Assembly: GCA_038872135.1 (NCBI GenBank)
Contig: JAVZGN010000001.1
Span: forward strand, 64,147 to 128,146
DNA length: 64,000 nt
Reading direction: 5' to 3'
From: Candidatus Hadarchaeales archaeon
Lineage (GTDB): Archaea; Hadarchaeota; Hadarchaeia; Hadarchaeales; Hadarchaeaceae
Shown here: piece by piece, positions 1-64,000 of the stretch
Layout of the letters: each line of letters opens with the position of its first letter
How positions within the stretch are numbered: the stretch's first letter is position 1
The notes under the pieces: model-generated
What the model was told of the DNA's origin: nothing
Database searches by the model: none
Seen by the model: only the letters and a program-made list of their open reading frames with translations
Position numbers and translations under genes: made by a program

Positions 1-1995
1 GGAAAAGTTGAAGAGGTGGACGGCATGAAAACACTCCTGTTGACCTCCCCCCCAAGGAAAGTAGAGCTTCCCCTCCCCGAGCTCAACATCATGAGCTTTG
101 ACATAGAGGTTTACAACCCGGTGGGGACACCCAGGCCGGAAAAAGACCCAATCCTGATGATAAGCTTGGCAGATAACCATGGGCTGAGGAAGGTGATTAC
201 ATGGAAGGAGGGCGCGAAGCCATCATTTGTCGATATCGTTGGAAGCGAGAGGGAGATGGTAGAAAAATTCATGAAGATTCTGAAGGAAAGGAAGGTTGAC
301 ATCCTCCTCGGCTACAACACCGACTTTTTCGACTTCCCCTACCTGATCGAAAGAGCAAGACAGCTGAAGCTGGGCCCAATTTTTGGAAAAGGAGGGATCA
401 CAACTAGAAGGAGAAAATTTGCGACCGCTACAAAACTTAGATCAGCAGTTCACGTTGATCTCTTCGCTGCAGTAAACTTTCTCGCCACGATCGGGACGAT
501 TAGGTTGATCCACTACACCTTGGAAGATGTTTATCGCCACCTCCTCGGAAAAGAAAAACCAGATTTCGAGTTCACCAAGTTTGTGGAGGCCTGGGAGAAG
601 GGGGGGAAGCTCTGGCAGGACCTCCTAGACTACTCCCTCTCAGATGCAGTGGCCACCCTCGAGATCGGGCTGGAGATTCTTCCTCTTTTCATAGAGCTTT
701 CAAGGGCCGTCGGGCAGACCCTTTTTGATGTTACGAGGATGAGCCCCGGGCAGCTGGTGGAGTGGCTCCTCATCTCGAGCGCTCATAGATTCAGGGAGAT
801 GATCCCGGCCAGGCCAGTTGGAGAAGAGTTTGAGGAGAGGGCCATGGAAACCTACACCGGGGCCTATGTCATGGAGCCGGTGAAGGGCCTCCACGAGAAC
901 CTTGTGGTATTTGATTTCAGGTCCCTCTATCCATCAATAATTGTCACCCACAACATCGACCCCTCAACGCTCAATTGCGAGTGCTGCTCCCCCTCGGTAA
1001 AAGTCCCGGAACTTGGACATCACTTCTGCCAGAAGAATAGAGGGTTCATCCCAGCCACCCTTGAAGAAATCCTCAAGGAAAGGCTGGCGCTGAAAGAGGA
1101 GATGAAGAAACATAGAAAAGGCACCAAAGAGTACCAGTCCCTCTACACAAGGCAGTGGGCTTTCAAAATCCTCGCCAACTCCTTCTATGGAATGCTTGGC
1201 TATCCCAGGGCCCGCTGGTACTGCAAAGAGTGTGCGGAAAGCGTCACAAGTTTCGGCCGCCACTACATCCACCAGAGCATAAAGATGGCCGAGGACTTCG
1301 GCTTCAAGGTGATCTATGGAGATACAGATTCTCTTCACTGCAGGCTTGAGGGGAAATCGAAAGAGGATGCTCTCAAATTCCTGGCGGAGGTCAACAGGAA
1401 GCTTCCCGGAGCCCTGGAGCTTGAGCTGGAAGGGTTCTACCCCCGCGGCATCTTCATCACAAAAAAGCGATACGCCCTCATAGATGAGGAGGGAAGAATC
1501 ACTGTCAAAGGGCTGGAGTTCGTTAGGAGGGACTGGGCGGCAATAGCAAAGAAGACCCAGGAGGAGGTCCTCAAGGCCATTCTCAAAGATGGATCAAAGG
1601 AAAAGGCTGCTGAGATCATCCGCGAGACCACTAGAAAAATTTACGAGGGGAAGATAGACCTACAGGATCTCATCATCTACACCCAGCTGAAAATGCCAAT
1701 AGAAAGCTATCGCTCGGTGGGCCCCCATGTTGTCGCAGCGAAACGCTTGCGGAGCACAGGGCGGGAGGTGGAACCGGGGATGATGATCGCTTACGTGGAG
1801 GTGAGGGGGCCAGGGAGCATAAGCGAGAGGGCATATCCTGTGGAGCTATTGGAGGGAAAAAGCTACGACCCGGACTACTATGTCAACAATCAGGTTCTCC
1901 CTGCTGTGATGAGGATAATGGAGGTTCTCGGCTACCGGGAGGATGACCTGAAGTTTGAGAAGGAGAAGCAGGTTGGGCTTGACAGGTTCATGTGA
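1..1995 (+). CDS. polB: Family B DNA polymerase (PolB), 5'-partial; reading frame is open back to window position 1
   Basis: Exo I motif FDIEVY near the N-terminus, motif A DFRSLYPSII, motif B KILANSFYG, motif C YGDTDS. The N-terminal domain expected upstream of Exo I is absent, so the gene is truncated by the window edge. Confidence 0.9.
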   Translation, partial: GKVEEVDGMKTLLLTSPPRKVELPLPELNIMSFDIEVYNPVGTPRPEKDPILMISLADNHGLRKVITWKEGAKPSFVDIVGSEREMVEKFMKILKERKVDILLGYNTDFFDFPYLIERARQLKLGPIFGKGGITTRRRKFATATKLRSAVHVDLFAAVNFLATIGTIRLIHYTLEDVYRHLLGKEKPDFEFTKFVEAWEKGGKLWQDLLDYSLSDAVATLEIGLEILPLFIELSRAVGQTLFDVTRMSPGQLVEWLLISSAHRFREMIPARPVGEEFEERAMETYTGAYVMEPVKGLHENLVVFDFRSLYPSIIVTHNIDPSTLNCECCSPSVKVPELGHHFCQKNRGFIPATLEEILKERLALKEEMKKHRKGTKEYQSLYTRQWAFKILANSFYGMLGYPRARWYCKECAESVTSFGRHYIHQSIKMAEDFGFKVIYGDTDSLHCRLEGKSKEDALKFLAEVNRKLPGALELELEGFYPRGIFITKKRYALIDEEGRITVKGLEFVRRDWAAIAKKTQEEVLKAILKDGSKEKAAEIIRETTRKIYEGKIDLQDLIIYTQLKMPIESYRSVGPHVVAAKRLRSTGREVEPGMMIAYVEVRGPGSISERAYPVELLEGKSYDPDYYVNNQVLPAVMRIMEVLGYREDDLKFEKEKQVGLDRFM

Positions 1996-2392
1996 CGATT
2001 ATCCCTCCATCTCCGGTGATCGCCACCTCAAAGCTTTCTTTCGCCCTTCTCCCCTGAATCTTCTCCCCGGCCTTCTCGCGGATCTCGCTGATTATCCCAG
2101 GGATGCTTGCCTTCACTTTCACCCCTACTTCATCGGCCTTCTTCAGAAGCCTCCCAGGAATTTTCATTATATCCTCTCCCCTTGTGACTTTCACCCTCAC
2201 AGGGGCGGTGAGCTTCTTCGCCAGCGCAACCGTCTCCGCTGCTTTTGCAATGTTCGCTTTCGCCCGCCTCTCAAGGATGCAGACATTTGGGACGGTAGTT
2301 CCCAGGATTTCTGCTATCTCCCGCTTTGAGAGGCCCTTTGCCAGCAGGGTCAAAATCTTCTGCTGTTTTTTCGTCAGAAAAGTTTCTCCCAT
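1988..2392 (-). CDS. tfx: Tfx-family DNA-binding protein (HTH, LuxR/sigma-70 region 4-like)
   Basis: N-terminus FLTKKQQKILTLLAKGLSKREIAEILGTTVPNVCILERRA matches the archaeal Tfx N-terminal HTH. Start is probably the internal Met (MGETFL) rather than 2413. Confidence 0.7.
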   Translation of the reverse strand: MGETFLTKKQQKILTLLAKGLSKREIAEILGTTVPNVCILERRAKANIAKAAETVALAKKLTAPVRVKVTRGEDIMKIPGRLLKKADEVGVKVKASIPGIISEIREKAGEKIQGRRAKESFEVAITGDGGIIVT

Positions 2393-2437
2393 CACCCCAT
2401 TATTTAAATGCATCGATTAAACAATTTTGGCGGTGGC

Positions 2438-3331
2438 ATGCTGACCGAAGAAGAGCTTCAGAACTACAGGAGGGCCGGAAAAATCCTAGCCGAGATAAGA
2501 GAGGAGGTAAGGAAGGTTGTGAAGCCGGGAGTAAAACTTCTGGAGATAGCAGAGTTGGCGGAGAATCTGATTGTAGAGAAAGGGGCAAAGCCGGCATTTC
2601 CCTGCAATGTCTCCGTGAATGAGATAGCGGCGCACTACAGCCCACCGGCAGATGATGCCAGGGTGATAGAGGAGAACGACATGGTGAAAGTTGATTTGGG
2701 AGCCCACGTGGATGGCTACATTGCTGACACAGCTTTCACAGTTGCTTTTGGGGAGAAGCAGGAGATGGTTCAGGCTGTTGAAAAAGCCTTGGAGGCGGCT
2801 ATCTCTGTTGTGAAGCCGGGGGTAGATGTTGGGGAGATAGGAAAGGCTGTGGAGGAGGTTGCAGCTGCTTCCGGCTTCAAGCCCATAAAAAATCTCACAG
2901 GCCACAGCCTCGCCAGATGGGATCTCCACGCAGGGATAACAATCCCAAATGTCGGTGAAACTACAGGGCATATCCTCGCTGCCGGCGATGTCCTCGCCAT
3001 AGAGCCATTTCTCACCGATGGAGCAGGCTATGTTGACGATAAAAATGAAGCGCACATCTTCCGCTACCTCAGGGATGTTCCAGTTAGGCTGAGGATGTCT
3101 AGGGGGCTCCTGAGGGACATAAAGGAGAATTACCGGGGGCTCCCCTTTGCTGAAAGGTGGCTTGCGAAAAAAATGTCGAAGCTGAGGTTGGAGCTGACCC
3201 TGAAGGAGCTTGTTGGAAGCGGCGGCCTCTGGCCATATTACATCTTGGCGGAGAGGGCGGGAGGGAAGGTGGCGCAGGCTGAGCACACGGTGATAGTCAC
3301 AGAGAGTGGTGGCGAGGTTATCACGAGGTAG
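2438..3331 (+). CDS. map: Methionine aminopeptidase, type 2 (archaeal)
   Basis: Pita-bread fold signatures: metal-ligand context D..D..H..E..E, HYSPP, GHSLARWDLHAG, AQAEHTVIVT. Start probably at MLTEEE. Confidence 0.85.
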   Translation: MLTEEELQNYRRAGKILAEIREEVRKVVKPGVKLLEIAELAENLIVEKGAKPAFPCNVSVNEIAAHYSPPADDARVIEENDMVKVDLGAHVDGYIADTAFTVAFGEKQEMVQAVEKALEAAISVVKPGVDVGEIGKAVEEVAAASGFKPIKNLTGHSLARWDLHAGITIPNVGETTGHILAAGDVLAIEPFLTDGAGYVDDKNEAHIFRYLRDVPVRLRMSRGLLRDIKENYRGLPFAERWLAKKMSKLRLELTLKELVGSGGLWPYYILAERAGGKVAQAEHTVIVTESGGEVITR

Positions 3332-3334
3332 AAA

Positions 3335-4021
3335 TCATTTCTGGAGAACCATCATCGCATGATCCTTTTCATATGGATCGAGAATCTTTGTGTCAATTAT
3401 TTCCATTTCCTTCCCAAGCTTCTCCATCTCATCCCTGAAGATTTCCCTTGGCTCTTTTGTGACGTCGATTGCCCTAGCCTTCAGAGCCAGAATCGTGTGC
3501 CCCCCATCTTTTAGAAACATTTTCACATTTTCCAAGAGAATTTCCACCTGATTTGGCTGGGCGACATCCTGGTAGATGACGTCAACTTCATTTACAAGAG
3601 GGGAATAGCTTGATGGATCTCTAGCATCGGCCAGAATCGGGCACATGTTTTTCCTTTTGCTGCAAAGGAGCATGAGGTCATGAAGGGGCCTTGAAGAAAT
3701 CTCAACGCAGAAGATTTTTCCCAGAGATCCAGCCAGGTCACTCACAAAGCTTGCGGTTGTTCCACTGGCTGCTCCAAGGTAGAGGACGGTGACTCCTGAT
3801 TTTATCGGCACCTCCTCAAGACCTTTTAGGATGGCGGCCGCGAGTTTACTTCTATATGGGTCCCAGATCCTGTACTCCCCAGACTCATCTGAAAAAGTTT
3901 TTTCGTCGGCATATGCTTTGCACCCCGGGACGAGGCTTTTGGTTGCAAGCTTTTTTGTTTTATCCTCGAACTCTATCCAGAAGACATTTTCTATCTTTTC
4001 ATGGGGGATTACCCTTGGCAT
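3335..4021 (-). CDS. flpA: Fibrillarin, rRNA/tRNA 2'-O-methyltransferase
   Basis: VLYLGAASGTTASFVSD SAM-binding motif; full-length fibrillarin fold; immediately downstream of nop5. Confidence 0.9.
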   Translation of the reverse strand: MPRVIPHEKIENVFWIEFEDKTKKLATKSLVPGCKAYADEKTFSDESGEYRIWDPYRSKLAAAILKGLEEVPIKSGVTVLYLGAASGTTASFVSDLAGSLGKIFCVEISSRPLHDLMLLCSKRKNMCPILADARDPSSYSPLVNEVDVIYQDVAQPNQVEILLENVKMFLKDGGHTILALKARAIDVTKEPREIFRDEMEKLGKEMEIIDTKILDPYEKDHAMMVLQK

Positions 4022-4095
4022 TCGATTATAGAACTTCGCCCGATTTCATAAACCTTTCGGGAGTTTTTTCAGTCTCAGTTAAAGAATGACTTCCC

Positions 4096-5238
4096 CTATC
4101 TTCTCTCTCGGAGAATTTTGGCTATCTTGGACTTGAGCTCCGCTACAAGTCTATCCCCGGCATATGTTCCGGCCATTGCATCTATCCTCGCTGCTATCGC
4201 AATCTTTCCGGCCAGCGCTCGGGCAATTTTACCCCTGACATCCTTTGGGTTCCCTCTAATGTCCGGATACTGGTAAATCACCCCATGCTTTGGAGGTCTC
4301 GCTTTCCCCTTCATGGATCTGAAGAGGGCTTTTTCTGCCCCCAGAACCTGGATGGTGCTGGCAGGCAATTTTGAAAGCTTCTCCAGCCCACCCGCAAGAG
4401 AGATGAGTCTGGCTCCTATGGCCCCGCCGACCACAGCTTTTAAATTTGGGGCGATCTGGGCCATCACTCCATCGATATACTCTGCCAGCTCTCCTCTCAC
4501 TTCGTAGATATGGAGAATCTCTTTAGCGCAGGCGCTTAAGGTACCAACATCTATTTCATCAAGAGGTGCCCCAACCGACTTCTGGGCGGCATCAGAGATT
4601 TTTCTTGCATCCTCCTCCCCAACACCTGCAACATTCTGAATCATCGCCGGGGTAAACTTCTCCCTCTGTCCAAGTCCCTCCACAAGTTTCAGATATTTTA
4701 TGTGGTCTGGGACCAGCCTGTTGAGCTCCGGAAAGTGGAGAGAATACCATTCCCTCAGATGTCCGGTGAGAATGTTTATTGCTTTATCCATTTCATCGAG
4801 CAGGGATATAGTTTGAATGATGAGTTTATCCCTCTGGGTTGCCTCCTTCCTCAGCTTCAGCCTCGTGATGATCAAGTTCACCTCGCGCTGGAGGCTATCG
4901 ATTTCAGGATAGCCCATCTCCCTTGCAATCTTCTGGAGATTTTTTCTGAGGACGCTTCCAGCAACATTGGGGGCTTGAAATTTGAAGTGGAGGTTCGGGA
5001 ACTCCTTCTTTATCTGCTCTATTATTGCCCGCGATTCCAGCACTACCTCCTTCTCTCCGCGCTCGGCCACCTCCCTCACAAGCTCTCTGTGCTCATCCGT
5101 CGGCGTTCCCATCTGGATGGTCAGGAGCCTCCCAGCAACCTGTCCAGCATCTCTGGGGAACTGCTTCGAGGCCAAGAGATTCCCCGCTTCATCGAAGGCA
5201 AACACTCCCAGCACACACTCTGCTATGTGGACAGTCAT
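4096..5238 (-). CDS. nop5: Nop56/58 (Nop5) box C/D snoRNP protein
   Basis: Coiled-coil middle region plus C-terminal Nop domain (GAEKALFRSMKGKARPPKHGVIYQYP...AGKIAIAARIDAMAGTY); classic nop5-flpA pair. Confidence 0.9.
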   Translation of the reverse strand: MTVHIAECVLGVFAFDEAGNLLASKQFPRDAGQVAGRLLTIQMGTPTDEHRELVREVAERGEKEVVLESRAIIEQIKKEFPNLHFKFQAPNVAGSVLRKNLQKIAREMGYPEIDSLQREVNLIITRLKLRKEATQRDKLIIQTISLLDEMDKAINILTGHLREWYSLHFPELNRLVPDHIKYLKLVEGLGQREKFTPAMIQNVAGVGEEDARKISDAAQKSVGAPLDEIDVGTLSACAKEILHIYEVRGELAEYIDGVMAQIAPNLKAVVGGAIGARLISLAGGLEKLSKLPASTIQVLGAEKALFRSMKGKARPPKHGVIYQYPDIRGNPKDVRGKIARALAGKIAIAARIDAMAGTYAGDRLVAELKSKIAKILRERR

Positions 5239-5288
5239 CCTCCACCCATCTAAAATCTAACTTTCATGTTATAATCGTTGATGCCTCT

Positions 5289-6506
5289 TCACCGGAGGAG
5301 CCATGGATTTCCTATCCTGACCTTTTGAAGGCCCTCTTCCCTGCATATCTGGAGGAACTTTTCTGCATCATTTTTTCTCGTGAATGGCATGTCGTCCATG
5401 TAGTGGAGGGGGTGAAAGGCCAAGAGGGAATATGGGATGGTCGGGTCGAGATCAGCGATGAAGGAGGCTATCCCACGAATCTCTTCCTCATCAATGTAGC
5501 CCGGGACCAGAAGAGTGCTTGCTCTCGCCAAAGGAACCTCTGGTCTTTCCCCATGTCTTTTGGCCAGCCATTCAAAATTTTTGTAGGCAGCCCTGTGGGT
5601 GACTCCAGAGAGGGCGTAGAGGATTTCCGGGGACCAGCACTTCAGGTCCGCCTTTATTCCCCCGCCGCTTTCCAGTGCTATTTCTGTGAAGCGTTCGAGA
5701 AATCTTTTACTCATGCTCAGGTTTGTTTCGAGACAGCAGCGCAGAATTCTCTTTTCCTTTCCCGCCCTTTCTCTCATGAGCTCCGCTGAGGCAATAACAA
5801 ACTCCATCTGGCTTGAGGGATCTCCGCCAAAATAGCAGACGCACCTAACCCTCTCACCGGCTTTTTCCGCAAGCTCCTCCGAAGTCATCGCTGGTTTTTT
5901 CTCCACCGTTAAATCGCGGAAGCTGTAGTTCTGGCAGAAGAGACAGTTATAGGTGCAGCTCCCCAGAAAGACGGAAAGGTTGTAGAGGCCGATGTCTCCC
6001 CTTGGCGTCCTACACCACTTTGGATATCCCGCCCCGCCCGACCCAGCGCAGAATTCTGCCGGGACGCAGTTGGTCGGGATCGGATCGTAGTACCAGGAGA
6101 GGAGGCCAAGCTTTGATGTCCCGAATTTCCTAAGAAGCTTTCCATCCCGGTTTTCCACAAGCCCGCAGAATCCAACTCCTCCATCTGGAATCCTGCATGC
6201 GTTTCCACAGTCGGTGCAAACTTTGCCATCGGTTGCCCTCGGAGGCGCCGGCGGCAACCCATATCTTTTCATCACCTCCGCATGAGCCCTTTCAATAAAT
6301 GGTCTTGCATCTTCAAACCTTTCCTTCACGCAGGATGGGCAAACCTTCAAAGTTTCAGAAATCTCCTCAGATTCTTTGCCGCAAACCTCACATTTTGATC
6401 TCCATCCAGCCATCTGAGGGATAAACACCGCTAAAACATCTACACTGCTTCTAAAATGTTTGATGGCGGGAGGTGATTCTTGTATAAGCTGATCGCGGTG
6501 GTTCAT
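5289..6506 (-). CDS. Radical SAM protein, PflX/COG1313-like, with N-terminal Cys4 zinc ribbon
   Basis: CTYNCLFCQN (Cx3Cx2C) radical SAM cluster motif; N-terminal CEVCG...CPSC and CTDCGNAC cysteine pairs. Confidence 0.7.
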   Translation of the reverse strand: MNHRDQLIQESPPAIKHFRSSVDVLAVFIPQMAGWRSKCEVCGKESEEISETLKVCPSCVKERFEDARPFIERAHAEVMKRYGLPPAPPRATDGKVCTDCGNACRIPDGGVGFCGLVENRDGKLLRKFGTSKLGLLSWYYDPIPTNCVPAEFCAGSGGAGYPKWCRTPRGDIGLYNLSVFLGSCTYNCLFCQNYSFRDLTVEKKPAMTSEELAEKAGERVRCVCYFGGDPSSQMEFVIASAELMRERAGKEKRILRCCLETNLSMSKRFLERFTEIALESGGGIKADLKCWSPEILYALSGVTHRAAYKNFEWLAKRHGERPEVPLARASTLLVPGYIDEEEIRGIASFIADLDPTIPYSLLAFHPLHYMDDMPFTRKNDAEKFLQICREEGLQKVRIGNPWLLR

Positions 6507-6599
6507 TTTGTGGAATCGAAGATTTAAAAGTTGAGCCTATCCGAAAATGGAGACTATTAGCCACTTACCCAATAGTTTGCTATCTCTAAAAGAAGCAAT

Positions 6600-6983
6600 T
6601 TGCATGAAATCCCAAATCCTTATAAGCTATTGCCCCAACGCCTAATAGAGAAAATGAGTGAATTGGTTGATTCTCTCAAAAAAGTTCTTGAAACCGCCAG
6701 AGAGTGGGAAAGAAAGCCAACAACCATTCCTGGAATCTTCCTGATGAAACTTCCGGGATACAAAAAATCGCCACCGCGGCTGATAGTCGAGGTCAATCCC
6801 ACAGATTCCTACGGGAACCCGACCAAGAAGCGGGGATTGATCATCAGGGGTGCGGCCGACCTCGAGGAGTACAGGAAAATCCTCGCCAACAAAAAGATCG
6901 ACGAGCTTGTGGAGGCCCTCACCAAGGTCAACCCACCACTTGTCGAGCGGGGAAAGACCGGCGGAGAAGTCATAGAGATATAA
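6600..6983 (+). CDS. Hypothetical protein, no recognisable motif
   Basis: 127-aa ORF in an intergenic gap; start uncertain (alternative Met at MSELVD). Confidence 0.35.
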   Translation: MHEIPNPYKLLPQRLIEKMSELVDSLKKVLETAREWERKPTTIPGIFLMKLPGYKKSPPRLIVEVNPTDSYGNPTKKRGLIIRGAADLEEYRKILANKKIDELVEALTKVNPPLVERGKTGGEVIEI

Positions 6984-7122
6984 ACTGACGATTGCTAACC
7001 TGAGGTCTGTCTGATCGAAAGCTCCTTAGAGCTAGCCTCCTGGATCAGTATTGAGTACGAAACATCGGACGCAAGAATCCTTGGCGTTTACAATACACCC
7101 GACACATGTTGGATACACAGAA

Positions 7123-7187
7123 TAGGTGGCAAAAGCTTTATATTAGGTGCCAAAAATATACTATTAGGTGATTATAGGTGACAAAAG
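7123..7187. promoter_or_regulatory. Four phased direct repeats TAGGTG(N)CAAAA(G), a candidate operator/promoter upstream of the RHH regulator
   Basis: TAGGTGGCAAAAG at 7123, TAGGTGCCAAAAA at 7144, TAGGTGATTA at 7165, TAGGTGACAAAAG at 7175; spacings of 21, 21 and 10 bp (multiples of a helical turn); AT-rich TATA-like TTTATATTA between the repeats. Confidence 0.5.
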
Positions 7188-7216
7188 AAAAAAATCAGCC
7201 CCAGACGCCACCAGAG

Positions 7217-7474
7217 ATGGGAATTGAATACCGGGCAACCATTCGATTCCCGCGCAAAGATTACGAGTTCATGCAGAAAATGATTGAAGAGGGGGAATAC
7301 ACGAACATGACGGAGATAGTTAGAGAAGCCGTGAAGAGGCTGAGAAAGGAGGTGGAGGAGGCAAAGATGATGGAGAAGTATTTCTGTGCCCCTCCTTTCC
7401 CCCCATTCTGGCTTCGAAAAATGGCGTGGCGCAGGCACCTGAGGCTCCCCGATGAAGAGGCTGAACAAAAATGA
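7217..7474 (+). CDS. Ribbon-helix-helix (CopG/Arc/MetJ-like) transcriptional regulator
   Basis: EYTNMTEIVREAVKRLRKE is a typical RHH helix; start taken at the ATG (MGIEY) downstream of the repeat array; overlaps the ABC ATPase start by 4 nt. Confidence 0.55.
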   Translation: MGIEYRATIRFPRKDYEFMQKMIEEGEYTNMTEIVREAVKRLRKEVEEAKMMEKYFCAPPFPPFWLRKMAWRRHLRLPDEEAEQK

Positions 7475-8457
7475 AGCAGCTAGCGGTGGTAGCCGATAAT
7501 CTCACGAAGAGATATGGGGAGCTGGTGGCGGTCGATGGAGTCTCCCTGAAGATAAGGGAGGGGGAGTTCTTTGGGCTCCTTGGGCCAAACGGTGCGGGAA
7601 AAACTACTTTCGTTCACATGCTGACCACCATCCTTCCTCCCACCTCCGGCACCGCCAAAATCTTCGGCAGAGACATCTTGAAGGAAAGAGATGAAGTCAG
7701 AAAACTCATTGGCATAGTCTTTCAGGACCCATCTCTAGACAACCGCCTCACGGGAAGGGAAAATCTAGATTTCCACGGGCGGCTCTACGGGATGCCAAAA
7801 GCCGAGAGGAAAAGGAGAATAGACGAAGTTCTGGAGCTCCTGGAGCTGAAAAACCGGGCGGATGATCTTGTTCAGCACTACTCCGGTGGAATGAAGCGGA
7901 GGCTGGAGTTGGCAAGAGGCCTCATGCACCGTCCCAAGATAATGTTTCTCGATGAGCCAACTCTTGGTCTCGACGCTCAGACCAGGAGAGTGATCTGGGA
8001 CTACCTGGAAAGGCTAAACAGGGATGAAAAAATCACAATATTTCTCACCACCCACTACATAGAGGAAGCAGACTATCTTTGCGGGAGAGTGGGAATCATC
8101 GATCACGGGAGAATAATTGCCCTTGGGTCCCCCGGCTCGCTGAAAAACAAACTTCAGGGAGACATAGTTTTCCTGGAAGTTGCAGACCCCCAGCGGCACA
8201 TAGGAATTTTTCAGAAGATGAAAGCTGTGAAGGAGGCAAAAATCGTCGCCGGCAAACTCTACCTGAAAGTGAACAATGGAGAGAATGCTCTTCCAAGACT
8301 AATCGAAGCCGTTAGAAAAAATGGAGGAAATGTTCAGAGCGCCGGGATCAGCAGGCCAACCCTTGAGGATGTCTTCATAAAATATACCGGCCGCCAGATC
8401 AGGGAGGAGGAGCCGCGGGCAAAGGTGATGGGGCCCGGGATGCACGGGTGGAGATGA
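7471..8457 (+). CDS. ABC transporter ATP-binding protein (ABC-2 type)
   Basis: Walker A GPNGAGKTT, signature SGGMKRRLELA, Walker B IMFLDEPT, H-loop. Confidence 0.9.
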   Translation: MKQLAVVADNLTKRYGELVAVDGVSLKIREGEFFGLLGPNGAGKTTFVHMLTTILPPTSGTAKIFGRDILKERDEVRKLIGIVFQDPSLDNRLTGRENLDFHGRLYGMPKAERKRRIDEVLELLELKNRADDLVQHYSGGMKRRLELARGLMHRPKIMFLDEPTLGLDAQTRRVIWDYLERLNRDEKITIFLTTHYIEEADYLCGRVGIIDHGRIIALGSPGSLKNKLQGDIVFLEVADPQRHIGIFQKMKAVKEAKIVAGKLYLKVNNGENALPRLIEAVRKNGGNVQSAGISRPTLEDVFIKYTGRQIREEEPRAKVMGPGMHGWR

Positions 8458-9209
8458 TGAGGGGAGAGGCGATATACACTCTGTGGCTGCGGGAGATGAA
8501 GTGGTTTGTGCGTGCAAAGGCGAGAATCGCCCAAACAGTTTTCCAACCATTCCTCTGGCTTGCGATAGTTGGAATTGGGATGGGGTCGGCGTTTAAATTT
8601 CCCGGGAACTTCACCTACATCCAGTTTCTCGCCCCAGGAGTTATCGGGATGAGCCTGATATTCTCGTCAACGATGGGCGGCGTTTCCATCCTCTGGGACA
8701 AACAGTTTGGCTTCATGAAGGAGGTGCTGGTCTCACCAGTCTCTAGAACCCACATAATGATTGGAAAAGCGCTTGGGACAGTAACGGTTTCCATCATCCA
8801 GGGCTCTCTCCTGCTCCTTGCCGCAGGACTTCTGGGTGCATGGCCCCCGAGCATCTTTGCAGTTCTCCAGATACTGCTGTTCATGCTGCTCATCTCCCTC
8901 GCGTTCGTCAGCTTTGGGTTGATAATCGCCTCGAGGCTGGAGGACCCAATCGCCTTCCCGGTAGTGGTCAATTTTCTGATAATGCCCCTCTTCTTCCTCT
9001 CAGGTGCCATCTTCCCGCTCAGCGCCGCCCCGGAGTGGATGAGAGCCATTGGCCATGTCAATCCCCTCGCCTATGGTGTGGATGGGCTCCGAAACGCCAT
9101 GCTCGGTACATCTGAATATCCTCCGCTGGTGGATCTCGGCGTCCTCTCAATATTTTCCCTCTGTATGATCCTCTTAGGAGGATATTTATTCCAAAAGATG
9201 AAAGCCTGA
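8448..9209 (+). CDS. ABC-2 type transporter permease
   Basis: Six predicted TM helices; overlaps the ATPase gene by 10 nt; typical ABC-2 exporter pair. Confidence 0.8.
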   Translation: MEMMRGEAIYTLWLREMKWFVRAKARIAQTVFQPFLWLAIVGIGMGSAFKFPGNFTYIQFLAPGVIGMSLIFSSTMGGVSILWDKQFGFMKEVLVSPVSRTHIMIGKALGTVTVSIIQGSLLLLAAGLLGAWPPSIFAVLQILLFMLLISLAFVSFGLIIASRLEDPIAFPVVVNFLIMPLFFLSGAIFPLSAAPEWMRAIGHVNPLAYGVDGLRNAMLGTSEYPPLVDLGVLSIFSLCMILLGGYLFQKMKA

Positions 9210-9265
9210 GCCAGCATTTCCGCCCACGGGAGCATTAATAATCAGAAAATCAAAAACTCTTTTAG

Positions 9266-10300
9266 ATGGAAAAAGCCAGAGTGGCAATCGCCGGCCTTGG
9301 ATTCATGGGGAGAATGCACGCCCGCTGTTTGAGTACAATCCCAGAGGCAGAAGTCGTGGCGGCATGGTCAAAATTTCCTGAGGAGCACCAGAAGTTCCGG
9401 GAATTCACCGCAACTCTCGGCATGAACATCTCGGCCTACTACACAGAGCTGGAAAAAATGCTGGAGGATGAGAGGATAGATGCAGTTTTCTGTGCCATTC
9501 CCCCGAGGTTCATGGTTGAGGTTGCTTCAAAGATAGTTGAAGCTGGGAAGGCGACGCTGGTGGAATGTCCGCCGGGGAGCACACCAGAGGAAGTAGAATC
9601 TCTCAGCAAGCTTGTGAGAAGAAAAGGGGTGAAAGCCATGCCGGGACACTGCTACCGTTTTGCCCCCTGCTTCAGAAAAGCCAGAGAGCTCGCGGAAAAT
9701 CTTGGAAAACCATCGATGATCAACTTCAGGGAATTTGTTCCAGCCGAGAGCCTCGCCAGGCAATGGCCCCGCGGCTCCTGGATCTGGAAAAGGGAGAACG
9801 GTGGGCCGATTCCAACAATGACCGTCTTCACAATGGATTTGGCCCGGTGGTTGCTGAACTCCGAGCCATCCATCTCCTTCTCGATTCTTCAATGGCAGGA
9901 TATTGAAGAGCTTGGAATCCTCGGCTATGATGTGGTAAACATCCTCAGATTCAAAAATGGGGTTGTGTGGACAAATGAGTTCAGTGGCAGCGTTGGAAAA
10001 CTCATGAACAGCATGCAGCTTGAGATCATCTGCGAGGAAGGCCGGGTTTTGGCAGATGGTCCAGAGAGGGTCATCATGGAGGGAAAGGAAAGGGTCGAGG
10101 TGCCGCTGAATCTCACTAGGCAGGAGAGGTGGGGCCATAAGTTTCAGGACGAATACTTTGTGAAATCCGTGGTCATCAATGATGAAGACCCATCTGTGAC
10201 GCTGGAGGATGCAAAAAAGGCCCTGGAGATGTCCCTTTCCATCCTCAAATCAGGAGAAACTGGTCTTCCGGTCAAATTTGAGAATCTCCGCCAAAGTTAA
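9266..10300 (+). CDS. Gfo/Idh/MocA family NAD(P)-dependent oxidoreductase
   Basis: N-terminal Rossmann VAIAGLGFMGRMHA and conserved EKP-like region. Confidence 0.7.
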   Translation: MEKARVAIAGLGFMGRMHARCLSTIPEAEVVAAWSKFPEEHQKFREFTATLGMNISAYYTELEKMLEDERIDAVFCAIPPRFMVEVASKIVEAGKATLVECPPGSTPEEVESLSKLVRRKGVKAMPGHCYRFAPCFRKARELAENLGKPSMINFREFVPAESLARQWPRGSWIWKRENGGPIPTMTVFTMDLARWLLNSEPSISFSILQWQDIEELGILGYDVVNILRFKNGVVWTNEFSGSVGKLMNSMQLEIICEEGRVLADGPERVIMEGKERVEVPLNLTRQERWGHKFQDEYFVKSVVINDEDPSVTLEDAKKALEMSLSILKSGETGLPVKFENLRQS

Positions 10301-10328
10301 ATAGAGTCTTGACAACAGGGATTCGGAG

Positions 10329-10703
10329 ATGGTAGGCCTGCGATCGCTCAAGAGGTTCTTTGAAAAACCTGCTGAAAAGGAGCCTGAGGAGGTGAAGGAA
10401 GTTCCAGTGGTCGAGCTGGAGGAGAGCATGCCCTCTCCCACCCCAGAGCCTGTCTACATAAAAAGTCTAGAGCTGAAAAACCAGGTCGAGGTTCAAGATG
10501 TGATTTCAGAAGTTCAGAGCGGCAACATCATGATCGTCGACCTCGCCCCCCTCCTCAGCCAAGACCCAGCGCAGGTGAAGCAGGCGATAGATCAGCTCAA
10601 AGGCGCCTCGAGCAGGATAGGTGGGGAGATAGGAAAATTGACCGATTCCAAGATAATAATGACACCAAAGTTCATCAAGATCAAGTTCAAGAAATCAGAC
10701 TGA
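10329..10703 (+). CDS. sepF: SepF-like cell division protein (DUF552)
   Basis: C-terminal domain pattern NIMIVDLAPL...VKQAIDQLKGASSRIGGEIGKLTDSKIIMTP fits the SepF fold consensus. Confidence 0.55.
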   Translation: MVGLRSLKRFFEKPAEKEPEEVKEVPVVELEESMPSPTPEPVYIKSLELKNQVEVQDVISEVQSGNIMIVDLAPLLSQDPAQVKQAIDQLKGASSRIGGEIGKLTDSKIIMTPKFIKIKFKKSD

Positions 10704-10718
10704 TCCCGGTGCCGCCGG

Positions 10719-11267
10719 ATGGTTGAAAGAGATTTTGAGGTTGCAGTTGAAAGATGTCCACTCTGTGGTGCCGCAAATTCCTGCACCTTCAGAGGAAAAA
10801 TTCATGAGATTCCCTACTTTGGCGAGACAATGGAGAGCATCCTTTTCTGCACCTCATGCAACTTCAGGCATGCCGATGTCATGCACCTCGGCGAAAAAGA
10901 GCCCTCCAGACATGAATATAAAATAGCTTCCAAAGAGGACATGATGGTTAGGGTTGTTAGATCTAGCACCTGCCACATAAAGATCCCAGAGCTCGGCGTC
11001 CACGTCAGGCCCGGACCAATTGGAGAAGGCTTCGTCTCTAACATTGAGGGTGTGTTGGAAAGAGTTAAAAATGCCCTCCTAATCTTAAGAAACTCTACCT
11101 CTGAAAATAGCGAAAGCGCTGAGAAGAAGCTAAAGGAGATAGAGGATTTAAAAGAGGGGAGGAAAACGGCGACCCTCATCCTTGAAGATCCTTCAGGCAA
11201 CAGCGCGATAGTCAGCCAGAGAGCCGTTAGAAGAAGGCTCACAGAGGAGGAGATATCGCAACTCTAG
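10719..11267 (+). CDS. ZPR1-type zinc finger protein
   Basis: CPLCG...EIPYFGETMESILFCTSCNF matches the ZPR1 zinc-ribbon signature. Confidence 0.6.
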   Translation: MVERDFEVAVERCPLCGAANSCTFRGKIHEIPYFGETMESILFCTSCNFRHADVMHLGEKEPSRHEYKIASKEDMMVRVVRSSTCHIKIPELGVHVRPGPIGEGFVSNIEGVLERVKNALLILRNSTSENSESAEKKLKEIEDLKEGRKTATLILEDPSGNSAIVSQRAVRRRLTEEEISQL

Positions 11268-13192
11268 CGAAGTCTTATCGTCTCGAGATTCTGAGGAGCC
11301 CTCGTTTCCACCCTGAACATCTTGCGAATGGAGCTGGCAAAGTTTAGACATTTGCTCTCCTCCCCGTGAATGCTTACAACCCTCTCTGGCTTCGGCGATA
11401 TCTTCTTTATATAGTTCATCAGCTGGGTTCTGTCGGAGTGCCCGCTGAATCCTTCAACAGTCTTTATCTCCATGTTAACTTTGACCTCCTCCAGCCTTCC
11501 CTTCTCTCCCCTCAAGGGGATCTCCCTCCACCCCTTCTGAATCCTTCTCCCGAGCGACCCCTCCGATTGATAACCAACAAAGACAAGGGTGTTTTTTGGG
11601 TCGGGGGCGAGATTCTTGAAGTACTCTATAACTGGTCCCCCGGTCATCATTCCCGCTGTCGAGATTATCACGCAGGGCTCTCCTTCTATCACATCCTTTC
11701 TCTCGTCCGGCGTCTTCACCCTCTTGAAGATGTCTGAGAGGAAGGGGTTGGCATCCGCCTGAAATATCTGCTCTCTGAGCTCCCTCGAAAGATACTCTGG
11801 ATAGGCTGTGTGGACCGCTGTTGCCTCCCATATCATCCCATCCAGATAGACGGGGACATTTTCAAGCAGCCCCCTTCTGGTGCAGTCCTCGAGGAGAACC
11901 ATCATCTCCTGAGCCCTTCCAACAGCAAACGCCGGCACTATCACCTTGCCCCCTCTTTTTATCGTCTCCGCCACAGTTTTGATCAGCTCCTCCTCTGCCT
12001 GGGCCCTCCTCGGCTGAACATCGTTCACATCCCCATAGGTGGTGTCGATAAGCAGAGTTTCAACTCTCGGGAAAGTGAAAACTGCTGGAGAAAAAAGCCG
12101 GCTCTTGTCAAACTTTATATCCCCGGTGTAGACAACATTGTAAACTCCCTCCCCAATGTGGAAGTGGACGATGGCTGAACCAAGGATGTGGCCGGCGTTG
12201 TGAAGGGTAATTCTGATGTCTGGGGCTATGTCTGTCACATCCCCATAATCCAGCGGGATTGTGTGGGAGAGAAAGGTGGTGAGATCGCGCTTCGTGTATG
12301 GGAGTTCCTTGTCTTCCCTCTCGGCAACTTCAAGGTAATCCAGCTGGAGGAGGACTGCAAGATCTCTGGTTGGGGGTGTGCAGTAAACTGGACCATCATA
12401 GCCCTGCCTGTAGAGATAGGGAATGTATCCGCAGTGATCGAGATGGGCGTGGGTGAGAATCACCCCATCCAGATTTTCAAGCTCTGCCTCGGGAACATCC
12501 AGGTATGGATATGCTCGGTCCTCTGAAGCCACATTCACGCCACAGTCAATCATTACCCTGCTTTCAGGGGTCTGAAGGATGAAGCAGGACCTCCCGACCT
12601 CTCTGGCCCCTCCGAGCGCAGTTATCCTCACCCAGTCCCCCTTGCCCCCCTTGCTCCTGTGAATTCTCCTCCCGATTTTTCTGAGGATTTCCTTCCTCTC
12701 TTTCCCCGCCTGGATCATTGAGAGCCTTATGGTCCTCACCAAGTCAGACCTGATGGGCGGGGCCCTCACAACCCTTGGTGTCCATTTTATCTTGTACATG
12801 AGCTCTCTGAGAACAGAGCCCTCTTTCCCTATCGCCACACCTGGCTTCTCGGCCTCAATTGTGACCTCCCCAACATCCTCGCTGAAAATTATGTCAGTTA
12901 TTCCGGCTTCCTGAGGGATGAACTCTCTTATGATTTTTTCAGCCTTTTCCTTTGGGAGGAGGATTTCATCGTCTGGACGGAGAATTATTCTCTTCCTTAT
13001 CTTTTTGGCGAGATTTTTTATGGCATCTCCTTCCTGCGCCAGGATGTCGAGGTTTGTGCAGTAGAGGACGACCCTGGGCCCCTCGAAATCCACCTTCTTT
13101 ACCGACTCTCCAAAAGGTGACTCGGTCTTTACTATTCGTTCTATTTCTTTTAGCAGCTCTTCTCCAGGCATTTTATCATCGTGAGGAATCAA
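11264..13192 (-). CDS. fttA: aCPSF1/FttA: KH-domain beta-CASP metallo-beta-lactamase ribonuclease (transcription termination factor)
   Basis: Two N-terminal KH-like segments, HAHLDHCG metallo-beta-lactamase motif, beta-CASP region, ~640 aa. Confidence 0.9.
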   Translation of the reverse strand: MIPHDDKMPGEELLKEIERIVKTESPFGESVKKVDFEGPRVVLYCTNLDILAQEGDAIKNLAKKIRKRIILRPDDEILLPKEKAEKIIREFIPQEAGITDIIFSEDVGEVTIEAEKPGVAIGKEGSVLRELMYKIKWTPRVVRAPPIRSDLVRTIRLSMIQAGKERKEILRKIGRRIHRSKGGKGDWVRITALGGAREVGRSCFILQTPESRVMIDCGVNVASEDRAYPYLDVPEAELENLDGVILTHAHLDHCGYIPYLYRQGYDGPVYCTPPTRDLAVLLQLDYLEVAEREDKELPYTKRDLTTFLSHTIPLDYGDVTDIAPDIRITLHNAGHILGSAIVHFHIGEGVYNVVYTGDIKFDKSRLFSPAVFTFPRVETLLIDTTYGDVNDVQPRRAQAEEELIKTVAETIKRGGKVIVPAFAVGRAQEMMVLLEDCTRRGLLENVPVYLDGMIWEATAVHTAYPEYLSRELREQIFQADANPFLSDIFKRVKTPDERKDVIEGEPCVIISTAGMMTGGPVIEYFKNLAPDPKNTLVFVGYQSEGSLGRRIQKGWREIPLRGEKGRLEEVKVNMEIKTVEGFSGHSDRTQLMNYIKKISPKPERVVSIHGEESKCLNFASSIRKMFRVETRAPQNLETIRLR

Positions 13193-13812
13193 GCAAAGGA
13201 TTTGATGCTGGCGGGCGGTATCTCCCTGTAGCCGCCCCTATCGATCACAGCCACCATCACCTCGTTTCCTGTGGCGATATCCCTTTTCATCGCCGTTTTA
13301 ATGGCTTTTACCACTATTGGAAGGACCTCATCGATCTTCATCCCCTTCTTGATTTCGCTTTCGAGCACCCCATATGCCACGGACGACCCAGAGCCAGTTG
13401 CTGTCATTTCTTCCTCGGTAAGGCCCCCATCGATGTCAAGGAAGAAGAGTTTTGGTTTGTCCCCCTCGAGGCCACCGACGAGGAAATTTGCGATGAAGGG
13501 GAAAAGTGAGGAGGAATTGAGAATGTTGGCCAGAAGTCTCGCGCATGCCGTCACCCCCATCGGAGCCCCCTCATGCAACTGATAGTATGCTGCTTCCGCC
13601 CTCAGAAGATCAACCAGCTTTTGGGTGTCGGCCACGCTCCCGGCCGTCGTGAATGCTATGGTGTCGGTAATTTTGTATATCTTCTTGGCCTCTTTGCTGG
13701 CAATCAGATATCCTCCTGTGGCCCTCGTGTCGGTAGCAAGGACCACTCCATCCCTGCAGACCACCCCAACTGTGGTGGTCCCCTTCAGATATTCTGATTT
13801 ATCTGCTCTCAA
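13189..13812 (-). CDS. psmB: Proteasome subunit beta (with short propeptide)
   Basis: GTTTVGVVCRDGVVLATDTRAT mature N-terminus with catalytic Thr. The ORF-track start at 13914 overlaps egsA, so the start is probably TTG at 13812 preceded by GGAGATGG (inferred). Confidence 0.8.
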   Translation of the reverse strand: MRADKSEYLKGTTTVGVVCRDGVVLATDTRATGGYLIASKEAKKIYKITDTIAFTTAGSVADTQKLVDLLRAEAAYYQLHEGAPMGVTACARLLANILNSSSLFPFIANFLVGGLEGDKPKLFFLDIDGGLTEEEMTATGSGSSVAYGVLESEIKKGMKIDEVLPIVVKAIKTAMKRDIATGNEVMVAVIDRGGYREIPPASIKSFA

Positions 13813-13901
13813 TCCATCACCACAAAACGCCGCATAGAAGCAGCAAATAAAGGTTTTACCACCGATATTTAAACTTTGCCAGAATAGTTGGACTGAGGAA
13901 A

Positions 13902-14942
13902 TTGAAGGAGCCAAAATTCATTCAGCTTCCGAGAGAGATCTGGATGGGGCCGGGGGTGCTGAAGGAGACTCCTGGGGCATGTGAGAGGCTAGGGCTCAAG
14001 AAAAAAGCTGTGCTGGTGGCAGATGAAACAACCTATAAAATCGCTGGGGTGAGGGTTGAGAGGCTGCTGGAGAGCCGCGGGATCGATGTTTCTCCTGTGA
14101 TTATCACAAGCGCCACGATAGAGGAAGTGGAGAGGGTTAGGGGAGCCGAGCGCCCAGAGTTCTACATCGGAGTTGGAGGAGGGAAGGCAATAGATGTAGC
14201 GAAGCTGGCTTCATTTCTTGAAAAGGAACCATTCATCTCAATTCCAACGGCAGCTTCCCATGATGGCATTGCCTCATCGAGAGCATCGATAAAAGGGGGA
14301 AAAAAGCCGACTTCTATAGAGACCCATGCCCCTCTAGCCATCATCGCCGACACCCTGGTTATAAAAAAGGCACCCCACCGCCTTCTCGCCGCAGGATGTG
14401 GGGACCTTCTTGCAAACTTCACGGCCGTCTGGGACTGGCAGCTGGCCCATAGAATTAAAGGGGAGCCATACAGCGAGTATGCTGCGACACTATCCCTTGT
14501 GAGCGCTCAGATAGTAGTGGACAATGCGGAGGTGATAAGAAGGCATTCTGAGGAGAGCGTTAGGAAAGTTGTCAAGGCCCTCATCTCAAGCAGTGTGGCG
14601 ATGGCGATTGCTGGAAGCAGCCGCCCGGCAAGCGGGGCTGAGCACCTTTTCAGTCATGCTTTAGACATGGTTGCCGCAAAACCTGCTCTTCATGGGGAGC
14701 AGTGTGGGGTGGGGGCAATAATGATGGCCAAGCTCCATGGGAAGGATTGGAGGAAGATCAAGAAAACACTGGAAACTGTTGGGGCGCCCACAACCGCGGA
14801 GGAGCTTGGAGTCACGGCAGATGAAGTAATAACAGCGCTTGTGTCTGCCTGGAAGATCCGCCCGGAGAGGTACACTGTGCTTAGAAGAGGGCTGGAGAAG
14901 AAAGAGGCCGAGAAGCTTGCGAGAGAAACCGGCGTGATATAG
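13902..14942 (+). CDS. egsA: Glycerol-1-phosphate dehydrogenase [NAD(P)+] (archaeal lipid backbone)
   Basis: Iron-type ADH/DHQS-like fold, GGGKAIDVAK, ~346 aa typical for G1PDH. Confidence 0.75.
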   Translation: MKEPKFIQLPREIWMGPGVLKETPGACERLGLKKKAVLVADETTYKIAGVRVERLLESRGIDVSPVIITSATIEEVERVRGAERPEFYIGVGGGKAIDVAKLASFLEKEPFISIPTAASHDGIASSRASIKGGKKPTSIETHAPLAIIADTLVIKKAPHRLLAAGCGDLLANFTAVWDWQLAHRIKGEPYSEYAATLSLVSAQIVVDNAEVIRRHSEESVRKVVKALISSSVAMAIAGSSRPASGAEHLFSHALDMVAAKPALHGEQCGVGAIMMAKLHGKDWRKIKKTLETVGAPTTAEELGVTADEVITALVSAWKIRPERYTVLRRGLEKKEAEKLARETGVI

Positions 14943-14985
14943 GGAACCTTCCACCTTTTTATTTTTTCACCAGAATTATTTTTCG

Positions 14986-15624
14986 ATGAAGAAAAATCCC
15001 AGGGTTTTGCGGGAGATTCTCTACAGGGTTTATGAGAAGGGGGAGCTCTTCATGACCCAGAAATCTCTGGCGGAGAGCTGTGAGATTTCCCTTGACGCTG
15101 TGAACAGGGTCATCTCCAAGCTCTTCCAGTTTAGGGCAATTGAAAAAAAGCCTTTTGGCTTCAGGGTTGTTGAGCCGAAAAAAATTCTTCTTTACTGGGC
15201 GACCACTAGAAATCTTCAGGCAGACATCGTTTATTCAACCTACTCTCCAGATGCGCCCGAGGAGATAGAGAATGACATGCCCGAGGGCACCATTTTCACA
15301 GCATTTTCCGGCTACAAGAAGAAGTATGGGAGCTGTCCCCAGAGCTATGATGAGGTGCATGTTTATTCTAAAAACCCAGAGGAGATAAAGCGCAGGCATC
15401 CTGAGAGAGAGGCGGGGATTGAAAATATCATTGTTATGAGAATGGACCCCCACCTGGAAAAGCTGAGCGAGAAGTCTGTGCCCCCCATCGCCCAGATTTA
15501 CGTTGATCTATGGCAACTGGGGGGTTCCGCTGCCGAGCGTTGCCTCCTTGCGCTCGACGAAAAGCTGGAGGCGAGATCAACTGAAGCCTTCAAGCAGCTG
15601 ATTGGACTGCTTCCAAAAGCTTGA
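14986..15624 (+). CDS. Winged-helix domain protein of unknown function
   Basis: N-terminal wHTH-like segment LREILYRVYEKGELFMTQKSLAESCEISLDAVNRVISKL. Confidence 0.4.
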   Translation: MKKNPRVLREILYRVYEKGELFMTQKSLAESCEISLDAVNRVISKLFQFRAIEKKPFGFRVVEPKKILLYWATTRNLQADIVYSTYSPDAPEEIENDMPEGTIFTAFSGYKKKYGSCPQSYDEVHVYSKNPEEIKRRHPEREAGIENIIVMRMDPHLEKLSEKSVPPIAQIYVDLWQLGGSAAERCLLALDEKLEARSTEAFKQLIGLLPKA

Positions 15625-15684
15625 GTTCCTAGGATGAGCTAGCTTTAACCTTTTAAACTACTACTACCAATTTAGAAGGAGAAA

Positions 15685-15807
15685 ATGAAAATCGTCTGCC
15701 CAAGATGCAAACACGAGTGGAATTACCGTGGAAAATCAAAATACTACGTCACCTGCCCTCAGTGTCTTAGAAAGATAAAACTTGATGAACCGCCGGGGAG
15801 GAGATGA
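15685..15807 (+). CDS. 40-aa zinc-ribbon protein (absent from the ORF track); stop overlaps the minD-like start
   Basis: MKIVCPRCKHEWNYRGKSKYYVTCPQCLRKIKLDEPPGRR: CPRC...CPQC; SD-like AGGAG 6 nt upstream; TATA-like TTTTAAACT about 30 nt upstream. Confidence 0.5.
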   Translation: MKIVCPRCKHEWNYRGKSKYYVTCPQCLRKIKLDEPPGRR

Positions 15808-16601
15808 TGGTCAGAAGAAGGAGAGGGCTGGTGATGGGCATTTTCTCCGCAAAAGGAGGTGTGGGGAAGACAACCACAGTGGCTAATCTTGGCGCCGCAA
15901 TTTCGCAGAAGTTAAAGGGGAAGGTCATAATCACCGAGACGAACATGACAGCTTCAAACCTAGGGCTTCACCTGGGAATTGTTGACCCGCCGGTAGTAAT
16001 TCAGGATGTGGTTTACGGGAGGGTGAAGATAAGCGATGCGATAATAAAAACTGAGTATGGGCTGCATGTTCTCCCCGGCTCTGTAGCCTACACAGAAGAA
16101 GTCGGCCCGATAGACCTATCCCCGGTGATAGAGGAGCTGAGAAAAAAATACAGCTTGGTTCTGTTGGATACTGCTCCTGGGTTTGCCATGGAAGTGATTG
16201 CCGGGATGAAGGTCTCCGATGAAATCCTCGTCTGCTGCCAGCCCCATGTGCCAGCAATTGCCGGGACCCTTCAGACGTTCAGGATGGCTGACCGCATGAA
16301 GCTCCCCGTCTTTGGTGTTGTCATGACGAGGGTTGCTGGAAAGAGATACGAGATTCCGATAACAGATATCAGGAGAACCCTTGGCTGGCCAACGCTGGTC
16401 CAGATCCCGGAAGATGACATGGTGCCGGAGAGCATCACCAGGGGGGTGCCGGTGGTCATGTATTCTCCAAACTCTCCAGCCGCCGTCGAGTACAGGAAGC
16501 TGGCTCAGATGGTAATATCCCACTTGAGGGCAAGAAAGAGGAAACATTTGGGCGCAAGAAAGAGAAAAACCTCTAAGAGCACCGGTAAAAGGAGAAGGTG
16601 A
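15804..16601 (+). CDS. MinD/ParA-family ATPase with Arg/Lys-rich C-terminal tail
   Basis: Deviant Walker A SAKGGVGKTT; C-terminal tail RARKRKHLGARKRKTSKSTGKRRR. Confidence 0.8.
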   Translation: MMVRRRRGLVMGIFSAKGGVGKTTTVANLGAAISQKLKGKVIITETNMTASNLGLHLGIVDPPVVIQDVVYGRVKISDAIIKTEYGLHVLPGSVAYTEEVGPIDLSPVIEELRKKYSLVLLDTAPGFAMEVIAGMKVSDEILVCCQPHVPAIAGTLQTFRMADRMKLPVFGVVMTRVAGKRYEIPITDIRRTLGWPTLVQIPEDDMVPESITRGVPVVMYSPNSPAAVEYRKLAQMVISHLRARKRKHLGARKRKTSKSTGKRRR

Positions 16602-16613
16602 TGGGGGATAAAA

Positions 16614-17138
16614 TTGTTGTGCGTCCTACTTCTCGCCATCATCACTCCCATCTCAAGGCTGTATGCTCCTCTTCCAGAAGACCTCAGGAAAACTAGAAGA
16701 AAATTTCCTTTAAAAAAGGGTGTGCCGCAGATCCTGGAAGAAAAATCGCGCGAAACATTCAGAGCCCTTCTTAGCCATGGTCACGCCGGGCTCTGGATAA
16801 CGGCCACCCAGCCGGAAGAGGTCAGGAAAAAACACAAGCTTTTTCTCACACCAATTTTATGGTTGACAACCGAGAGAGATGATGAGCTGTCGATTGCTCC
16901 AACCAACCTTGAAAGGATACTGAAGGTTTGCCAGCACTTTCTATCAAATGCCAGAAATCCCGCTATTTTCATAGAATATCCTGAGACGATAATCTCTGCA
17001 AATGGGCTTGAGAAAACAATAGAATTTTTTAAGAAACTCAAGGAGCTGTGCAAGAAGGAAGAGGCCATACTCATCATCCGAGGAGCTGGGCTTGGAAAAA
17101 GAAAAATCCAAGAGATAAATGAGGCTATTTCTGGCTGA
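16614..17138 (+). CDS. Hypothetical protein downstream of the MinD-like ATPase
   Basis: ORF only; hydrophobic N-terminus. Confidence 0.3.
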   Translation: MLCVLLLAIITPISRLYAPLPEDLRKTRRKFPLKKGVPQILEEKSRETFRALLSHGHAGLWITATQPEEVRKKHKLFLTPILWLTTERDDELSIAPTNLERILKVCQHFLSNARNPAIFIEYPETIISANGLEKTIEFFKKLKELCKKEEAILIIRGAGLGKRKIQEINEAISG

Positions 17139-17370
17139 GGTGGCCCAGGGCTCTCCCTATCTCCAAATATGCCCAAGCCCAAATCAGACACTCGAAGCTC
17201 TTTATTAGATCTCCCTTCCCAGCAAAATGCTCTGAGTCGCTTCTGTAGGCGAGGATATTTTTCAAAAACTTTTCTCCCATTTCCGATGTCGCGGCGGTTT
17301 CGGCCAGGCTCTGGTCGAGCTTTTTACTCCACTTCTCAATTTCTCCCCGAAGCTCTTCCTCTAGATCCAT
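17125..17370 (-). CDS. Hypothetical 81-aa protein co-oriented with the dphB-nnrE fusion (10-nt overlap)
   Basis: ORF only; acidic and helical. Confidence 0.3.
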   Translation of the reverse strand: MDLEEELRGEIEKWSKKLDQSLAETAATSEMGEKFLKNILAYRSDSEHFAGKGDLIKSFECLIWAWAYLEIGRALGHLSQK

Positions 17371-18794
17371 CCATCCACCTCAAGGGGAATCCCGATATCG
17401 GCCACGATTAGCTCGCCAACAAATTCCGGCTTCTTTTGCAGCCCAATCTTAGGCCGGTGGAATGTTACGGTGGCATCGGCTTTGACTGCCTTTCCCAGAA
17501 TTTTTCCAGACTCTGCATCGAGGCCAGATGGAACATCGACAGCAACTTTAAAGGCCCTCGAGGAGTTTATCAGATCTATCACCGAAGCTTGGGGTTCTCC
17601 CACCTCCCCTTTTAACCCTGTTCCAAAAATTGCATCGACCACGGCCTCCGCGGAAGAAAGGGCTTCTCCAAGCTTTTCAAGGAAATCTCCGCCCATTGTC
17701 GTCAGCTGAACTCCTTTCAGCTGCTTCAGTCGGTTCCAGTTGAGCTCTGCCCTCTCGCTCCTGATGTCTTTTTCCTGTCCAACCAAGAAGACATGGACGG
17801 AGGCTCCACTGTTGGCGAGATATCTCGCCGCAACAAAGCCGTCCCCACCGTTGTCCCCTGTCCCGGCGGCCACGACAACTTTTCTGCAGCCTTTTCTAGA
17901 GACGAAATCTGCAACAGCCTTTCCGGCGTTCTCCATCAAAAGGAGTCTTGGGACCCCGGCTGCCTCAGCCCTCTCCTCAATCCTCCGCATTTCCGCCGGA
18001 GTTATGTATCTCTCACCCCTGGTTTTCATCCCGCCAAGAATCTGCAGGGCCTCCGCCTCCAGGAAGTGGAGATTTCCCGGAACGATGAGGATGTGGGGGG
18101 GAGGGCCAAAGTCCCGTGAAAGAAGATCTCTGACCCTGCCTGAAACCACAACCCCATCTTCGCTTCCAGCCCTAGCCACCCCAACAACAAGAGTGTCCTC
18201 GGTGAACACCCCTTTCTTGAACCTCCTTTCGAGCTCCAGCATCACCCTCAGCCCTTCATTGAGAGTCATTGCCCTTCCCTCTTCAACCCTCAAATCCATC
18301 AGAAGCAGTGTGTGGAGCCCCCTTCTCAGATTCTCCGCCAAAACATCATAGGGTCGGGAAGAAATGTTGTCCTCAAAAGGAACCGTGGCGGAAGCCCCGA
18401 ATTTGTAGCTTTGAAGACCCGCAACCCCGGCCGCGGCGGAGAAAATGCTTCCGGCGTGAATCACCCTTGTTTTTATCCCGCGTTTTTCTGCCCGCAGCCT
18501 GAGGTCAACGTGGGTTGTGGCAACCATCGGGTCACCGGGCACAAGGAGGACAACCTTTTGAGTTCTCGCTGCATCGAGAATTTCTTCGGGGTTTTCCTCG
18601 ATTTTTTTCCTGTTGACTACTTCCACCGGCTTTCCAACCATTCTTTCCAGCTCTGCTCTTGATAATCCAGGAACAATGCTTGTGTAAAGCTCTGCATACA
18701 CTTTATCGGCTGTTCTTGCCTCATCCAACCCATCCAATGAAATCCCGCGCCTGGTGAGGCCCAAGCCCACGAAGACGAGCATCTGGCAAGACAT
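17361..18794 (-). CDS. dphB: Fusion protein: diphthine synthase (DphB/Dph5) N-terminal domain plus NAD(P)H-hydrate epimerase (YjeF-N/NnrE) C-terminal domain
   Basis: N-terminal 260 aa matches archaeal diphthine synthase (GLGL, YAELYTS, GDPMVATTH, GLHTLL, PPHILIVPGNLH). C-terminal 215 aa carries YjeF-N motifs (LLLMENAGKAV, AGTGDNGGDGFVAARYL). One open frame with no stop between the two parts. Confidence 0.8.
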   Translation of the reverse strand: MSCQMLVFVGLGLTRRGISLDGLDEARTADKVYAELYTSIVPGLSRAELERMVGKPVEVVNRKKIEENPEEILDAARTQKVVLLVPGDPMVATTHVDLRLRAEKRGIKTRVIHAGSIFSAAAGVAGLQSYKFGASATVPFEDNISSRPYDVLAENLRRGLHTLLLMDLRVEEGRAMTLNEGLRVMLELERRFKKGVFTEDTLVVGVARAGSEDGVVVSGRVRDLLSRDFGPPPHILIVPGNLHFLEAEALQILGGMKTRGERYITPAEMRRIEERAEAAGVPRLLLMENAGKAVADFVSRKGCRKVVVAAGTGDNGGDGFVAARYLANSGASVHVFLVGQEKDIRSERAELNWNRLKQLKGVQLTTMGGDFLEKLGEALSSAEAVVDAIFGTGLKGEVGEPQASVIDLINSSRAFKVAVDVPSGLDAESGKILGKAVKADATVTFHRPKIGLQKKPEFVGELIVADIGIPLEVDGWI

Positions 18795-18960
18795 TTACAT
18801 CAGAATTTTAAAGCGGTTCTCCTCGGTCCTTTGACTTGGAGGCTACTGCCTTTCGCTTCATTTTCTCATTCGGCTTTTGGGGGGGAGTTCCAAGTCAGAC
18901 GCTTAAAGAAAAACCCTTGGCGCAGCAAACCTGATTGTGACCAACTGCATCACGCCAGAA

Positions 18961-18968
18961 TTTTAAAG
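18961..18968 (+). promoter_or_regulatory. TATA-box-like element for tRNA-Lys
   Basis: TTTTAAAG centred about 29 nt upstream of the tRNA 5' end. Confidence 0.4.
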
Positions 18969-18992
18969 CAAAGGGGCAAAGTCTATGCTGGT

Positions 18993-19089
18993 GGGCCCGT
19001 GGCTCAGTCTGGTTAGAGCAGCCGACCCCTTTGGGGGGCTGAAGCTCTTAACCGGCAGGTCGGGGGTTCGAATCCCCCCGGGCCCGCCA
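18993..19089 (+). tRNA. tRNA-Lys(CUU) with a ~19-nt intron, CCA encoded
   Basis: Acceptor GGGCCCG/CGGGCCC, D-arm GCTC..GAGC, T-arm GGGGG-TTCGAAT-CCCCC. The mature anticodon arm GCCGG-CUCUUAA-CCGGC forms only after removing ACCCCTTTGGGGGGCTGAA, which sits inside the anticodon stem. Confidence 0.75.
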
Positions 19090-19127
19090 AATGACCATCC
19101 CCTTATATCAAGGCGCGCGAAGGGGTT

Positions 19128-20405
19128 ATGGAGGAAATGAACATCTTGGTGATTGGAGCCGGCTATGTGGGATTGACCACTGGTGTTGGCTTTGCCTCTC
19201 TCGGCCACAAAGTGGTATGCGCAGACATCGACAAGAAGAAGGTTGATATGCTGAATCAGGGGAAATCCCCCATCTATGAAGAAGGCCTAGATGAACTTCT
19301 AAAAAATGTGAGATCAAAAAAGCTCTTCTCAGCCGTGACCGATGTCCAGGCTGCAGTAAAGGATGCAGAGATAATTTTCATATGCGTTGGGACCCCATCA
19401 AAGAAAACCGGTGAGATAGATCTCCGCTACCTCCTTCAGGCCGCAAGATCGGTTGGAGATGCCCTAGGCAAGGTTGATGAATACAAAATTGTTGTTGTTA
19501 AATCCACGGTGGTTCCCGGGACCACTGAGGAAAAGGTTATCCCCATCCTGGAAAAATCCTCGGGAATGAAGGCCGGGAAGGATTTTGGGATATGCGTCAA
19601 CCCCGAGTTTCTCAAGGAAGGGAGCGCCCTGAAGGATTTCTTCCACCCTGACAGAATTGTTATCGGTGAATTGAATCCAAAAAGCGGCAATGCCCTAGCA
19701 AGACTCTACCACAACTTCAAATGTCCATTCATCAGAACCAACCTGAGGACGGCGGAGATGATAAAATATGCTTCAAATGCCTTCCTGGCGGCAAAAGTGA
19801 GTCTGATAAACGAGATTGGAAACATCTGCAAGAGGCTCGGCATAGACGTCTATGAGGTGGCAAAGGGAGTGGGCGCAGACCCGAGAATTTCACCCCACTT
19901 CCTCAGGGCAGGGATTGGTTTTGGTGGCTCCTGTTTTCCAAAGGATTTGAAAGCGCTGATAGCCAGGGCCGAGGAGCTCGGCTACCGCCCGAAGATTCTC
20001 AGGTCGGTGATTGAGGTGAATGAAAGACAGCCCCTCCGCCTGCTGGAGCTCCTTAAAAAGCACATCCCCAATCTCCGCGGCAAAACGATAGGTGTCTTGG
20101 GCCTTTCATTCAAGCCCGGCACCGACGATATCAGGGAGGCCCCATCGATAAAAATCGTTAGGGAGCTGCTGAAGGAGGGCGCCAAGGTGAAGGCCTACGA
20201 TCCAGAAGCAATGGAGAACTTCAGGCGGCTTTTTCCAGACATCGACTATTGTAATGCAAAGGAGGTTTTGAAATCAGATGCAGTCCTGATCCTGACGGAG
20301 TGGGAGGAGTTCCGCAGGCTCGACTACAGGGGAAAGGTTGTTATAGATGGGAGAAAGATAGATGAGGCAAGAAAAGCAAAGATATACGAGGGGGTCTGCT
20401 GGTGA
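19128..20405 (+). CDS. Nucleotide-sugar dehydrogenase (UDP-glucose/GDP-mannose 6-dehydrogenase family)
   Basis: N-terminal Rossmann ILVIGAGYVGLTTGV; catalytic region GFGGSCFPKD; C-terminal UDP-binding domain. Confidence 0.85.
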   Translation: MEEMNILVIGAGYVGLTTGVGFASLGHKVVCADIDKKKVDMLNQGKSPIYEEGLDELLKNVRSKKLFSAVTDVQAAVKDAEIIFICVGTPSKKTGEIDLRYLLQAARSVGDALGKVDEYKIVVVKSTVVPGTTEEKVIPILEKSSGMKAGKDFGICVNPEFLKEGSALKDFFHPDRIVIGELNPKSGNALARLYHNFKCPFIRTNLRTAEMIKYASNAFLAAKVSLINEIGNICKRLGIDVYEVAKGVGADPRISPHFLRAGIGFGGSCFPKDLKALIARAEELGYRPKILRSVIEVNERQPLRLLELLKKHIPNLRGKTIGVLGLSFKPGTDDIREAPSIKIVRELLKEGAKVKAYDPEAMENFRRLFPDIDYCNAKEVLKSDAVLILTEWEEFRRLDYRGKVVIDGRKIDEARKAKIYEGVCW

Positions 20406-21235
20406 AAGCCGACAAGTTGGTTGGATTGATCCCGGCGGCGGGAAGCGGGAAAAGGTTGTTTCCCTTTGCAAAAGCAGTTCCAAAAGAGATGTACCCGATC
20501 CTCGGAAAAGCCGTCATTGAGCATTGTGTGGAGAATTTGAGGATTGGAGGAGTTTCAAAAATATTTGTGATCGTCGGGTATCAGAAAGGAGCGCTGATGG
20601 ACTACCTCGGAGATGGATCCCTCTTTGGTGTAAAAATAGCGTACATCTATCAGCTAGATCGAAAAGGTCCGGGGACAGCGATACTCCAGGCCAGGGACTG
20701 GATTGATTCAACTTTCGTCACCCTCTTCGGTGATTCTTTCATCGAGCCAAAGGAAGAAATAAAAAATCTGATCGCCCTCCATCTCAAGGAGAAGCCAATC
20801 GCCACGATACTGCTGTTTGAGGTGAACGATCCTCGAGGTTACGGCATAGCAAAATTTGAGGAGGATAGGGGAATTTTAAGAGTTAAAAAGCTTGTGGAGA
20901 AACCAAGCAGGAAACAGGCGAAACCTCTCATGGTAAATGGCAGATATTATGCCTTCTGCGGAGCCGGTGTTTTTGAGCCCAAGATCTTTGACTACATCTC
21001 AAAGACAAGACCGGGGGCCGGCGGCGAAATCCAGATAACAGATGCGATGATGCAGGCAATAAAAGACGGAGAAAATGTGAATGCACTCGTGCTCAAAGGA
21101 AAATACATTGACATTGGAAAATGGGCGACGGTCTTTAAGGCTGAGAAGGAACTTCTCGAGTCCCACACCCTCGAATTTCACACCAAAGAGAGAGAAAAAA
21201 TGGCAAAATTGATCCAGGAAAAGTGGGGAGAGTGA
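20402..21235 (+). CDS. Sugar-1-phosphate nucleotidyltransferase
   Basis: GLIPAAGSGKRLFP nucleotidyltransferase signature; 4-nt overlap with the upstream dehydrogenase. Confidence 0.8.
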   Translation: MKADKLVGLIPAAGSGKRLFPFAKAVPKEMYPILGKAVIEHCVENLRIGGVSKIFVIVGYQKGALMDYLGDGSLFGVKIAYIYQLDRKGPGTAILQARDWIDSTFVTLFGDSFIEPKEEIKNLIALHLKEKPIATILLFEVNDPRGYGIAKFEEDRGILRVKKLVEKPSRKQAKPLMVNGRYYAFCGAGVFEPKIFDYISKTRPGAGGEIQITDAMMQAIKDGENVNALVLKGKYIDIGKWATVFKAEKELLESHTLEFHTKEREKMAKLIQEKWGE

Positions 21236-21245
21236 GCACCAGAAT

Positions 21246-22190
21246 CTACAGCTTTTTTCTCCAGTAGTCAAGGGTTTTTCTGAGGGTCTCGTCAAAGGGG
21301 ATTTTCGGCTCCCATCCGCACTCCCTTTTTATCTTTGTGTTATCTCCAACAACAATGGGTTCATCGGTCGGCCTGATTTTCTTTGGATCCACCTCTATCT
21401 TCGGCCTGATGTTCGAAAAGCTTAGCAGCTTGTTCAGCATGTCTCCAATTCTGAGGGGTTTCGAGGAGCATATGTTATATATTTCCCCTATTTTCTTTTT
21501 TTCAACCAGTATCCAGAAAGCCTCCAGCGCATCCTCCACATCCATCAGATCCCTTATCACATTGAGGTTGCCAACCTTCACCACCGGCTCTGCCTCCCCC
21601 CTCTCAATTTTCACTATCTGTTTACAGAAATCGGAGCAGGCGTCCCCAGTTTTCCTTGGTCCAGTAGCACCAAAAATTCTGACCATTATCGTCTTCATCC
21701 CATAATTCTTGAAATATTGGCATGCCATCAGCGTCTGGGCAACTTTGCTAACGCCATAGGGGCTGACAGGGAGGAGTGGATGGTCCTCTTTTATTGGGGG
21801 CTCATCGGGGGAGATTAACCCATACTCCGCGCTGGACCCCGCCACCAGGATCACAGGATCGATGTTCATTTTTCTCACCCTCTCAAAGAGATTCACCGTG
21901 CCGATGACGTTCGTCTCCAATGTTCCCCTCGGCTCTATCCAGGAGATGTCTGGCCTGCTCTGCGCCGCCAGATGAAAAATCAGGTTAGGCGAAGACTCCT
22001 CAAGGGCATTTCTCACATGCTCCTCCTCTCTAACATCGCAGGTGATCAAATGGAGTTTTGGAACGAGATGCGCAACATTTTCCATTTTTTTGTCGTGAAT
22101 TGTCCCATAAACTTCGACATCCTTGGCAAGAAGAAATTCAGCCAGCCAGCTCCCGATAAACCCATTCACACCGGTTATCAGAGCTCGCAC
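21246..22190 (-). CDS. NAD-dependent epimerase/dehydratase (extended SDR)
   Basis: ITGVNGFIGSWL glycine-rich motif; YxxxK region. Confidence 0.8.
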   Translation of the reverse strand: MRALITGVNGFIGSWLAEFLLAKDVEVYGTIHDKKMENVAHLVPKLHLITCDVREEEHVRNALEESSPNLIFHLAAQSRPDISWIEPRGTLETNVIGTVNLFERVRKMNIDPVILVAGSSAEYGLISPDEPPIKEDHPLLPVSPYGVSKVAQTLMACQYFKNYGMKTIMVRIFGATGPRKTGDACSDFCKQIVKIERGEAEPVVKVGNLNVIRDLMDVEDALEAFWILVEKKKIGEIYNICSSKPLRIGDMLNKLLSFSNIRPKIEVDPKKIRPTDEPIVVGDNTKIKRECGWEPKIPFDETLRKTLDYWRKKL

Positions 22191-22254
22191 ACCATCTCCT
22201 CCGCCTACAATTCAATTTCCAGCAAATGTCTAAATACCTACCGCAGATAGATAA

Positions 22255-23244
22255 GTGATATCGATGATTATAACGAGAAGTCCAGCAAGAATAACTTTTG
22301 GTGGTGGCGGCACAGATCTCCCCTCTTACTATCTCCAGCGCGGGGGCTTCGTGATAGGAGCTGCAATAGACAAATATATCTACATAAACCTGCACGACAT
22401 TTTCATCGACAAAATCATCGCCCATTACTCAAAGTCTGAGATGGTCGACTCAGTTGATGAGCTGAAACATCCGATAATAAGGGAGGCTCTGAAGATGACG
22501 GGGGTCACAAGGAGGATAGAAGTCGGAAGCATGGCTGACATCCCTGCAAGAGCTGGGCTGGGTTCATCCGGCAGTTTCACAGTGGGGCTGCTGAAAGCCC
22601 TCCATTTTCACAACAGGGAGTTCGTCCCACCCCAGGACTTGGCGGAGGAGGCATGCAAGATAGAAATAGAGCTGCTGAAAGAGCCGGTGGGAAAGCAGGA
22701 TCAGTACATCGCGGCATTTGGGGGGATTCTAGCAATAGAATTTAAGAAGGATGGGACAGTCATTCCACAGTCCATGAGATTGTCCAAAAACACCCTTGTT
22801 GACTTGGAGGACAATCTCCTGCTCTTTTTTACGGGATTTTCCCGCAAGGGCCACAAGGCTCTGAAAAAACAGGACATTCTAACTAAAAGAGCCGACCGGG
22901 AGATGATCAGAAGTCTGGATGAAATAAAAGAAATTGGATATTTGTGCAGGGATGCCCTAAAGGCAGGAGACACCGTGAGATTCGGAGAGCTGATGAATCT
23001 TCACTGGCAGAGCAAGAAGAAACGCGGGAAAGAAATCACCAACCCAAAAATAGACAGATGGTATGAGATAGGGATAAAAAATGGCGCTGTAGGGGGGAAG
23101 CTTGTGGGAGGGGGAGGAGGCGGCTTTCTGATGTTTTATGCGAGCGACAGGGAGAAACTCAGGGCCGCGATGGAGGGGGAGGGCCTCAGGGAGGTAAGAT
23201 TTTCATTTGACTTTGAGGGCGCAAAAGTTCTTGTAGGCACATGA
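22255..23244 (+). CDS. GHMP-family sugar kinase (HddA-like)
   Basis: RSPARITFGGGGTDL N-terminus and GLGSSGSFTVGLLKAL GHMP motif. Confidence 0.7.
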   Translation: MISMIITRSPARITFGGGGTDLPSYYLQRGGFVIGAAIDKYIYINLHDIFIDKIIAHYSKSEMVDSVDELKHPIIREALKMTGVTRRIEVGSMADIPARAGLGSSGSFTVGLLKALHFHNREFVPPQDLAEEACKIEIELLKEPVGKQDQYIAAFGGILAIEFKKDGTVIPQSMRLSKNTLVDLEDNLLLFFTGFSRKGHKALKKQDILTKRADREMIRSLDEIKEIGYLCRDALKAGDTVRFGELMNLHWQSKKKRGKEITNPKIDRWYEIGIKNGAVGGKLVGGGGGGFLMFYASDREKLRAAMEGEGLREVRFSFDFEGAKVLVGT

Positions 23245-23256
23245 CAGGAGAGCCAG

Positions 23257-24540
23257 ATGGCAAAAATAGCAACTTTCGGGCTGTGGCATCTCGGATGCGT
23301 CTTTTCCGCTTGTCTTGCCGAGCTAGGGCATGATGTGGTGGGGACTGATTTCGATAAAAAAACGGTGGATGATTTGCAGCAGGGAACCCCGCCAATCTAT
23401 GAGCCTGGATTAGAGGAGTTGATAAAAAAACACCTTGGAAAAAATCTCAGTTTTGAGCCTGACAGAGAAAAAGCTTTGAATAGCGCAGATTTCATTTTTA
23501 TAACATTCGATACCTCTGTGGATGAGCAGGACAGGCCAGACTTAACGCCGATAATGAATGCCGCCGACGAGATCTCAAGATATGCAAAAGATGGAGCAAT
23601 CATCGTTGTTTCAAGCCAGGTCCCGGTTGGCACCTGCGACGAAATAAAGGAAATAATTTCACAAAAATCACGGCGAAAAGTTGATGTCTGCTACCTGCCG
23701 GAAAATCTCAGACTTGGCCGGGCCCTTGACTCATTTCTGAAGCCGGAAAGGATTGTGCTGGGTGTAAATGATCCTGAGACATCCAAGAAGGTGAAGGAGC
23801 TTTTTCTTCCTCTGGAATGTGAGATTCTAGAAATGAGCGTCAGAAGCGCAGAGATGTCAAAGCATGCCCTCAACGCTTACCTCGCCACATGCATTTCTTT
23901 TGCAAATGAAATCTCGGACCTTTGCGAAGCCTACCGAGCCTCAGCGGTTGATGTTGCAAAAGCCTTGAAAACCGACGGGAGGGTTGGAAAGCTTGCGCCG
24001 CTGGCCCCTGGCCTTGGGTTCTCCGGCGGCACCCTAGCGAGAGATGTGCAGGTTCTGAGAACTCTCGGAGAAAGGGTAGGTTGCAAAACGCATTTGCTGA
24101 ACGCCGTCATGAATGTGAATGAAGAAAGAAAGCATCTCGTCCTTAACAAACTGATGAAAATTTTCGGTGATGTCTCATCCCTCAGGGTGGGAATTTTAGG
24201 CCTCACCTACAAGCCGGGGACGGACACCTTGCGACGTTCACTGGCCCTTGAGGTCGCAAGAGAACTGATCTCCCGGGGTGTGCGGGTGAAGGCACATGAC
24301 CCCAAGATCTCTGGGCCGATAGATGGATTTCCAGAACTTCAAGTTTGTTCAAGCATTGAGGAGGTAGCAGATGGCTGTGATGCATTGGTTCTCATGACAG
24401 AGTGGCCAGAGTTCAGAGATCTCCCATTAGAAAAATTGAAGAAAATTATGAAAAGGCCGGTGATTCTTGATCCAAAGAATTTTTTGGATGGAGAGAAGTT
24501 GAAGAGGATGGGATTTGAATACTACGGGGTGGGTGTTTGA
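23257..24540 (+). CDS. Second nucleotide-sugar dehydrogenase paralogue (UDP-glucose/GDP-mannose dehydrogenase family)
   Basis: Rossmann ATFGLWHLGCVFSACLAELGHDV; GFSGGTLARD catalytic region; same three-domain layout as 19128..20405. Confidence 0.8.
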   Translation: MAKIATFGLWHLGCVFSACLAELGHDVVGTDFDKKTVDDLQQGTPPIYEPGLEELIKKHLGKNLSFEPDREKALNSADFIFITFDTSVDEQDRPDLTPIMNAADEISRYAKDGAIIVVSSQVPVGTCDEIKEIISQKSRRKVDVCYLPENLRLGRALDSFLKPERIVLGVNDPETSKKVKELFLPLECEILEMSVRSAEMSKHALNAYLATCISFANEISDLCEAYRASAVDVAKALKTDGRVGKLAPLAPGLGFSGGTLARDVQVLRTLGERVGCKTHLLNAVMNVNEERKHLVLNKLMKIFGDVSSLRVGILGLTYKPGTDTLRRSLALEVARELISRGVRVKAHDPKISGPIDGFPELQVCSSIEEVADGCDALVLMTEWPEFRDLPLEKLKKIMKRPVILDPKNFLDGEKLKRMGFEYYGVGV

Positions 24541-25391
24541 AGCTCAAAGGGAAAGTTGCCATCGTCACGGGAGCGAGCAAGGGAATCGGGCGGTGTATCG
24601 CAGAGACCTTCGCCAGGGAAGGTTGCGCTCTGACAATAGTTTCCAGAAATCTAGAAGAGATAGCTGCTGCCGCGAAGGAAATGGGAAAATATGGGGCTGA
24701 TGTATTGGCTTTGAAATGTGATGTTTCGCGAGAGGAGGAGGTGAAAAAGATGGTGGACGCCACGATTGAAAAATTTGGAAAGATAGATATTCTCGTTAAC
24801 AATGCTGGGATTTACGGCCCGTTGGGTCCATTTGTAGGCAACTCTCTGGAGGAGTGGAAGCAGACAATTGAAATAAATCTTCTGGGAGTAGTCAACTGCA
24901 CAAAGTTCGTCCTCCCCCACATGATTGCTGCGAGAAAGGGCAAAATAATAAATCTTTCTGGCGGTGGCGCGGGGGGCCCCCCAACCCCAACTCTCAGCGC
25001 CTATTTCACATCAAAGGTTGCAGTAGTTGCATTCACAGAAATCCTCGCCGCAGAAGTGAAGGATTTTAACATTCAGGTAAATGCAATAGCCCCAGGAGCT
25101 GTAAACACAAGGTTGCTTGATCAAGTGCTGGCGGCTGCGGATAGAGTGGACAAGAAGTTTCTGGAAAAATCCATAAGGCAGAAGGAGACGGGCGGCACAC
25201 CTCCCCAGAAAGCCGCCGACCTTGCTCTCTTCCTAGCCTCAGATGAGTCGGACGGGATAACCGGCAAGCTTCTCAGCGCCGTCTGGGATGATTACAGGAG
25301 CTTTTCGCAGCTACCGCCAAGCGTCAGAGATTCCAGCATCTATACCCTCAGAAGAATCGATGGAAAATTTTTCAGAGAGGTTCAGCCATGA
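24537..25391 (+). CDS. Short-chain dehydrogenase/reductase (SDR)
   Basis: TGASKGIG cofactor motif, NNAG, YxxxK. Confidence 0.85.
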   Translation: MKLKGKVAIVTGASKGIGRCIAETFAREGCALTIVSRNLEEIAAAAKEMGKYGADVLALKCDVSREEEVKKMVDATIEKFGKIDILVNNAGIYGPLGPFVGNSLEEWKQTIEINLLGVVNCTKFVLPHMIAARKGKIINLSGGGAGGPPTPTLSAYFTSKVAVVAFTEILAAEVKDFNIQVNAIAPGAVNTRLLDQVLAAADRVDKKFLEKSIRQKETGGTPPQKAADLALFLASDESDGITGKLLSAVWDDYRSFSQLPPSVRDSSIYTLRRIDGKFFREVQP

Positions 25392-26371
25392 GGATTGGAA
25401 TAATCGGTGCTGGGCTGGTGGGGAGCAAGAGGGCGAAGGCGATTGGAGATCACCAACTCCTGGCCGTGGCAGATATAAATGAAAGCCGGGCGAGAGAGCT
25501 AGCTGCAGCTCATAGGTGCAGGTGGACAAAAGACTGGAAAGATGTTGTTGCAGATGATTCAATTGACCTGGTGATTGTTTCCACGACAAATGACTGGCTT
25601 GCACCGATTACAATTGAAGCAATCAAGAATGGAAAGCACGTCCTCGTAGAAAAGCCGGCTGCCAGAAACCCCCCAGAGCTTCAAAAAGTAATCGAGGTGG
25701 CGAAAAAACATCCAGAATTAAAGGTGAAGGTTGGGTTCAATCATAGATTTCACCCAGCCATTCAAAAGGCCAAGGAGATTTTTGAGAGCGGCAGGTTCGG
25801 CAGACTCATGTACATTCGGGGAAGGTATGGGCATGGAGGAAGAAAAGGCTATGAGAAGGAATGGCGGGCAAAACCAGAAATCGCGGGAGGTGGAGAAATG
25901 CTAGATCAGGGCATACACCTCGTGGACCTCTGCAGATGGTTCGGGGGGGATTTTGATGTGGCGATGGGATATTGCGCCACAATGTTCTGGGACATGGAGG
26001 TCGAGGATAACTGCTTTGCCCTTCTAAAAAATAAGAGGGGGGCGGTGGCATGGCTCCACGCCAGCTGGACTGAGTGGAAAAATCTTTTCTCCTTCGAAAT
26101 TTTTTGCGAGAGGGGGAAGCTGGAGATAAATGGACTTGGAGGAAGCTATGGTGAAGAGACCCTCACCTGCTATAAAATGAGACCAGAGTTTGGCGTCCCC
26201 GACAAAGAAGTTTTCTCCTGGAAGGGAGAGGATGTCTCTTGGAGGAAGGAATTAGAGCATTTTGTGGCGGCAATAGAAAAGAAAAAGCCAATTTCTGGCA
26301 CTCTTGAGGATGCCGCTGCGGCGATGAAGCTGATTTTCGACATCTACAGGTGGAGCAAAAAGCAGGGATGA
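25388..26371 (+). CDS. Gfo/Idh/MocA family oxidoreductase (sugar-nucleotide oxidoreductase-like)
   Basis: IGIIGAGLVGSKRA Rossmann; EKP motif (LVEKPAARN). Confidence 0.75.
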   Translation: MRIGIIGAGLVGSKRAKAIGDHQLLAVADINESRARELAAAHRCRWTKDWKDVVADDSIDLVIVSTTNDWLAPITIEAIKNGKHVLVEKPAARNPPELQKVIEVAKKHPELKVKVGFNHRFHPAIQKAKEIFESGRFGRLMYIRGRYGHGGRKGYEKEWRAKPEIAGGGEMLDQGIHLVDLCRWFGGDFDVAMGYCATMFWDMEVEDNCFALLKNKRGAVAWLHASWTEWKNLFSFEIFCERGKLEINGLGGSYGEETLTCYKMRPEFGVPDKEVFSWKGEDVSWRKELEHFVAAIEKKKPISGTLEDAAAAMKLIFDIYRWSKKQG

Positions 26372-27336
26372 TTTTTGTGAAAAGGAAAATTCCCGGGGTT
26401 CCAGTCCGCGATATTTCTCTTTCGGATGTTAATACCGTCGATGAAATAGTGAAAAAAATGTTTGAAGGTGGAGGTTTTGTGGCAAAAAATCTGGCGGTCG
26501 CAACGGACATCTTAGAAAAGATGGTCAAGGATGAGAAGTGCGTGAAATTTTTGTCATTTCCGGCGTGCATCATCGCTACAGGCTGCAGAGGAGTCGTAAA
26601 GGAGTTGGTCAAAAGAAAGCTTATGGATGTCCTGATCACCACTTGCGGAACGCTTGACCACGACCTGGCGAGGTGCTGGGGAGACTACTACCACGGGGAT
26701 TTTTCGGCAGACGACAGAAAACTAAAAAAAGAAAGAATCCATAGGCTCGGAAATGTCTTCGTGCCCGAGAAAAATTATGGATTGATTTTGGAGGAAAAGC
26801 TCCAGCCAATTTTCGAAGAAATCTGGAAAGAGAGAAAATCCATAGGGGGAAAGGATCTGATCTGGGAAATTGGGAAGAGGGTGAAAAACAAAGACTCCAT
26901 CCTTTACTGGGCCTGGAAAAATCAAATCCCAGTTTTCGTTCCCGGGATCTTCGATGGGGCAGTGGGAAGCCAGCTCTGGATGTTTTGGCAGTCCCACAGG
27001 GATTTCAGACTGCAGATGTTTGAGGATCAGCAGAATCTTGCAGACATTGTTTTCGGCGCTAAAAGAACCGGGGCGCTGATGATTGGAGGCGGCATAAGCA
27101 AGCATCACACGATGTGGTGGAATCAATTTCATGGTGGATTGGACTATGCCGTGTACATAACTACTGCTCCAGAGTGGGACGGGAGTCTAAGCGGAGCCAG
27201 GGTAAAAGAGGGAATTTCCTGGGGAAAAGTGAAACCAAATGCAAGGTTTGTTACGGTGGATGGGGATGCGACGGTTCTTCTTCCGATAATAGTGGCGGCC
27301 CTCCTCGAAAGGCTCAAAAGGAGGAGAATCAGGTAA
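26350..27336 (+). CDS. dys: Deoxyhypusine synthase
   Basis: Overall DHS pattern: ITTCGTLDHDL, ERIHRLGNVFVPEKNY, IGGGISKHHT, ~320 aa. Overlaps the upstream gene by 22 nt. Confidence 0.7.
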   Translation: MEQKAGMIFVKRKIPGVPVRDISLSDVNTVDEIVKKMFEGGGFVAKNLAVATDILEKMVKDEKCVKFLSFPACIIATGCRGVVKELVKRKLMDVLITTCGTLDHDLARCWGDYYHGDFSADDRKLKKERIHRLGNVFVPEKNYGLILEEKLQPIFEEIWKERKSIGGKDLIWEIGKRVKNKDSILYWAWKNQIPVFVPGIFDGAVGSQLWMFWQSHRDFRLQMFEDQQNLADIVFGAKRTGALMIGGGISKHHTMWWNQFHGGLDYAVYITTAPEWDGSLSGARVKEGISWGKVKPNARFVTVDGDATVLLPIIVAALLERLKRRRIR

Positions 27337-28408
27337 CCCAGATCGGAAGGGGTCTCCCTTCTTTTTTCATCTCTTCAATGACTTTCCTCGCGCTTTCTTT
27401 TTTTGTTCCAGCATTTCTTCTTATCTCTTGAATGCTTTCTTCGCCCATCGGGGAAATCTTCAATTCCCTAAATTTTATAGCAAAATCAAGCGCTTCTTTT
27501 CCACTCTCGGTCCTGACTATGAGTGTAGAATGCCCTTCGGGAGCTCCAGTAGCCCCAATGGAGATGTCGGCTAGCTCTGCCGAGAAATCCATGCAAACTC
27601 TGCAGGGCAAATCCACATATTTTCTTGCAACTGAAAGCGGTATCTCTCTGGTAGGCTTCATGGTCCTATAAATCAAAATTCTCCCATTTTTTATGTCGAA
27701 TTTATCTATTTCCAGAAGCGGGGTTTTCGTCTGTCCTTCCACAACTTCCACGAAAAAATCATATTTGAAAGCTTCGCGACAGAAGATCCCGATGCAGAGT
27801 TTCACTGCTTCTGAAAGCTGTCTGTTTGTTGGATTTGCCATCTGGATCTGTCTGACTGCGGCTATCTGACAGGGAAGCCCAACAATTGCCAATTTTTTCT
27901 TATAGAAGTGGCGAATGGCATCCAACAGTCCAGTTAAGAGCGGCCCCCGCACATACTTGCTCCCGGCAGCGTCAAGGAGTTCATCCCTCGTAGTTGCAAC
28001 AAATGGAGCCGGCATCCACCTCTCGCTTCCCATCCCCGTCACCACCGCCCCATCGACAAACTCATATTCAAGGAGAGTCCCGAGAAGTGAAGTGGCGGCC
28101 CCTCCATCCTGAGCTCTCTGAAGCAAATTTTGGTCCTCGGCTCTCGCGGAAAAGATCTCCAAATAGTTTCCTATCGCTGGATCCCCACTTTTACCGAAGA
28201 GTTTCACCTTTATCGATTCAAGCGATGCCGTCTGCGGACATCCCCCATAGCATATCCCACAGTTTATGCAAGTCCCGGTGAGAGCAGCCCTGTTTTCCCT
28301 GAGGCTCAGACACTGAACAGGACAGGAAGCAACGCATGCTCCACATCCCAAGCAAAGCTCACGGTTGGCGACATCCCCTTCAAGGTCTTTGAACGTTTTT
28401 ACCGTCAT
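27329..28408 (-). CDS. FrhB/FdhB-family (coenzyme F420 hydrogenase/dehydrogenase beta-like) protein with two N-terminal 4Fe-4S ferredoxin motifs
   Basis: CLGCGACVASCP and CINCGICYGGCP ferredoxin motifs followed by an FrhB-like N/C region. Confidence 0.6.
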   Translation of the reverse strand: MTVKTFKDLEGDVANRELCLGCGACVASCPVQCLSLRENRAALTGTCINCGICYGGCPQTASLESIKVKLFGKSGDPAIGNYLEIFSARAEDQNLLQRAQDGGAATSLLGTLLEYEFVDGAVVTGMGSERWMPAPFVATTRDELLDAAGSKYVRGPLLTGLLDAIRHFYKKKLAIVGLPCQIAAVRQIQMANPTNRQLSEAVKLCIGIFCREAFKYDFFVEVVEGQTKTPLLEIDKFDIKNGRILIYRTMKPTREIPLSVARKYVDLPCRVCMDFSAELADISIGATGAPEGHSTLIVRTESGKEALDFAIKFRELKISPMGEESIQEIRRNAGTKKESARKVIEEMKKEGRPLPIWVT

Positions 28409-29523
28409 GAAATTACCCGTGAATATCCATATCTCCTTTTGTCATAAAACGGTGGGGTTGTGATCTCTGCTCTGGCAAGTTTCCCCCTGATATCTATGAA
28501 GACTGTTTCCCCCTCTTTCAATCCAGCCGGAACATATCCCATCGCTATTCCAATTTTTAAAAGAGGTGAAAATGTCCCAGAAGTTACTTCCCCAATTTTC
28601 TCGTTATCTCTCATAATTGAGTACCCCTTCCGAGGAATCTCTCTTCCAGCCATCTTCAATCCAACTCTGAGTTTTTTCACCCCCCCTACCTTTTGGGAGA
28701 GAAGCGGCTCTTTCCCAATAAAATCTTTTTTGTCAAACTTCACCACGAACCCGAGCCCCGCTTCTAAAGGAGTGATGTCTTCACTCAGCTCATTCCCATA
28801 GAGGCAAAGCCCAGCCTCTATTCTCGTTGTATCTCTAGCTCCAAGCCCGCAGGGAAGGATCTCGCCAGCCCCGAGAATGGCCTTCCAGACTTTTTCAGCC
28901 CTCTCGGGAGCTTCCCGCGTGACATCCATCAAAAATATTTCAAAACCATCCTCCCCGGTATAGCCGGTCCTGCTGATGAGGGCTTTTTCACCGGCCACCT
29001 CCCCCCAAGCCGCCTTGAATCTTTTAACCTTGGAGAGGTCAATGGATGCGATTTTTTGAAGGAATTCTTGCGCTTTTGGCCCCTGCAACGCCAGGAGGAC
29101 TGTTGTCATCGTGATATCTTTCATTATTGCCTCTTTCGGCAGGTGCTGTTCAAACCATGAAACAATCTTCTCACGGTTGACGGCGTTGCACACAACTATG
29201 AATTTCTCTTCGCCCAGCCTGTAAACGAGGATGTCATCCTTCACCCCGCCCCTTTCGTTGAGGACTGTAGAGTACTGTGCATCGCCGGGCTGGAGCTTAG
29301 AAACATCATTTGAAGTCACCAGCTGAAGGAATTCCATAGCATTCTTCCCTTCCACAAGTATTTCCCCCATGTGGCTGACATCGAAGAGCCCGGCCTTTTC
29401 TCTCACCGCCATGTGCTCTTCTTGGATAGAGCTGAAGCTCATGGGGCATTCCCACCCAGCGAACTCCACCATCTTCGCTCCGCTTTCCCGGTGGACCCGA
29501 TCGAGCTGGAGAAGGTGCATCAA
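28405..29523 (-). CDS. gcvT: Glycine cleavage system T protein (aminomethyltransferase)
   Basis: LFDVSHMGEILVEGKNA, a typical GcvT N-terminal motif; ~370 aa. Confidence 0.85.
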   Translation of the reverse strand: MMHLLQLDRVHRESGAKMVEFAGWECPMSFSSIQEEHMAVREKAGLFDVSHMGEILVEGKNAMEFLQLVTSNDVSKLQPGDAQYSTVLNERGGVKDDILVYRLGEEKFIVVCNAVNREKIVSWFEQHLPKEAIMKDITMTTVLLALQGPKAQEFLQKIASIDLSKVKRFKAAWGEVAGEKALISRTGYTGEDGFEIFLMDVTREAPERAEKVWKAILGAGEILPCGLGARDTTRIEAGLCLYGNELSEDITPLEAGLGFVVKFDKKDFIGKEPLLSQKVGGVKKLRVGLKMAGREIPRKGYSIMRDNEKIGEVTSGTFSPLLKIGIAMGYVPAGLKEGETVFIDIRGKLARAEITTPPFYDKRRYGYSRVIS

Positions 29524-29589
29524 TTCCTGTCAAATGGAAAAAACTTAAATGTTTTTGTCATCATTTCGTGTGTCGAAGATTTGCTGAAG

Positions 29590-30771
29590 TCAAGAACTTT
29601 TCCTGCTCAACTGAAACTCAACACTTTCCTCGACAATGTCTTTTAAATTTAGGACTGGTCGCCATCCCGTCTTTTGGCAGAACTTAGAATTGTCCCCCAC
29701 GAACCCATGAATTAGCGCCCCGGGATACAGTTCATATGGCCTGAGTCCAGAGACATCGCAATAGATTTTTTCGCTTGGGATGTCGTACAGTCCACACGCG
29801 ATTTTGACAAAATCTCCGGTCAAAACCCCGCGACCAGAGCACACATTATATGGATTGTTTGGCTCACACTTTTCTGCGGCCAATAGATGCGCGTTGACAC
29901 TGTCTCTGACGTGAGTGAAATCCCGCAAGGAATTGGGATTTTGAATGATGATGCGATTACTCTTTCCCTTTTGGTAGGCTGCTATCTGCTTCGCCACCAC
30001 CATTGTAAAGAATCTATCGTCCCTCGCCCTTTTCATTTTCTTTGGATTCCCCACCCCTTCCTGGTTAAACGTCCTGATTTTTAGCACGGGGAGGCCATGG
30101 TTGTAAAAAAAGCTTTCCCCGATGTATTCCGTCGCTATTTTGCTGACGCTGTAGGGAGAAGTTGGCCTGAACGGCTGAGTTTCCTTTATGGGGAGCTCGT
30201 TTACCCCCATCACATACCCATATTGCTCAGATGATAGTGCAGTGTAAACCGTCTGAATGCTGTCCCCGGCATGTTTTGAGAGCGCCTTGAGCAGGTTTAT
30301 TGTTGACCCCACGTTGTTTTGGAAAACCAAGTTCGGTTCCTTTAGACTAGTTGGCACAAAAGATATCGCCGCATAGTGAAAGAGGATCTCCGGCTTTTCC
30401 TCCTTGATTATTTCATCGACATGGCCATAATCCATTAAGTCGCAGGCATGCAGCCTGATCGAGTTTTTTAAATCGCTTAGGTTTGGATATTTCTGTAATT
30501 CGGGGCTTTTCACGATACCCACCACCTCTGAACCGAGCTCGATTAGCCTCTCGACGAGGTTGCTACCGACGAACCCCCCAACGCCGGTAACCAGAACTTT
30601 TTTATTTTTCCAGAATTTCCGCCTGGGTGATGAAGACTTCAAATTTCTAGTCCGCTGATAGTCTTCCCAATTCTCATCATCGATCAAAATATTCTTTTCA
30701 TAGAGGGGGCGCAATTTTTGTTTTATGTCCATTTTTTTCATCACTTCGTCAAGGGGTTTTAATTTTGGCAT
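29590..30771 (-). CDS. NAD-dependent epimerase/dehydratase family protein (extended SDR with N-terminal extension)
   Basis: VLVTGVGGFVGSNLVERL motif; YxxxK. Confidence 0.75.
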   Translation of the reverse strand: MPKLKPLDEVMKKMDIKQKLRPLYEKNILIDDENWEDYQRTRNLKSSSPRRKFWKNKKVLVTGVGGFVGSNLVERLIELGSEVVGIVKSPELQKYPNLSDLKNSIRLHACDLMDYGHVDEIIKEEKPEILFHYAAISFVPTSLKEPNLVFQNNVGSTINLLKALSKHAGDSIQTVYTALSSEQYGYVMGVNELPIKETQPFRPTSPYSVSKIATEYIGESFFYNHGLPVLKIRTFNQEGVGNPKKMKRARDDRFFTMVVAKQIAAYQKGKSNRIIIQNPNSLRDFTHVRDSVNAHLLAAEKCEPNNPYNVCSGRGVLTGDFVKIACGLYDIPSEKIYCDVSGLRPYELYPGALIHGFVGDNSKFCQKTGWRPVLNLKDIVEESVEFQLSRKSS

Positions 30772-30888
30772 TTTCTCTAATTCTTAATCAGCCTAGACTT
30801 AAAAAGGGGATAAGTTCTCTACATTCGAGAACTCGGCCCAGATTGTGGAAAGTGAGGGATTAATACAACCAGCCGCAATATTCTACCG

Positions 30889-32046
30889 ATGGACTTCTGC
30901 TTTGTGGAAGAGGTCTTTCCGTACAAAAGGGATGGCGAGTTGGTGATGCAAACGGGTAGCGGAGCCCACGCATTCTTCTTAGCCAGAGAACTCACGAGAC
31001 GGGGGCATGAGGTGAGAATGGTATGTGGGAGAGTTCCAGGTACTCCGGCAAAAGAGGTGATCGATGGAATAGAGTTCAAGAGATATGGAGAGTATGTCCC
31101 ATGGTCCGAAAGACCGCCGGTGATAGGCGTTAAGAACGCTCTCCTCAACAATGTGGTTGGGCTGAGACTGCTAAATGAGGAGATAAAGCGCAAAAGGCCG
31201 GATTTTCTCGTCGCAGGCATGTCATTTTCAGCACCGAGAGCAATCTTTCTTTCAAAAATTCACAGGGTGCCATTTATCGCCGGGGTTTACGATCCAAACG
31301 ATTTGCGGTTGTATTTTAGGCATGTGGAGGGGACCATCTTAAACTTTCTCGGCGGAATCTACGTGTGGCTTTACACAATTATCCCAAAATATGCAGATCT
31401 CATCGAGACCCTTCTACCAACGACAATTCCAGAGCTGAGTGATAAATTTGGTATAGACGAGAAGAAGATATTTGCCACCGGGCATGGAGTAGACACGAGC
31501 AGATACAAATATTCAGAAGATAAGGAAAATCTTATAGCAGTAGTTGGCAGAATCACCCCCTATAAAAGAGTAGACATGGCGATAGAGATATTCAGGAGAG
31601 TTAGGGAAGAAATAAAAGATGCAAAGCTTGTTGTGATAGGTGGCGGTGAAGACAGAAAGCGCATAGAGGAACTGGTTCGCGGCGATGAAAGCATAAAGCT
31701 TGCGGGCATCCTGCCAGAAGATGAAAAGATAAGGATACTGAGGCGGAGCAAAATTCTCTTATCATGTTCGGAGTTTGAGGGTTTCGGGGTCCCGCCGATT
31801 GAGGCGCTCGCGTGCGGAGCAGTTCCGGTTCTCTCAGACATACCGGCGCACCGGGAAGTGATAAAGAACCACGGCTACATCTTTTCAAATGTTGACGATG
31901 CCGTCGATGAGATAGTCCGGCTTATGGCCGATGAAAAGAGGAGGAAGAAGATGGCTAGAAGAGGACGTGTTTTTGTTGAGTCGAACTACACTTGGTCAAA
32001 GGTTTGCGATAGATTTTTGGACGGCATAAGCCGATGGAACGGTTGA
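30889..32046 (+). CDS. Glycosyltransferase family 4 (GT-B)
   Basis: C-terminal EGFGVPPIEALACGAVPV retaining-GT4 signature. Confidence 0.8.
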   Translation: MDFCFVEEVFPYKRDGELVMQTGSGAHAFFLARELTRRGHEVRMVCGRVPGTPAKEVIDGIEFKRYGEYVPWSERPPVIGVKNALLNNVVGLRLLNEEIKRKRPDFLVAGMSFSAPRAIFLSKIHRVPFIAGVYDPNDLRLYFRHVEGTILNFLGGIYVWLYTIIPKYADLIETLLPTTIPELSDKFGIDEKKIFATGHGVDTSRYKYSEDKENLIAVVGRITPYKRVDMAIEIFRRVREEIKDAKLVVIGGGEDRKRIEELVRGDESIKLAGILPEDEKIRILRRSKILLSCSEFEGFGVPPIEALACGAVPVLSDIPAHREVIKNHGYIFSNVDDAVDEIVRLMADEKRRKKMARRGRVFVESNYTWSKVCDRFLDGISRWNG

Positions 32047-32246
32047 TGAGTTTGTCCAAACGCTGCTTCCTAAGATGAATTAGAGGAAGCGCGAGCATCG
32101 GGATACAGCGGTTTACCGAGTTCCCCACAGCTCCCAATGACAAACGCATTTTCGAAAACAATGGAGTGGCGGAGCGCATTGACTACCAGCTCAGAGGAAG
32201 GGAAAACCGTTTTAATAAAAAGGAAGAGAATAGGCGGCGGGAGAGC

Positions 32247-32771
32247 ATGCCAATAGAGATAAAAGAGGAGATTCAGGTGCCGGAAGGAGTTGAGTTCAGG
32301 GTGGATGGAAGAGCTGTGGAAATCATCGGACCAAAAGGGAGGATTAAAAGAGAGTTCGGATTTCCAAGCGTTACCCTCAGCGTCGATGGAAGAAAAATAA
32401 TTGTGAAGACCATGGGAAAGAGAAAAGAGGACAGGGCAGCAGTAGGCACCGTGAGAGCTCACATCAGAAACATGATCATTGGAGTGACTGATGGCTTCAC
32501 AAAAAAGCTCAGGGTCGTCTATTCACACTTCCCGATCACAGTAAAGGTGGAGGGAAAGAAGGTCTTGATAAGCAACTTCCTAGGAGAGCGGGCGCCGCGC
32601 CAGGCGAAAATAGTTGGGGAGACTGAGGTGGAAGTGGCCGGGGACGAAATTCTTGTGAAAGGGATAAGCAAGGATGATGTCGGGCAGACTGCAATCAACA
32701 TAGAGAGAGCCACTGCGGTGAAATACAGGGACAGGAGAATCTTTCAGGATGGATGCTTTATAGTGGAGTGA
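32247..32771 (+). CDS. rpl6: 50S ribosomal protein L6 (uL6)
   Basis: Two-repeat L6 fold; start taken at MPIEIKEE (the ORF-track start at 32166 is likely too long). Confidence 0.85.
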   Translation: MPIEIKEEIQVPEGVEFRVDGRAVEIIGPKGRIKREFGFPSVTLSVDGRKIIVKTMGKRKEDRAAVGTVRAHIRNMIIGVTDGFTKKLRVVYSHFPITVKVEGKKVLISNFLGERAPRQAKIVGETEVEVAGDEILVKGISKDDVGQTAINIERATAVKYRDRRIFQDGCFIVE

Positions 32772-32775
32772 TTGG

Positions 32776-33120
32776 ATGAAGCCAAAGTTCAGGAGACAGG
32801 ACTGGTGGGCGGTGAAAAGGGTTGGGGAGAAGTGGCGGAGACCCCGGGGCATCGACAGCAAGATGAGGCTCAAAAAGAAGGGGAAACCCCCACTAGTTTC
32901 AGTTGGTTACAGGTCGCCAAAGACGGCGCGAAACCTTCACCCGTCTGGAAAAGTGGAAATCTTGGTAAGAAACATGAAGGACCTTGAAAAGGCAGACCCA
33001 GCAAGGAATGTGGTTAGGATAGCTTCCGGTGCTGGGTTGCGGCTCAGGCTTCAAATCGCTAAAAAAGCGGCTGAGAGGGGAATAAGAGTTCTCAACCAGC
33101 CAAAGGAGGAGAAAAGATGA
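32776..33120 (+). CDS. rpl32e: 50S ribosomal protein L32e
   Basis: WRRPRGIDSKMR...GYRSPK signature. Confidence 0.85.
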   Translation: MKPKFRRQDWWAVKRVGEKWRRPRGIDSKMRLKKKGKPPLVSVGYRSPKTARNLHPSGKVEILVRNMKDLEKADPARNVVRIASGAGLRLRLQIAKKAAERGIRVLNQPKEEKR

Positions 33121-33566
33121 GGCTGGACAAAAAGAAAAAAATTGCTGCCCAGATCCTCGGGGTCGGCGTGAGCAGGGTGTGGATAGACCCAGAAAGAGCA
33201 GATGAAGTGGCTGCAGCTCTGACCCGGGAAGACATAAGGGCGCTGGTCAAGGACGGCGTCATAAGAAAAAGAGATGAGGCAACCCCAAGCAGGGGAAGGT
33301 GGAGGGAGAGGATGAAGAAGAGGAGAGCTGGGAGAAGAAGAGGGCATGGGAGCAGAAAGGGTGCTTCCGGGGCAAGAACACCTAGAAAGGAAAAATGGAT
33401 GGGAACTGTGAGGGCGGTGAGGGAAAGGCTCAGGGAGCTCCGGGAGAAAGGGGTACTGAGCAGCAGAGATTATAGGCGACTTTATAGGATGGCCGGAGGG
33501 GGGGCCTTTAAGAGCAGGGCCCACGTCGACGCCTACCTGCGAGAGAGGGGGATTTTGAAGGGATGA
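33117..33566 (+). CDS. rpl19e: 50S ribosomal protein L19e
   Basis: LDKKKKIAAQILGVG N-terminus; Arg-rich C-terminus. Confidence 0.85.
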   Translation: MRLDKKKKIAAQILGVGVSRVWIDPERADEVAAALTREDIRALVKDGVIRKRDEATPSRGRWRERMKKRRAGRRRGHGSRKGASGARTPRKEKWMGTVRAVRERLRELREKGVLSSRDYRRLYRMAGGGAFKSRAHVDAYLRERGILKG

Positions 33567-34159
33567 GCATGAAGCATGGACCGAGGTTCAGGGTTCAGTT
33601 CAGAAGAAAGAGGGAAGGGAAGACAGACTATCGGCTGAGATTGAAACTTCTGAAGTCTGGGAAACCCAGGCTAGTGGTGAGACCCTCCTCAAAGCATTCC
33701 AGCGCCCAAGTGGTCAGAGCCTCCAGCATCGGCGATGTAGTTGTGGCATCTGCCCACTCAAAGCAACTTCAGAAGTATGGGTGGAAGGGGGGGACGGCAA
33801 ATATCCCCGCGGCATATCTCGTTGGGCTCCTGTGTGGAAAAAGAGCGGCAAAAGCGAAAGTCGGGGAGTGCGTTTTGGACATGGGTTTTCACGTTCCTGT
33901 GAAGGGAGGAAAAATATTCTCACTGGTGAAAGGAGCGATTGATGGGGGAATTGCTGTGAACTGTAGTGAAGATGTTTTTCCAGATGAGGGCAGAATCCGA
34001 GGGGAGCACATAGCCGCCTTCGCCAGACACCTCAAGGAAACCTCTCCAGAACTCTACAGGAAGAGGTTCTCAGGATATCTGGCTGCGGGACTTCCTCCCG
34101 AAGAGCTCCCCGACCACTTTAATTCAGTTAGGCAGAAGATATTGGGGGCGGAGGTATAG
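33563..34159 (+). CDS. rpl18: 50S ribosomal protein L18 (uL18)
   Basis: RFRVQFRRKREGKTDYRLR signature. Confidence 0.85.
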   Translation: MSMKHGPRFRVQFRRKREGKTDYRLRLKLLKSGKPRLVVRPSSKHSSAQVVRASSIGDVVVASAHSKQLQKYGWKGGTANIPAAYLVGLLCGKRAAKAKVGECVLDMGFHVPVKGGKIFSLVKGAIDGGIAVNCSEDVFPDEGRIRGEHIAAFARHLKETSPELYRKRFSGYLAAGLPPEELPDHFNSVRQKILGAEV

Positions 34160-34161
34160 GA

Positions 34162-34827
34162 ATGGAAAGAAAGGGTTTTGACATCAATCTCTGGGAGCCG
34201 AAGACATCTCTCGGGAGGAAGGTGAAGGCTGGGGAAATCACAAGCATCTCTGAAATCCTCAGGAGCGGACAGAGAATAATGGAGCCAGAGATAGTTGCCG
34301 CCCTAGTCCCGGATATGGGGGAGGAAATCCTCAGCCTTGGGATGATGCAGCGGATGCACAAGTCTGGAAGGAGGGTGAGATACAGGATAGTTGTGGTAGT
34401 AGGAAATGGTGATGGAATTGTGGGGGTAGGTGCGGCGAGCGCTAGGGAGGTTGGGGCAGCGGTTGAGAAGGCCACAAATGCCGCGAGGCTGAATGTGATT
34501 GAGGTTGCGAGGGGATGCGGGAGCTGGGAGTGTGGATGTGGGAGGCCCCACTCCGTTCCAGCGAGGGTCAGCGGTAAGAGTGGGAGCGTTGAGGTTTCGC
34601 TGAAGCCCGCCCCGAGAGGGCTTGGAATAGTGGCGGCCGAGGTCCCGAAGATAATTTTGAGGATGGCGGGGGTGAAAGATGTCTGGACGCAGACCTTCGG
34701 GGAGACGAGGAGCACATACAACTTTGCCTTTGCAACATATGAGGCACTCAAGCAAACGTCCAGGCTGGCTTTTCCGGAAAGGATTGCCAAAAGTGTGGTG
34801 ATCGGAAAGGCTGGTGACCATGGTTAA
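34162..34827 (+). CDS. rps5: 30S ribosomal protein S5 (uS5)
   Basis: Central S5 dsRBD region and C-terminal domain; conserved position in the operon. Confidence 0.85.
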   Translation: MERKGFDINLWEPKTSLGRKVKAGEITSISEILRSGQRIMEPEIVAALVPDMGEEILSLGMMQRMHKSGRRVRYRIVVVVGNGDGIVGVGAASAREVGAAVEKATNAARLNVIEVARGCGSWECGCGRPHSVPARVSGKSGSVEVSLKPAPRGLGIVAAEVPKIILRMAGVKDVWTQTFGETRSTYNFAFATYEALKQTSRLAFPERIAKSVVIGKAGDHG

Positions 34828-35284
34828 GCTTATGGTTGTGAGGATCAGGGGCGGGGTGAAGGCCAGAAAGGAGGTGAATGATACTCTTGCGATGTTGGGC
34901 CTCACGAGGATAAACCACTGCGTTCTGGTCGACTACACCGATTCAATTCAGGGGATGCTCCAGAAAGCTAAAGACTACATAACCTGGGGCGAAGCAAGCC
35001 CAGAAACTGTTGAAATCCTTTTGAGGAAGAGAGGACGGCTGGTGGGGGATAGAAGAGTTACGGAAGAAATCGTTCAAAAGGCTGGATTTTCATCCATCAA
35101 GGATTTCGCCGAGAAGCTCTGCGCGGGAAAAGCTGAGATTTCTGCGGTTCCAGGGCTGAAGAAGGTCTTCAGATTGCACCCTCCCAGAAGGGGCTTCAAG
35201 TCGACTAAGCGACACTTTGGAGACTTGGGAGACCTGGGTTATCGGGGGGAGGCGATAAATGAACTTGTGAAGAGGATGGTGTGA
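34814..35284 (+). CDS. rpl30: 50S ribosomal protein L30 (uL30)
   Basis: VVRIRGGVKARKEVNDTLAMLGL signature. Confidence 0.85.
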   Translation: MTMVKLMVVRIRGGVKARKEVNDTLAMLGLTRINHCVLVDYTDSIQGMLQKAKDYITWGEASPETVEILLRKRGRLVGDRRVTEEIVQKAGFSSIKDFAEKLCAGKAEISAVPGLKKVFRLHPPRRGFKSTKRHFGDLGDLGYRGEAINELVKRMV

Positions 35285-35757
35285 AGATGGTGGTTAGGAG
35301 AAGGAGAAAGGTTGTGAAGAAAAGGGGGAGTAGAACCCACGGACGAGGATGCGCAAAGAGGGGAAGGAAAAGCGGGGAGAAAGGCGGAACGGGGATGAGC
35401 GGCGGCCACAAGCACAAGTGGTCCTATGTAATCAGATATATGCCGGACTATTTTGGAAAGCACGGGTTCAAGATGCACCCAGTTACCAGAGAAGCGCCAA
35501 CGATGAATGTTGGGGAAATAGAGGAGAGACTTGAGGAGCTGATCGCTCAGGGGGTAGCTTCCCGGGAAGGGGAGAAGATAAGAGTGGACTTGGGCAAGCT
35601 CGGGATTTCCAAGGTTCTTGGAGGGGGAAGGGTGACCAAGCCAATTGAGGTGGTGGCCGGGGAATTTTCAGCTTTGGCAAAGGAGAAGCTTGAGAAGGCG
35701 GGGGGCAGGGCGATAGCTGGTGAAGGAAATGGAAGAAGTGGAGAAGCCCAGGTCTAA
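35281..35757 (+). CDS. rpl15: 50S ribosomal protein L15 (uL15)
   Basis: Gly/Arg-rich N-terminus GRGCAKRGRKSGEKGGTGMSGGHKHKW. Confidence 0.85.
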   Translation: MKMVVRRRRKVVKKRGSRTHGRGCAKRGRKSGEKGGTGMSGGHKHKWSYVIRYMPDYFGKHGFKMHPVTREAPTMNVGEIEERLEELIAQGVASREGEKIRVDLGKLGISKVLGGGRVTKPIEVVAGEFSALAKEKLEKAGGRAIAGEGNGRSGEAQV

Positions 35758-37060
35758 GCTCTACGCCCTTGAGCCGCTGCTCCGCCACATCCCAGAGATA
35801 GAAGTTCCAAAGCGGCATGTTCCATTCAAAGAAAAATTCATGTGGACTGTTGCGGCGCTCGTCATCTTCTTTGTGATGGCTCAGATTTCTCTTTACGGAA
35901 TTCCTCCGGGACATGGTGTTGGAGAACTCCTGGGGCAGCTCAAGTATGTGTTTGCGAGCCAGACAGGAACTTTGATGGAGCTGGGAATCGGTCCGATAGT
36001 CACAGCTGGGATTATCCTCCAGCTGCTGGTCGGGAGCAAGGTGATCAACCTGGACATGACGGATCCAGATGACAGGGCGCTATTCACGGGGGCGCAGAAG
36101 TTTCTGGCCGTTCTCATGGGGCTTTTTGAGGGAAGCATGTTGGTGCTCGCTGGAAGGTATGGGGTGGGAATAGACACTCCCGCAGGTCTTTTCATTCTCT
36201 TTCAGCTGGTCTTGGGCGCCGTCATAGTGATTTATCTCGATGAGATAGTTTCAAAATATGGGCTGGGGAGTGGGGTTAGCCTTTTCATAGCCGGAGGGGT
36301 CTGTATGACCCTCTTTTGGCAGATATTTAACCCATCGACAGGGGTCCTCCCGGCTTTCTTCCGGGACATAGCCAGCGGAGAGGATCCAGTCCAGGCGTTT
36401 TTTGCTCCCGGGCCAGCGAACATGATGGGACTTGTCGCAACGATTCTCGTCTTCCTCGTCGTTGTCTATGCGGAGAGCCTCAGGGTCGAGATCCCGGTTG
36501 CCCACGAGAAGTATGGGGGCATCAGGGGAAAATATCCAATAAAGTTCCTCTACACATCAAACATCCCGGTGATCCTGGCCATGACAATTTTTGCAAACTT
36601 CAAGATAATTTCTGCCATCTTCAACATCCCCTGGCTCACTCAAGTCACAACACCGCCAAACGGCATCCACACCGTCATTGAAGCGCCCATCAACACCATC
36701 ATCTATGTCATAATTTTGCTTGGGTTTGCAGTAGGCTTCTCCTGGCTCTGGATTTATATGACGGGCATGACTCCGAGGGACATTGCCCAGCAGCTTGACG
36801 ATGCCGGGATGATCATCCCCGGCTTCAGAAAAGATGTGAGGGTTATGGAAGAGGTTCTCGGCAGGTATGTTCTAACAACCACAATCCTCGGCGGGCTATT
36901 CGTTGGGCTGATCTCTGCTGGAGCGGATGTTTTGGGAGCGATAGGTAGCGGAACCGGGATACTCCTCACTGTAGGGATTATTTATTCCCTCTACGAGCAA
37001 ATTGCTAGGGAGCAGGTGGCTGAAATGTTCCCGGCTGTGAGGAGGTTGATCGGTGAGTAG
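35720..37060 (+). CDS. secY: Preprotein translocase subunit SecY
   Basis: Ten TM segments; position between L15 and adk; GIGPIVTAGIILQLL-type TM2 plug region. Confidence 0.9.
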   Translation: MKEMEEVEKPRSKLYALEPLLRHIPEIEVPKRHVPFKEKFMWTVAALVIFFVMAQISLYGIPPGHGVGELLGQLKYVFASQTGTLMELGIGPIVTAGIILQLLVGSKVINLDMTDPDDRALFTGAQKFLAVLMGLFEGSMLVLAGRYGVGIDTPAGLFILFQLVLGAVIVIYLDEIVSKYGLGSGVSLFIAGGVCMTLFWQIFNPSTGVLPAFFRDIASGEDPVQAFFAPGPANMMGLVATILVFLVVVYAESLRVEIPVAHEKYGGIRGKYPIKFLYTSNIPVILAMTIFANFKIISAIFNIPWLTQVTTPPNGIHTVIEAPINTIIYVIILLGFAVGFSWLWIYMTGMTPRDIAQQLDDAGMIIPGFRKDVRVMEEVLGRYVLTTTILGGLFVGLISAGADVLGAIGSGTGILLTVGIIYSLYEQIAREQVAEMFPAVRRLIGE

Positions 37061-37628
37061 GGTGGCAGTGATAACTGGCGTCCCGGGCTCTGGGAAAAGC
37101 ACTGTGGTTGGAAGAACACTTGAGGAGCTCAGAAAGGAGGGGATTGAATACACTGTTGTGAACTATGGAGATGTGATGCTCGAGCTGATGAGGGAAAAAG
37201 AAGGAATTACCCACAGAGATGACATGAGGAAGGTTCCAACTCAGCGCTACCGGGAAATCCAAAGGGAGGCCGGGAGGAGGATAGCTCAGGTGGCGAAAGA
37301 AAAAAATGTTTTGGTCGATACCCACTGCCTTGTGAAGAAGCCGGAGGGTTACTACCCTGGACTTCCCATCTGGGTCCTGGAGGAGCTCAAGCCAGATCTT
37401 CTCCTGATAGTGGAGGCCGCGCCGGAGGAGATCACGAGGAGGAGGGTGAAAGACGCAGACAGAAAGAGAGATGCAGAGGTTCAGCTTGAGATAGAGGAAC
37501 ACCAGCTTCTGAACAGGGCCACGGCAATGGCCTATGCTGCTCTAACTGGGGCGGCCGTGAAGATAATCAAGAACAGGGACGGAAAATTAAATGAGGCGGT
37601 GGAAGAGATGGTTTCGGTGCTGAGGTGA
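37053..37628 (+). CDS. adkA: Adenylate kinase, archaeal type
   Basis: P-loop GVPGSGKST; ~190 aa archaeal AdkA. Confidence 0.85.
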   Translation: MSRVAVITGVPGSGKSTVVGRTLEELRKEGIEYTVVNYGDVMLELMREKEGITHRDDMRKVPTQRYREIQREAGRRIAQVAKEKNVLVDTHCLVKKPEGYYPGLPIWVLEELKPDLLLIVEAAPEEITRRRVKDADRKRDAEVQLEIEEHQLLNRATAMAYAALTGAAVKIIKNRDGKLNEAVEEMVSVLR

Positions 37629-37632
37629 TCTG

Positions 37633-38454
37633 GTGAAGACGGTTTACTCGCTGGCAATAGCAGTCGTTCTAATTCTTGTGGCAGCTTACGCTGTACAGGC
37701 CACCGCTGGCGAAAAGACGCGAAATCTTGAGAGGATAATCGCCGGGATAGACTCCAAGGTCAGAGAGATGAGGATAAACAGAGAGACTACCGGAACAGTT
37801 AGCCACATTGCGGATCTCTTCAAGTCCACCTTCTCAGAGTACGAGAATGATAATCCAGATCTCTACAGCAGCATTGTGGCGGCTTTTGGAGAGACTCAGT
37901 CTGAGGAGAATATTTTCATCCTCAGGAACAACATCCTAGCGTTTGCTGCCTCATCAGGAATTTCCCTCACCTTTGTTAGGCAGCATTCCCTCCTGATAGT
38001 TTTCTTCATTTCCGCTTTAACTTCTCTTACAGTGACCCTTTTCACGAGGGAGAAGGTTGATTGGAGGATGGTTGGAGAGTATAGGGCGAAGATTTCGGCA
38101 TTCGCAAAAGAATACAGGGATGCAGCGAGAAAAGGTGACAAAAAGCGCATGATGAAGCTTTCGGAGAGAATGGGTGAAATCAATAGAATGCAATCGGTCG
38201 TGATGGTTCAGACGATGAAGCCAACCCTCTACTATTTTGTCCCGCTGATCGTCCTGTGGTATATCCTCCTCTCCATGTTTAGCGGATGGGTGTTTGCATT
38301 CCTTCCCTTCAGGCTTGATCTTCCTTTTGTCGGTCCATTGGTTACCTTTGGAGTTGGCTGGTGGTACTTCATAACTTATCTCGGCTGCTCAACATTCTTC
38401 AGGGGCCTTCTTATAAGGGAGAGCGCCCCAGCGGAAACTGCTGGTGGGAGGTGA
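37633..38454 (+). CDS. DUF106/EMC3-like membrane protein (archaeal YidC/Oxa1-superfamily candidate) with a 130-aa N-terminal extension
   Basis: Conserved position after adk; C-terminal region with MKPTLYYFVP and the LPF...WWYF TM pattern resembling DUF106. Confidence 0.5.
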   Translation: MKTVYSLAIAVVLILVAAYAVQATAGEKTRNLERIIAGIDSKVREMRINRETTGTVSHIADLFKSTFSEYENDNPDLYSSIVAAFGETQSEENIFILRNNILAFAASSGISLTFVRQHSLLIVFFISALTSLTVTLFTREKVDWRMVGEYRAKISAFAKEYRDAARKGDKKRMMKLSERMGEINRMQSVVMVQTMKPTLYYFVPLIVLWYILLSMFSGWVFAFLPFRLDLPFVGPLVTFGVGWWYFITYLGCSTFFRGLLIRESAPAETAGGR

Positions 38455-38460
38455 TGGAAA

Positions 38461-38715
38461 GTGCCAGCCCCACGCTTCAGGACAGCAGGCTATAGAAAAC
38501 GACAGGTGAAGGGGACTTCGGGAAGGGTTAGAGAACACTTCAGAAGAAGACTGCCAAAAATAGCCGCGTGTGGGATGTGCGGGAGGCCTTTGAGTGGTAT
38601 TCCAAGGGTGGTGCGTGCGCTTCCGAAGAGCCAGAAGAGGCCCAACAGGCCATTTGGTGGAAATCTCTGCTCCTCATGCATGCGGGAGATTCTGAAGGAG
38701 AGGGCGAGGGTGTGA
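38461..38715 (+). CDS. rpl34e: 50S ribosomal protein L34e
   Basis: RFRTAGYRKRQ...CGMCGRPL...CSSC zinc-ribbon L34e signature. Confidence 0.85.
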   Translation: MPAPRFRTAGYRKRQVKGTSGRVREHFRRRLPKIAACGMCGRPLSGIPRVVRALPKSQKRPNRPFGGNLCSSCMREILKERARV

Positions 38716-38718
38716 TAG

Positions 38719-39249
38719 ATGGTGGTCGTGACAATCAGCGGCCTCCATGGAGCAGGGAAGACAACCGCAGCCAAGCATCTGGCAAAGAAATTTGGACTTG
38801 AATATGTATGCGCTGGAGATGTCTTTAGACAGATGGCGAAAGAAAGAGGGCTCACGCTTGAGGAGTTTTCGAAGGTGGCGGAGCGAGACCCGCGCATAGA
38901 TCTGATGATTGATAAAAGAACGGCAAGAATGGCCAGGAGGGGAAATGTTCTGATAGATGGAAGGCTTGCTGGATGGATGGCCAAGAAAGCGGATCTCAGA
39001 ATTCTTCTCACAGCTCCCTTAGAAGTAAGGGTGAAGAGAATCGTTGGGAGGGAAAGGCGCAGATATAAAGAGGTGCTCAGAGAGACAAGGGCAAGGGAGA
39101 GGAGTGAGGCAAAGAGGTTCAGAAAATTTTACCACATAGATGTGAACGACTATTCAAAGTTTGACTTAGTAGTCAACACAGCCAACCTTTCGGCCGAGGA
39201 AGTGGCGAAAATTTTAGAAGCGGCTGTGGCATCCATTATGAGAAGGTGA
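38719..39249 (+). CDS. cmk: Cytidylate kinase, archaeal
   Basis: P-loop ISGLHGAGKTT; ~175 aa. Confidence 0.85.
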   Translation: MVVVTISGLHGAGKTTAAKHLAKKFGLEYVCAGDVFRQMAKERGLTLEEFSKVAERDPRIDLMIDKRTARMARRGNVLIDGRLAGWMAKKADLRILLTAPLEVRVKRIVGRERRRYKEVLRETRARERSEAKRFRKFYHIDVNDYSKFDLVVNTANLSAEEVAKILEAAVASIMRR

Positions 39250-39253
39250 TGGA

Positions 39254-39496
39254 ATGATAGATGTCGGGCGAGTTTGTTTGAAAATCGCCGGGAAGGAGGC
39301 GGGGAAATACTGCGTGGTGGTGGAGCGGCTCGATGAAAACTTTGTCGTGATTAGCGGGCCAGGAGTAAAAAGGAGAAGATGTAACATCGCCCATCTTGAG
39401 CCCACCGAAAAAATTGTTGAGATTTCTAAAGGGGCTTCTGATGAAGAGGTGAGGCGGGCCCTGGAGAAGGCGGGGGTAGGTGGCGCAGGTGGGTAA
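39254..39496 (+). CDS. rpl14e: 50S ribosomal protein L14e
   Basis: GRVCLKIAGKEAGKYCVVV KOW-like motif. Confidence 0.8.
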   Translation: MIDVGRVCLKIAGKEAGKYCVVVERLDENFVVISGPGVKRRRCNIAHLEPTEKIVEISKGASDEEVRRALEKAGVGGAGG

Positions 39497-40475
39497 GCTC
39501 CCCTGTGACGTCAGAAGAACCGTTTTGACCAAGGCCCATGATACCACCGACCCAGCCCACGGTTGTGAGCCGAGGAGCCGCCGGCTTCAAGATTACCTCA
39601 GGCTTGGCGCAATAAACCTGGATAAACCAAGAGGCCCCACATCTCATGAAGTGACTGCGTGGGTGAAGAGAGTTCTGGAAGTTGAGAAGGCTGGGCATGG
39701 GGGGACTCTCGACCCCGCGGTGAGTGGAGTCCTTGTTGTGGCTATCGAGGATGCAACCAAGGTCCTTCAAGCTTTCCTCCCGGCCGGGAAGGAATATGTT
39801 TGTGTGATGCACCTTCATGGAAATGTCGAAGATGAAAGGCTGGCGCAGGTGCTTGGAGAGTTTACAGGAAAAATATACCAGAAGCCCCCCCTGAGAGCGG
39901 CTGTCAGGAGACAGGTGAGAACCAAGGAAATTTACTACATAGAGATGATTGAGCGGGAGGACAGAAATGTCTTGATCAGGGTTGGATGTGAGGCTGGAAC
40001 ATACATGAGGAAGCTTTGTCACGATATCGGTGAGGCCCTCGGTTGCGGTGCACACATGAAGGAGCTGCGGAGGACCAGAGTGGGGATGGTTGACGAGAAA
40101 TCTTCTGTAAGTTTACAGGACTTGGCGGATGCATATGCCATCTGGAAAGAGGAGGGTGAGGAGAAGTTTTTGAGGAAGGTGATAGTGCCGATAGAGGAGA
40201 TACTTGGACACCTTCCCAAAATAGTTGTGAGGGATGGGGCCGTCGATGCCCTGTGTCATGGGGCGGATCTCGCGGCTCCCGGGGTTCTCAAGGTTGATTC
40301 AGGAATTGGGAAGGGGGAGCTGGTTGGAATCTTCACCCTTAAAGGGGAGCTGGTCGAGCTGGCGAGGACAACAATGGGTTCTGAGGAAATCGTGGATGCT
40401 GATCACGGAATTGTCGCTAAACCAGAAAGGGTTGTAATGGCTCCCGGAACATATCCAAGGGCCTGGAAAAGTTGA
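39480..40475 (+). CDS. cbf5: tRNA/rRNA pseudouridine synthase Cbf5 (TruB family) with PUA domain
   Basis: INLDKPRGPTSHEV, catalytic Asp in GTLDPAVSGVL, C-terminal PUA domain. Confidence 0.9.
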   Translation: MAQVGKLPCDVRRTVLTKAHDTTDPAHGCEPRSRRLQDYLRLGAINLDKPRGPTSHEVTAWVKRVLEVEKAGHGGTLDPAVSGVLVVAIEDATKVLQAFLPAGKEYVCVMHLHGNVEDERLAQVLGEFTGKIYQKPPLRAAVRRQVRTKEIYYIEMIEREDRNVLIRVGCEAGTYMRKLCHDIGEALGCGAHMKELRRTRVGMVDEKSSVSLQDLADAYAIWKEEGEEKFLRKVIVPIEEILGHLPKIVVRDGAVDALCHGADLAAPGVLKVDSGIGKGELVGIFTLKGELVELARTTMGSEEIVDADHGIVAKPERVVMAPGTYPRAWKS

Positions 40476-40515
40476 AGCCGGCAAATTTTTATCAATGCGG
40501 GAGGAAGGTGTTTGA

Positions 40516-40914
40516 ATGGTTGAGGAAGGAATTTATGGCCCGCTGGGATTCACTGAGCCGATTCTTAGAGTTTTGCGGCCGTATATCCGGGTTGAAGAAG
40601 AGGGGGAAGTTTACACAAAACCTGTGCCATGGAAAGTTTTGAAAAAAGTGAAAAAGCTTGTCCCAGAAAAAAACATGGAATATCGGCATGGAAACGCGCC
40701 AAAAGTTTTAGAAATGTTTGGCTTTGGGAAAGAAGGCGTGGAGTATTTGTGCTATATAGTGACGTCTGAGCGACCGGGGGAGAAATTTTCTATCTATGGA
40801 ATTCTCTTCCCGAAGGAAAATCAGCAGCTTTTAAAGGCGATAAAAAGCAAGGCGTTGGGGCCTCCCACACAGGTTTATGAAGAGAGGGGCCTCCTCGCGC
40901 TCTCGTGGGAGTAG
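40516..40914 (+). CDS. Hypothetical protein
   Basis: 132-aa ORF, no recognisable motif. Confidence 0.35.
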   Translation: MVEEGIYGPLGFTEPILRVLRPYIRVEEEGEVYTKPVPWKVLKKVKKLVPEKNMEYRHGNAPKVLEMFGFGKEGVEYLCYIVTSERPGEKFSIYGILFPKENQQLLKAIKSKALGPPTQVYEERGLLALSWE

Positions 40915-40924
40915 CTGCAGCCGT

Positions 40925-41911
40925 TTAATCTCTTCTCAGCTTTTTGCCCCATCTCGTCAGCTGTACGCGTTTACCGGCTCCAAAGCCAGTTCTCCTGATT
41001 ATCCCCTTTGCTTCCAGCCTTTTCATTGTGCGGGAGAGGGTGGCCTTTGGTATCCCGGTTCTCTCACAGATGGTCTTCTGGAGTAGGTTGTCTTCGCGCA
41101 GGAGCTCTTTGGTCACAGCTCTTTCGTGGTCGGTCAAGAGATTGAGGATTTTTTCAACGTCAGCAGAGCTAAGTGGTTCAGGTCTAGTCAGCTCCTGAGG
41201 AATCTCCACTTTTCTGCCAGCAGCCATCTTTACAAGGATTGCGAGAAGGATTGCTACTACAGCACCGATAGGAACGAGAGTCCAATAAGATCCTTCCTGT
41301 TGGGTCCCCTGGCTAGATTCGGAAGGGGCAGGAGGCGGGGAGGAAAGCTGGAAGGTCATCTCCGCCTGTAATCTACTTTCCGATATTCTCACCCATCTGA
41401 GAGATATCGAATCTCCCGAGGATGAGATAGATGAAGGTGAGGGTTCAGAGTGCAGGAGTTTTGCAAATTTTGGGAGAGTGACAGAGATTTTTGACAGCAT
41501 GGGGGAGGTCGTCCACTGGTATCCGATTGCATAGAAAAGCCCATTATCTGAGGCGATCACAGGTTTTGTCAGCTCAATGATTACAGTGTACCTTTCACCC
41601 TCCATCATCCCCGAGCTGAAGAAAAATTTGATCACAGCTGTGTTGTCTTCTCCTCTGTTTTCAAAAATTAAATTTCGGCCAGAATTGTCCCTGATGGAGA
41701 TGGTTGTGGGTCTCCCCATGACGATTATTTCATCCGAGACATTTTCTCCAGAGGCAACCATTGCATACTCGATGGAGATGATTTCCTTTGCAGAGTTTTC
41801 GCCGATTTCAATGGTAGATTCAGCCCAGGTTATCTGAAAAGTAGGCGCCGCTTTTACAGGGATGGTAAGCAGAAAGACAAGTAGCAGAGGAACAATTTTC
41901 TTTTCCATCAT
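40925..41911 (-). CDS. Membrane-spanning one-component regulator: signal peptide, ~200-aa extracytoplasmic domain, one TM helix, cytoplasmic winged-helix (MarR/TrmB-like) DNA-binding domain
   Basis: MMEKKIVPLLLVFLLTIPVKA signal sequence; TM WTLVPIGAVVAILLAILVKMAAG; C-terminal LLTDHERAVTKELLREDNLLQKTICERTGIPKATLSRTMKRLEAKGIIRR wHTH. Start is probably MMEKK rather than 41968. Confidence 0.6.
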   Translation of the reverse strand: MMEKKIVPLLLVFLLTIPVKAAPTFQITWAESTIEIGENSAKEIISIEYAMVASGENVSDEIIVMGRPTTISIRDNSGRNLIFENRGEDNTAVIKFFFSSGMMEGERYTVIIELTKPVIASDNGLFYAIGYQWTTSPMLSKISVTLPKFAKLLHSEPSPSSISSSGDSISLRWVRISESRLQAEMTFQLSSPPPAPSESSQGTQQEGSYWTLVPIGAVVAILLAILVKMAAGRKVEIPQELTRPEPLSSADVEKILNLLTDHERAVTKELLREDNLLQKTICERTGIPKATLSRTMKRLEAKGIIRRTGFGAGKRVQLTRWGKKLRRD

Positions 41912-42033
41912 TTCTATTCTGCAAAAGTTTAAAAAAATATTTTCGTTTTGGGGTAGCCCCCGTTGCAAAAAATGGAACAGGAAGTTTCACATAATTCTTT
42001 TACCCCACTAATTCCGAGAGAAAATTGATATAG

Positions 42034-45000
42034 ATGGCGATAAAAAGCTATTCATGGAGGAATGAAAAGGCACGGGGAGTTTTGTCTCTGCTACTGGTTC
42101 TAGCCCTCTTGGCTTCTCCAGTTGTTTCAGCTGATCACTCCAGCCAAATAACTTTGGAGCCAACGCTAACGCTCGATAATGTAATAACCCTGTATACAAT
42201 CGTGGTTACGAATACAGGCACCGCAGACAACATAGAAAATGTCAGGATATATGTTCCTGAAAACTTTACCTCTATCCAAGATAATGAAAATGCTGGCTGG
42301 ATTTACCTGTATGATGTTGCTTCCAGAACAATAACTTACTGGACAATGGACAATGCAAAAAAGATTGGCCCCGGCTCTAGTAAAATCTTCAAGTTCAAAG
42401 CCACAACCCCAAATCTTTCCTCCCCTCAGCCCCTTTACGTTAATTGGGCATTTTCAACAAAAGATAACTCAGGTTCTTTGTTTGAGGCACTCCCTGTTTC
42501 AGCCACGGTCGTCCCCGCAATGTTTGCATCCACGGGCCACACCGACAGCGGAATCGACGAGAACGGTGATAGCATTTACGAGTATCTTGGGGTGAATTTT
42601 AAGGTGGATGTCGCAACTCCTGGAAAATATTACGTGAGCGCCTCTTTATATGAGAATGAGAATTTCACATGGGTTTCGTGGGCCACCAGTGATCAACTCT
42701 TCCTAGCAGAAGGACAGCAGACAGTTCAGCTGAGATTCAAAAGCAGTGGAATATACAGGCTGAATAATCCGAGCGTCAACTTCCGGATCGAGGCATGGCT
42801 CTACAATGAAAACTGGTGGTACTTACATAACATCTCTTATATTACTGGTACATATTCTTCCGCCAGTTTTGCACCTCCACCTGTCATGTTTAATCCACCT
42901 CACTCTTTCACTCCACCATCGAGCCTGCCAGATTCCAACGGAAACTCATATGCTGACAACCTCCCGGTTAACGTCGGTGTAAAAGTTACGAAAGCCGGCT
43001 ACTACTGGATCCACGGATGGCTGAGCGAAAATGAAAGCGGATATTACATCACGTGGCTGGATTCGCAGAAGATTTATCTGTCCTCGGATACCACCCTCCA
43101 GCTGGCGTTCGACGGGTGCCGCATACGTCAGGCAAAGCGGTCAGGGTTCTACCGAGCGTACTTTAATATCTCTGATGAGAACTGGAACTGGCTTGACAGC
43201 AGTGAGGCAGTTTCAGACACTCAGTACTCTTGGGAGAATTTTGAGCCGCCGGCGGCAAGCTTCAATCCACCCCACAGCTTCGCGATGATAGACAACGACA
43301 AAGACAACAAATTCGACTATCTTGCGGTTGATGTTAAGCTGAGGGTTAACGTCCCGGGGAGGTACTGGCTGAGTGGCAGCTTGTATGAAAATATAACTGG
43401 AAGCTACGTCACATATATGGAGTCAACTTCGCTATCAGCAAACACAGCAGGCCAATACACTGTTCGGGTGCTGTTCGATGGTACGAGAATTCGATCGTCT
43501 GGGATCTCGGGCCACTACAGGGTCGACATGTCGTTATACGATGGCAACTGGAACTGGCTCGAAAGTGATAGCTATGTGGTGGAGAATTACTATTCGTCGG
43601 ATAACTTCGAGCCACTCGGGGCAACGATCACGTCTGTGTACAGCGACGTTGAAGATCTCAACAACAACCAAAAATTCGATTCACTATTAGTGATAGTCAA
43701 TCTAGATGTCAACAAGGCTGGAAATTATTCCGCCCATGGCTATCTTTCAGACAGCAACTGGACGTACGTCGGCTGGAGCCGCGGTGAGAATTATCTGAGT
43801 GGTAATGGGCAAATAACGGTGAGATTTGATGGCAGGGAGATAAGGAAGGCACGCGCAAATGGTCCCTACCAGGTTTACATTTCTCTTTATGAGAAGGATA
43901 CCGGCACGTATCTTGAAGGTTATTCGGGAGGAGTCGGCGCAGACTATTCATGGGAAGACTTCGAGCCCCAAGCGGCTGAAATCCTTTCTGTGGAGTATGG
44001 TGGAACCGAGGACACGAACGGGAACGGGTTTAAGGATTTTCTAGTGGTGAACGTGGTTGAAAATGTAAATGCCGCCGGGTGGTACAGGGTCGGTGGGAAC
44101 CTCTTTGACAATGAGAACTATATGTGGCTTGGCTGGGCAGAAAATTACGTTTACCTGCCAATAGGCGTCCAGACGGTGCAACTAAGACTTGATGGTTCCA
44201 GAATAAGGAAAGCGGGGATTTCCGGCGGTTACAAGGCCTCAGTTTCTTCATACGATGAGTATTGGAATTGGCTTGGGTGGATGGAGAATAATTTGGGGCA
44301 ATTTAATTGCCAAGATTTCGAACCAGGCGGCGTCGAGATACTCTCAATAGTGACATTTGGTGAAAATACCGACGAAGACAGCTACTTCAACTACTTGGTA
44401 GAGAATGTTAATTTAAAGGTAAACAAGCCAGGGAAATACAGGATAACTGCCAATCTCAGGAAGGACTGGAAGTGGATAGATGGGGCTTGGTCTGAGAATG
44501 ATTTGACGACGGACACAACGGTTCAGCTGCGGTTCAGCGGAAGAAATATTTATTCATCAAGGGAAAACGGCCCATATACCTTGGAGGTATGGATTTCCGA
44601 TGAAATGTGGAACCCAGTTACAGATAATTCTGTAGAAGTTGGTGCAGAGTTCACGTATGAAAATTTCCAGCGTCCACCAGCCGTCATCGCTTCAACCGGG
44701 CACACGGACGAAGGAATAGATACAAACAACAATGAGAATTTTGATTTTCTCTACATAGACGTAAAGGTGAATGTTGCCACACCGGGAAAATATCGCCTGA
44801 GCGGTTCTCTCTTCGACAATAACTGGATGTGGATCGACTGGGCAGAGAACATTGTAACATTGGATGCTGGAGTTGGAAAGAGTGTTGGGCTTTCATTTGG
44901 CGGTTACCGCATCCGCAACTCTGGGAGAAGCGGCCCATACATTGTTGAGCTGTTCTTGGATGAGGTAAAAGAAATGGAACCGTTCAGGCCATGGATACCG

Positions 45001-47622
45001 GCGATGGAGAGGACAGTTTACACCACCCGGGCATACATCCCGGAGAACTTTGAAACCGCACCAATAGAATTTCTGCCGTCATTCACGGAGAATGTTGTGG
45101 ACGAGGATGGAGGAGGATATGACTATTTGACTGTAAATGTGAGCGTTAAGGTCACCACTGAAGGAAGATACTACATTGGGGGATCGCTGTTTACCAGCCC
45201 ACTCATTCAGAAAAATATGCCTCCAAGATCGCCTGTTTGGATTACATGGGCGAGCACTGAGGTGGACCTTACGCCCGGGGTTCATTCAATCCCGCTGAGG
45301 TTTAGAGGAGCAGATATAAACAGAAGCGGAGAAAATGGCCCCTATCGGGCAGATATCAATATCTCAGGCTTTGTCGGTGGAAGATGGGATTGGTTTGGGT
45401 CTACCACCTACATCACGGCAGCATACTTTAGTACTCAGTTCAATCCTCCGCCTGTTGTTATCCTTCCGCCGCCCCACGCAGATTACGGTTACGACTCCGA
45501 TGGTGACAATCTGTATGACTTTATAGTGGTGAGGTTCAAGGTGGATGTGAACAAAGCTGGCAGGTATATAATCGGAGGGGATCTTTGGCCGGCAGGGCAT
45601 GCGATGGAGGAAAAGCAGCTAGGGGTTGGTGTTCAGACGGTGGAACTCCGCTTCTCAGCTTCCAAGATTTATGCAAACAAAACGAATGGACCCTACTGGG
45701 CATACTTCAGCATCATGGATGAAAACTGGAAGCCGCTTGGTTGGGGAAATCACCAGACCGGCAATTATAGATACGACCAGTTTGATCCTCCGCGGGTAGG
45801 GCTGGTCCGGCAGGGTCTTGTCTCATCATCTCCAATGGTCCCGCCGCAGGTGAAGATTTCGGACACAGGCATAAACATAGATCCAGAGAACGATAATCTC
45901 TACGATTTCCTGAAGGTGGATGTGAGCGTTAAGGTCATGGAAAATGGGGTCTACACCGTGATGGGGGCGCTATTTGCACAGAACATAGCTGGGAGTCCAC
46001 CCATCGACTGGGCCGAAAATAGACTGACGCTGAGGACCAGCGATAACACTGTTACCCTCCTCTTTAGTGGGTATGGGGTGGTTCAATCTAGGGTGAACGG
46101 CAAAATATACATTGGGCTGGCTATTCTCGATGAGAACGGTGTGTGGCTAGATACTGAGATTACACCCACGAACGCCTCTTATTCTTATGAGCAGTTTGAG
46201 AACACAAAGAGGGCGCGCTTCGCTATAGTCGCAGGGAAATCTGTCCGGCCAAGCGCTGCAGGTGAAACAGTTTTGGTGAATCTAGAAAACACAGATGCTG
46301 AATCGGTTACTGAAGTTGAGTTGAGGGCCAAAAATAACAGGTCGTCGGCCTCGGTCATAAACATAACCGAGCATGAAGAAGCACCTCTCGGGACAAAAGA
46401 CATTACTGGGGAAGAGCTCAAGTATTTCGACATCACGGTTTCAGATGCGCAGAACATAGAAAGCGCCATTATTCATTTCAAGATTCCGAAATCTGTGGTT
46501 AGCCAGCAGAACATCGATGTTAGCACGATAAGACTCAGGCGGGAAAATATTTTAACCGGTACCACAGTTGAGCTGGAAACATGGTTAGAGGGTGAAGATG
46601 CGAATTACTACTACTTCTCGGCCAGAACTCCAGGATTCTCGTTCTTCGTGGTGGTGGGGCAGCTGAGACAGCCTTCACCACCCCCGCCATCCCCAGGACC
46701 ACCCACAGTTGGCCCCTCTCCAGCGACTTTTGAGTTCAGTGTCTTTGAAGTTCCGGATGTTATAAAGATAGGCGAGAAGGCAGTCATAAGCTTTACTATA
46801 AAGAACACTGGGGGGACGGCCGGGACTTACACTGTGATTCTCTCGCTGGACAATGTTGTTCTAGAGAGCAGGACGATAACGCTGGCTCCAGGTGAGAACC
46901 AGCGGGTAAGCTTTGAAGTTATCCCGCCGGCTATAGGGACATTTCTCATTCAAATTGCTGGGCAGACTGCAGAACTCACAGTGCTGCCAGAGTTGATCGT
47001 TTCTCAAGATCTTGTGGCGGTGAGCTTGGAGCCCATTTACATAGACAGGATTTCCGTTGAAACCCCGCTAACACTGAGCTTCACAGAAACTGCGATAACC
47101 AAGTTGACCCTCAGCGTCTGGAAAGAAGTTTCTGGAGTTATTCTGAAGATAAAGCAGTTGAAAGCCCTTCCATCCGAGGTTCCGGTCCCGGAAACACCAG
47201 TTTTTACATACCTTGAAATCACGGCCGAGAAGCTTCCAAGCTCAGACATAAACAATGCTCTGATTTCATTCAAGGTTGAGAAATCCTGGGTAATAAGTGA
47301 AAATATAGCAGAAAATGAGATAGCGCTCCTAAGATATCACTCCGGCGAATGGCAAAAGCTCAGGACAGAGAAACTCGGCGAAGATGATAGATATCTTTAC
47401 TTCACTGCCATCTCCCCAGGCTTCTCAATCTTTGCTATATCTGGGGAAAGGGCGGCTGCCATAACTCCACCCGGCGTTACGCCGACCCTTCCAACCCAGC
47501 CGTTTGCCCCGATACCGTCAATATATCTTGTGGCGATAACAGCGCTGATATTAATTGGTGTAATTCTGGCGGTGGTCTGGAGGTACATCTCTCTAGGAAC
47601 GAAGAGGCTACCAGTGGAGTGA
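42034..47622 (+). CDS. Giant secreted surface protein (1862 aa): signal peptide, DUF11-like N-domain, ten tandem ~115-aa repeats, two PGF-pre-PGF-like domains, a CARDB-like domain, and a C-terminal TM anchor
   Basis: Signal peptide ~aa 1-33. TVTNTG-type DUF11 motif at aa 55-62. Repeats ending in ...YDENWNWL...FEPP (aa ~165-1390). Pro-rich linker PSPPPPSPGPPTVGPSP. CARDB-like TIKNTGGTAGTYTVIL. Two copies of ...YFSARTPGFSFFVV / ...YFTAISPGFSIFAI. C-terminal hydrophobic IYLVAITALILIGVILAVVW followed by RYISLGTKR. Confidence 0.8.
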   Translation: MAIKSYSWRNEKARGVLSLLLVLALLASPVVSADHSSQITLEPTLTLDNVITLYTIVVTNTGTADNIENVRIYVPENFTSIQDNENAGWIYLYDVASRTITYWTMDNAKKIGPGSSKIFKFKATTPNLSSPQPLYVNWAFSTKDNSGSLFEALPVSATVVPAMFASTGHTDSGIDENGDSIYEYLGVNFKVDVATPGKYYVSASLYENENFTWVSWATSDQLFLAEGQQTVQLRFKSSGIYRLNNPSVNFRIEAWLYNENWWYLHNISYITGTYSSASFAPPPVMFNPPHSFTPPSSLPDSNGNSYADNLPVNVGVKVTKAGYYWIHGWLSENESGYYITWLDSQKIYLSSDTTLQLAFDGCRIRQAKRSGFYRAYFNISDENWNWLDSSEAVSDTQYSWENFEPPAASFNPPHSFAMIDNDKDNKFDYLAVDVKLRVNVPGRYWLSGSLYENITGSYVTYMESTSLSANTAGQYTVRVLFDGTRIRSSGISGHYRVDMSLYDGNWNWLESDSYVVENYYSSDNFEPLGATITSVYSDVEDLNNNQKFDSLLVIVNLDVNKAGNYSAHGYLSDSNWTYVGWSRGENYLSGNGQITVRFDGREIRKARANGPYQVYISLYEKDTGTYLEGYSGGVGADYSWEDFEPQAAEILSVEYGGTEDTNGNGFKDFLVVNVVENVNAAGWYRVGGNLFDNENYMWLGWAENYVYLPIGVQTVQLRLDGSRIRKAGISGGYKASVSSYDEYWNWLGWMENNLGQFNCQDFEPGGVEILSIVTFGENTDEDSYFNYLVENVNLKVNKPGKYRITANLRKDWKWIDGAWSENDLTTDTTVQLRFSGRNIYSSRENGPYTLEVWISDEMWNPVTDNSVEVGAEFTYENFQRPPAVIASTGHTDEGIDTNNNENFDFLYIDVKVNVATPGKYRLSGSLFDNNWMWIDWAENIVTLDAGVGKSVGLSFGGYRIRNSGRSGPYIVELFLDEVKEMEPFRPWIPAMERTVYTTRAYIPENFETAPIEFLPSFTENVVDEDGGGYDYLTVNVSVKVTTEGRYYIGGSLFTSPLIQKNMPPRSPVWITWASTEVDLTPGVHSIPLRFRGADINRSGENGPYRADINISGFVGGRWDWFGSTTYITAAYFSTQFNPPPVVILPPPHADYGYDSDGDNLYDFIVVRFKVDVNKAGRYIIGGDLWPAGHAMEEKQLGVGVQTVELRFSASKIYANKTNGPYWAYFSIMDENWKPLGWGNHQTGNYRYDQFDPPRVGLVRQGLVSSSPMVPPQVKISDTGINIDPENDNLYDFLKVDVSVKVMENGVYTVMGALFAQNIAGSPPIDWAENRLTLRTSDNTVTLLFSGYGVVQSRVNGKIYIGLAILDENGVWLDTEITPTNASYSYEQFENTKRARFAIVAGKSVRPSAAGETVLVNLENTDAESVTEVELRAKNNRSSASVINITEHEEAPLGTKDITGEELKYFDITVSDAQNIESAIIHFKIPKSVVSQQNIDVSTIRLRRENILTGTTVELETWLEGEDANYYYFSARTPGFSFFVVVGQLRQPSPPPPSPGPPTVGPSPATFEFSVFEVPDVIKIGEKAVISFTIKNTGGTAGTYTVILSLDNVVLESRTITLAPGENQRVSFEVIPPAIGTFLIQIAGQTAELTVLPELIVSQDLVAVSLEPIYIDRISVETPLTLSFTETAITKLTLSVWKEVSGVILKIKQLKALPSEVPVPETPVFTYLEITAEKLPSSDINNALISFKVEKSWVISENIAENEIALLRYHSGEWQKLRTEKLGEDDRYLYFTAISPGFSIFAISGERAAAITPPGVTPTLPTQPFAPIPSIYLVAITALILIGVILAVVWRYISLGTKRLPVE

Positions 47623-47624
47623 GG

Positions 47625-48869
47625 TCACCTTTTGACCAGTTCCTCCATCTCCATAAACAGCTTCTTAAGGTAGAGATATATGAGATAACCCAAGCAAATG
47701 ACTCCGAAAATAAACATCAGCGATTGCAGGGCCATTCCTCCCTCAGGCCAGAAATGCTCCATCACCGTTCCAGGCTGGACAATGTTGTATAGGCCATGAA
47801 AGAGAATCAGCCCAAAAACATTTCTCGTCCTGTAGTAGGCTATCCCCCACCACAGGGCAATCAAGAAGAGTCCTCCGAGGAAAAAGATACCAGTTGGGCC
47901 AAAGGAAAGGTACCAGAGGTGGAGGGAAGCAAAGAGCGCTGCACTGGCGGCTATTGCTTTGGTCCCTCCGAGCACAGACAGCCTCTCTATCATGAAACCC
48001 CGGAAAACTATTTCTTCTGTGAAAGCAACCGGGAAGAAGAAGGCAAAGCCAAGATAAATGAAATACCAGTCGGCCGAGGCTCCAAAGAACCCCCGCATCA
48101 TTGATTCTGGATTTGCTCCAACAAAAAGCTGCACAACGCTCCAGTAGAAGTAGATGATCACGGTGAAAATTACTGAAAGGGCGAAAACCCAGATGACGCT
48201 GTCGAGCATTTTTTCCCGCTTCACCCCGACAGATGGCCAGAACTTCCTCCCCTCAAACCTAGTTGTGTGGAGGTAGGCTATAGCAAGGGCTGTTGTGAAA
48301 GTTACAGCGTGAGAGAGGACATCGGAGATCTCTCTCCCAGTTCTCCACCGCAGAACCCACGCCGTTTCCACATTCTCCCCTGTGGCGTTGTCAACCATCA
48401 GAAGTTCATGAAAGCCATATGAAAGATTTTCAACGCTTAGGACCACCGGCACCGGTTTATTTTCTCCAGCCTTTAGAGCAACACTGAAATCAGCTCTGGC
48501 ATCGCCAAGTTTTAGGGAATACATCTTTGCCACAGAATTTTCCGAGAGGTTCGAGAAATTGACTGTAATAATTGACAGCAAATTTTCATAGATTGTCATG
48601 GGCTCGTGGTTTTCCACTATATAGATGAGAAGATTATCAATGGGAGGAGGTGCATTTTCCATTTCATAAACAGAAATGGCCTCGCTGCCGTAGGCTGATG
48701 CAACAACGCTGGCAAAAAGCATAGCGCTGAGGACGCAGATGTAAACCACTAACGGCCCAAGCCACCACGGCTCTTTTCCTAGAGCCGGTTTTTCGGTGGG
48801 TCTCGGCAACGGTTTTTTCACAGTTTTCCCGCTACTTTTGGCAGGCATTCGATTTAGATTTGGCATCAT
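47625..48869 (-). CDS. CPBP-family (CAAX protease/Abi) intramembrane metalloprotease with an N-terminal TM plus ~130-aa extracytoplasmic domain
   Basis: CPBP motifs EEIVFR (motif 1), FASLH (motif 2), HGLYN (motif 3) within a polytopic C-terminal half. Confidence 0.7.
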   Translation of the reverse strand: MMPNLNRMPAKSSGKTVKKPLPRPTEKPALGKEPWWLGPLVVYICVLSAMLFASVVASAYGSEAISVYEMENAPPPIDNLLIYIVENHEPMTIYENLLSIITVNFSNLSENSVAKMYSLKLGDARADFSVALKAGENKPVPVVLSVENLSYGFHELLMVDNATGENVETAWVLRWRTGREISDVLSHAVTFTTALAIAYLHTTRFEGRKFWPSVGVKREKMLDSVIWVFALSVIFTVIIYFYWSVVQLFVGANPESMMRGFFGASADWYFIYLGFAFFFPVAFTEEIVFRGFMIERLSVLGGTKAIAASAALFASLHLWYLSFGPTGIFFLGGLFLIALWWGIAYYRTRNVFGLILFHGLYNIVQPGTVMEHFWPEGGMALQSLMFIFGVICLGYLIYLYLKKLFMEMEELVKR

Positions 48870-48885
48870 ACCTTATAATAGACTT

Positions 48886-49908
48886 TCAAAGGGGAACTTC
48901 TTTTGCCATGGTTACGGCAAGGGTCGCCATCTTTGCATAGAAGTTGTCGTCGGCCTGCTCATAGATTACAGAGTTGGGCGAGTCCACTGCATCGTCTGCT
49001 GCTTCTTCGTTTCTCATCACAGGGAGGACGTGGGTCATTATCGCGGGTTTTGCCATGAGGTCGTCGATGTGACGCTTTTCCAGCCTCCAGTTTTTGTACT
49101 TTTGGTAAATTGCTACTTCTCTGTCAACTCCGAATTTCGATGCCCCGACCCGCAGAAACTCTGATGTCCCCCAGCTCCTGGGAAAGACGACATTTGCTCC
49201 CTTCAGCCCCTCCTCGAAGTCATTGACTATTTCAAAGCTTCCTCCAGCATCTTTAGCGTTTTTCTTTGCAGTTTCAACGATTTTCGGGTCGATGTCAAAG
49301 CCCGGTGGGTGGGCCAGCGTCACATCCATCCCAAATCTAGTTGCTATCAGGACTTCTTCCTGAATACTGCAGCGTCCGCGGGGTTTGCTGGAGTATGCCC
49401 AAGTTATTGTGTATTTTTTCCCGCTCAGATTTCCAAGCTTCTTCCTTATCGTCCAGATATCTCCAAGTCCCTGGGTGGGATGGTATGTGCAGTCGGCCAT
49501 GTTGATCACTGGTTTGTCGGAGGCTTCAGCAAACTCCTTCACCACTTTTAACCCAGCCCCATAGACATAGTCAATTGCCTTGTCGAGGATTCTCACACCT
49601 ATTCCATCGCCATAGGAGGCATACATGTGAGCGGTGTCCTTCACTGCTTCTTCCATCCTCGTCGTTGAAACATCGATGAAGGCTGGGTGTCCTCCGAGAA
49701 TCGCAGTTGCGGCCTCAAATGCTCCCCTGGTTCTGGTAGAAGGCGCGTAGAAAATCATGAAGAAATTTTTGCGGTCGAGGATCCTTGGTGGCCTATCTCC
49801 CCTTTTGACTATCTTCTGAAGTTTTTCCGCCACTTTTATCGTGTACTCCAGTTCTTCGATGCTCCAGTCCTGCGTAGTTATGAAATCTCTTCCATAGAGC
49901 TCAACCAT
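48886..49908 (-). CDS. Aspartate/ornithine carbamoyltransferase-family protein (specificity unclear)
   Basis: STRTR carbamoyl-phosphate motif and HPTQ motif; lacks the canonical OTCase HCLP motif. Confidence 0.6.
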   Translation of the reverse strand: MVELYGRDFITTQDWSIEELEYTIKVAEKLQKIVKRGDRPPRILDRKNFFMIFYAPSTRTRGAFEAATAILGGHPAFIDVSTTRMEEAVKDTAHMYASYGDGIGVRILDKAIDYVYGAGLKVVKEFAEASDKPVINMADCTYHPTQGLGDIWTIRKKLGNLSGKKYTITWAYSSKPRGRCSIQEEVLIATRFGMDVTLAHPPGFDIDPKIVETAKKNAKDAGGSFEIVNDFEEGLKGANVVFPRSWGTSEFLRVGASKFGVDREVAIYQKYKNWRLEKRHIDDLMAKPAIMTHVLPVMRNEEAADDAVDSPNSVIYEQADDNFYAKMATLAVTMAKEVPL

Positions 49909-49985
49909 CCTTTCACCAAATTTTTGCCTGCTCGGGAGTTTATAAACCCCGACTACAGGGCGCCTCGCCGTCCCTCCGACTGTTC

Positions 49986-50867
49986 ATGTATAAATCCCAG
50001 CACTTTTCAAAGGAATTGGATAGTTTGGCGAGAAATCTCCGCGAGGCCCTAGCTGGGAAGCTCTCAAATGAAGAAATTGCAATGCTGCGGGCGTTTGATC
50101 TCATCGGAGATATCGCCGTCATGAAGATTCCAGAGGCCCTCCTCCCAAAGAAGGAGGAGATAGGCAGAGCGTTGATGGAGGTTCACCCCCACGTGAAAAC
50201 CGTCCTCAACCAGACAACTCCAGTTTCCGGGCAGTTCAGAACAAGGGGGCTGGAGGTGATTGCCGGGGAACCAAAAACTCTCACAGTTTACAGGGAGAAT
50301 GGTTGTTTTTTCAAGGTTGATCTTGCAACCTCATATTTTTCCCCGCGCCTCGCCACCGAGAGAATGAGAATAGCAAAAGAAGTGAAGAGCGGCGAAGTTG
50401 TAACGAATCTATTTGCTGGTGTTGGCTGCTATTCAATAGTCATCGCAAAATGGAGTGAAGCTACAAAAATCTACTCCATTGACATAAACCCCGCAGCGTA
50501 TGAGCTCATGGTTGAAAATGTGCGCCTGAACAGGGTTGGAGATAGAGTGGTTCCAATTTTGGGCGACAGCAGAAAAATCGTGGAGGAAATGCTGGTTGGA
50601 AAAGCCGACAGGGTGCTGATGCCGCTTCCAGAGCTTGGGAGGGAGTTTTTTGGGGTGGCGCTGGATGCTCTTAAATCCAGTGGTGGCATGGTTCATTTCT
50701 ACGATTTCGGGAGCGAGCCGGATGTTTTCGGTCCCTCAGAAGAATTTGTAAGGAAAGAAGCGGCGGGGAGAGGGCTGGAGGCGACTGTCGTCAAGAGAAG
50801 AAAGGTGAGGTCCTACGCCCCAAGGTGTTATCACATAGTCCTTGATGTGATGATTGGAGGGGTTTAG
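49986..50867 (+). CDS. Trm5/Taw2-family (Met-10+) tRNA methyltransferase / wyosine-pathway aminocarboxypropyltransferase paralogue 1
   Basis: NGCFFKVDLATSYFSPRL, FAGVGCYSI, IYSIDINP class I MTase motifs. Confidence 0.75.
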   Translation: MYKSQHFSKELDSLARNLREALAGKLSNEEIAMLRAFDLIGDIAVMKIPEALLPKKEEIGRALMEVHPHVKTVLNQTTPVSGQFRTRGLEVIAGEPKTLTVYRENGCFFKVDLATSYFSPRLATERMRIAKEVKSGEVVTNLFAGVGCYSIVIAKWSEATKIYSIDINPAAYELMVENVRLNRVGDRVVPILGDSRKIVEEMLVGKADRVLMPLPELGREFFGVALDALKSSGGMVHFYDFGSEPDVFGPSEEFVRKEAAGRGLEATVVKRRKVRSYAPRCYHIVLDVMIGGV

Positions 50868-51168
50868 GATGGAAGAGAGGGCAGTGCTGCGGCGCCTCAA
50901 GAAATTTGCTCTGGCGGAGATGCGGGAGAAGGGCTGGGGGGAGGCAATAATTTACCGGGCGCCATCGTCCCTCATCATGAGGAGAGATAGAGTTCCTGGG
51001 ATGATGGTCAGAGGGAGCTCTGGCCCAAAATACTTCGTCTGCGTGAAGAAGGGAAAACTGCAGCGGCTGTACCTTTTTGGAGCTTCTGGGGAAATGCTAG
51101 GCGCGGAGGATTTAACGGAAGAGCCAGAATTCCTGCGCTCAGGCACCGCCCTTCTTAAACTTCGATGA
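50854..51168 (+). CDS. Hypothetical protein
   Basis: 104-aa ORF. Confidence 0.3.
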   Translation: MEGFRMEERAVLRRLKKFALAEMREKGWGEAIIYRAPSSLIMRRDRVPGMMVRGSSGPKYFVCVKKGKLQRLYLFGASGEMLGAEDLTEEPEFLRSGTALLKLR

Positions 51169-51342
51169 TCTGCGCTTTTCACTTATCTTTCTGGCAATTT
51201 TCCCATCCTCGATTATTAGCGCCCCCCGATAGCCGCAATTCAAACATTCATAGATGGACCAGAGCTGGGGCAATCCAGATGCCCATCTAACCCTCTCAGA
51301 GCCACAGTTTGGGCAGTACTTTCTTGGAGGAGGTTTCTTCAT
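51139..51342 (-). CDS. Small zinc-ribbon protein
   Basis: CPNCG...CLNCG, 67 aa. Confidence 0.5.
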   Translation of the reverse strand: MKKPPPRKYCPNCGSERVRWASGLPQLWSIYECLNCGYRGALIIEDGKIARKISEKRRSSKFKKGGA

Positions 51343-51998
51343 CAGATCTGTAGGAGTTCTATTTCAGGTCTTGTGTTTCCATTTATCCTTATCTCCGCGG
51401 CAAATCCCTTTGCTATCGGTCCTGGGTTTACCATCAGGGTGTTGTTGAGAACATCTATTCCTCTGGCTTCGTGGACATGACCGCATGCAACGACTGTCGG
51501 CTGTTTCGCTTCCACATACTCCCTCATGCTTTTGCTCCCAACGTGATTTCCACTGTTCACGATGTCTAGAGCTGTCCCGTATGGCGGTGTGTGGGTTGCG
51601 AGAATCCACTGCCCGGAGAGGTTACACCCAATTGCGGCCAGCTCCTCTTTGATTTCCGTCTCTGTCAGCTCAAACGGAGTTTTGAATGGGGTGATGTTAG
51701 AGCCGCCGAGCCCAACAAAGGTTATGTTGTCGAGTGACTGGCACTTCCCGTGAAGGTTAACGCCATACTTCTCAAGCAGCTGGAGTATCTGCTTGGGGTC
51801 ACAGTTGCCTGGTACGGCAAATGATGGCACTCCATGTTTCTTTACCATCTCCAGCAGGCTTTCCGCCGCTTCCAAGGGGCCGAAGTTTGTAAGATCTCCA
51901 ATCATCAGCAGACAATCATAGCCGCGCTCAAGGAATTTTGCCAAGTTTGCCTCGGCGTTGGAATTCCCGTGGAAGTCGGCGGCGACCAAAATTTTCAA
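51342..51998 (-). CDS. Metallophosphoesterase (calcineurin-like phosphoesterase)
   Basis: ILVAADFHGN, GDLTNFGP, ACGHVHE motifs. The ORF-track start (52181) runs through tRNA-Glu; start re-set to TTG at 51998 with upstream GGTGG (inferred). Confidence 0.7.
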   Translation of the reverse strand: MKILVAADFHGNSNAEANLAKFLERGYDCLLMIGDLTNFGPLEAAESLLEMVKKHGVPSFAVPGNCDPKQILQLLEKYGVNLHGKCQSLDNITFVGLGGSNITPFKTPFELTETEIKEELAAIGCNLSGQWILATHTPPYGTALDIVNSGNHVGSKSMREYVEAKQPTVVACGHVHEARGIDVLNNTLMVNPGPIAKGFAAEIRINGNTRPEIELLQI

Positions 51999-52088
51999 TC
52001 GCCCACCTAAGCGAATACTCGAGCATGGTGATAAAAATCTTTTCTTTGCGGGCAAAAGCTGGGAAAAACCCGGTTTATTTGTGAAAAA

Positions 52089-52100
52089 GAAAATAGATAA
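52089..52100 (+). promoter_or_regulatory. TATA-box-like element for tRNA-Glu
   Basis: AAAATAGATAA centred about 26 nt upstream of the tRNA 5' end. Confidence 0.35.
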
Positions 52101-52121
52101 GCGGGAGGATAATAGTCTGGT

Positions 52122-52199
52122 GCTCCGGTGGTGTAGCCCGGTCAAACATGCGAGCCTCTCGAGCTCGCGCCCCGGGTTCAAATCCCGGCCGGAGCACCA
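52122..52199 (+). tRNA. tRNA-Glu(CUC), CCA encoded
   Basis: Acceptor GCTCCGG/CCGGAGC (perfect), anticodon arm CGAGC-CUCUCGA-GCUCG, T-arm CCGGG-TTCAAAT-CCCGG. Confidence 0.8.
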
Positions 52200-52231
52200 C
52201 TTTTAAGCCTCCAAGGAGACGGTTGAGAGGG

Positions 52232-52813
52232 ATGGAGATGCTGGCAGAGATATTGAAGTGTTTTGTTTCTCTCTTTGTCATCATGGGGCCCTTTGCGAGT
52301 ATTCCGGTTTTCATCTCCGTGACAAAGACGATGAAGGAAAAGAGCATATCTGCCGCAGCCTTCCAAGCCATTGCCATTGCCGCGCTTCTCCTTTACATCT
52401 TCCTCTTTCTAGGTCCCCTGATCCTTTTGGCGTTTGGAATTTCTTTTGACTCCCTGAGAGTTGCTGGTGGAATAGTTCTCTCGATTCTGGGCGTTGAGCT
52501 GGTTCTTGGAATTTCTCTCGCAGGAAAGAGATATCGGTATTCTCCACCGATTGTTCTCATAGGCACACCACTCCTCACAGGGCCCGGGGTCATAGTCACA
52601 ACAATGCTTTTTGTTAAGATGTATGGTTTTCTCATCACTGGCATTGGAGCAGCTGGCGCTCTTTTCCTCAGCTGGCTGATCCTTTGGCTCTCCCACCATA
52701 TTTCAAAAATTCTGGGGAGGTATGGAGTGGAAATTCTTTCGAGGATCACAGGCATTTTGCTGGTGGCTGTTGCAGTTGAGTTCGCGGTGGAGGGCCTGAA
52801 GGCAATGGTTTAA
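52232..52813 (+). CDS. MarC/UPF0056 family integral membrane protein
   Basis: Start re-set to MEMLAEI just downstream of the tRNA; six hydrophobic segments typical of MarC. Confidence 0.6.
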   Translation: MEMLAEILKCFVSLFVIMGPFASIPVFISVTKTMKEKSISAAAFQAIAIAALLLYIFLFLGPLILLAFGISFDSLRVAGGIVLSILGVELVLGISLAGKRYRYSPPIVLIGTPLLTGPGVIVTTMLFVKMYGFLITGIGAAGALFLSWLILWLSHHISKILGRYGVEILSRITGILLVAVAVEFAVEGLKAMV

Positions 52814-52864
52814 GCCTCCTAAAAATCGTCATTTGCTTCTCTCTTGGGCATGGGGCAGTGAAAT

Positions 52865-54193
52865 TTAGAACATGGATAGCTCAAAGATAAGCACTCCCCA
52901 AATGACCGCAATTACCGGAAATGTGATGATAACACCATATTTCAAAAACTCTGAAAAAGAAATGGGCCTCCCCCTTTCTGCAAGGATTCTCGCCCACATG
53001 ATGCCAGCCAGAGACCCCGTGAGCATGAGGTTTCCCCCAAGGCTACTACCGGCGATCAGGGCGAGTGTGGGCCCTAGTTTTGGAAGGGCAAAGGCACCAC
53101 CGTGAATGGCCTTGACGAAGAGCAGGGACATGGGGTGATTGTTCATAAACCCGGCTGCCACTACCGATGTTAGCAGGATAAAAAGCATCGCCACCGGAAC
53201 ATTTGGTGATATTCCAGAAATAAAACTGCCAAATCTTTCCGGTATTCCTGCGGAGGAAAGCTGATCGACGATAACAAAAAGTCCAAAGAGGAAGGGGCAG
53301 ATCTTCCATGGAACCCTCGCAGAAACTTCAGTGAAGTATGGGCCGTAAACCATTATGTCGTGAATTATCATCACTAAGGCAAAGAAGAGTGCTATCATCC
53401 AGAGGGGAGCCAGGGTAATCTCATAAGGGAGGCTCATGAAAAGAATGGTCAAGCAGAGAACATTTGCTCCAAAAATTGCACTCTCCCTGTTTTTGATTGC
53501 GGCTGAGGGAGGGATCGGTGGCACTGAAAATTTTTTTGAGATTTTTTTCCTGAAAACAGCCCAGAGGATAAAAAAGCAGGCAGATCCACCAATGAAAGAC
53601 GGTAATATCATCCATTTTGCATAGTCGAGAAATGAAAGCCCATAGGCATCGGCTCCTATGATGTTCGTGGGATTTCCGATGTAAAGCCCCATTCCGACTA
53701 TGTTCACGGAGAAAAATTCCACCAAAAGAAATGGCAGTGGGTCTATCTCAGCTTTTCTGCAAACATAGATGAGAAGGAATGTTAAGGTTAGGATGACGAT
53801 GTCGTTGTCTGTGAAGAGCGTGAGAATAGAGGAGAGAAGGAATGTGTAAATAAAGAGCCTGAAGCCGGACCCCTTGCTTGCTTTCACCATCTTCAACGAG
53901 AGGTACTCGAAGAAGCCAGTGTGGTCTAGGGAGACGCAGATGTACGATAGTGAAAATATTATGATGAGAATTGAGTAGGGTCTCACGGTATCGGTGCCGG
54001 CCATCCCTTTGTAGAGGATGGAAAGATTACCTGAGGAAAGGATGAAAAGAAGGATGGCGCCGATGAGGGGAGCAACCCCATAGTCTATGTGAAAGTGTCT
54101 TGAGGTGAAAGGAATCCTGAGTGAGGGCTGTTTGAAGATCAAGAAAATCGTGAGTAGAAAAATGAAGAGGGGAAGAAGTTCCAACGAAGTCAC
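52865..54193 (-). CDS. ArsB/NhaD-superfamily anion/cation permease
   Basis: ~12 TM helices; IGNPTNII-type motif; internal duplication typical of the ArsB/NhaD fold. Confidence 0.6.
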   Translation of the reverse strand: MTSLELLPLFIFLLTIFLIFKQPSLRIPFTSRHFHIDYGVAPLIGAILLFILSSGNLSILYKGMAGTDTVRPYSILIIIFSLSYICVSLDHTGFFEYLSLKMVKASKGSGFRLFIYTFLLSSILTLFTDNDIVILTLTFLLIYVCRKAEIDPLPFLLVEFFSVNIVGMGLYIGNPTNIIGADAYGLSFLDYAKWMILPSFIGGSACFFILWAVFRKKISKKFSVPPIPPSAAIKNRESAIFGANVLCLTILFMSLPYEITLAPLWMIALFFALVMIIHDIMVYGPYFTEVSARVPWKICPFLFGLFVIVDQLSSAGIPERFGSFISGISPNVPVAMLFILLTSVVAAGFMNNHPMSLLFVKAIHGGAFALPKLGPTLALIAGSSLGGNLMLTGSLAGIMWARILAERGRPISFSEFLKYGVIITFPVIAVIWGVLIFELSMF

Positions 54194-54205
54194 CGGCTGG
54201 AATTT

Positions 54206-54607
54206 TCATCGGGGCTCTTGGGGCTTTCTGACGAGAATAACGGTACAGGGAGCATTTCTCACCAAATAGTCCGTTACCGATTCTGAGAGGTAGCCAACCA
54301 AGCCCTTTCTTGGGATGGTGCCGCTGATGATCACATCGCACATATTTTTTTTGGCGAAAGTTACGATGGCTTTTTTTGGATCCACCGATTCCACTAGTTC
54401 AAGCTTGGCGTTTATGTGATTTTTTTTCAGAAATTTTAGAAATGGTGAGAATAGCTCTTCGGATTTCTTCCGCGCGAATTCATTGAGAACCCTTACAACA
54501 TGGAGGAGATAAACCTCCGTCTTTTTTGTGGAGAGTTTGCTTGCAATCTTTATCACTTCACTTGAGGTGGCCTCGGTGACGCAAACAACCATTTTCTTGA
54601 ACATCAA
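54206..54607 (-). CDS. Universal stress protein (UspA family)
   Basis: MVVCVTEATSS...LLHVV...DVIISGTIPRKG...GSVTDYLVRNAPCTVILVR. Confidence 0.75.
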   Translation of the reverse strand: MMFKKMVVCVTEATSSEVIKIASKLSTKKTEVYLLHVVRVLNEFARKKSEELFSPFLKFLKKNHINAKLELVESVDPKKAIVTFAKKNMCDVIISGTIPRKGLVGYLSESVTDYLVRNAPCTVILVRKPQEPR

Positions 54608-54650
54608 TGAAATGATTTCAGTTGGGGTAAAAAGATTTCTGAGTTGAAGA

Positions 54651-54658
54651 TTAATAAT
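54651..54658 (+). promoter_or_regulatory. TATA-box-like element for tRNA-Leu
   Basis: TTAATAAT centred about 24 nt upstream of the tRNA 5' end; purine-rich stretch upstream. Confidence 0.4.
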
Positions 54659-54677
54659 CAGATTTCAAAGTTTTATT

Positions 54678-54764
54678 GCGGGGGTGCCTGAGCATGGCCT
54701 AAAGGGCAGGACTTAAGATCCTGTGCCCCAAGGGGCTTCGCAGGTTCGAATCCTGCCCCCCGCA
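54678..54764 (+). tRNA. tRNA-Leu(UAA), class II with long variable arm
   Basis: Acceptor GCGGGGG/CCCCCGC, anticodon arm CAGGA-CUUAAGA-UCCUG, variable arm GCCCC-AA-GGGGC, T-arm GCAGG-TTCGAAT-CCTGC. Confidence 0.8.
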
Positions 54765-54791
54765 CCTGTAGAATGAATGGACAGCTTTAAC

Positions 54792-55367
54792 CTATTTTGA
54801 AACGTAGGAGTTTCCAGCCACAAAGAATCTTAGTTTCCTTTTCAAATCCTCTTTCACTCCAATTCTGTGAGAGGAGGAGATAGAAAATTTTTTCCAGAAG
54901 CCTGGCACAACCCTGAGAGGCGCATCTGGAGCCGTCAAATCACTTCCATGGAGCTCCTTTGTTATCCCCATGGCTTCTGTGAGCCTTCCTGGTCCAGATG
55001 TGAGCAGAAGCTCGTCGCCGACTCCTCTCCTCTTCTTCATCAGTTCTATTCCTTCAGAAGGCTCCAGAGCTCTAATGAGAACCCCGCCAGGAACCCCCCT
55101 CTTCTCCGCGGTGATGTTGAACATCCACTTTCCATGAACCATATATATGAAGGCAAGCCCGCCCCGGTCCCACATCAGCTCATTTAACGGTGTTTTCTTT
55201 CTGCTGGCTCTCGAGGCCGGATCACCTTTTCCAAAGTATGCTTCAGTTTCCACGATGATCCCGCTGGTTCTTCCTTCTTTGGAGTCGTGGACGAGAACTT
55301 TTCCCAGAAGTTCCCTTGCAACCTTCGCCGGAGATCTCTCAAAGAATCTCCTAGGAAGAGGCTTCAT
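54792..55367 (-). CDS. mpg: DNA-3-methyladenine glycosylase (Mpg/AAG family)
   Basis: GIIVETEAYFG...DPASRA...GLAFIYMVHG, characteristic Mpg N-terminus. Confidence 0.85.
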   Translation of the reverse strand: MKPLPRRFFERSPAKVARELLGKVLVHDSKEGRTSGIIVETEAYFGKGDPASRASRKKTPLNELMWDRGGLAFIYMVHGKWMFNITAEKRGVPGGVLIRALEPSEGIELMKKRRGVGDELLLTSGPGRLTEAMGITKELHGSDLTAPDAPLRVVPGFWKKFSISSSHRIGVKEDLKRKLRFFVAGNSYVSK

Positions 55368-55429
55368 CAGAAATTCATGAACAGGAAAATTAAAAAGAGC
55401 GCCGCTGGAAGTGATAGTGGAGGTGGAAG

Positions 55430-56095
55430 ATGAAACTTGATCCAGCGGTCAGGGAAAAATATCCGGATTTTCTAGCGGGATATCTCATGGTCAGTGGGGT
55501 GACGGTTGAGCAGACAGTCGAGGGCCTGGTGGAAAGGAAGCGGGCGGTTTTCAGTGATTTGAAGACGAAGTTCGGCGGGCTTCCAATAACGGAGATTCCC
55601 GAGTTGAAGTACTACAGAAACTTCTTCAAGCTGATGGGGGCGGATCCCTCGAGCTACCGCCCGGCCCCCGAGTATCTCCTGCGGAGGGTCCTGGACGACA
55701 GATTTCCGGCGATAAACAATGTCGTCGACTCATGCTTGCTTGCCTCTGTGGAGCACTTCATCTCTGGCGGAGTCTACGATGTGCTGAAGATGAAGGGGGA
55801 GCCGATAACCACTTTGGCCACAGGAGAGGAAGGGCCATTCGAACTCATAGACGGGAGAAAGCTGCCGCCAAAGCCGGGTGAGATAGTTCTGAAGGACGCT
55901 CAAAGAATCATCTCCGCGTACACTATAGGGGACTCAAAATATGCAAAGATAACATTCGAGACATCAGGAGTTTTGGTGGTGTTGTGGAATGCTCCAGGCA
56001 TACCCCGGTCCAATGTTGAGGCGGCGATATCTTCTCTGAGCACCTACTTCAAAAAATACTGCGGCGGGCACGTCGATAAAACCGAGATTCTCTAG
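55430..56095 (+). CDS. B3/4-domain protein (PheT B3/B4-like tRNA-binding domain)
   Basis: Overall B3/4 domain pattern (PAINNVVDSCLLASVEH...GGVYD). Confidence 0.45.
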   Translation: MKLDPAVREKYPDFLAGYLMVSGVTVEQTVEGLVERKRAVFSDLKTKFGGLPITEIPELKYYRNFFKLMGADPSSYRPAPEYLLRRVLDDRFPAINNVVDSCLLASVEHFISGGVYDVLKMKGEPITTLATGEEGPFELIDGRKLPPKPGEIVLKDAQRIISAYTIGDSKYAKITFETSGVLVVLWNAPGIPRSNVEAAISSLSTYFKKYCGGHVDKTEIL

Positions 56096-56104
56096 GGCAG
56101 GAAA

Positions 56105-56314
56105 ATGCACCCGTTTACGTGGATTGGGCTGGCGCTGATAATGTTAGGGGTGGCGTTTGTGATACTTCCAATTATTGGAAAATACATAGATGTTTCAAAC
56201 ATTCCTCCCTGGCTGATATACATCTATAGAAGTGACGGATTTTATTTTGTGACGTCACCGCTTCTTCTCCTGATCTCGCTAATTTCTATATTGCTCTATT
56301 TCTTCCTCAAGTGA
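56105..56314 (+). CDS. Small membrane protein (2 TM)
   Basis: 69-aa ORF with two hydrophobic helices; 4-nt overlap with pabB. Confidence 0.35.
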   Translation: MHPFTWIGLALIMLGVAFVILPIIGKYIDVSNIPPWLIYIYRSDGFYFVTSPLLLLISLISILLYFFLK

Positions 56315-57465
56315 TGGTGCTCCCCATGCTCGCTTTTCTGGCTGGAGAGGGATGGGGAAAGGCGAGGGGGATTTTCGGAAACTGCGCTTTTTCGCTCGAG
56401 ATAATGAACGGCAAGGTTTTTGTGAAGGAGAGAAACAGGCTCAGAGAAATGAGGAAACACCCCGCAAGTGTTTTCGACGAGCTTTTGAGCAGGGGGTACT
56501 GGGGAGTCGGGTACTTGGGGTACGAGTTCTTCAAATACCTGAAAAGCGGATTCCCGCCATCTTCCGGAAAGGATGGATCAATTGGGCCAGAAGCGGCGGT
56601 AATGTTTTTCGAGTCCCGCGAAAAAGCTTCAGAGCTGCTGGAAGGCGATGGTCGAGATTTTGGAAGGTGCGGGGAGCTGGTTCCAAACTTGAGCAGGGGA
56701 GAATTCATCGGCATGGTGAAGAGGGTGAAAGAGTATATTGCGGCCGGTGATGTTTATCAGGTAAATCTTTCCCAACGACTTGATTTCACGATAAAATCAG
56801 ACCCCACCGCCATCTTCCGCCGGTTCTACCAAGTGCAGCCGGTGCCATACGGGTGTTATCTCGATTTTGGGAGGTGGAAGCTGCTGAGTGGCTCGATGGA
56901 GCTTTTTTTGAGGAAAAGTGGTAGGAAGATTGTCACAAGGCCCATCAAGGGGACCAGAGAAAAAAGGGGAGCGGAGCTTCTAAGGAGCGAGAAGGAAAGA
57001 GCGGAAAATCTGATGATTGTTGATTTGATGAGAAACGATTTGGGACGAGTGTGTGAGTTTGGGAGCATCAGGGTGAATGACCTTTTTAAGGTGGAGAAAT
57101 ACAACACCCTCTACCAGATGGTTTCCGAGGTGGAGGGGAAGCTCAGAGAGGAGGCTTCATTTTGGGACACCTTGGAAGCCACCTTCCCACCTGGCTCGGT
57201 TACCGGTGCACCAAAGCGGCGGGCAATGGAAATCATCAACGAGCTTGAGCCCCATCTCAGAGGGCCCTATTGTGGGGCGATTGGTGTACTAGAGCCAAAT
57301 GGAGACTTCACCCTAAGCGTGGCCATCAGGGTGATGGGAATGAATGGGATGAGAGGCAGCATCTGGGTTGGGGGCGGGATAACATGGGGATCTATTCCCA
57401 GGATGGAATATGAAGAAACATTGCTAAAAGGAAGGGCGGCGATGATGGCTCTTGGGATAAAATGA
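56311..57465 (+). CDS. pabB: Aminodeoxychorismate synthase component I-like (chorismate-binding enzyme, TrpE/PabB family)
   Basis: C-terminal chorismate-binding signature (PGSVTGAPKRRAMEII...GPYCGAIG). Confidence 0.75.
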   Translation: MMVLPMLAFLAGEGWGKARGIFGNCAFSLEIMNGKVFVKERNRLREMRKHPASVFDELLSRGYWGVGYLGYEFFKYLKSGFPPSSGKDGSIGPEAAVMFFESREKASELLEGDGRDFGRCGELVPNLSRGEFIGMVKRVKEYIAAGDVYQVNLSQRLDFTIKSDPTAIFRRFYQVQPVPYGCYLDFGRWKLLSGSMELFLRKSGRKIVTRPIKGTREKRGAELLRSEKERAENLMIVDLMRNDLGRVCEFGSIRVNDLFKVEKYNTLYQMVSEVEGKLREEASFWDTLEATFPPGSVTGAPKRRAMEIINELEPHLRGPYCGAIGVLEPNGDFTLSVAIRVMGMNGMRGSIWVGGGITWGSIPRMEYEETLLKGRAAMMALGIK

Positions 57466-58271
57466 GGTCATTTGTGACAATTGACGGCAAGCCGGTTGAT
57501 GGGGACCTGCCCCTGAGATCTCTCTTTTATGGGGAGGGGGTTTTTGAAACATTTAGGTGGAAGGGGCGACCGCCAGTTTTCTTTGGACATCATTTAAAAA
57601 GGATGGAAAGGGGGTGTAAGTTCCTTTGTGTTCCTTTTTCTCCTAAGAGAATTGTTTGGGCGGTAGAGAGAACAGTTGAACTGGCAGGAATAGATGATGC
57701 AAGGGTTAAAGTCTGTGTTGTTTCTCTGGGCCCTCTCAGGTTCTCGTCTAGGCCGGCGGCATCCCGGACGGTAGTTCTGGTTGAGAGATATAGAATAAAG
57801 GCGGGCCCGTGGAAATGCTGCATAGCTACAACGAGGAGAAATTCCTCTTCTCCCCTCTGTAAAATTAAATCATTGAATTATCTGGAAAACGTGGTCGCGA
57901 GGAGGACCGCTGAGGGGAAGGGCTTTGATGAGGCAATATTTTTGAACGAGCGGGCAGAGGTTGCAGAGGGGACCACCACAAACATCTTCTGGATAAATGA
58001 TGGGCGCCTCTTCACACCTGCAATCGATTGCGGTGCGCTGCCGGGAATCACGAGAAAAGTGGTGATGGATCTCGCCAAAGATGCTGGGGTGGAGGTTGTA
58101 GAAGGGTGCTTCAAACTGAAGTCACTTTTGAACTCCCAGGGGGCATTTCTCACTAATTCCATTATAGGACTTGTGGAGATCGAGACAATCGAGAAAACTC
58201 AGCTGGAGCGAGGCGGAGAATTGATAAAGGGGTTGAGAGAGCGTTTGTTCACGGCGCTGGGGTGGAAGTAG
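57462..58271 (+). CDS. pabC: Class IV aminotransferase-fold protein (aminodeoxychorismate lyase-like)
   Basis: Fold-type IV PLP enzyme pattern; 4-nt overlap with pabB. Confidence 0.65.
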   Translation: MRSFVTIDGKPVDGDLPLRSLFYGEGVFETFRWKGRPPVFFGHHLKRMERGCKFLCVPFSPKRIVWAVERTVELAGIDDARVKVCVVSLGPLRFSSRPAASRTVVLVERYRIKAGPWKCCIATTRRNSSSPLCKIKSLNYLENVVARRTAEGKGFDEAIFLNERAEVAEGTTTNIFWINDGRLFTPAIDCGALPGITRKVVMDLAKDAGVEVVEGCFKLKSLLNSQGAFLTNSIIGLVEIETIEKTQLERGGELIKGLRERLFTALGWK

Positions 58272-58611
58272 CCCCTTTTTTCAGCAGCATTATTGCCTCC
58301 GCCAGATCTCCATTTGCTTCGGAAATCGCTTTCACGGCTGCCTCTTTGGTGGCGCCGGTCTGCTCCATCACAAGTTTTATGTCCTCCTCCGATGGCTGCA
58401 TCTGCAAACTTCGCTCCACTTCACGCCCTGTGACCTGGTAGCTCCTCTGCCCAGCCATCTCCGTGAGAGTCACCTGTGGATCCTGAATTGAGATCTCCTT
58501 TCCCTCCATCCTGATCAGAACTTCTTTGACTCCTTCCAGCTCCCTGGTCTTTATCCCCATCTGTCTCATGATCCTTTCCATCTGCCTCCTGTCCACCTTG
58601 AACATCACCAC
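58249..58611 (-). CDS. nac: Nascent polypeptide-associated complex protein (NAC alpha, with UBA-like C-terminus)
   Basis: QMERIMRQMGI N-terminal NAC motif; C-terminal ATKEAAVKAISEANGDLAEAIMLL UBA-like. Confidence 0.8.
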   Translation of the reverse strand: MVMFKVDRRQMERIMRQMGIKTRELEGVKEVLIRMEGKEISIQDPQVTLTEMAGQRSYQVTGREVERSLQMQPSEEDIKLVMEQTGATKEAAVKAISEANGDLAEAIMLLKKGATSTPAP

Positions 58612-59147
58612 ACCTTCTTCGCCAGAGCATTAAAGGTTCTTGCAATCCCCAGCTTTGCCGCCATGTTTTTCAGATATTCCATATCTATCTTTTCTCTTTG
58701 CCTGATCATCGTGGCGGCGCAATCGACGAGATCCTTGTGCCTCGGTTTTCTGAGCTTCTGGAGCAACAGATCTTCGGCGGAGATGATCCAGATTTTCCGC
58801 CCGAATAGCCTCACCCTCAGCCGCCGCTGGAGGGCCATGTAGTCATGATCAGTTTCGGCCTGACGGAAGTCAACCCTATAGCCCTCCTCCGCCTCCAGCT
58901 GAAAGGTCTTTGGGAGAAAAATGAGCTCTCCAATGGAGCGAAAACCTCTTTTCCTTGCCAAGGCGATCGCCCGATGGAGCTTCCTCTCTTCTGGAGCGAC
59001 TAAGAAATCAACATCTCTCGTTGATCTGGCCATCCCATAGTAACCGGCGGCGAGTGCTCCCGTCAGGGCATATGTCGCCCCGGCAGAATTTAAAATTGAG
59101 GCGATTCTCTTCACAACTTCCCTGTAAGCCATTCCTCCATCTCCCAC
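58605..59147 (-). CDS. Nucleotidyltransferase-fold protein (minimal NTase-like with C-terminal extension)
   Basis: G-x-n-DxD pattern (GALAAGYYGMARSTRDVDFLV) typical of pol-beta-superfamily NTases. Confidence 0.4.
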   Translation of the reverse strand: MGDGGMAYREVVKRIASILNSAGATYALTGALAAGYYGMARSTRDVDFLVAPEERKLHRAIALARKRGFRSIGELIFLPKTFQLEAEEGYRVDFRQAETDHDYMALQRRLRVRLFGRKIWIISAEDLLLQKLRKPRHKDLVDCAATMIRQREKIDMEYLKNMAAKLGIARTFNALAKKVW

Positions 59148-59347
59148 ATCTTTTCAATAGCCTTTCGTTTGTCTGCTTCTTTCATTGTTGAGAGAAAGAT
59201 TTCAAGCATCGTGTCTGAGAGTTCCGCCACCTGCTCCGCCGTCTCCGCCCCGTCGAGATTTTTAAGTGGGTCACAAAGGGTCTTGATATCTGCAACTTCT
59301 GATTTCGTTAACCCAGTTTTTCTAAGTAGAATTTTCCCCTTTCTCAT
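59111..59347 (-). CDS. Hypothetical 78-aa protein overlapping the NTase-like gene
   Basis: ORF only. Confidence 0.3.
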   Translation of the reverse strand: MRKGKILLRKTGLTKSEVADIKTLCDPLKNLDGAETAEQVAELSDTMLEIFLSTMKEADKRKAIEKMWEMEEWLTGKL

Positions 59348-59846
59348 TAAAGCCCCTCCTAGTTTTCACGGCAGCACCAGCTTTAAAAGCAGGCATCTCC
59401 TCCCCGGAGAGAATGGCTCTTCCGGTGGCTAGCAATTTCCCATCCTCATCAACTACAAGGACCTCTTCTCCAGGCCTTATCTCTGGGTCTGCGGCCACTA
59501 CATGTTTTGCGAAGACAGTTTTCCCACTTGTGATAAATTTTCCCACATCTTTTTTCACGACAACCCTCAGTCTCGGTGGGGGGACCGCCTGGTGAAGAAG
59601 CTCCGCGCCCTTTCTATTTAAAACAATGAATCCATCTGTGGCGCGGATGGCGCAGATTGGCTCATTTCCCAGCCACACCTGCCTTATCCTGCCTTTTGTC
59701 TTCATCACTTTTATCCCGGCAGGGAAGAGAATTTTTCCTGTTCCCTTTCCAAAGAGGTAGTCGGCAACTGCTTGCAACCTGTAGACATCCTTTTCTGATG
59801 GTTCAGTGAGCATTCTTCTCACTCTCCTTTGGACCAATCCAAGCAT
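59322..59846 (-). CDS. PUA-domain RNA-binding protein (pre-PUA plus PUA)
   Basis: C-terminal PUA-like GEEVLVVDEDGKLLATGRAILSGEEM; adjacent to the Trm5-family paralogue. Confidence 0.55.
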   Translation of the reverse strand: MLGLVQRRVRRMLTEPSEKDVYRLQAVADYLFGKGTGKILFPAGIKVMKTKGRIRQVWLGNEPICAIRATDGFIVLNRKGAELLHQAVPPPRLRVVVKKDVGKFITSGKTVFAKHVVAADPEIRPGEEVLVVDEDGKLLATGRAILSGEEMPAFKAGAAVKTRRGFNEKGENST

Positions 59847-60648
59847 CGATCACAACATGAGCGACGTTTGGTGAATATTTTTTCACTACCCTCCTTTCAA
59901 TGATTTTGACCTCTCTTCCTCCAGCAGCGTTTAGAATTCTCTTCACAGGCCTATCAAAAAGCATCCGGTAGGGGACTGTTTCATGATAGTGGATGATTCC
60001 GCCGGAGGGTTTTAGAACATCGATTGCTGTGGGAAGATATGTGTGGGTGACGTGAATTATTCCCATTATCACTCTGTCCGCTACCCCTCTTGGAGCGACT
60101 TCTTTGCAGTCCCCCAAAATTGGATGGATGAGATGCCCGACCTTGTTCATTCTTATGTTTTCCAGAAGGTAGCCAAATGTTTCTCGATTTTTTTCAACAG
60201 CATAGATTTTTGCTGGTCGCGCATGTTTGGCGATTGGGATGCTGAACTGCCCAACCCCTGCAAACATGTCAACCACAACCTCTCCTTCTCTCACGAGCCT
60301 TGGTATTCTCGCCCTCTCAAAGATGTTCCCCTTGGAAAAAATCACCTTTGCGACATCAAGCTTAAAGAAACAGCCATTTTCTCTGTGAATAGTTTCCGTG
60401 GATGGGTTCCCAGCAATCACTTTTATCTCGGGCGCCCTCTGCCACCCTCTCACGGGCCCCGTCCTCATGGCAACTGTTTCGATTCCCTTCCTCTGAAGCA
60501 GTTTTTCGGCAATTATCTCGGCCTTGGGAAGGAGGAGGTCTGGGAGGCGGAGAACTGCGACATGGCCAATCCATTCAAAGCCATCTGGCAGGATGCTGAG
60601 CTCATCCCTAGAGAGAACACCGGCCAGGGCATTTTTGAGAAACCCCAT
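59803..60648 (-). CDS. Trm5/Taw2-family (Met-10+) methyltransferase paralogue 2
   Basis: NGCFFKLDVAKVIFS, FAGVGQFSI, IYAVEKN motifs, parallel to 49986..50867. Confidence 0.75.
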   Translation of the reverse strand: MGFLKNALAGVLSRDELSILPDGFEWIGHVAVLRLPDLLLPKAEIIAEKLLQRKGIETVAMRTGPVRGWQRAPEIKVIAGNPSTETIHRENGCFFKLDVAKVIFSKGNIFERARIPRLVREGEVVVDMFAGVGQFSIPIAKHARPAKIYAVEKNRETFGYLLENIRMNKVGHLIHPILGDCKEVAPRGVADRVIMGIIHVTHTYLPTAIDVLKPSGGIIHYHETVPYRMLFDRPVKRILNAAGGREVKIIERRVVKKYSPNVAHVVIDAWIGPKESEKNAH

Positions 60649-60652
60649 GCTT

Positions 60653-62179
60653 TCACTGAGTCTTTGCCTTTTCCGCGAGTTTGAAAAGTGTAAGCTTTTG
60701 GGAAGCTTCCAGTGGAGTTATCCTCTTTTTGGCCGGCCTTCGCTTCTTCTTCGGTTTGACGATGCCTGCAGCAACCAGAAATCTCGTGCTCAGCTCTCTG
60801 TCGATCACTCTTCTTTCTTTTCTTCCTTTAAATGCCGAAAGGGGTATGGTCGCCCCAGCCATCTTCGGATGCCCTCCCGCAGACCCGATTTCTCTGAAGG
60901 CCTCGCGCAGCACATTTCCCAAATGAATTGAGACATCCTTCGTCCTAGCCGATACATAGATATTGTCCCCAACTATTCCGTAAACTAAGGTTGTCCCCAC
61001 ACCCTCTCTGTTGAGGAGGACATCCGCGGCAAAGGCTATCAATTCCCTGTTTTTCACCTCCCCAACATTTGCAAAGAGAAATCCCTCTTTTATTTTAGAG
61101 GCCCGGTGAGCGGCTATGAGCACCTCAAAGTTCTCTGGCGGTATCGATGGCGACATCAGGCGTCTTAGCATGTCCATGTCGGCAAACTTTGAGAGAAACT
61201 GGTAGGCTTCCATGTCCAGTGAAGAAAATCCCCTCACGAGGTTGATGGTGTCGGTGAGGATTCCAACAAGCAATGCTGTCGCCGTGGGAGGATCAATATC
61301 TATTCCTGCAAACCGGAGGTAGTTGGCGAGGAGGGTGGATGCGGCGGCCGCAGGAGTAATGTCGACGAATGTTCCCTTTATCTCGCTTTCTGGGACGGTG
61401 TGATGGTCAATGATGATGGTTGGGATGATCGATGTTGGGAGGGCGCAGTAAGAATGGGTAGCGACATCCACCAATGCAAACCACCGGTAGTCATTAAAGT
61501 TTACGCGGCTGGCTTCTATCATCTCCACCCCAAGGAGGTTCACGAGCGCCTTATTTTGCAGGTGTCCGATGATCCCGTCGTAGATGATGTCTGCGTCGAT
61601 GCCAAATCTCTTTGAATACAATTTGAGTGCAACCCCGCTTGCAATGCTGTCTGGATCTGGATTGGTCTGCAGGACTATCGCCATTTTTCCTCCTCTCGGG
61701 CGCTCCCTTTCGATGAGCCTCCTGAGCTTCTTTTCATTCATCATGCACTTGAGTCGGGTGAAAGTTTCCATTGCTGAGTTGGACAGAAGCTGGTTCTCTG
61801 GAAGAACCTCGCTTGCCCCAAGCCCTTTTGCATCTCCGGCATATGCCTCGTCGGGAACTCTTGCGATTACAACCGGGTCTATAGGAACCCCTGCTTTTGA
61901 TTTTTCCCTCAGCTCCTTTATCCTCATCAGAACTTTTCTAGTAGTGGAATAATCCTGTAGCATGACTAAGACAGCATCTGCATCGGAAATCCCCGCTGCA
62001 GAGAGGATCTCCGGAGATGTTGGATCGCCACAAAAAACTTCGTCTTCTTTATAGCCGAGGTTTTTCAAATGTTTTGTGCGGGTTTCATCGCGTTCGACCA
62101 CCACAACTTTTGTCCCCTTTCCTCTTATGCTCTCGGCGATAGCAAAGGCAAAATCATCCGATCCTATCATCAGATACAT
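60653..62179 (-). CDS. TrkA-N (Rossmann) domain fused to a DHH/DHHA1 phosphoesterase
   Basis: N-terminal MIGSDDFAFAIAE...VVVVERDE TrkA-N; DHH motif IIDHH; DHHA1 GGGH motif (GSAGGHPKMAG). Confidence 0.7.
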   Translation of the reverse strand: MYLMIGSDDFAFAIAESIRGKGTKVVVVERDETRTKHLKNLGYKEDEVFCGDPTSPEILSAAGISDADAVLVMLQDYSTTRKVLMRIKELREKSKAGVPIDPVVIARVPDEAYAGDAKGLGASEVLPENQLLSNSAMETFTRLKCMMNEKKLRRLIERERPRGGKMAIVLQTNPDPDSIASGVALKLYSKRFGIDADIIYDGIIGHLQNKALVNLLGVEMIEASRVNFNDYRWFALVDVATHSYCALPTSIIPTIIIDHHTVPESEIKGTFVDITPAAAASTLLANYLRFAGIDIDPPTATALLVGILTDTINLVRGFSSLDMEAYQFLSKFADMDMLRRLMSPSIPPENFEVLIAAHRASKIKEGFLFANVGEVKNRELIAFAADVLLNREGVGTTLVYGIVGDNIYVSARTKDVSIHLGNVLREAFREIGSAGGHPKMAGATIPLSAFKGRKERRVIDRELSTRFLVAAGIVKPKKKRRPAKKRITPLEASQKLTLFKLAEKAKTQ

Positions 62180-62253
62180 GCTCTCCCTCTAAAGGATGGG
62201 AAACGATAGATTTATAAGCATCTTTTTATAAACTCCATCACACAGGGGTTGGC

Positions 62254-62511
62254 ATGGAGTTCTGCAAAAAGTGTGGGGGGATGCTGGTTCCCCAAAAAAT
62301 CGGGCGCGCCACAAAGCTGGTCTGCCAGCACTGCGGTAAAAAGACGAAGCCAAAGAAAAGGACGGCCTACAAGATAAGTGAGAAGGCCAAGGGAAAGGAG
62401 GAAATTCCAATAATCGTGGAAAAGAAGAAAAGAAAGGGTGAAAAGAAAGTGGTTGAGCAAGAGTATGAGCTAGAACCCCCAGAATACTATGAAGAGTTCT
62501 TTGAGGAGTGA
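62254..62511 (+). CDS. Small zinc-ribbon protein (TFS/RpoM N-ribbon-like) with Lys-rich then acidic tail
   Basis: CKKCGGMLVP...LVCQHCG; tail KKKRKGEKK...EYYEEFFEE. Confidence 0.45.
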   Translation: MEFCKKCGGMLVPQKIGRATKLVCQHCGKKTKPKKRTAYKISEKAKGKEEIPIIVEKKKRKGEKKVVEQEYELEPPEYYEEFFEE

Positions 62512-62519
62512 TGCCAGTC

Positions 62520-63317
62520 CTACACCCTGATTTTAGATTTTTCCAACACGCTTGCACATATGCATTTTCTTTCTTTTGGAATATCTGGAATGGTCTCAGC
62601 AAAAAGCCGCTGAACCTCTCCCGCAGCCTTTTTCATTTCATCCAGGACCGCGGCGTGGGAGAGAATTTCTTTTGAGATTCCTGCAGCGTAGTTGGTGATG
62701 ATAGCGACGGCCGCATAGCACATCCCCAGCTCCCGCGCGAGCACACATTCCGGTACATTTGTCATTCCCACCAAGTCTGCTCCCAGGACCTTCAGGGCGC
62801 GGATTTCAGCAGGCGTTTCAAATCTTGGCCCCTCCATACAAGCGTATGTGCTCTTTTCGTGGAGTTTCAGCCCCATCTTCTTGGCGGTCTTAGAGAGGAT
62901 CTCCCGGAGCTCCGGACAGTAGGGCTCTGTTAAGTCGATGTGCACGACTCCTTCCCTTCCCCCCTCGTAGAATGTCTGCGCCCTTGACTTTGTAAAATCT
63001 ATGAACTGAGTGAGGAGGGCGAGTTCTCCAGGGCGAAAGCTCCTGTTTATGGTTCCGGAAGCTGTTGTCGCCAGGATTCTCTCAACCCCAAGCCTGTAGA
63101 TGGCCCAGATGTTTGCCCGGTAGTTTATTCTATGAGGGGGAATAGTGTGCTCCTTGCCATGTCTCGGGATGAACGCCACCATCTTTTCTCCAAGCCTGCC
63201 GACTGTTATTTCCGGCGATGTGCCATATGGAGTTTTGACAGTTACATTTTTCTTGTCCTTGAGCATAAAGGCAGAATATATCCCGGAGCCACCGATGACT
63301 GCAACTTCCGCCTTCAT
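62520..63317 (-). CDS. mtnP: 5'-methylthioadenosine/purine nucleoside phosphorylase (PNP family 2)
   Basis: VAVIGGSGIY...FIPRHGKEH...MTNVPE. Start taken at MKAEV to avoid a long overlap with uppS. Confidence 0.8.
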   Translation of the reverse strand: MKAEVAVIGGSGIYSAFMLKDKKNVTVKTPYGTSPEITVGRLGEKMVAFIPRHGKEHTIPPHRINYRANIWAIYRLGVERILATTASGTINRSFRPGELALLTQFIDFTKSRAQTFYEGGREGVVHIDLTEPYCPELREILSKTAKKMGLKLHEKSTYACMEGPRFETPAEIRALKVLGADLVGMTNVPECVLARELGMCYAAVAIITNYAAGISKEILSHAAVLDEMKKAAGEVQRLFAETIPDIPKERKCICASVLEKSKIRV

Positions 63318-64000
63318 CTTCCAAACCTCCTTTCTCTTATTTGGAAGCTTCTTATCGCCCGCAGGAAGTCCAGCTTCGAGAAGGAGGGCCAATCGGCTTC
63401 GCAGAAATAGAGTTCAGAGTATGCGGATTGCCAGAGCAAAAAGCCGCTGAGCCGCTCCTCTCCGCTCGTGCGAATGATGAGGTCTGGATCGGGGAGGCCT
63501 GCAGTGTAGAGATTTTGCTCGATCATCTTTTCATCAACTTCATGGGACCTGAGCTCTCCCTTTTCGATTTTTTCACAAATTTTTTTGACGGCCTGCGCCA
63601 ACTCTGCCCTTCCCCCATAGCCGATTGCAATGTTAAGAGTGTATCCATCATACCCCCCAGTGGCTTCTTCGGCTTTTTTTATAGCCTCTTGAACTTCTGG
63701 AGGAAGTTTGCTGACATCGCCGATAGCCTTTATTCTTATTTTATATTTGTGAACTCTCCTGTCTTCGGTAGCGTCTTTAAACTTTTTCGCAAACAGCTGC
63801 ATGAGTGCTTCTACCTCTTCCTTTGAGCGCTGGAAATTTTCTGTGGAGAATGAATAAACTGTCACGTGTTTTATCCCAATTTCCCTGCACCACTCCAGAA
63901 CCTCCTCAAGTTTTTCTGCTCCATAGATGTGGCCGGCCACGGGCGGTAGCCCGCGTTTCTGCGCAAACCTTCTGTTGCCATCTAGAATTATTCCTACGTG
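63314..64000 (-). CDS. uppS: Undecaprenyl/tritrans,polycis-prenyl diphosphate synthase (cis-prenyltransferase), 5'-partial at window edge
   Basis: Reverse frame stays open to position 64000 and encodes HVGIILDGNRRFA...; RTSGEERLSGFLLWQSAYSELYF C-terminal motif. Confidence 0.85.
   Translation of the reverse strand, partial: HVGIILDGNRRFAQKRGLPPVAGHIYGAEKLEEVLEWCREIGIKHVTVYSFSTENFQRSKEEVEALMQLFAKKFKDATEDRRVHKYKIRIKAIGDVSKLPPEVQEAIKKAEEATGGYDGYTLNIAIGYGGRAELAQAVKKICEKIEKGELRSHEVDEKMIEQNLYTAGLPDPDLIIRTSGEERLSGFLLWQSAYSELYFCEADWPSFSKLDFLRAIRSFQIRERRFGR

Follow-up and report, generated by a model that had tools for sequence, protein, structure and literature searches.

The open reading frame at 42034..47622 (+ strand) of the window, the 64-kb stretch of DNA analyzed here, is best explained as the gene for a secreted giant cell-surface protein of a Hadarchaeales archaeon, anchored at its C terminus (1862 aa; open reading frame list and translation). 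We consider it likely that this protein carries two GAIN_B-like PGF-pre-PGF domains together with a separate, modular anchor. A gene call in GCA_038883755.1 (Candidatus Hadarchaeales) is identical to it (1862 aa), and the full-length identity of the orthologs is 48%.

Domain architecture of the giant surface protein

The protein would be exported through the Sec route and anchored at the cell surface in type I orientation. From N to C terminus, the predicted order is a Sec-type signal peptide (aa 1-33; 42034..42132, +), an N-terminal domain, ten tandem DUF4785_3rd-like β-sandwich repeats of ~120 aa (aa 160-1389; 42511..46200, +), PGF-pre-PGF domain 1 (aa ~1393-1543; 46210..46662, +), a Pro-rich linker, a CARDB/Ig-like domain (aa ~1565-1650; 46726..46983, +), PGF-pre-PGF domain 2 (aa 1655-1805; 46996..47448, +), a short linker, and a conserved C-terminal anchor. 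The signal peptide was assigned by eye (basic n-region, LLLVLALLA core, VSA|D), and the N terminus is hydrophobic from aa 12 on. Each of the ten repeats was found at E ≤ 1e-40 by an iterated internal HMM; Pfam PF20943 matches aa 423-498 with 76 bits. The Ig-like domain rests on a weak Pfam match (HYDIN/VesB Ig; aa 1577-1637, E = 0.029), and PF07705 (CARDB) is precomputed on the orthologs P0001, P0002, and L022.

Scanned against the whole protein, TIGR04213 (PGF_pre_PGF, NCBIfam) gives two matching stretches (E = 9.3e-48 for the protein). Taken alone, segment 1 scores 70.2 bits (aa ~1419-1542) and segment 2 scores 106.9 bits (aa ~1671-1804) against a curated cut-off of 28 bits, and both matches extend to the end of the profile (position 153/153), where the PGFSxF motif lies; agreement of this kind is far beyond chance. 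The two segments, 26% identical to each other (alignment A2), are bona fide TIGR04213 domains, and an alignment that the first-pass annotation had proposed as a check has in this way borne out its assignment. Its observation that each segment ends in ...PGFSxF, neither at the C terminus, is likewise correct: the P-G-F-S motifs occupy aa 1533-1536 (46630..46641, +; within ...ANYYYFSARTPGFSFFVVVGQ) and aa 1795-1798 (47416..47427, +; within ...DRYLYFTAISPGFSIFAISGE) of 1862. All 19 aligned domains have Ser144 and Phe146 (model numbering), and conservation of Pro141 and Gly142 is at least 90%.

The domain is therefore one of an already known family, and the closest homologs are annotated under the PGF-pre-PGF name. 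The giant protein differs from the family in having two copies, one of them internal, and in lacking a PGF-CTERM, whereas the name-giving Methanosarcinales members have a ~50-aa linker followed by a true PGF-CTERM. A non-PGF anchor downstream of the domain is not unusual, being found in about a third of the homologs: 8 of 24 end in a plain transmembrane (TM) helix and basic tail, and 8 of 24 in a true PGF-CTERM after the ~50-aa linker.

An archaeosortase signal requires, at the very end of the protein, a PGF that runs straight into a TM helix and a basic cluster. The giant protein resembles PGF-CTERM/ArtA substrates in being an archaeal surface protein with PGF tripeptides, a C-terminal TM helix, and basic residues; however, its PGFs are internal, and its real tail has neither PGF nor a TIGR04126 match. 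The internal motifs are not archaeosortase signals, since neither a TM helix nor a basic cluster comes after them; the residues that follow PGFS in domain 1, FFVVVGQLRQPSPPPP, contain neither. We rejected them in this role: they lie 327 and 65 residues from the C terminus, with a β-strand next. In the predicted model described below, PGF is the turn before the final β-strand of the domain, so the architecture of an archaeosortase signal is missing.

Predicted fold of PGF-pre-PGF domain 2

The AlphaFold2 model of domain 2 (pLDDT 94.4, pTM 0.87) has 12 strands and one helix. DSSP places SPGF (model residues 140-143) at the junction of strands 133-140 and 145-150, so that in the model PGF forms a tight P-G turn into the final β-strand (S-x-F-A-I) of a β-sandwich. 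Modeled in this way, the motif is an integral part of the PGF-pre-PGF domain, a structural hairpin turn. The best Foldseek match in the PDB is a GAIN domain (4dlo_B; E = 2.6e-4, TMq 0.52), followed by the GAIN domains 8oek, 9mqr, and 8vy2; GAIN domains stand at ranks 1-4, 9, and 28 (BAI3, with the E and TMq just given, BAI2, CD97, and CELSR1). Among solved structures, the predicted fold comes closest to GAIN_B domains of adhesion GPCRs, a likeness drawn from one predicted model with a moderate Foldseek score (a single match at E ≤ 1e-3; query-normalized TM 0.52). A profile search of PDB sequences gave no match, and Pfam Peptidase_S68 (PIDD HFS autoprocessing family) weakly matches 1 of the 19 pre-PGF domains (E = 0.006).

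An equivalent His is needed for cleavage in GAIN, ZU5, and Nup98 autoprocessing. The self-cleavage site of GAIN and MAIN domains is H-x-S/T, located in the turn that connects the final two strands; bacterial MAIN domains, which are GAIN-like and sit directly before a surface anchor, cut themselves at H-F|S in that turn (Brogan & Rudner, bioRxiv 10.64898/2026.05.12.724683). Domain 2 shares with them the predicted β-sandwich, a conserved x-F/L-S motif at the turn joining its final two strands, and a position directly before the membrane anchor, C-terminal to a large adhesive ectodomain. Table S3 of the same preprint lists Methanolobus, Methanosarcina, and Methanoculleus proteins with β-helix or PKD domains and then a C-terminal ZU5/GPS-like domain, and the TIGR04213 matches P0010, P0012, P0016, and P0020 have these same architectures. 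In contrast, the general-base His is Gly in PGF-pre-PGF domains, the helical GAIN_A subdomain is absent, and anchoring is by a TM helix instead of LPXTG or SLH; cleavage in the preprint is bacterial, and its text contains neither TIGR04213 nor PGF.

Because it holds the same pre-anchor position as GAIN, MAIN, and SEA domains, domain 2 may act as a juxtamembrane stalk or breakpoint module. A further possibility, doubtful to us, is autoproteolysis of the PGF-pre-PGF domains in the manner of GAIN and MAIN: the chain would break at F1535|S1536, at F1797|S1798, or at both, and its fragments would remain non-covalently associated; such F|S cleavage would permit force-dependent shedding of the ectodomain. 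The GAIN_B-like fold of the predicted model, where the motif occupies the turn linking the final two strands, is consistent with this, as are the invariant nucleophile Ser and the conserved Phe or Leu at -1 (19 domains), the agreement with two of the three positions of the MAIN site H-F|S in a domain likewise placed before its anchor, and the presence of methanogen proteins of the same architecture in the MAIN homolog set. Another juxtamembrane domain, joined to this same C-terminal tail, has ...IP[H/G/S/A/Y/R]F[S/T]... at its end; His occurs in 5 of its 10 aligned members, but neither homology nor a GAIN-like fold was detected for this domain. Nearly all TIGR04213 domains have Gly in place of the His at -2, and the preprint experiments include no archaeal domain. 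P-G is a standard relaxed β-turn and accounts for conservation without catalysis; with the His of H-x-S/T absent, a non-cleaving turn explains the conserved P-G-F-S equally well. Conserved Ser and Phe beside a Gly in place of the catalytic His therefore make cleavage possible and no more. Of the earlier suggestion that the internal PGFs mark processing sites, the archaeosortase route falls, with no TM helix or basic cluster after them, and a self-cleavage route survives as a possibility, given the GAIN-like turn but His changed to Gly.

SEA/SEAL domains are also membrane-proximal domains of large surface proteins. Where they are cleaved, the cut falls in a β-turn before a Ser, and His is dispensable. 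Their fold is different, however, as is their cleavage motif (G|SVVV, with Gly at -1), and no structural match was found.

A modular C-terminal tail

The C terminus of the giant protein, TPTLPTQPFAPIPSIYLVAITALILIGVILAVVWRYISLGTKRLPVE, has one hydrophobic helix (aa ~1830-1849), which would hold the protein in the membrane, and a basic tail without PGF. This agrees with the first-pass description, and no NCBIfam sorting model matched it. The conserved tail module (aa 1816-1862; 47479..47619, +) comprises TLPTQPFAPIPSIY, the TM helix, and WRYISLGTKR; the last residues of the protein are ...WRYISLGTKRLPVE. Its signature is (T)(L/M)PTxP-x4-P(P/S)x(Y/W), ~17 hydrophobic residues, and then WRYxSxGx(K/R). 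A profile of the tail, which recovered held-out positives at E ≤ 2.5e-12, found 33 cluster representatives (32 further ones) at E ≤ 1e-3 among 1.84e9 proteins, and the match lies within 25 aa of the C terminus in 31 of the 33. In the logo, P (33/33), W (32/33), and R (32/33) are conserved. The carriers, which come from two lineages, have unrelated ectodomains with or without a PGF-pre-PGF domain; those that lack TIGR04213 are built from Big_1/Invasin, Beta_helix/NosD, or Glucodextran_B domains. Neither NCBIfam, including its sorting-domain models such as TIGR04126 (PGF-CTERM), nor Pfam has a model that matches the tail. The real anchor is thus a separate, modular tripartite element on unrelated ectodomains, and an alternative anchoring route is the best supported of the three options raised earlier.

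We take the tail to be, most likely, a lineage-specific signal for anchoring or sorting that a dedicated partner recognizes, and probably a new, uncatalogued one: P-T-x-P...P-P and W-R-Y-x-S-x-G hardly vary from one unrelated ectodomain to the next, which argues for recognition by some partner. This same near-invariance, in two lineages, exceeds what a generic anchor needs and weighs against a reading in which nothing is processed, the PGF-pre-PGF domains being inert stalk domains, the tail an ordinary uncleaved type I TM anchor, and its conservation a product of shared ancestry and exon-like shuffling. We regard that reading as plausible, if less than probable. The PGF-pre-PGF domains do lack the catalytic His, the tail helix is an ordinary run of 20 hydrophobic residues followed by basic ones, plain TM anchors end many TIGR04213 proteins, and the tail is 57-64% conserved in orthologs, barely above its neighboring domains (50-65% in the C-terminal half); the invariant Ser after PGF, on the other hand, speaks against it. 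Quite improbable, in our estimate, is that the C terminus is a degenerate PGF-CTERM, or the signal of another archaeosortase family, processed by an archaeosortase encoded elsewhere in the genome. Pro motifs directly before the TM helix (PGF, PEF, PEP, VPXXXP) are reportedly typical of exosortase/archaeosortase signals; P-(P/S)-x-(Y/W) sits at just this place, and Methanosarcinales homologs of the PGF-pre-PGF domain do bear a true PGF-CTERM. TIGR04126, however, has no match (2 of 33 tails at E = 0.28 are noise), the signature has a conservation of its own and is not a decayed PGF, and the cytoplasmic WRYxSxG motif is foreign to archaeosortase signals, all of which speaks against the degenerate signal suggested in the first pass. 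No artA gene is present in the 64-kb window, whose multi-TM proteins are an ABC-2-like permease, SecY, EMC3, CPBP, MarC, and ArsB (four labeled by Pfam; ABC-2 and SecY read from sequence or from annotations at other loci), and no exosortase Pfam match occurs among the products of the Hadarchaeota loci examined.

The CPBP protease and neighboring genes

The gene next to that of the giant protein encodes a CPBP (Rce1-like) glutamic intramembrane protease of 407 aa (47625..48848, −; PF02517, 56.4 bits, cut-off 22.4). The two genes converge, and 2 bp separate their stop codons. The translation shows the catalytic motifs EExxxR, FxxxH, and HxxxN intact, and the protein is identical to P0025, a CPBP family intramembrane glutamic endopeptidase of Candidatus Hadarchaeales. 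Directly upstream of it on the same strand lies an aspartate/ornithine carbamoyltransferase (OTCase) gene (48886..49908, −; Pfam OTCace_N and OTCace), closely spaced. OTCase adjoins CPBP in 8 of 8 orthologous loci (L023 inferred from a same-strand 340-aa open reading frame in the same position), and in 7 of 8 distinct ones (the window, L001, L020, L022, L023, L030, and L031) CPBP is convergent to a giant gene that encodes the tail.

The neighboring CPBP protease is a candidate enzyme for processing of the tail. That the tail is a truly cleaved sorting signal, with this CPBP as its dedicated enzyme in a Cys-independent analog of the myxosortase (MrtX/MrtA/MrtJ) systems, we judge unlikely. As in those systems, a tripartite C-terminal signal (motif, TM helix, and basic cluster), here on unrelated proteins, is carried by a protein whose gene adjoins that of a CPBP protease with a lineage-specific N-terminal domain, a conserved core, and intact motifs. 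The convergent pairing persists in 7 of 8 loci, among which the CPBPs are as little as 37% identical and the outer flanks vary, and tail genes distant from CPBP (L025, L028, and L029) would fit one enzyme with several substrates. CPBP sorting enzymes have precedent, such as archaeal MrtA for CGP-CTERM (bioRxiv 10.1101/2023.06.07.544157). Yet an invariant Cys marks each of the four known CPBP-sorted signals, and only 1 of the 33 tails has a Cys anywhere, and the window CPBP scores far below the Mrt models (MrtJ, 21.3 vs. a cut-off of 75; Mrt_core, 18.4 vs. 100). Convergent orientation precludes co-transcription, and the invariant same-strand partner of CPBP is the carbamoyltransferase gene; the L018/L019 locus keeps OTCase and CPBP beside a large protein that is unrelated and tail-less. 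All CPBP loci are from one lineage, so the synteny may be mere inheritance. Some tail-bearing genes lie far from any CPBP gene, and the tail carrier in a MAG labeled Hodarchaeaceae has none within 10 kb.

On the other side, divergent from the surface-protein gene, is a gene for a membrane-anchored winged-helix (MarR/TrmB-type) regulator with a signal peptide and one TM segment (40925..41908, −; MarR_2, 37.7 bits). In L022 and L029, homologs of this regulator adjoin genes with the tail, and in L031 a MarR_2 gene of the same size takes that position.

Architecture of the giant protein and its PGF-pre-PGF domains

The gene at 42034-47622 (+) is a single ORF encoding a giant surface protein of 1862 residues, with the PGF motifs confined to its last quarter. 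From the N to the C terminus the product comprises a Sec-type signal peptide, ten repeats, a first PGF-pre-PGF domain (domain 1), a Pro-rich linker, a CARDB-like Ig domain, a second PGF-pre-PGF domain (domain 2), and a C-terminal tail. The ten tandem repeats (∼120 residues each; residues 160 through 1389) all match an internal HMM at E ≤ 1e-40, and one of them matches Pfam DUF4785_3rd (76 bits). There are only 16 N-x-S/T sequons in the 1862 residues. Orthologs of the same layout are known at 48% identity, and the whole gene neighborhood is also present in GCA_038883755.1. At locus L017 (GCA_038874375.1, 3823-9217), where the neighboring CPBP protease is identical, the giant gene is split into ORFs of 1264 and 509 residues, a difference from the window and locus L016 that stems either from a frameshift or from the assembly. 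Locus L001 (Hadarchaeota MAG GCA_040757795.1, 2632-6117) carries a tandem pair of tail-bearing giant paralogs upstream of the CPBP gene; in the second paralog long Ser/Thr/Ala-rich inserts interrupt the repeats, and there is a single PGF-pre-PGF domain.

The first-pass annotation had recognized two PGF-pre-PGF-like segments in this protein, and alignment to TIGR04213 (PGF_pre_PGF, NCBIfam; curated cut-off 28 bits) bears this out. The model matches the whole protein in two stretches (162.1 bits, E = 9.3e-48); scanned singly, domain 1 scores 70.2 bits and domain 2 scores 106.9 bits. This assignment of both domains is already known annotation. The PGFS motifs lie where they had been reported, at residues 1533 through 1536 (...NYYYFSARTPGFSFFVVV) and 1795 through 1798 (...RYLYFTAISPGFSIFAIS). 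Because both alignments reach the end of the profile (153/153), at ...TPGFSFF and ...SPGFSIF, PGFSxF is the end of the TIGR04213 model itself.

Across 19 aligned PGF-pre-PGF domains, taken from the window and from homologs, Ser144 (directly after PGF) and Phe146 are invariant, and conservation of Pro141 and Gly142 reaches at least 90%. The AlphaFold2 model based on this alignment is all-β (pLDDT 94.4, pTM 0.87) and places SPGF in the turn that connects strand 133-140 (RYLYFTAI) to the last strand, 145-150 (IFAISG; pLDDT ∼97). The PGF motif thus appears to form a hairpin that is integral to a globular domain. In PGF-CTERM substrates of archaeosortase A, PGF is followed directly by a transmembrane (TM) helix and a basic cluster at the extreme C terminus. 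The internal motifs, followed by SFFVVVGQLRQPSPPPP (first) and SIFAISGERAAAITPPG (second), lack this architecture, since neither a TM helix nor a basic cluster comes after them; the model predicts a β-strand there instead. Should they mark processing sites, as suggested earlier, archaeosortase would not be the enzyme. The puzzle of why PGF motifs should be internal is resolved, as the motif belongs to the fold. In annotation, PGF within a TIGR04213 domain should not be taken for an archaeosortase site. The term "PGF-pre-PGF" received only two incidental mentions in the literature searched. In several orthologs (the giant proteins of loci L030 and L031, and P0050 and P0057), the internal (first) copy lacks the Pro and Gly (...AETDSFSWFVVIG, ...AQTSSFSWFGIS) and retains F-S, while the membrane-proximal copy has the full PGFS.

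In Methanosarcinales homologs the same domain is followed by a low-complexity linker of ∼50 residues and then by a genuine PGF-CTERM (SPGFE...hydrophobic...KRK), which explains the family name. This downstream signal, typical of the TIGR04213 family, is missing from the giant protein. A PGF-CTERM lies downstream in 8 of the 24 homologs retrieved and a plain TM helix with basic tail ends 8 of the 24; a non-PGF anchor after a PGF-pre-PGF domain is thus common. As for the enzyme, artA is not among the six multi-TM ORFs of the window, which encode an ABC-2-like permease, SecY, EMC3, CPBP, MarC, and ArsB (EMC3, CPBP, MarC, and ArsB named by Pfam; the permease and SecY by sequence reading or from the annotation of other loci). 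No product of the Hadarchaeota loci fetched gave an exosortase-family Pfam match, and a literature search for archaeosortase in Hadarchaeota or Hadesarchaea returned no papers.

Likeness of the domain to GAIN and MAIN folds

A Foldseek search of the PDB with the domain model places GAIN domains of adhesion GPCRs at ranks 1 through 4, 9, and 28. The best match is BAI3 (4dlo_B; E = 2.6e-4, probability 1.00, TM 0.52 normalized to the query); the others are BAI2 (8oek), CD97 (9mqr_A and 8ikj), and CELSR1 (8vy2_A). From these matches we assign the modeled domain a GAIN_B-type β-sandwich fold with moderate confidence; a profile of the 19 domains found no significant match among PDB sequences. One of the 19 weakly matches Pfam Peptidase_S68, the H-F-S autoprocessing unit of PIDD (E = 0.006). 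In GAIN domains, autoproteolysis takes place at H-L↓T, within the turn that joins their final two strands; a general-base His is required for the autoprocessing of GAIN, ZU5, and Nup98.

GAIN-like "MAIN" domains are encoded in bacteria and archaea, as described by Brogan and Rudner in May 2026 (bioRxiv 10.64898/2026.05.12.724683). According to that preprint, the MAIN domains of Bacillota are cleaved at H-F↓S, as determined by Edman sequencing, and cleavage is abolished by S1346A; the cleaved fragments remain associated. MAIN domains follow large adhesive or enzymatic ectodomains and directly precede the cell-surface anchor. PGF-pre-PGF is not mentioned in the main text or in the part of the supplement covered here. 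Table S3 of the preprint includes many methanogen proteins (Methanolobus, with 13 mentions, plus Methanosarcina, Methanococcoides, Methanoculleus, and Methanoregula) in which a β-helix or PKD region precedes a C-terminal domain labeled ZU5 or GPS by DPAM, and these architectures match those of the TIGR04213 homologs P0010, P0012, P0016, P0019, and P0020. We infer that TIGR04213 is a putative archaeal branch of the MAIN family.

Domain 2 occupies the position seen in GAIN and MAIN proteins, before a surface anchor and after an ectodomain with a signal peptide: 24 residues separate its end from the TM helix, and the ectodomain upstream is 1650 residues long; domain 1 is internal. The turn joining the last two strands differs: where GAIN and MAIN domains have H-x-(S/T), it carries G-F-S. 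The Ser never varies and the residue before it is conserved as Phe or Leu, whereas the position of the His is Gly in at least 90% of the 19 domains, and this change of the general-base His to Gly (P-G-F-S versus H-F-S) is the decisive difference. The P-G pair is a standard β-turn former, so that turn formation without catalysis would explain the conservation of PGF. Beyond current annotation, the model points to a link between TIGR04213 and the GAIN/MAIN autoproteolytic fold, with what would be a natural His-to-Gly variant at the cleavage turn. Such a link would tie the long-unexplained PGF-pre-PGF domain to a family of force-sensitive, self-cleaving juxtamembrane domains, and the natural variant is directly testable for cleavage competence.

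In other proteins the tail is fused directly to a second juxtamembrane domain, ending ...LVSIP[H/G/S/A/Y/R]F[S/T]xxTITI (members P0051-P0054, P0059, P0062, P0065, P0067, P0068, P0072, P0074, P0075, and P0079). In half of the aligned members the motif reads P-H-F-S, similar to the H-F↓S cleavage motif of MAIN domains. The AlphaFold2 model of this domain has two helices and a β-sandwich (pLDDT 80). Despite P-H-F-S, we dropped it as a GAIN-like candidate: Foldseek with the model gave no GAIN matches (best E = 0.011, to generic glycosidase β-sandwiches), and hhalign of the PGF-pre-PGF alignment against it indicated no homology (probability 0.7%).

A conserved tail shared by unrelated surface proteins

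The giant protein ends in ...WRYISLGTKRLPVE. Its last 47 residues (TPTLPTQPFAPIPSIYLVAITALILIGVILAVVWRYISLGTKRLPVE) contain one hydrophobic helix followed by basic residues and no PGF, just as the first-pass annotation had read them. The tail is nearly residue-for-residue alike in the four closest relatives. A profile built from three tails recovered held-out tails at E ≤ 2.5e-12 in a local control with the library's Z, and an exhaustive HMMER search of 1.84 billion cluster representatives returned 33 proteins at E ≤ 1e-3. The match lies within 25 residues of the C terminus in 31 of the 33 and within 27 in one; the remaining one is a spurious repeat protein. A homolog search with a six-tail alignment gave one noise match and missed the controls P0001 and P0002, so it is disregarded as a negative. 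Metagenome contigs scanned for the pattern [VI][VI]WRY[IV]S[LI]G yielded two orthologous loci, a count that understates the family because this single pattern was used.

The aligned tails share a signature in three parts. The first is (T)(L/M)-P-T-x-P-x4-P-(P/S)-x-(Y/W), with P in 32/33, T in 31/33, P in 33/33, P in 32/33, and Y/W in 27/33; ∼17 hydrophobic residues follow; the end is W-R-Y-x-S-x-G-x-(K/R), with W in 32/33, R in 32/33, Y in 29/33, S in 24/33, and G in 26/32. NCBIfam and Pfam sorting-signal models gave nothing above noise against the tails, and TIGR04126 (PGF-CTERM) did not match. With TIGR04126 unmatched and a signature of its own, the tail is not a decayed PGF-CTERM, and the degenerate archaeosortase signal suggested earlier is not supported.

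The carriers are not one family. They include the DUF4785_3rd giants, PENW-rich P0056 and P0061, the PKD protein P0077, and, with a TIGR04213 domain, P0069 and P0073; P0051, P0054, P0065, P0072, and P0075 lack TIGR04213 and have Big_1/Invasin_D3, Beta_helix/NosD, or Glucodextran_B, and in these the tail adjoins the second juxtamembrane domain described above. Locus L028, which encodes P0061, is collinear with the window at 46 to 69% protein identity and therefore comes from a related Hadarchaeota genome. P0069 is from a MAG labeled Candidatus Hodarchaeaceae (Asgard lineage) by NCBI, and its apgM is 34% identical to the L028 copy. Beyond current annotation, the tail is a sharply defined, uncatalogued anchor module common to unrelated surface proteins of poorly known archaea, the Hadarchaeota and possibly an Asgard lineage. 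A C-terminal sorting or anchoring signal would be expected to show just such a sequence profile. On the cytoplasmic side, WRYxSxG is strongly conserved and exceeds the simple basic cluster of known signals, which suggests a specific partner. Should the tail prove to be a sorting signal, it would mark out the surface proteome of these uncultured archaea and indicate a new processing enzyme; annotation would gain at once from an HMM for the tail.

The CPBP protease and neighboring genes

The gene convergent with the giant gene, at 47625-48848 (-), does encode a CPBP/Rce1-like protease, as had been noted: it matches PF02517 with 56.4 bits (gathering threshold 22.4), and the motifs EExxxR (TEEIVFR), FxxxH (FASLH), and HxxxN (HGLYN), read from the translation, are intact. 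The protein is 100% identical to one from a Candidatus Hadarchaeales archaeon MAG, which, with the gene neighborhood shared with GCA_038883755.1, assigns the window to a Hadarchaeales archaeon; it has ∼22 orthologs; a scan of the genome contig collection with it found only distant, unrelated bacterial and archaeal CPBPs and no ortholog. We compared eight distinct loci: the window (= L016/L017), L001, L018/19, L020/21, L022/24, L023, L030, and L031. A carbamoyltransferase gene lies immediately upstream of CPBP on the same strand in all eight. In the window this OTCase/ATCase-family gene and CPBP span 47625-49908 (-) with a 37-bp gap; that a metabolic enzyme should be paired so consistently with an intramembrane protease is unexpected.

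The first-pass annotation had named the protease as a candidate for processing the giant protein, and its gene adjoins a tail-bearing giant gene directly downstream in seven of the eight loci, whose outer flanks differ; in the window 2 bp separate the two stop codons, and in L020 and L031 the two genes overlap. The seven adjacencies all belong to one lineage and are convergent. L018/19 retains both the OTCase gene and the CPBP gene, but the large protein encoded there (1349 residues) is unrelated and tailless, and four tail-bearing genes (L025, L027, L028, and L029) lie away from any CPBP gene. In the known CPBP sorting systems, the signals on which MrtX, MrtJ, MrtS, and archaeal MrtA act have a Cys that is invariant (bioRxiv 10.1101/2023.06.07.544157). 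The tail shares the tripartite layout of myxosortase-type signals (motif, TM helix, basic cluster) but lacks that Cys, as Cys of any kind occurs in only 1 of the 33 tails and is absent from the one in the window; the proteases of such systems match Mrt models, whereas CPBP scores 21.3 bits with MrtJ (cut-off 75) and 18.4 bits with Mrt_core (cut-off 100). Convergent orientation, same-strand pairing with a metabolic gene, synteny within a single lineage, and the missing Cys thus weaken the case, and we regard CPBP as an unlikely candidate for the enzyme that processes the tail. A wider scheme, taken as one, would make the tail an undescribed sorting signal of Hadarchaeota and at least one Hodarchaeaceae MAG, processed by CPBP as the first Cys-independent CPBP sorting system, with the GAIN-like PGF-pre-PGF modules of the substrates self-cleaving at F↓S and the giant ectodomains shed under mechanical force; as a whole we consider it unlikely.

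Divergent from the giant gene, the gene at 40925-41908 (-) encodes a 327-residue protein with a signal peptide, an ectodomain of ∼200 residues, one TM helix, and a cytoplasmic MarR/TrmB-type winged helix. Winged-helix homologs (30 to 36% identity) with an unrelated ectodomain adjoin tail-bearing genes in L022 and L029, and a MarR_2 gene of the same size holds this position beside the tail-bearing gene of L031. The protein may be a membrane-tethered regulator of tail-bearing surface-protein genes. Elsewhere in the window, 19128-32046 is a nucleotide-sugar/glycan synthesis cluster with an embedded deoxyhypusine synthase gene; it encodes two UDP-glucose/GDP-mannose dehydrogenases, an NTP transferase, two epimerase/dehydratases, a GHMP kinase, a GFO/IDH/MocA oxidoreductase, and a GT4 glycosyltransferase, and may supply surface-protein glycans. 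The tRNA-Lys(CUU) gene at 18993-19089 (+) is 97 nt long, compared with 78 nt for tRNA-Glu, and therefore probably contains an archaeal intron.
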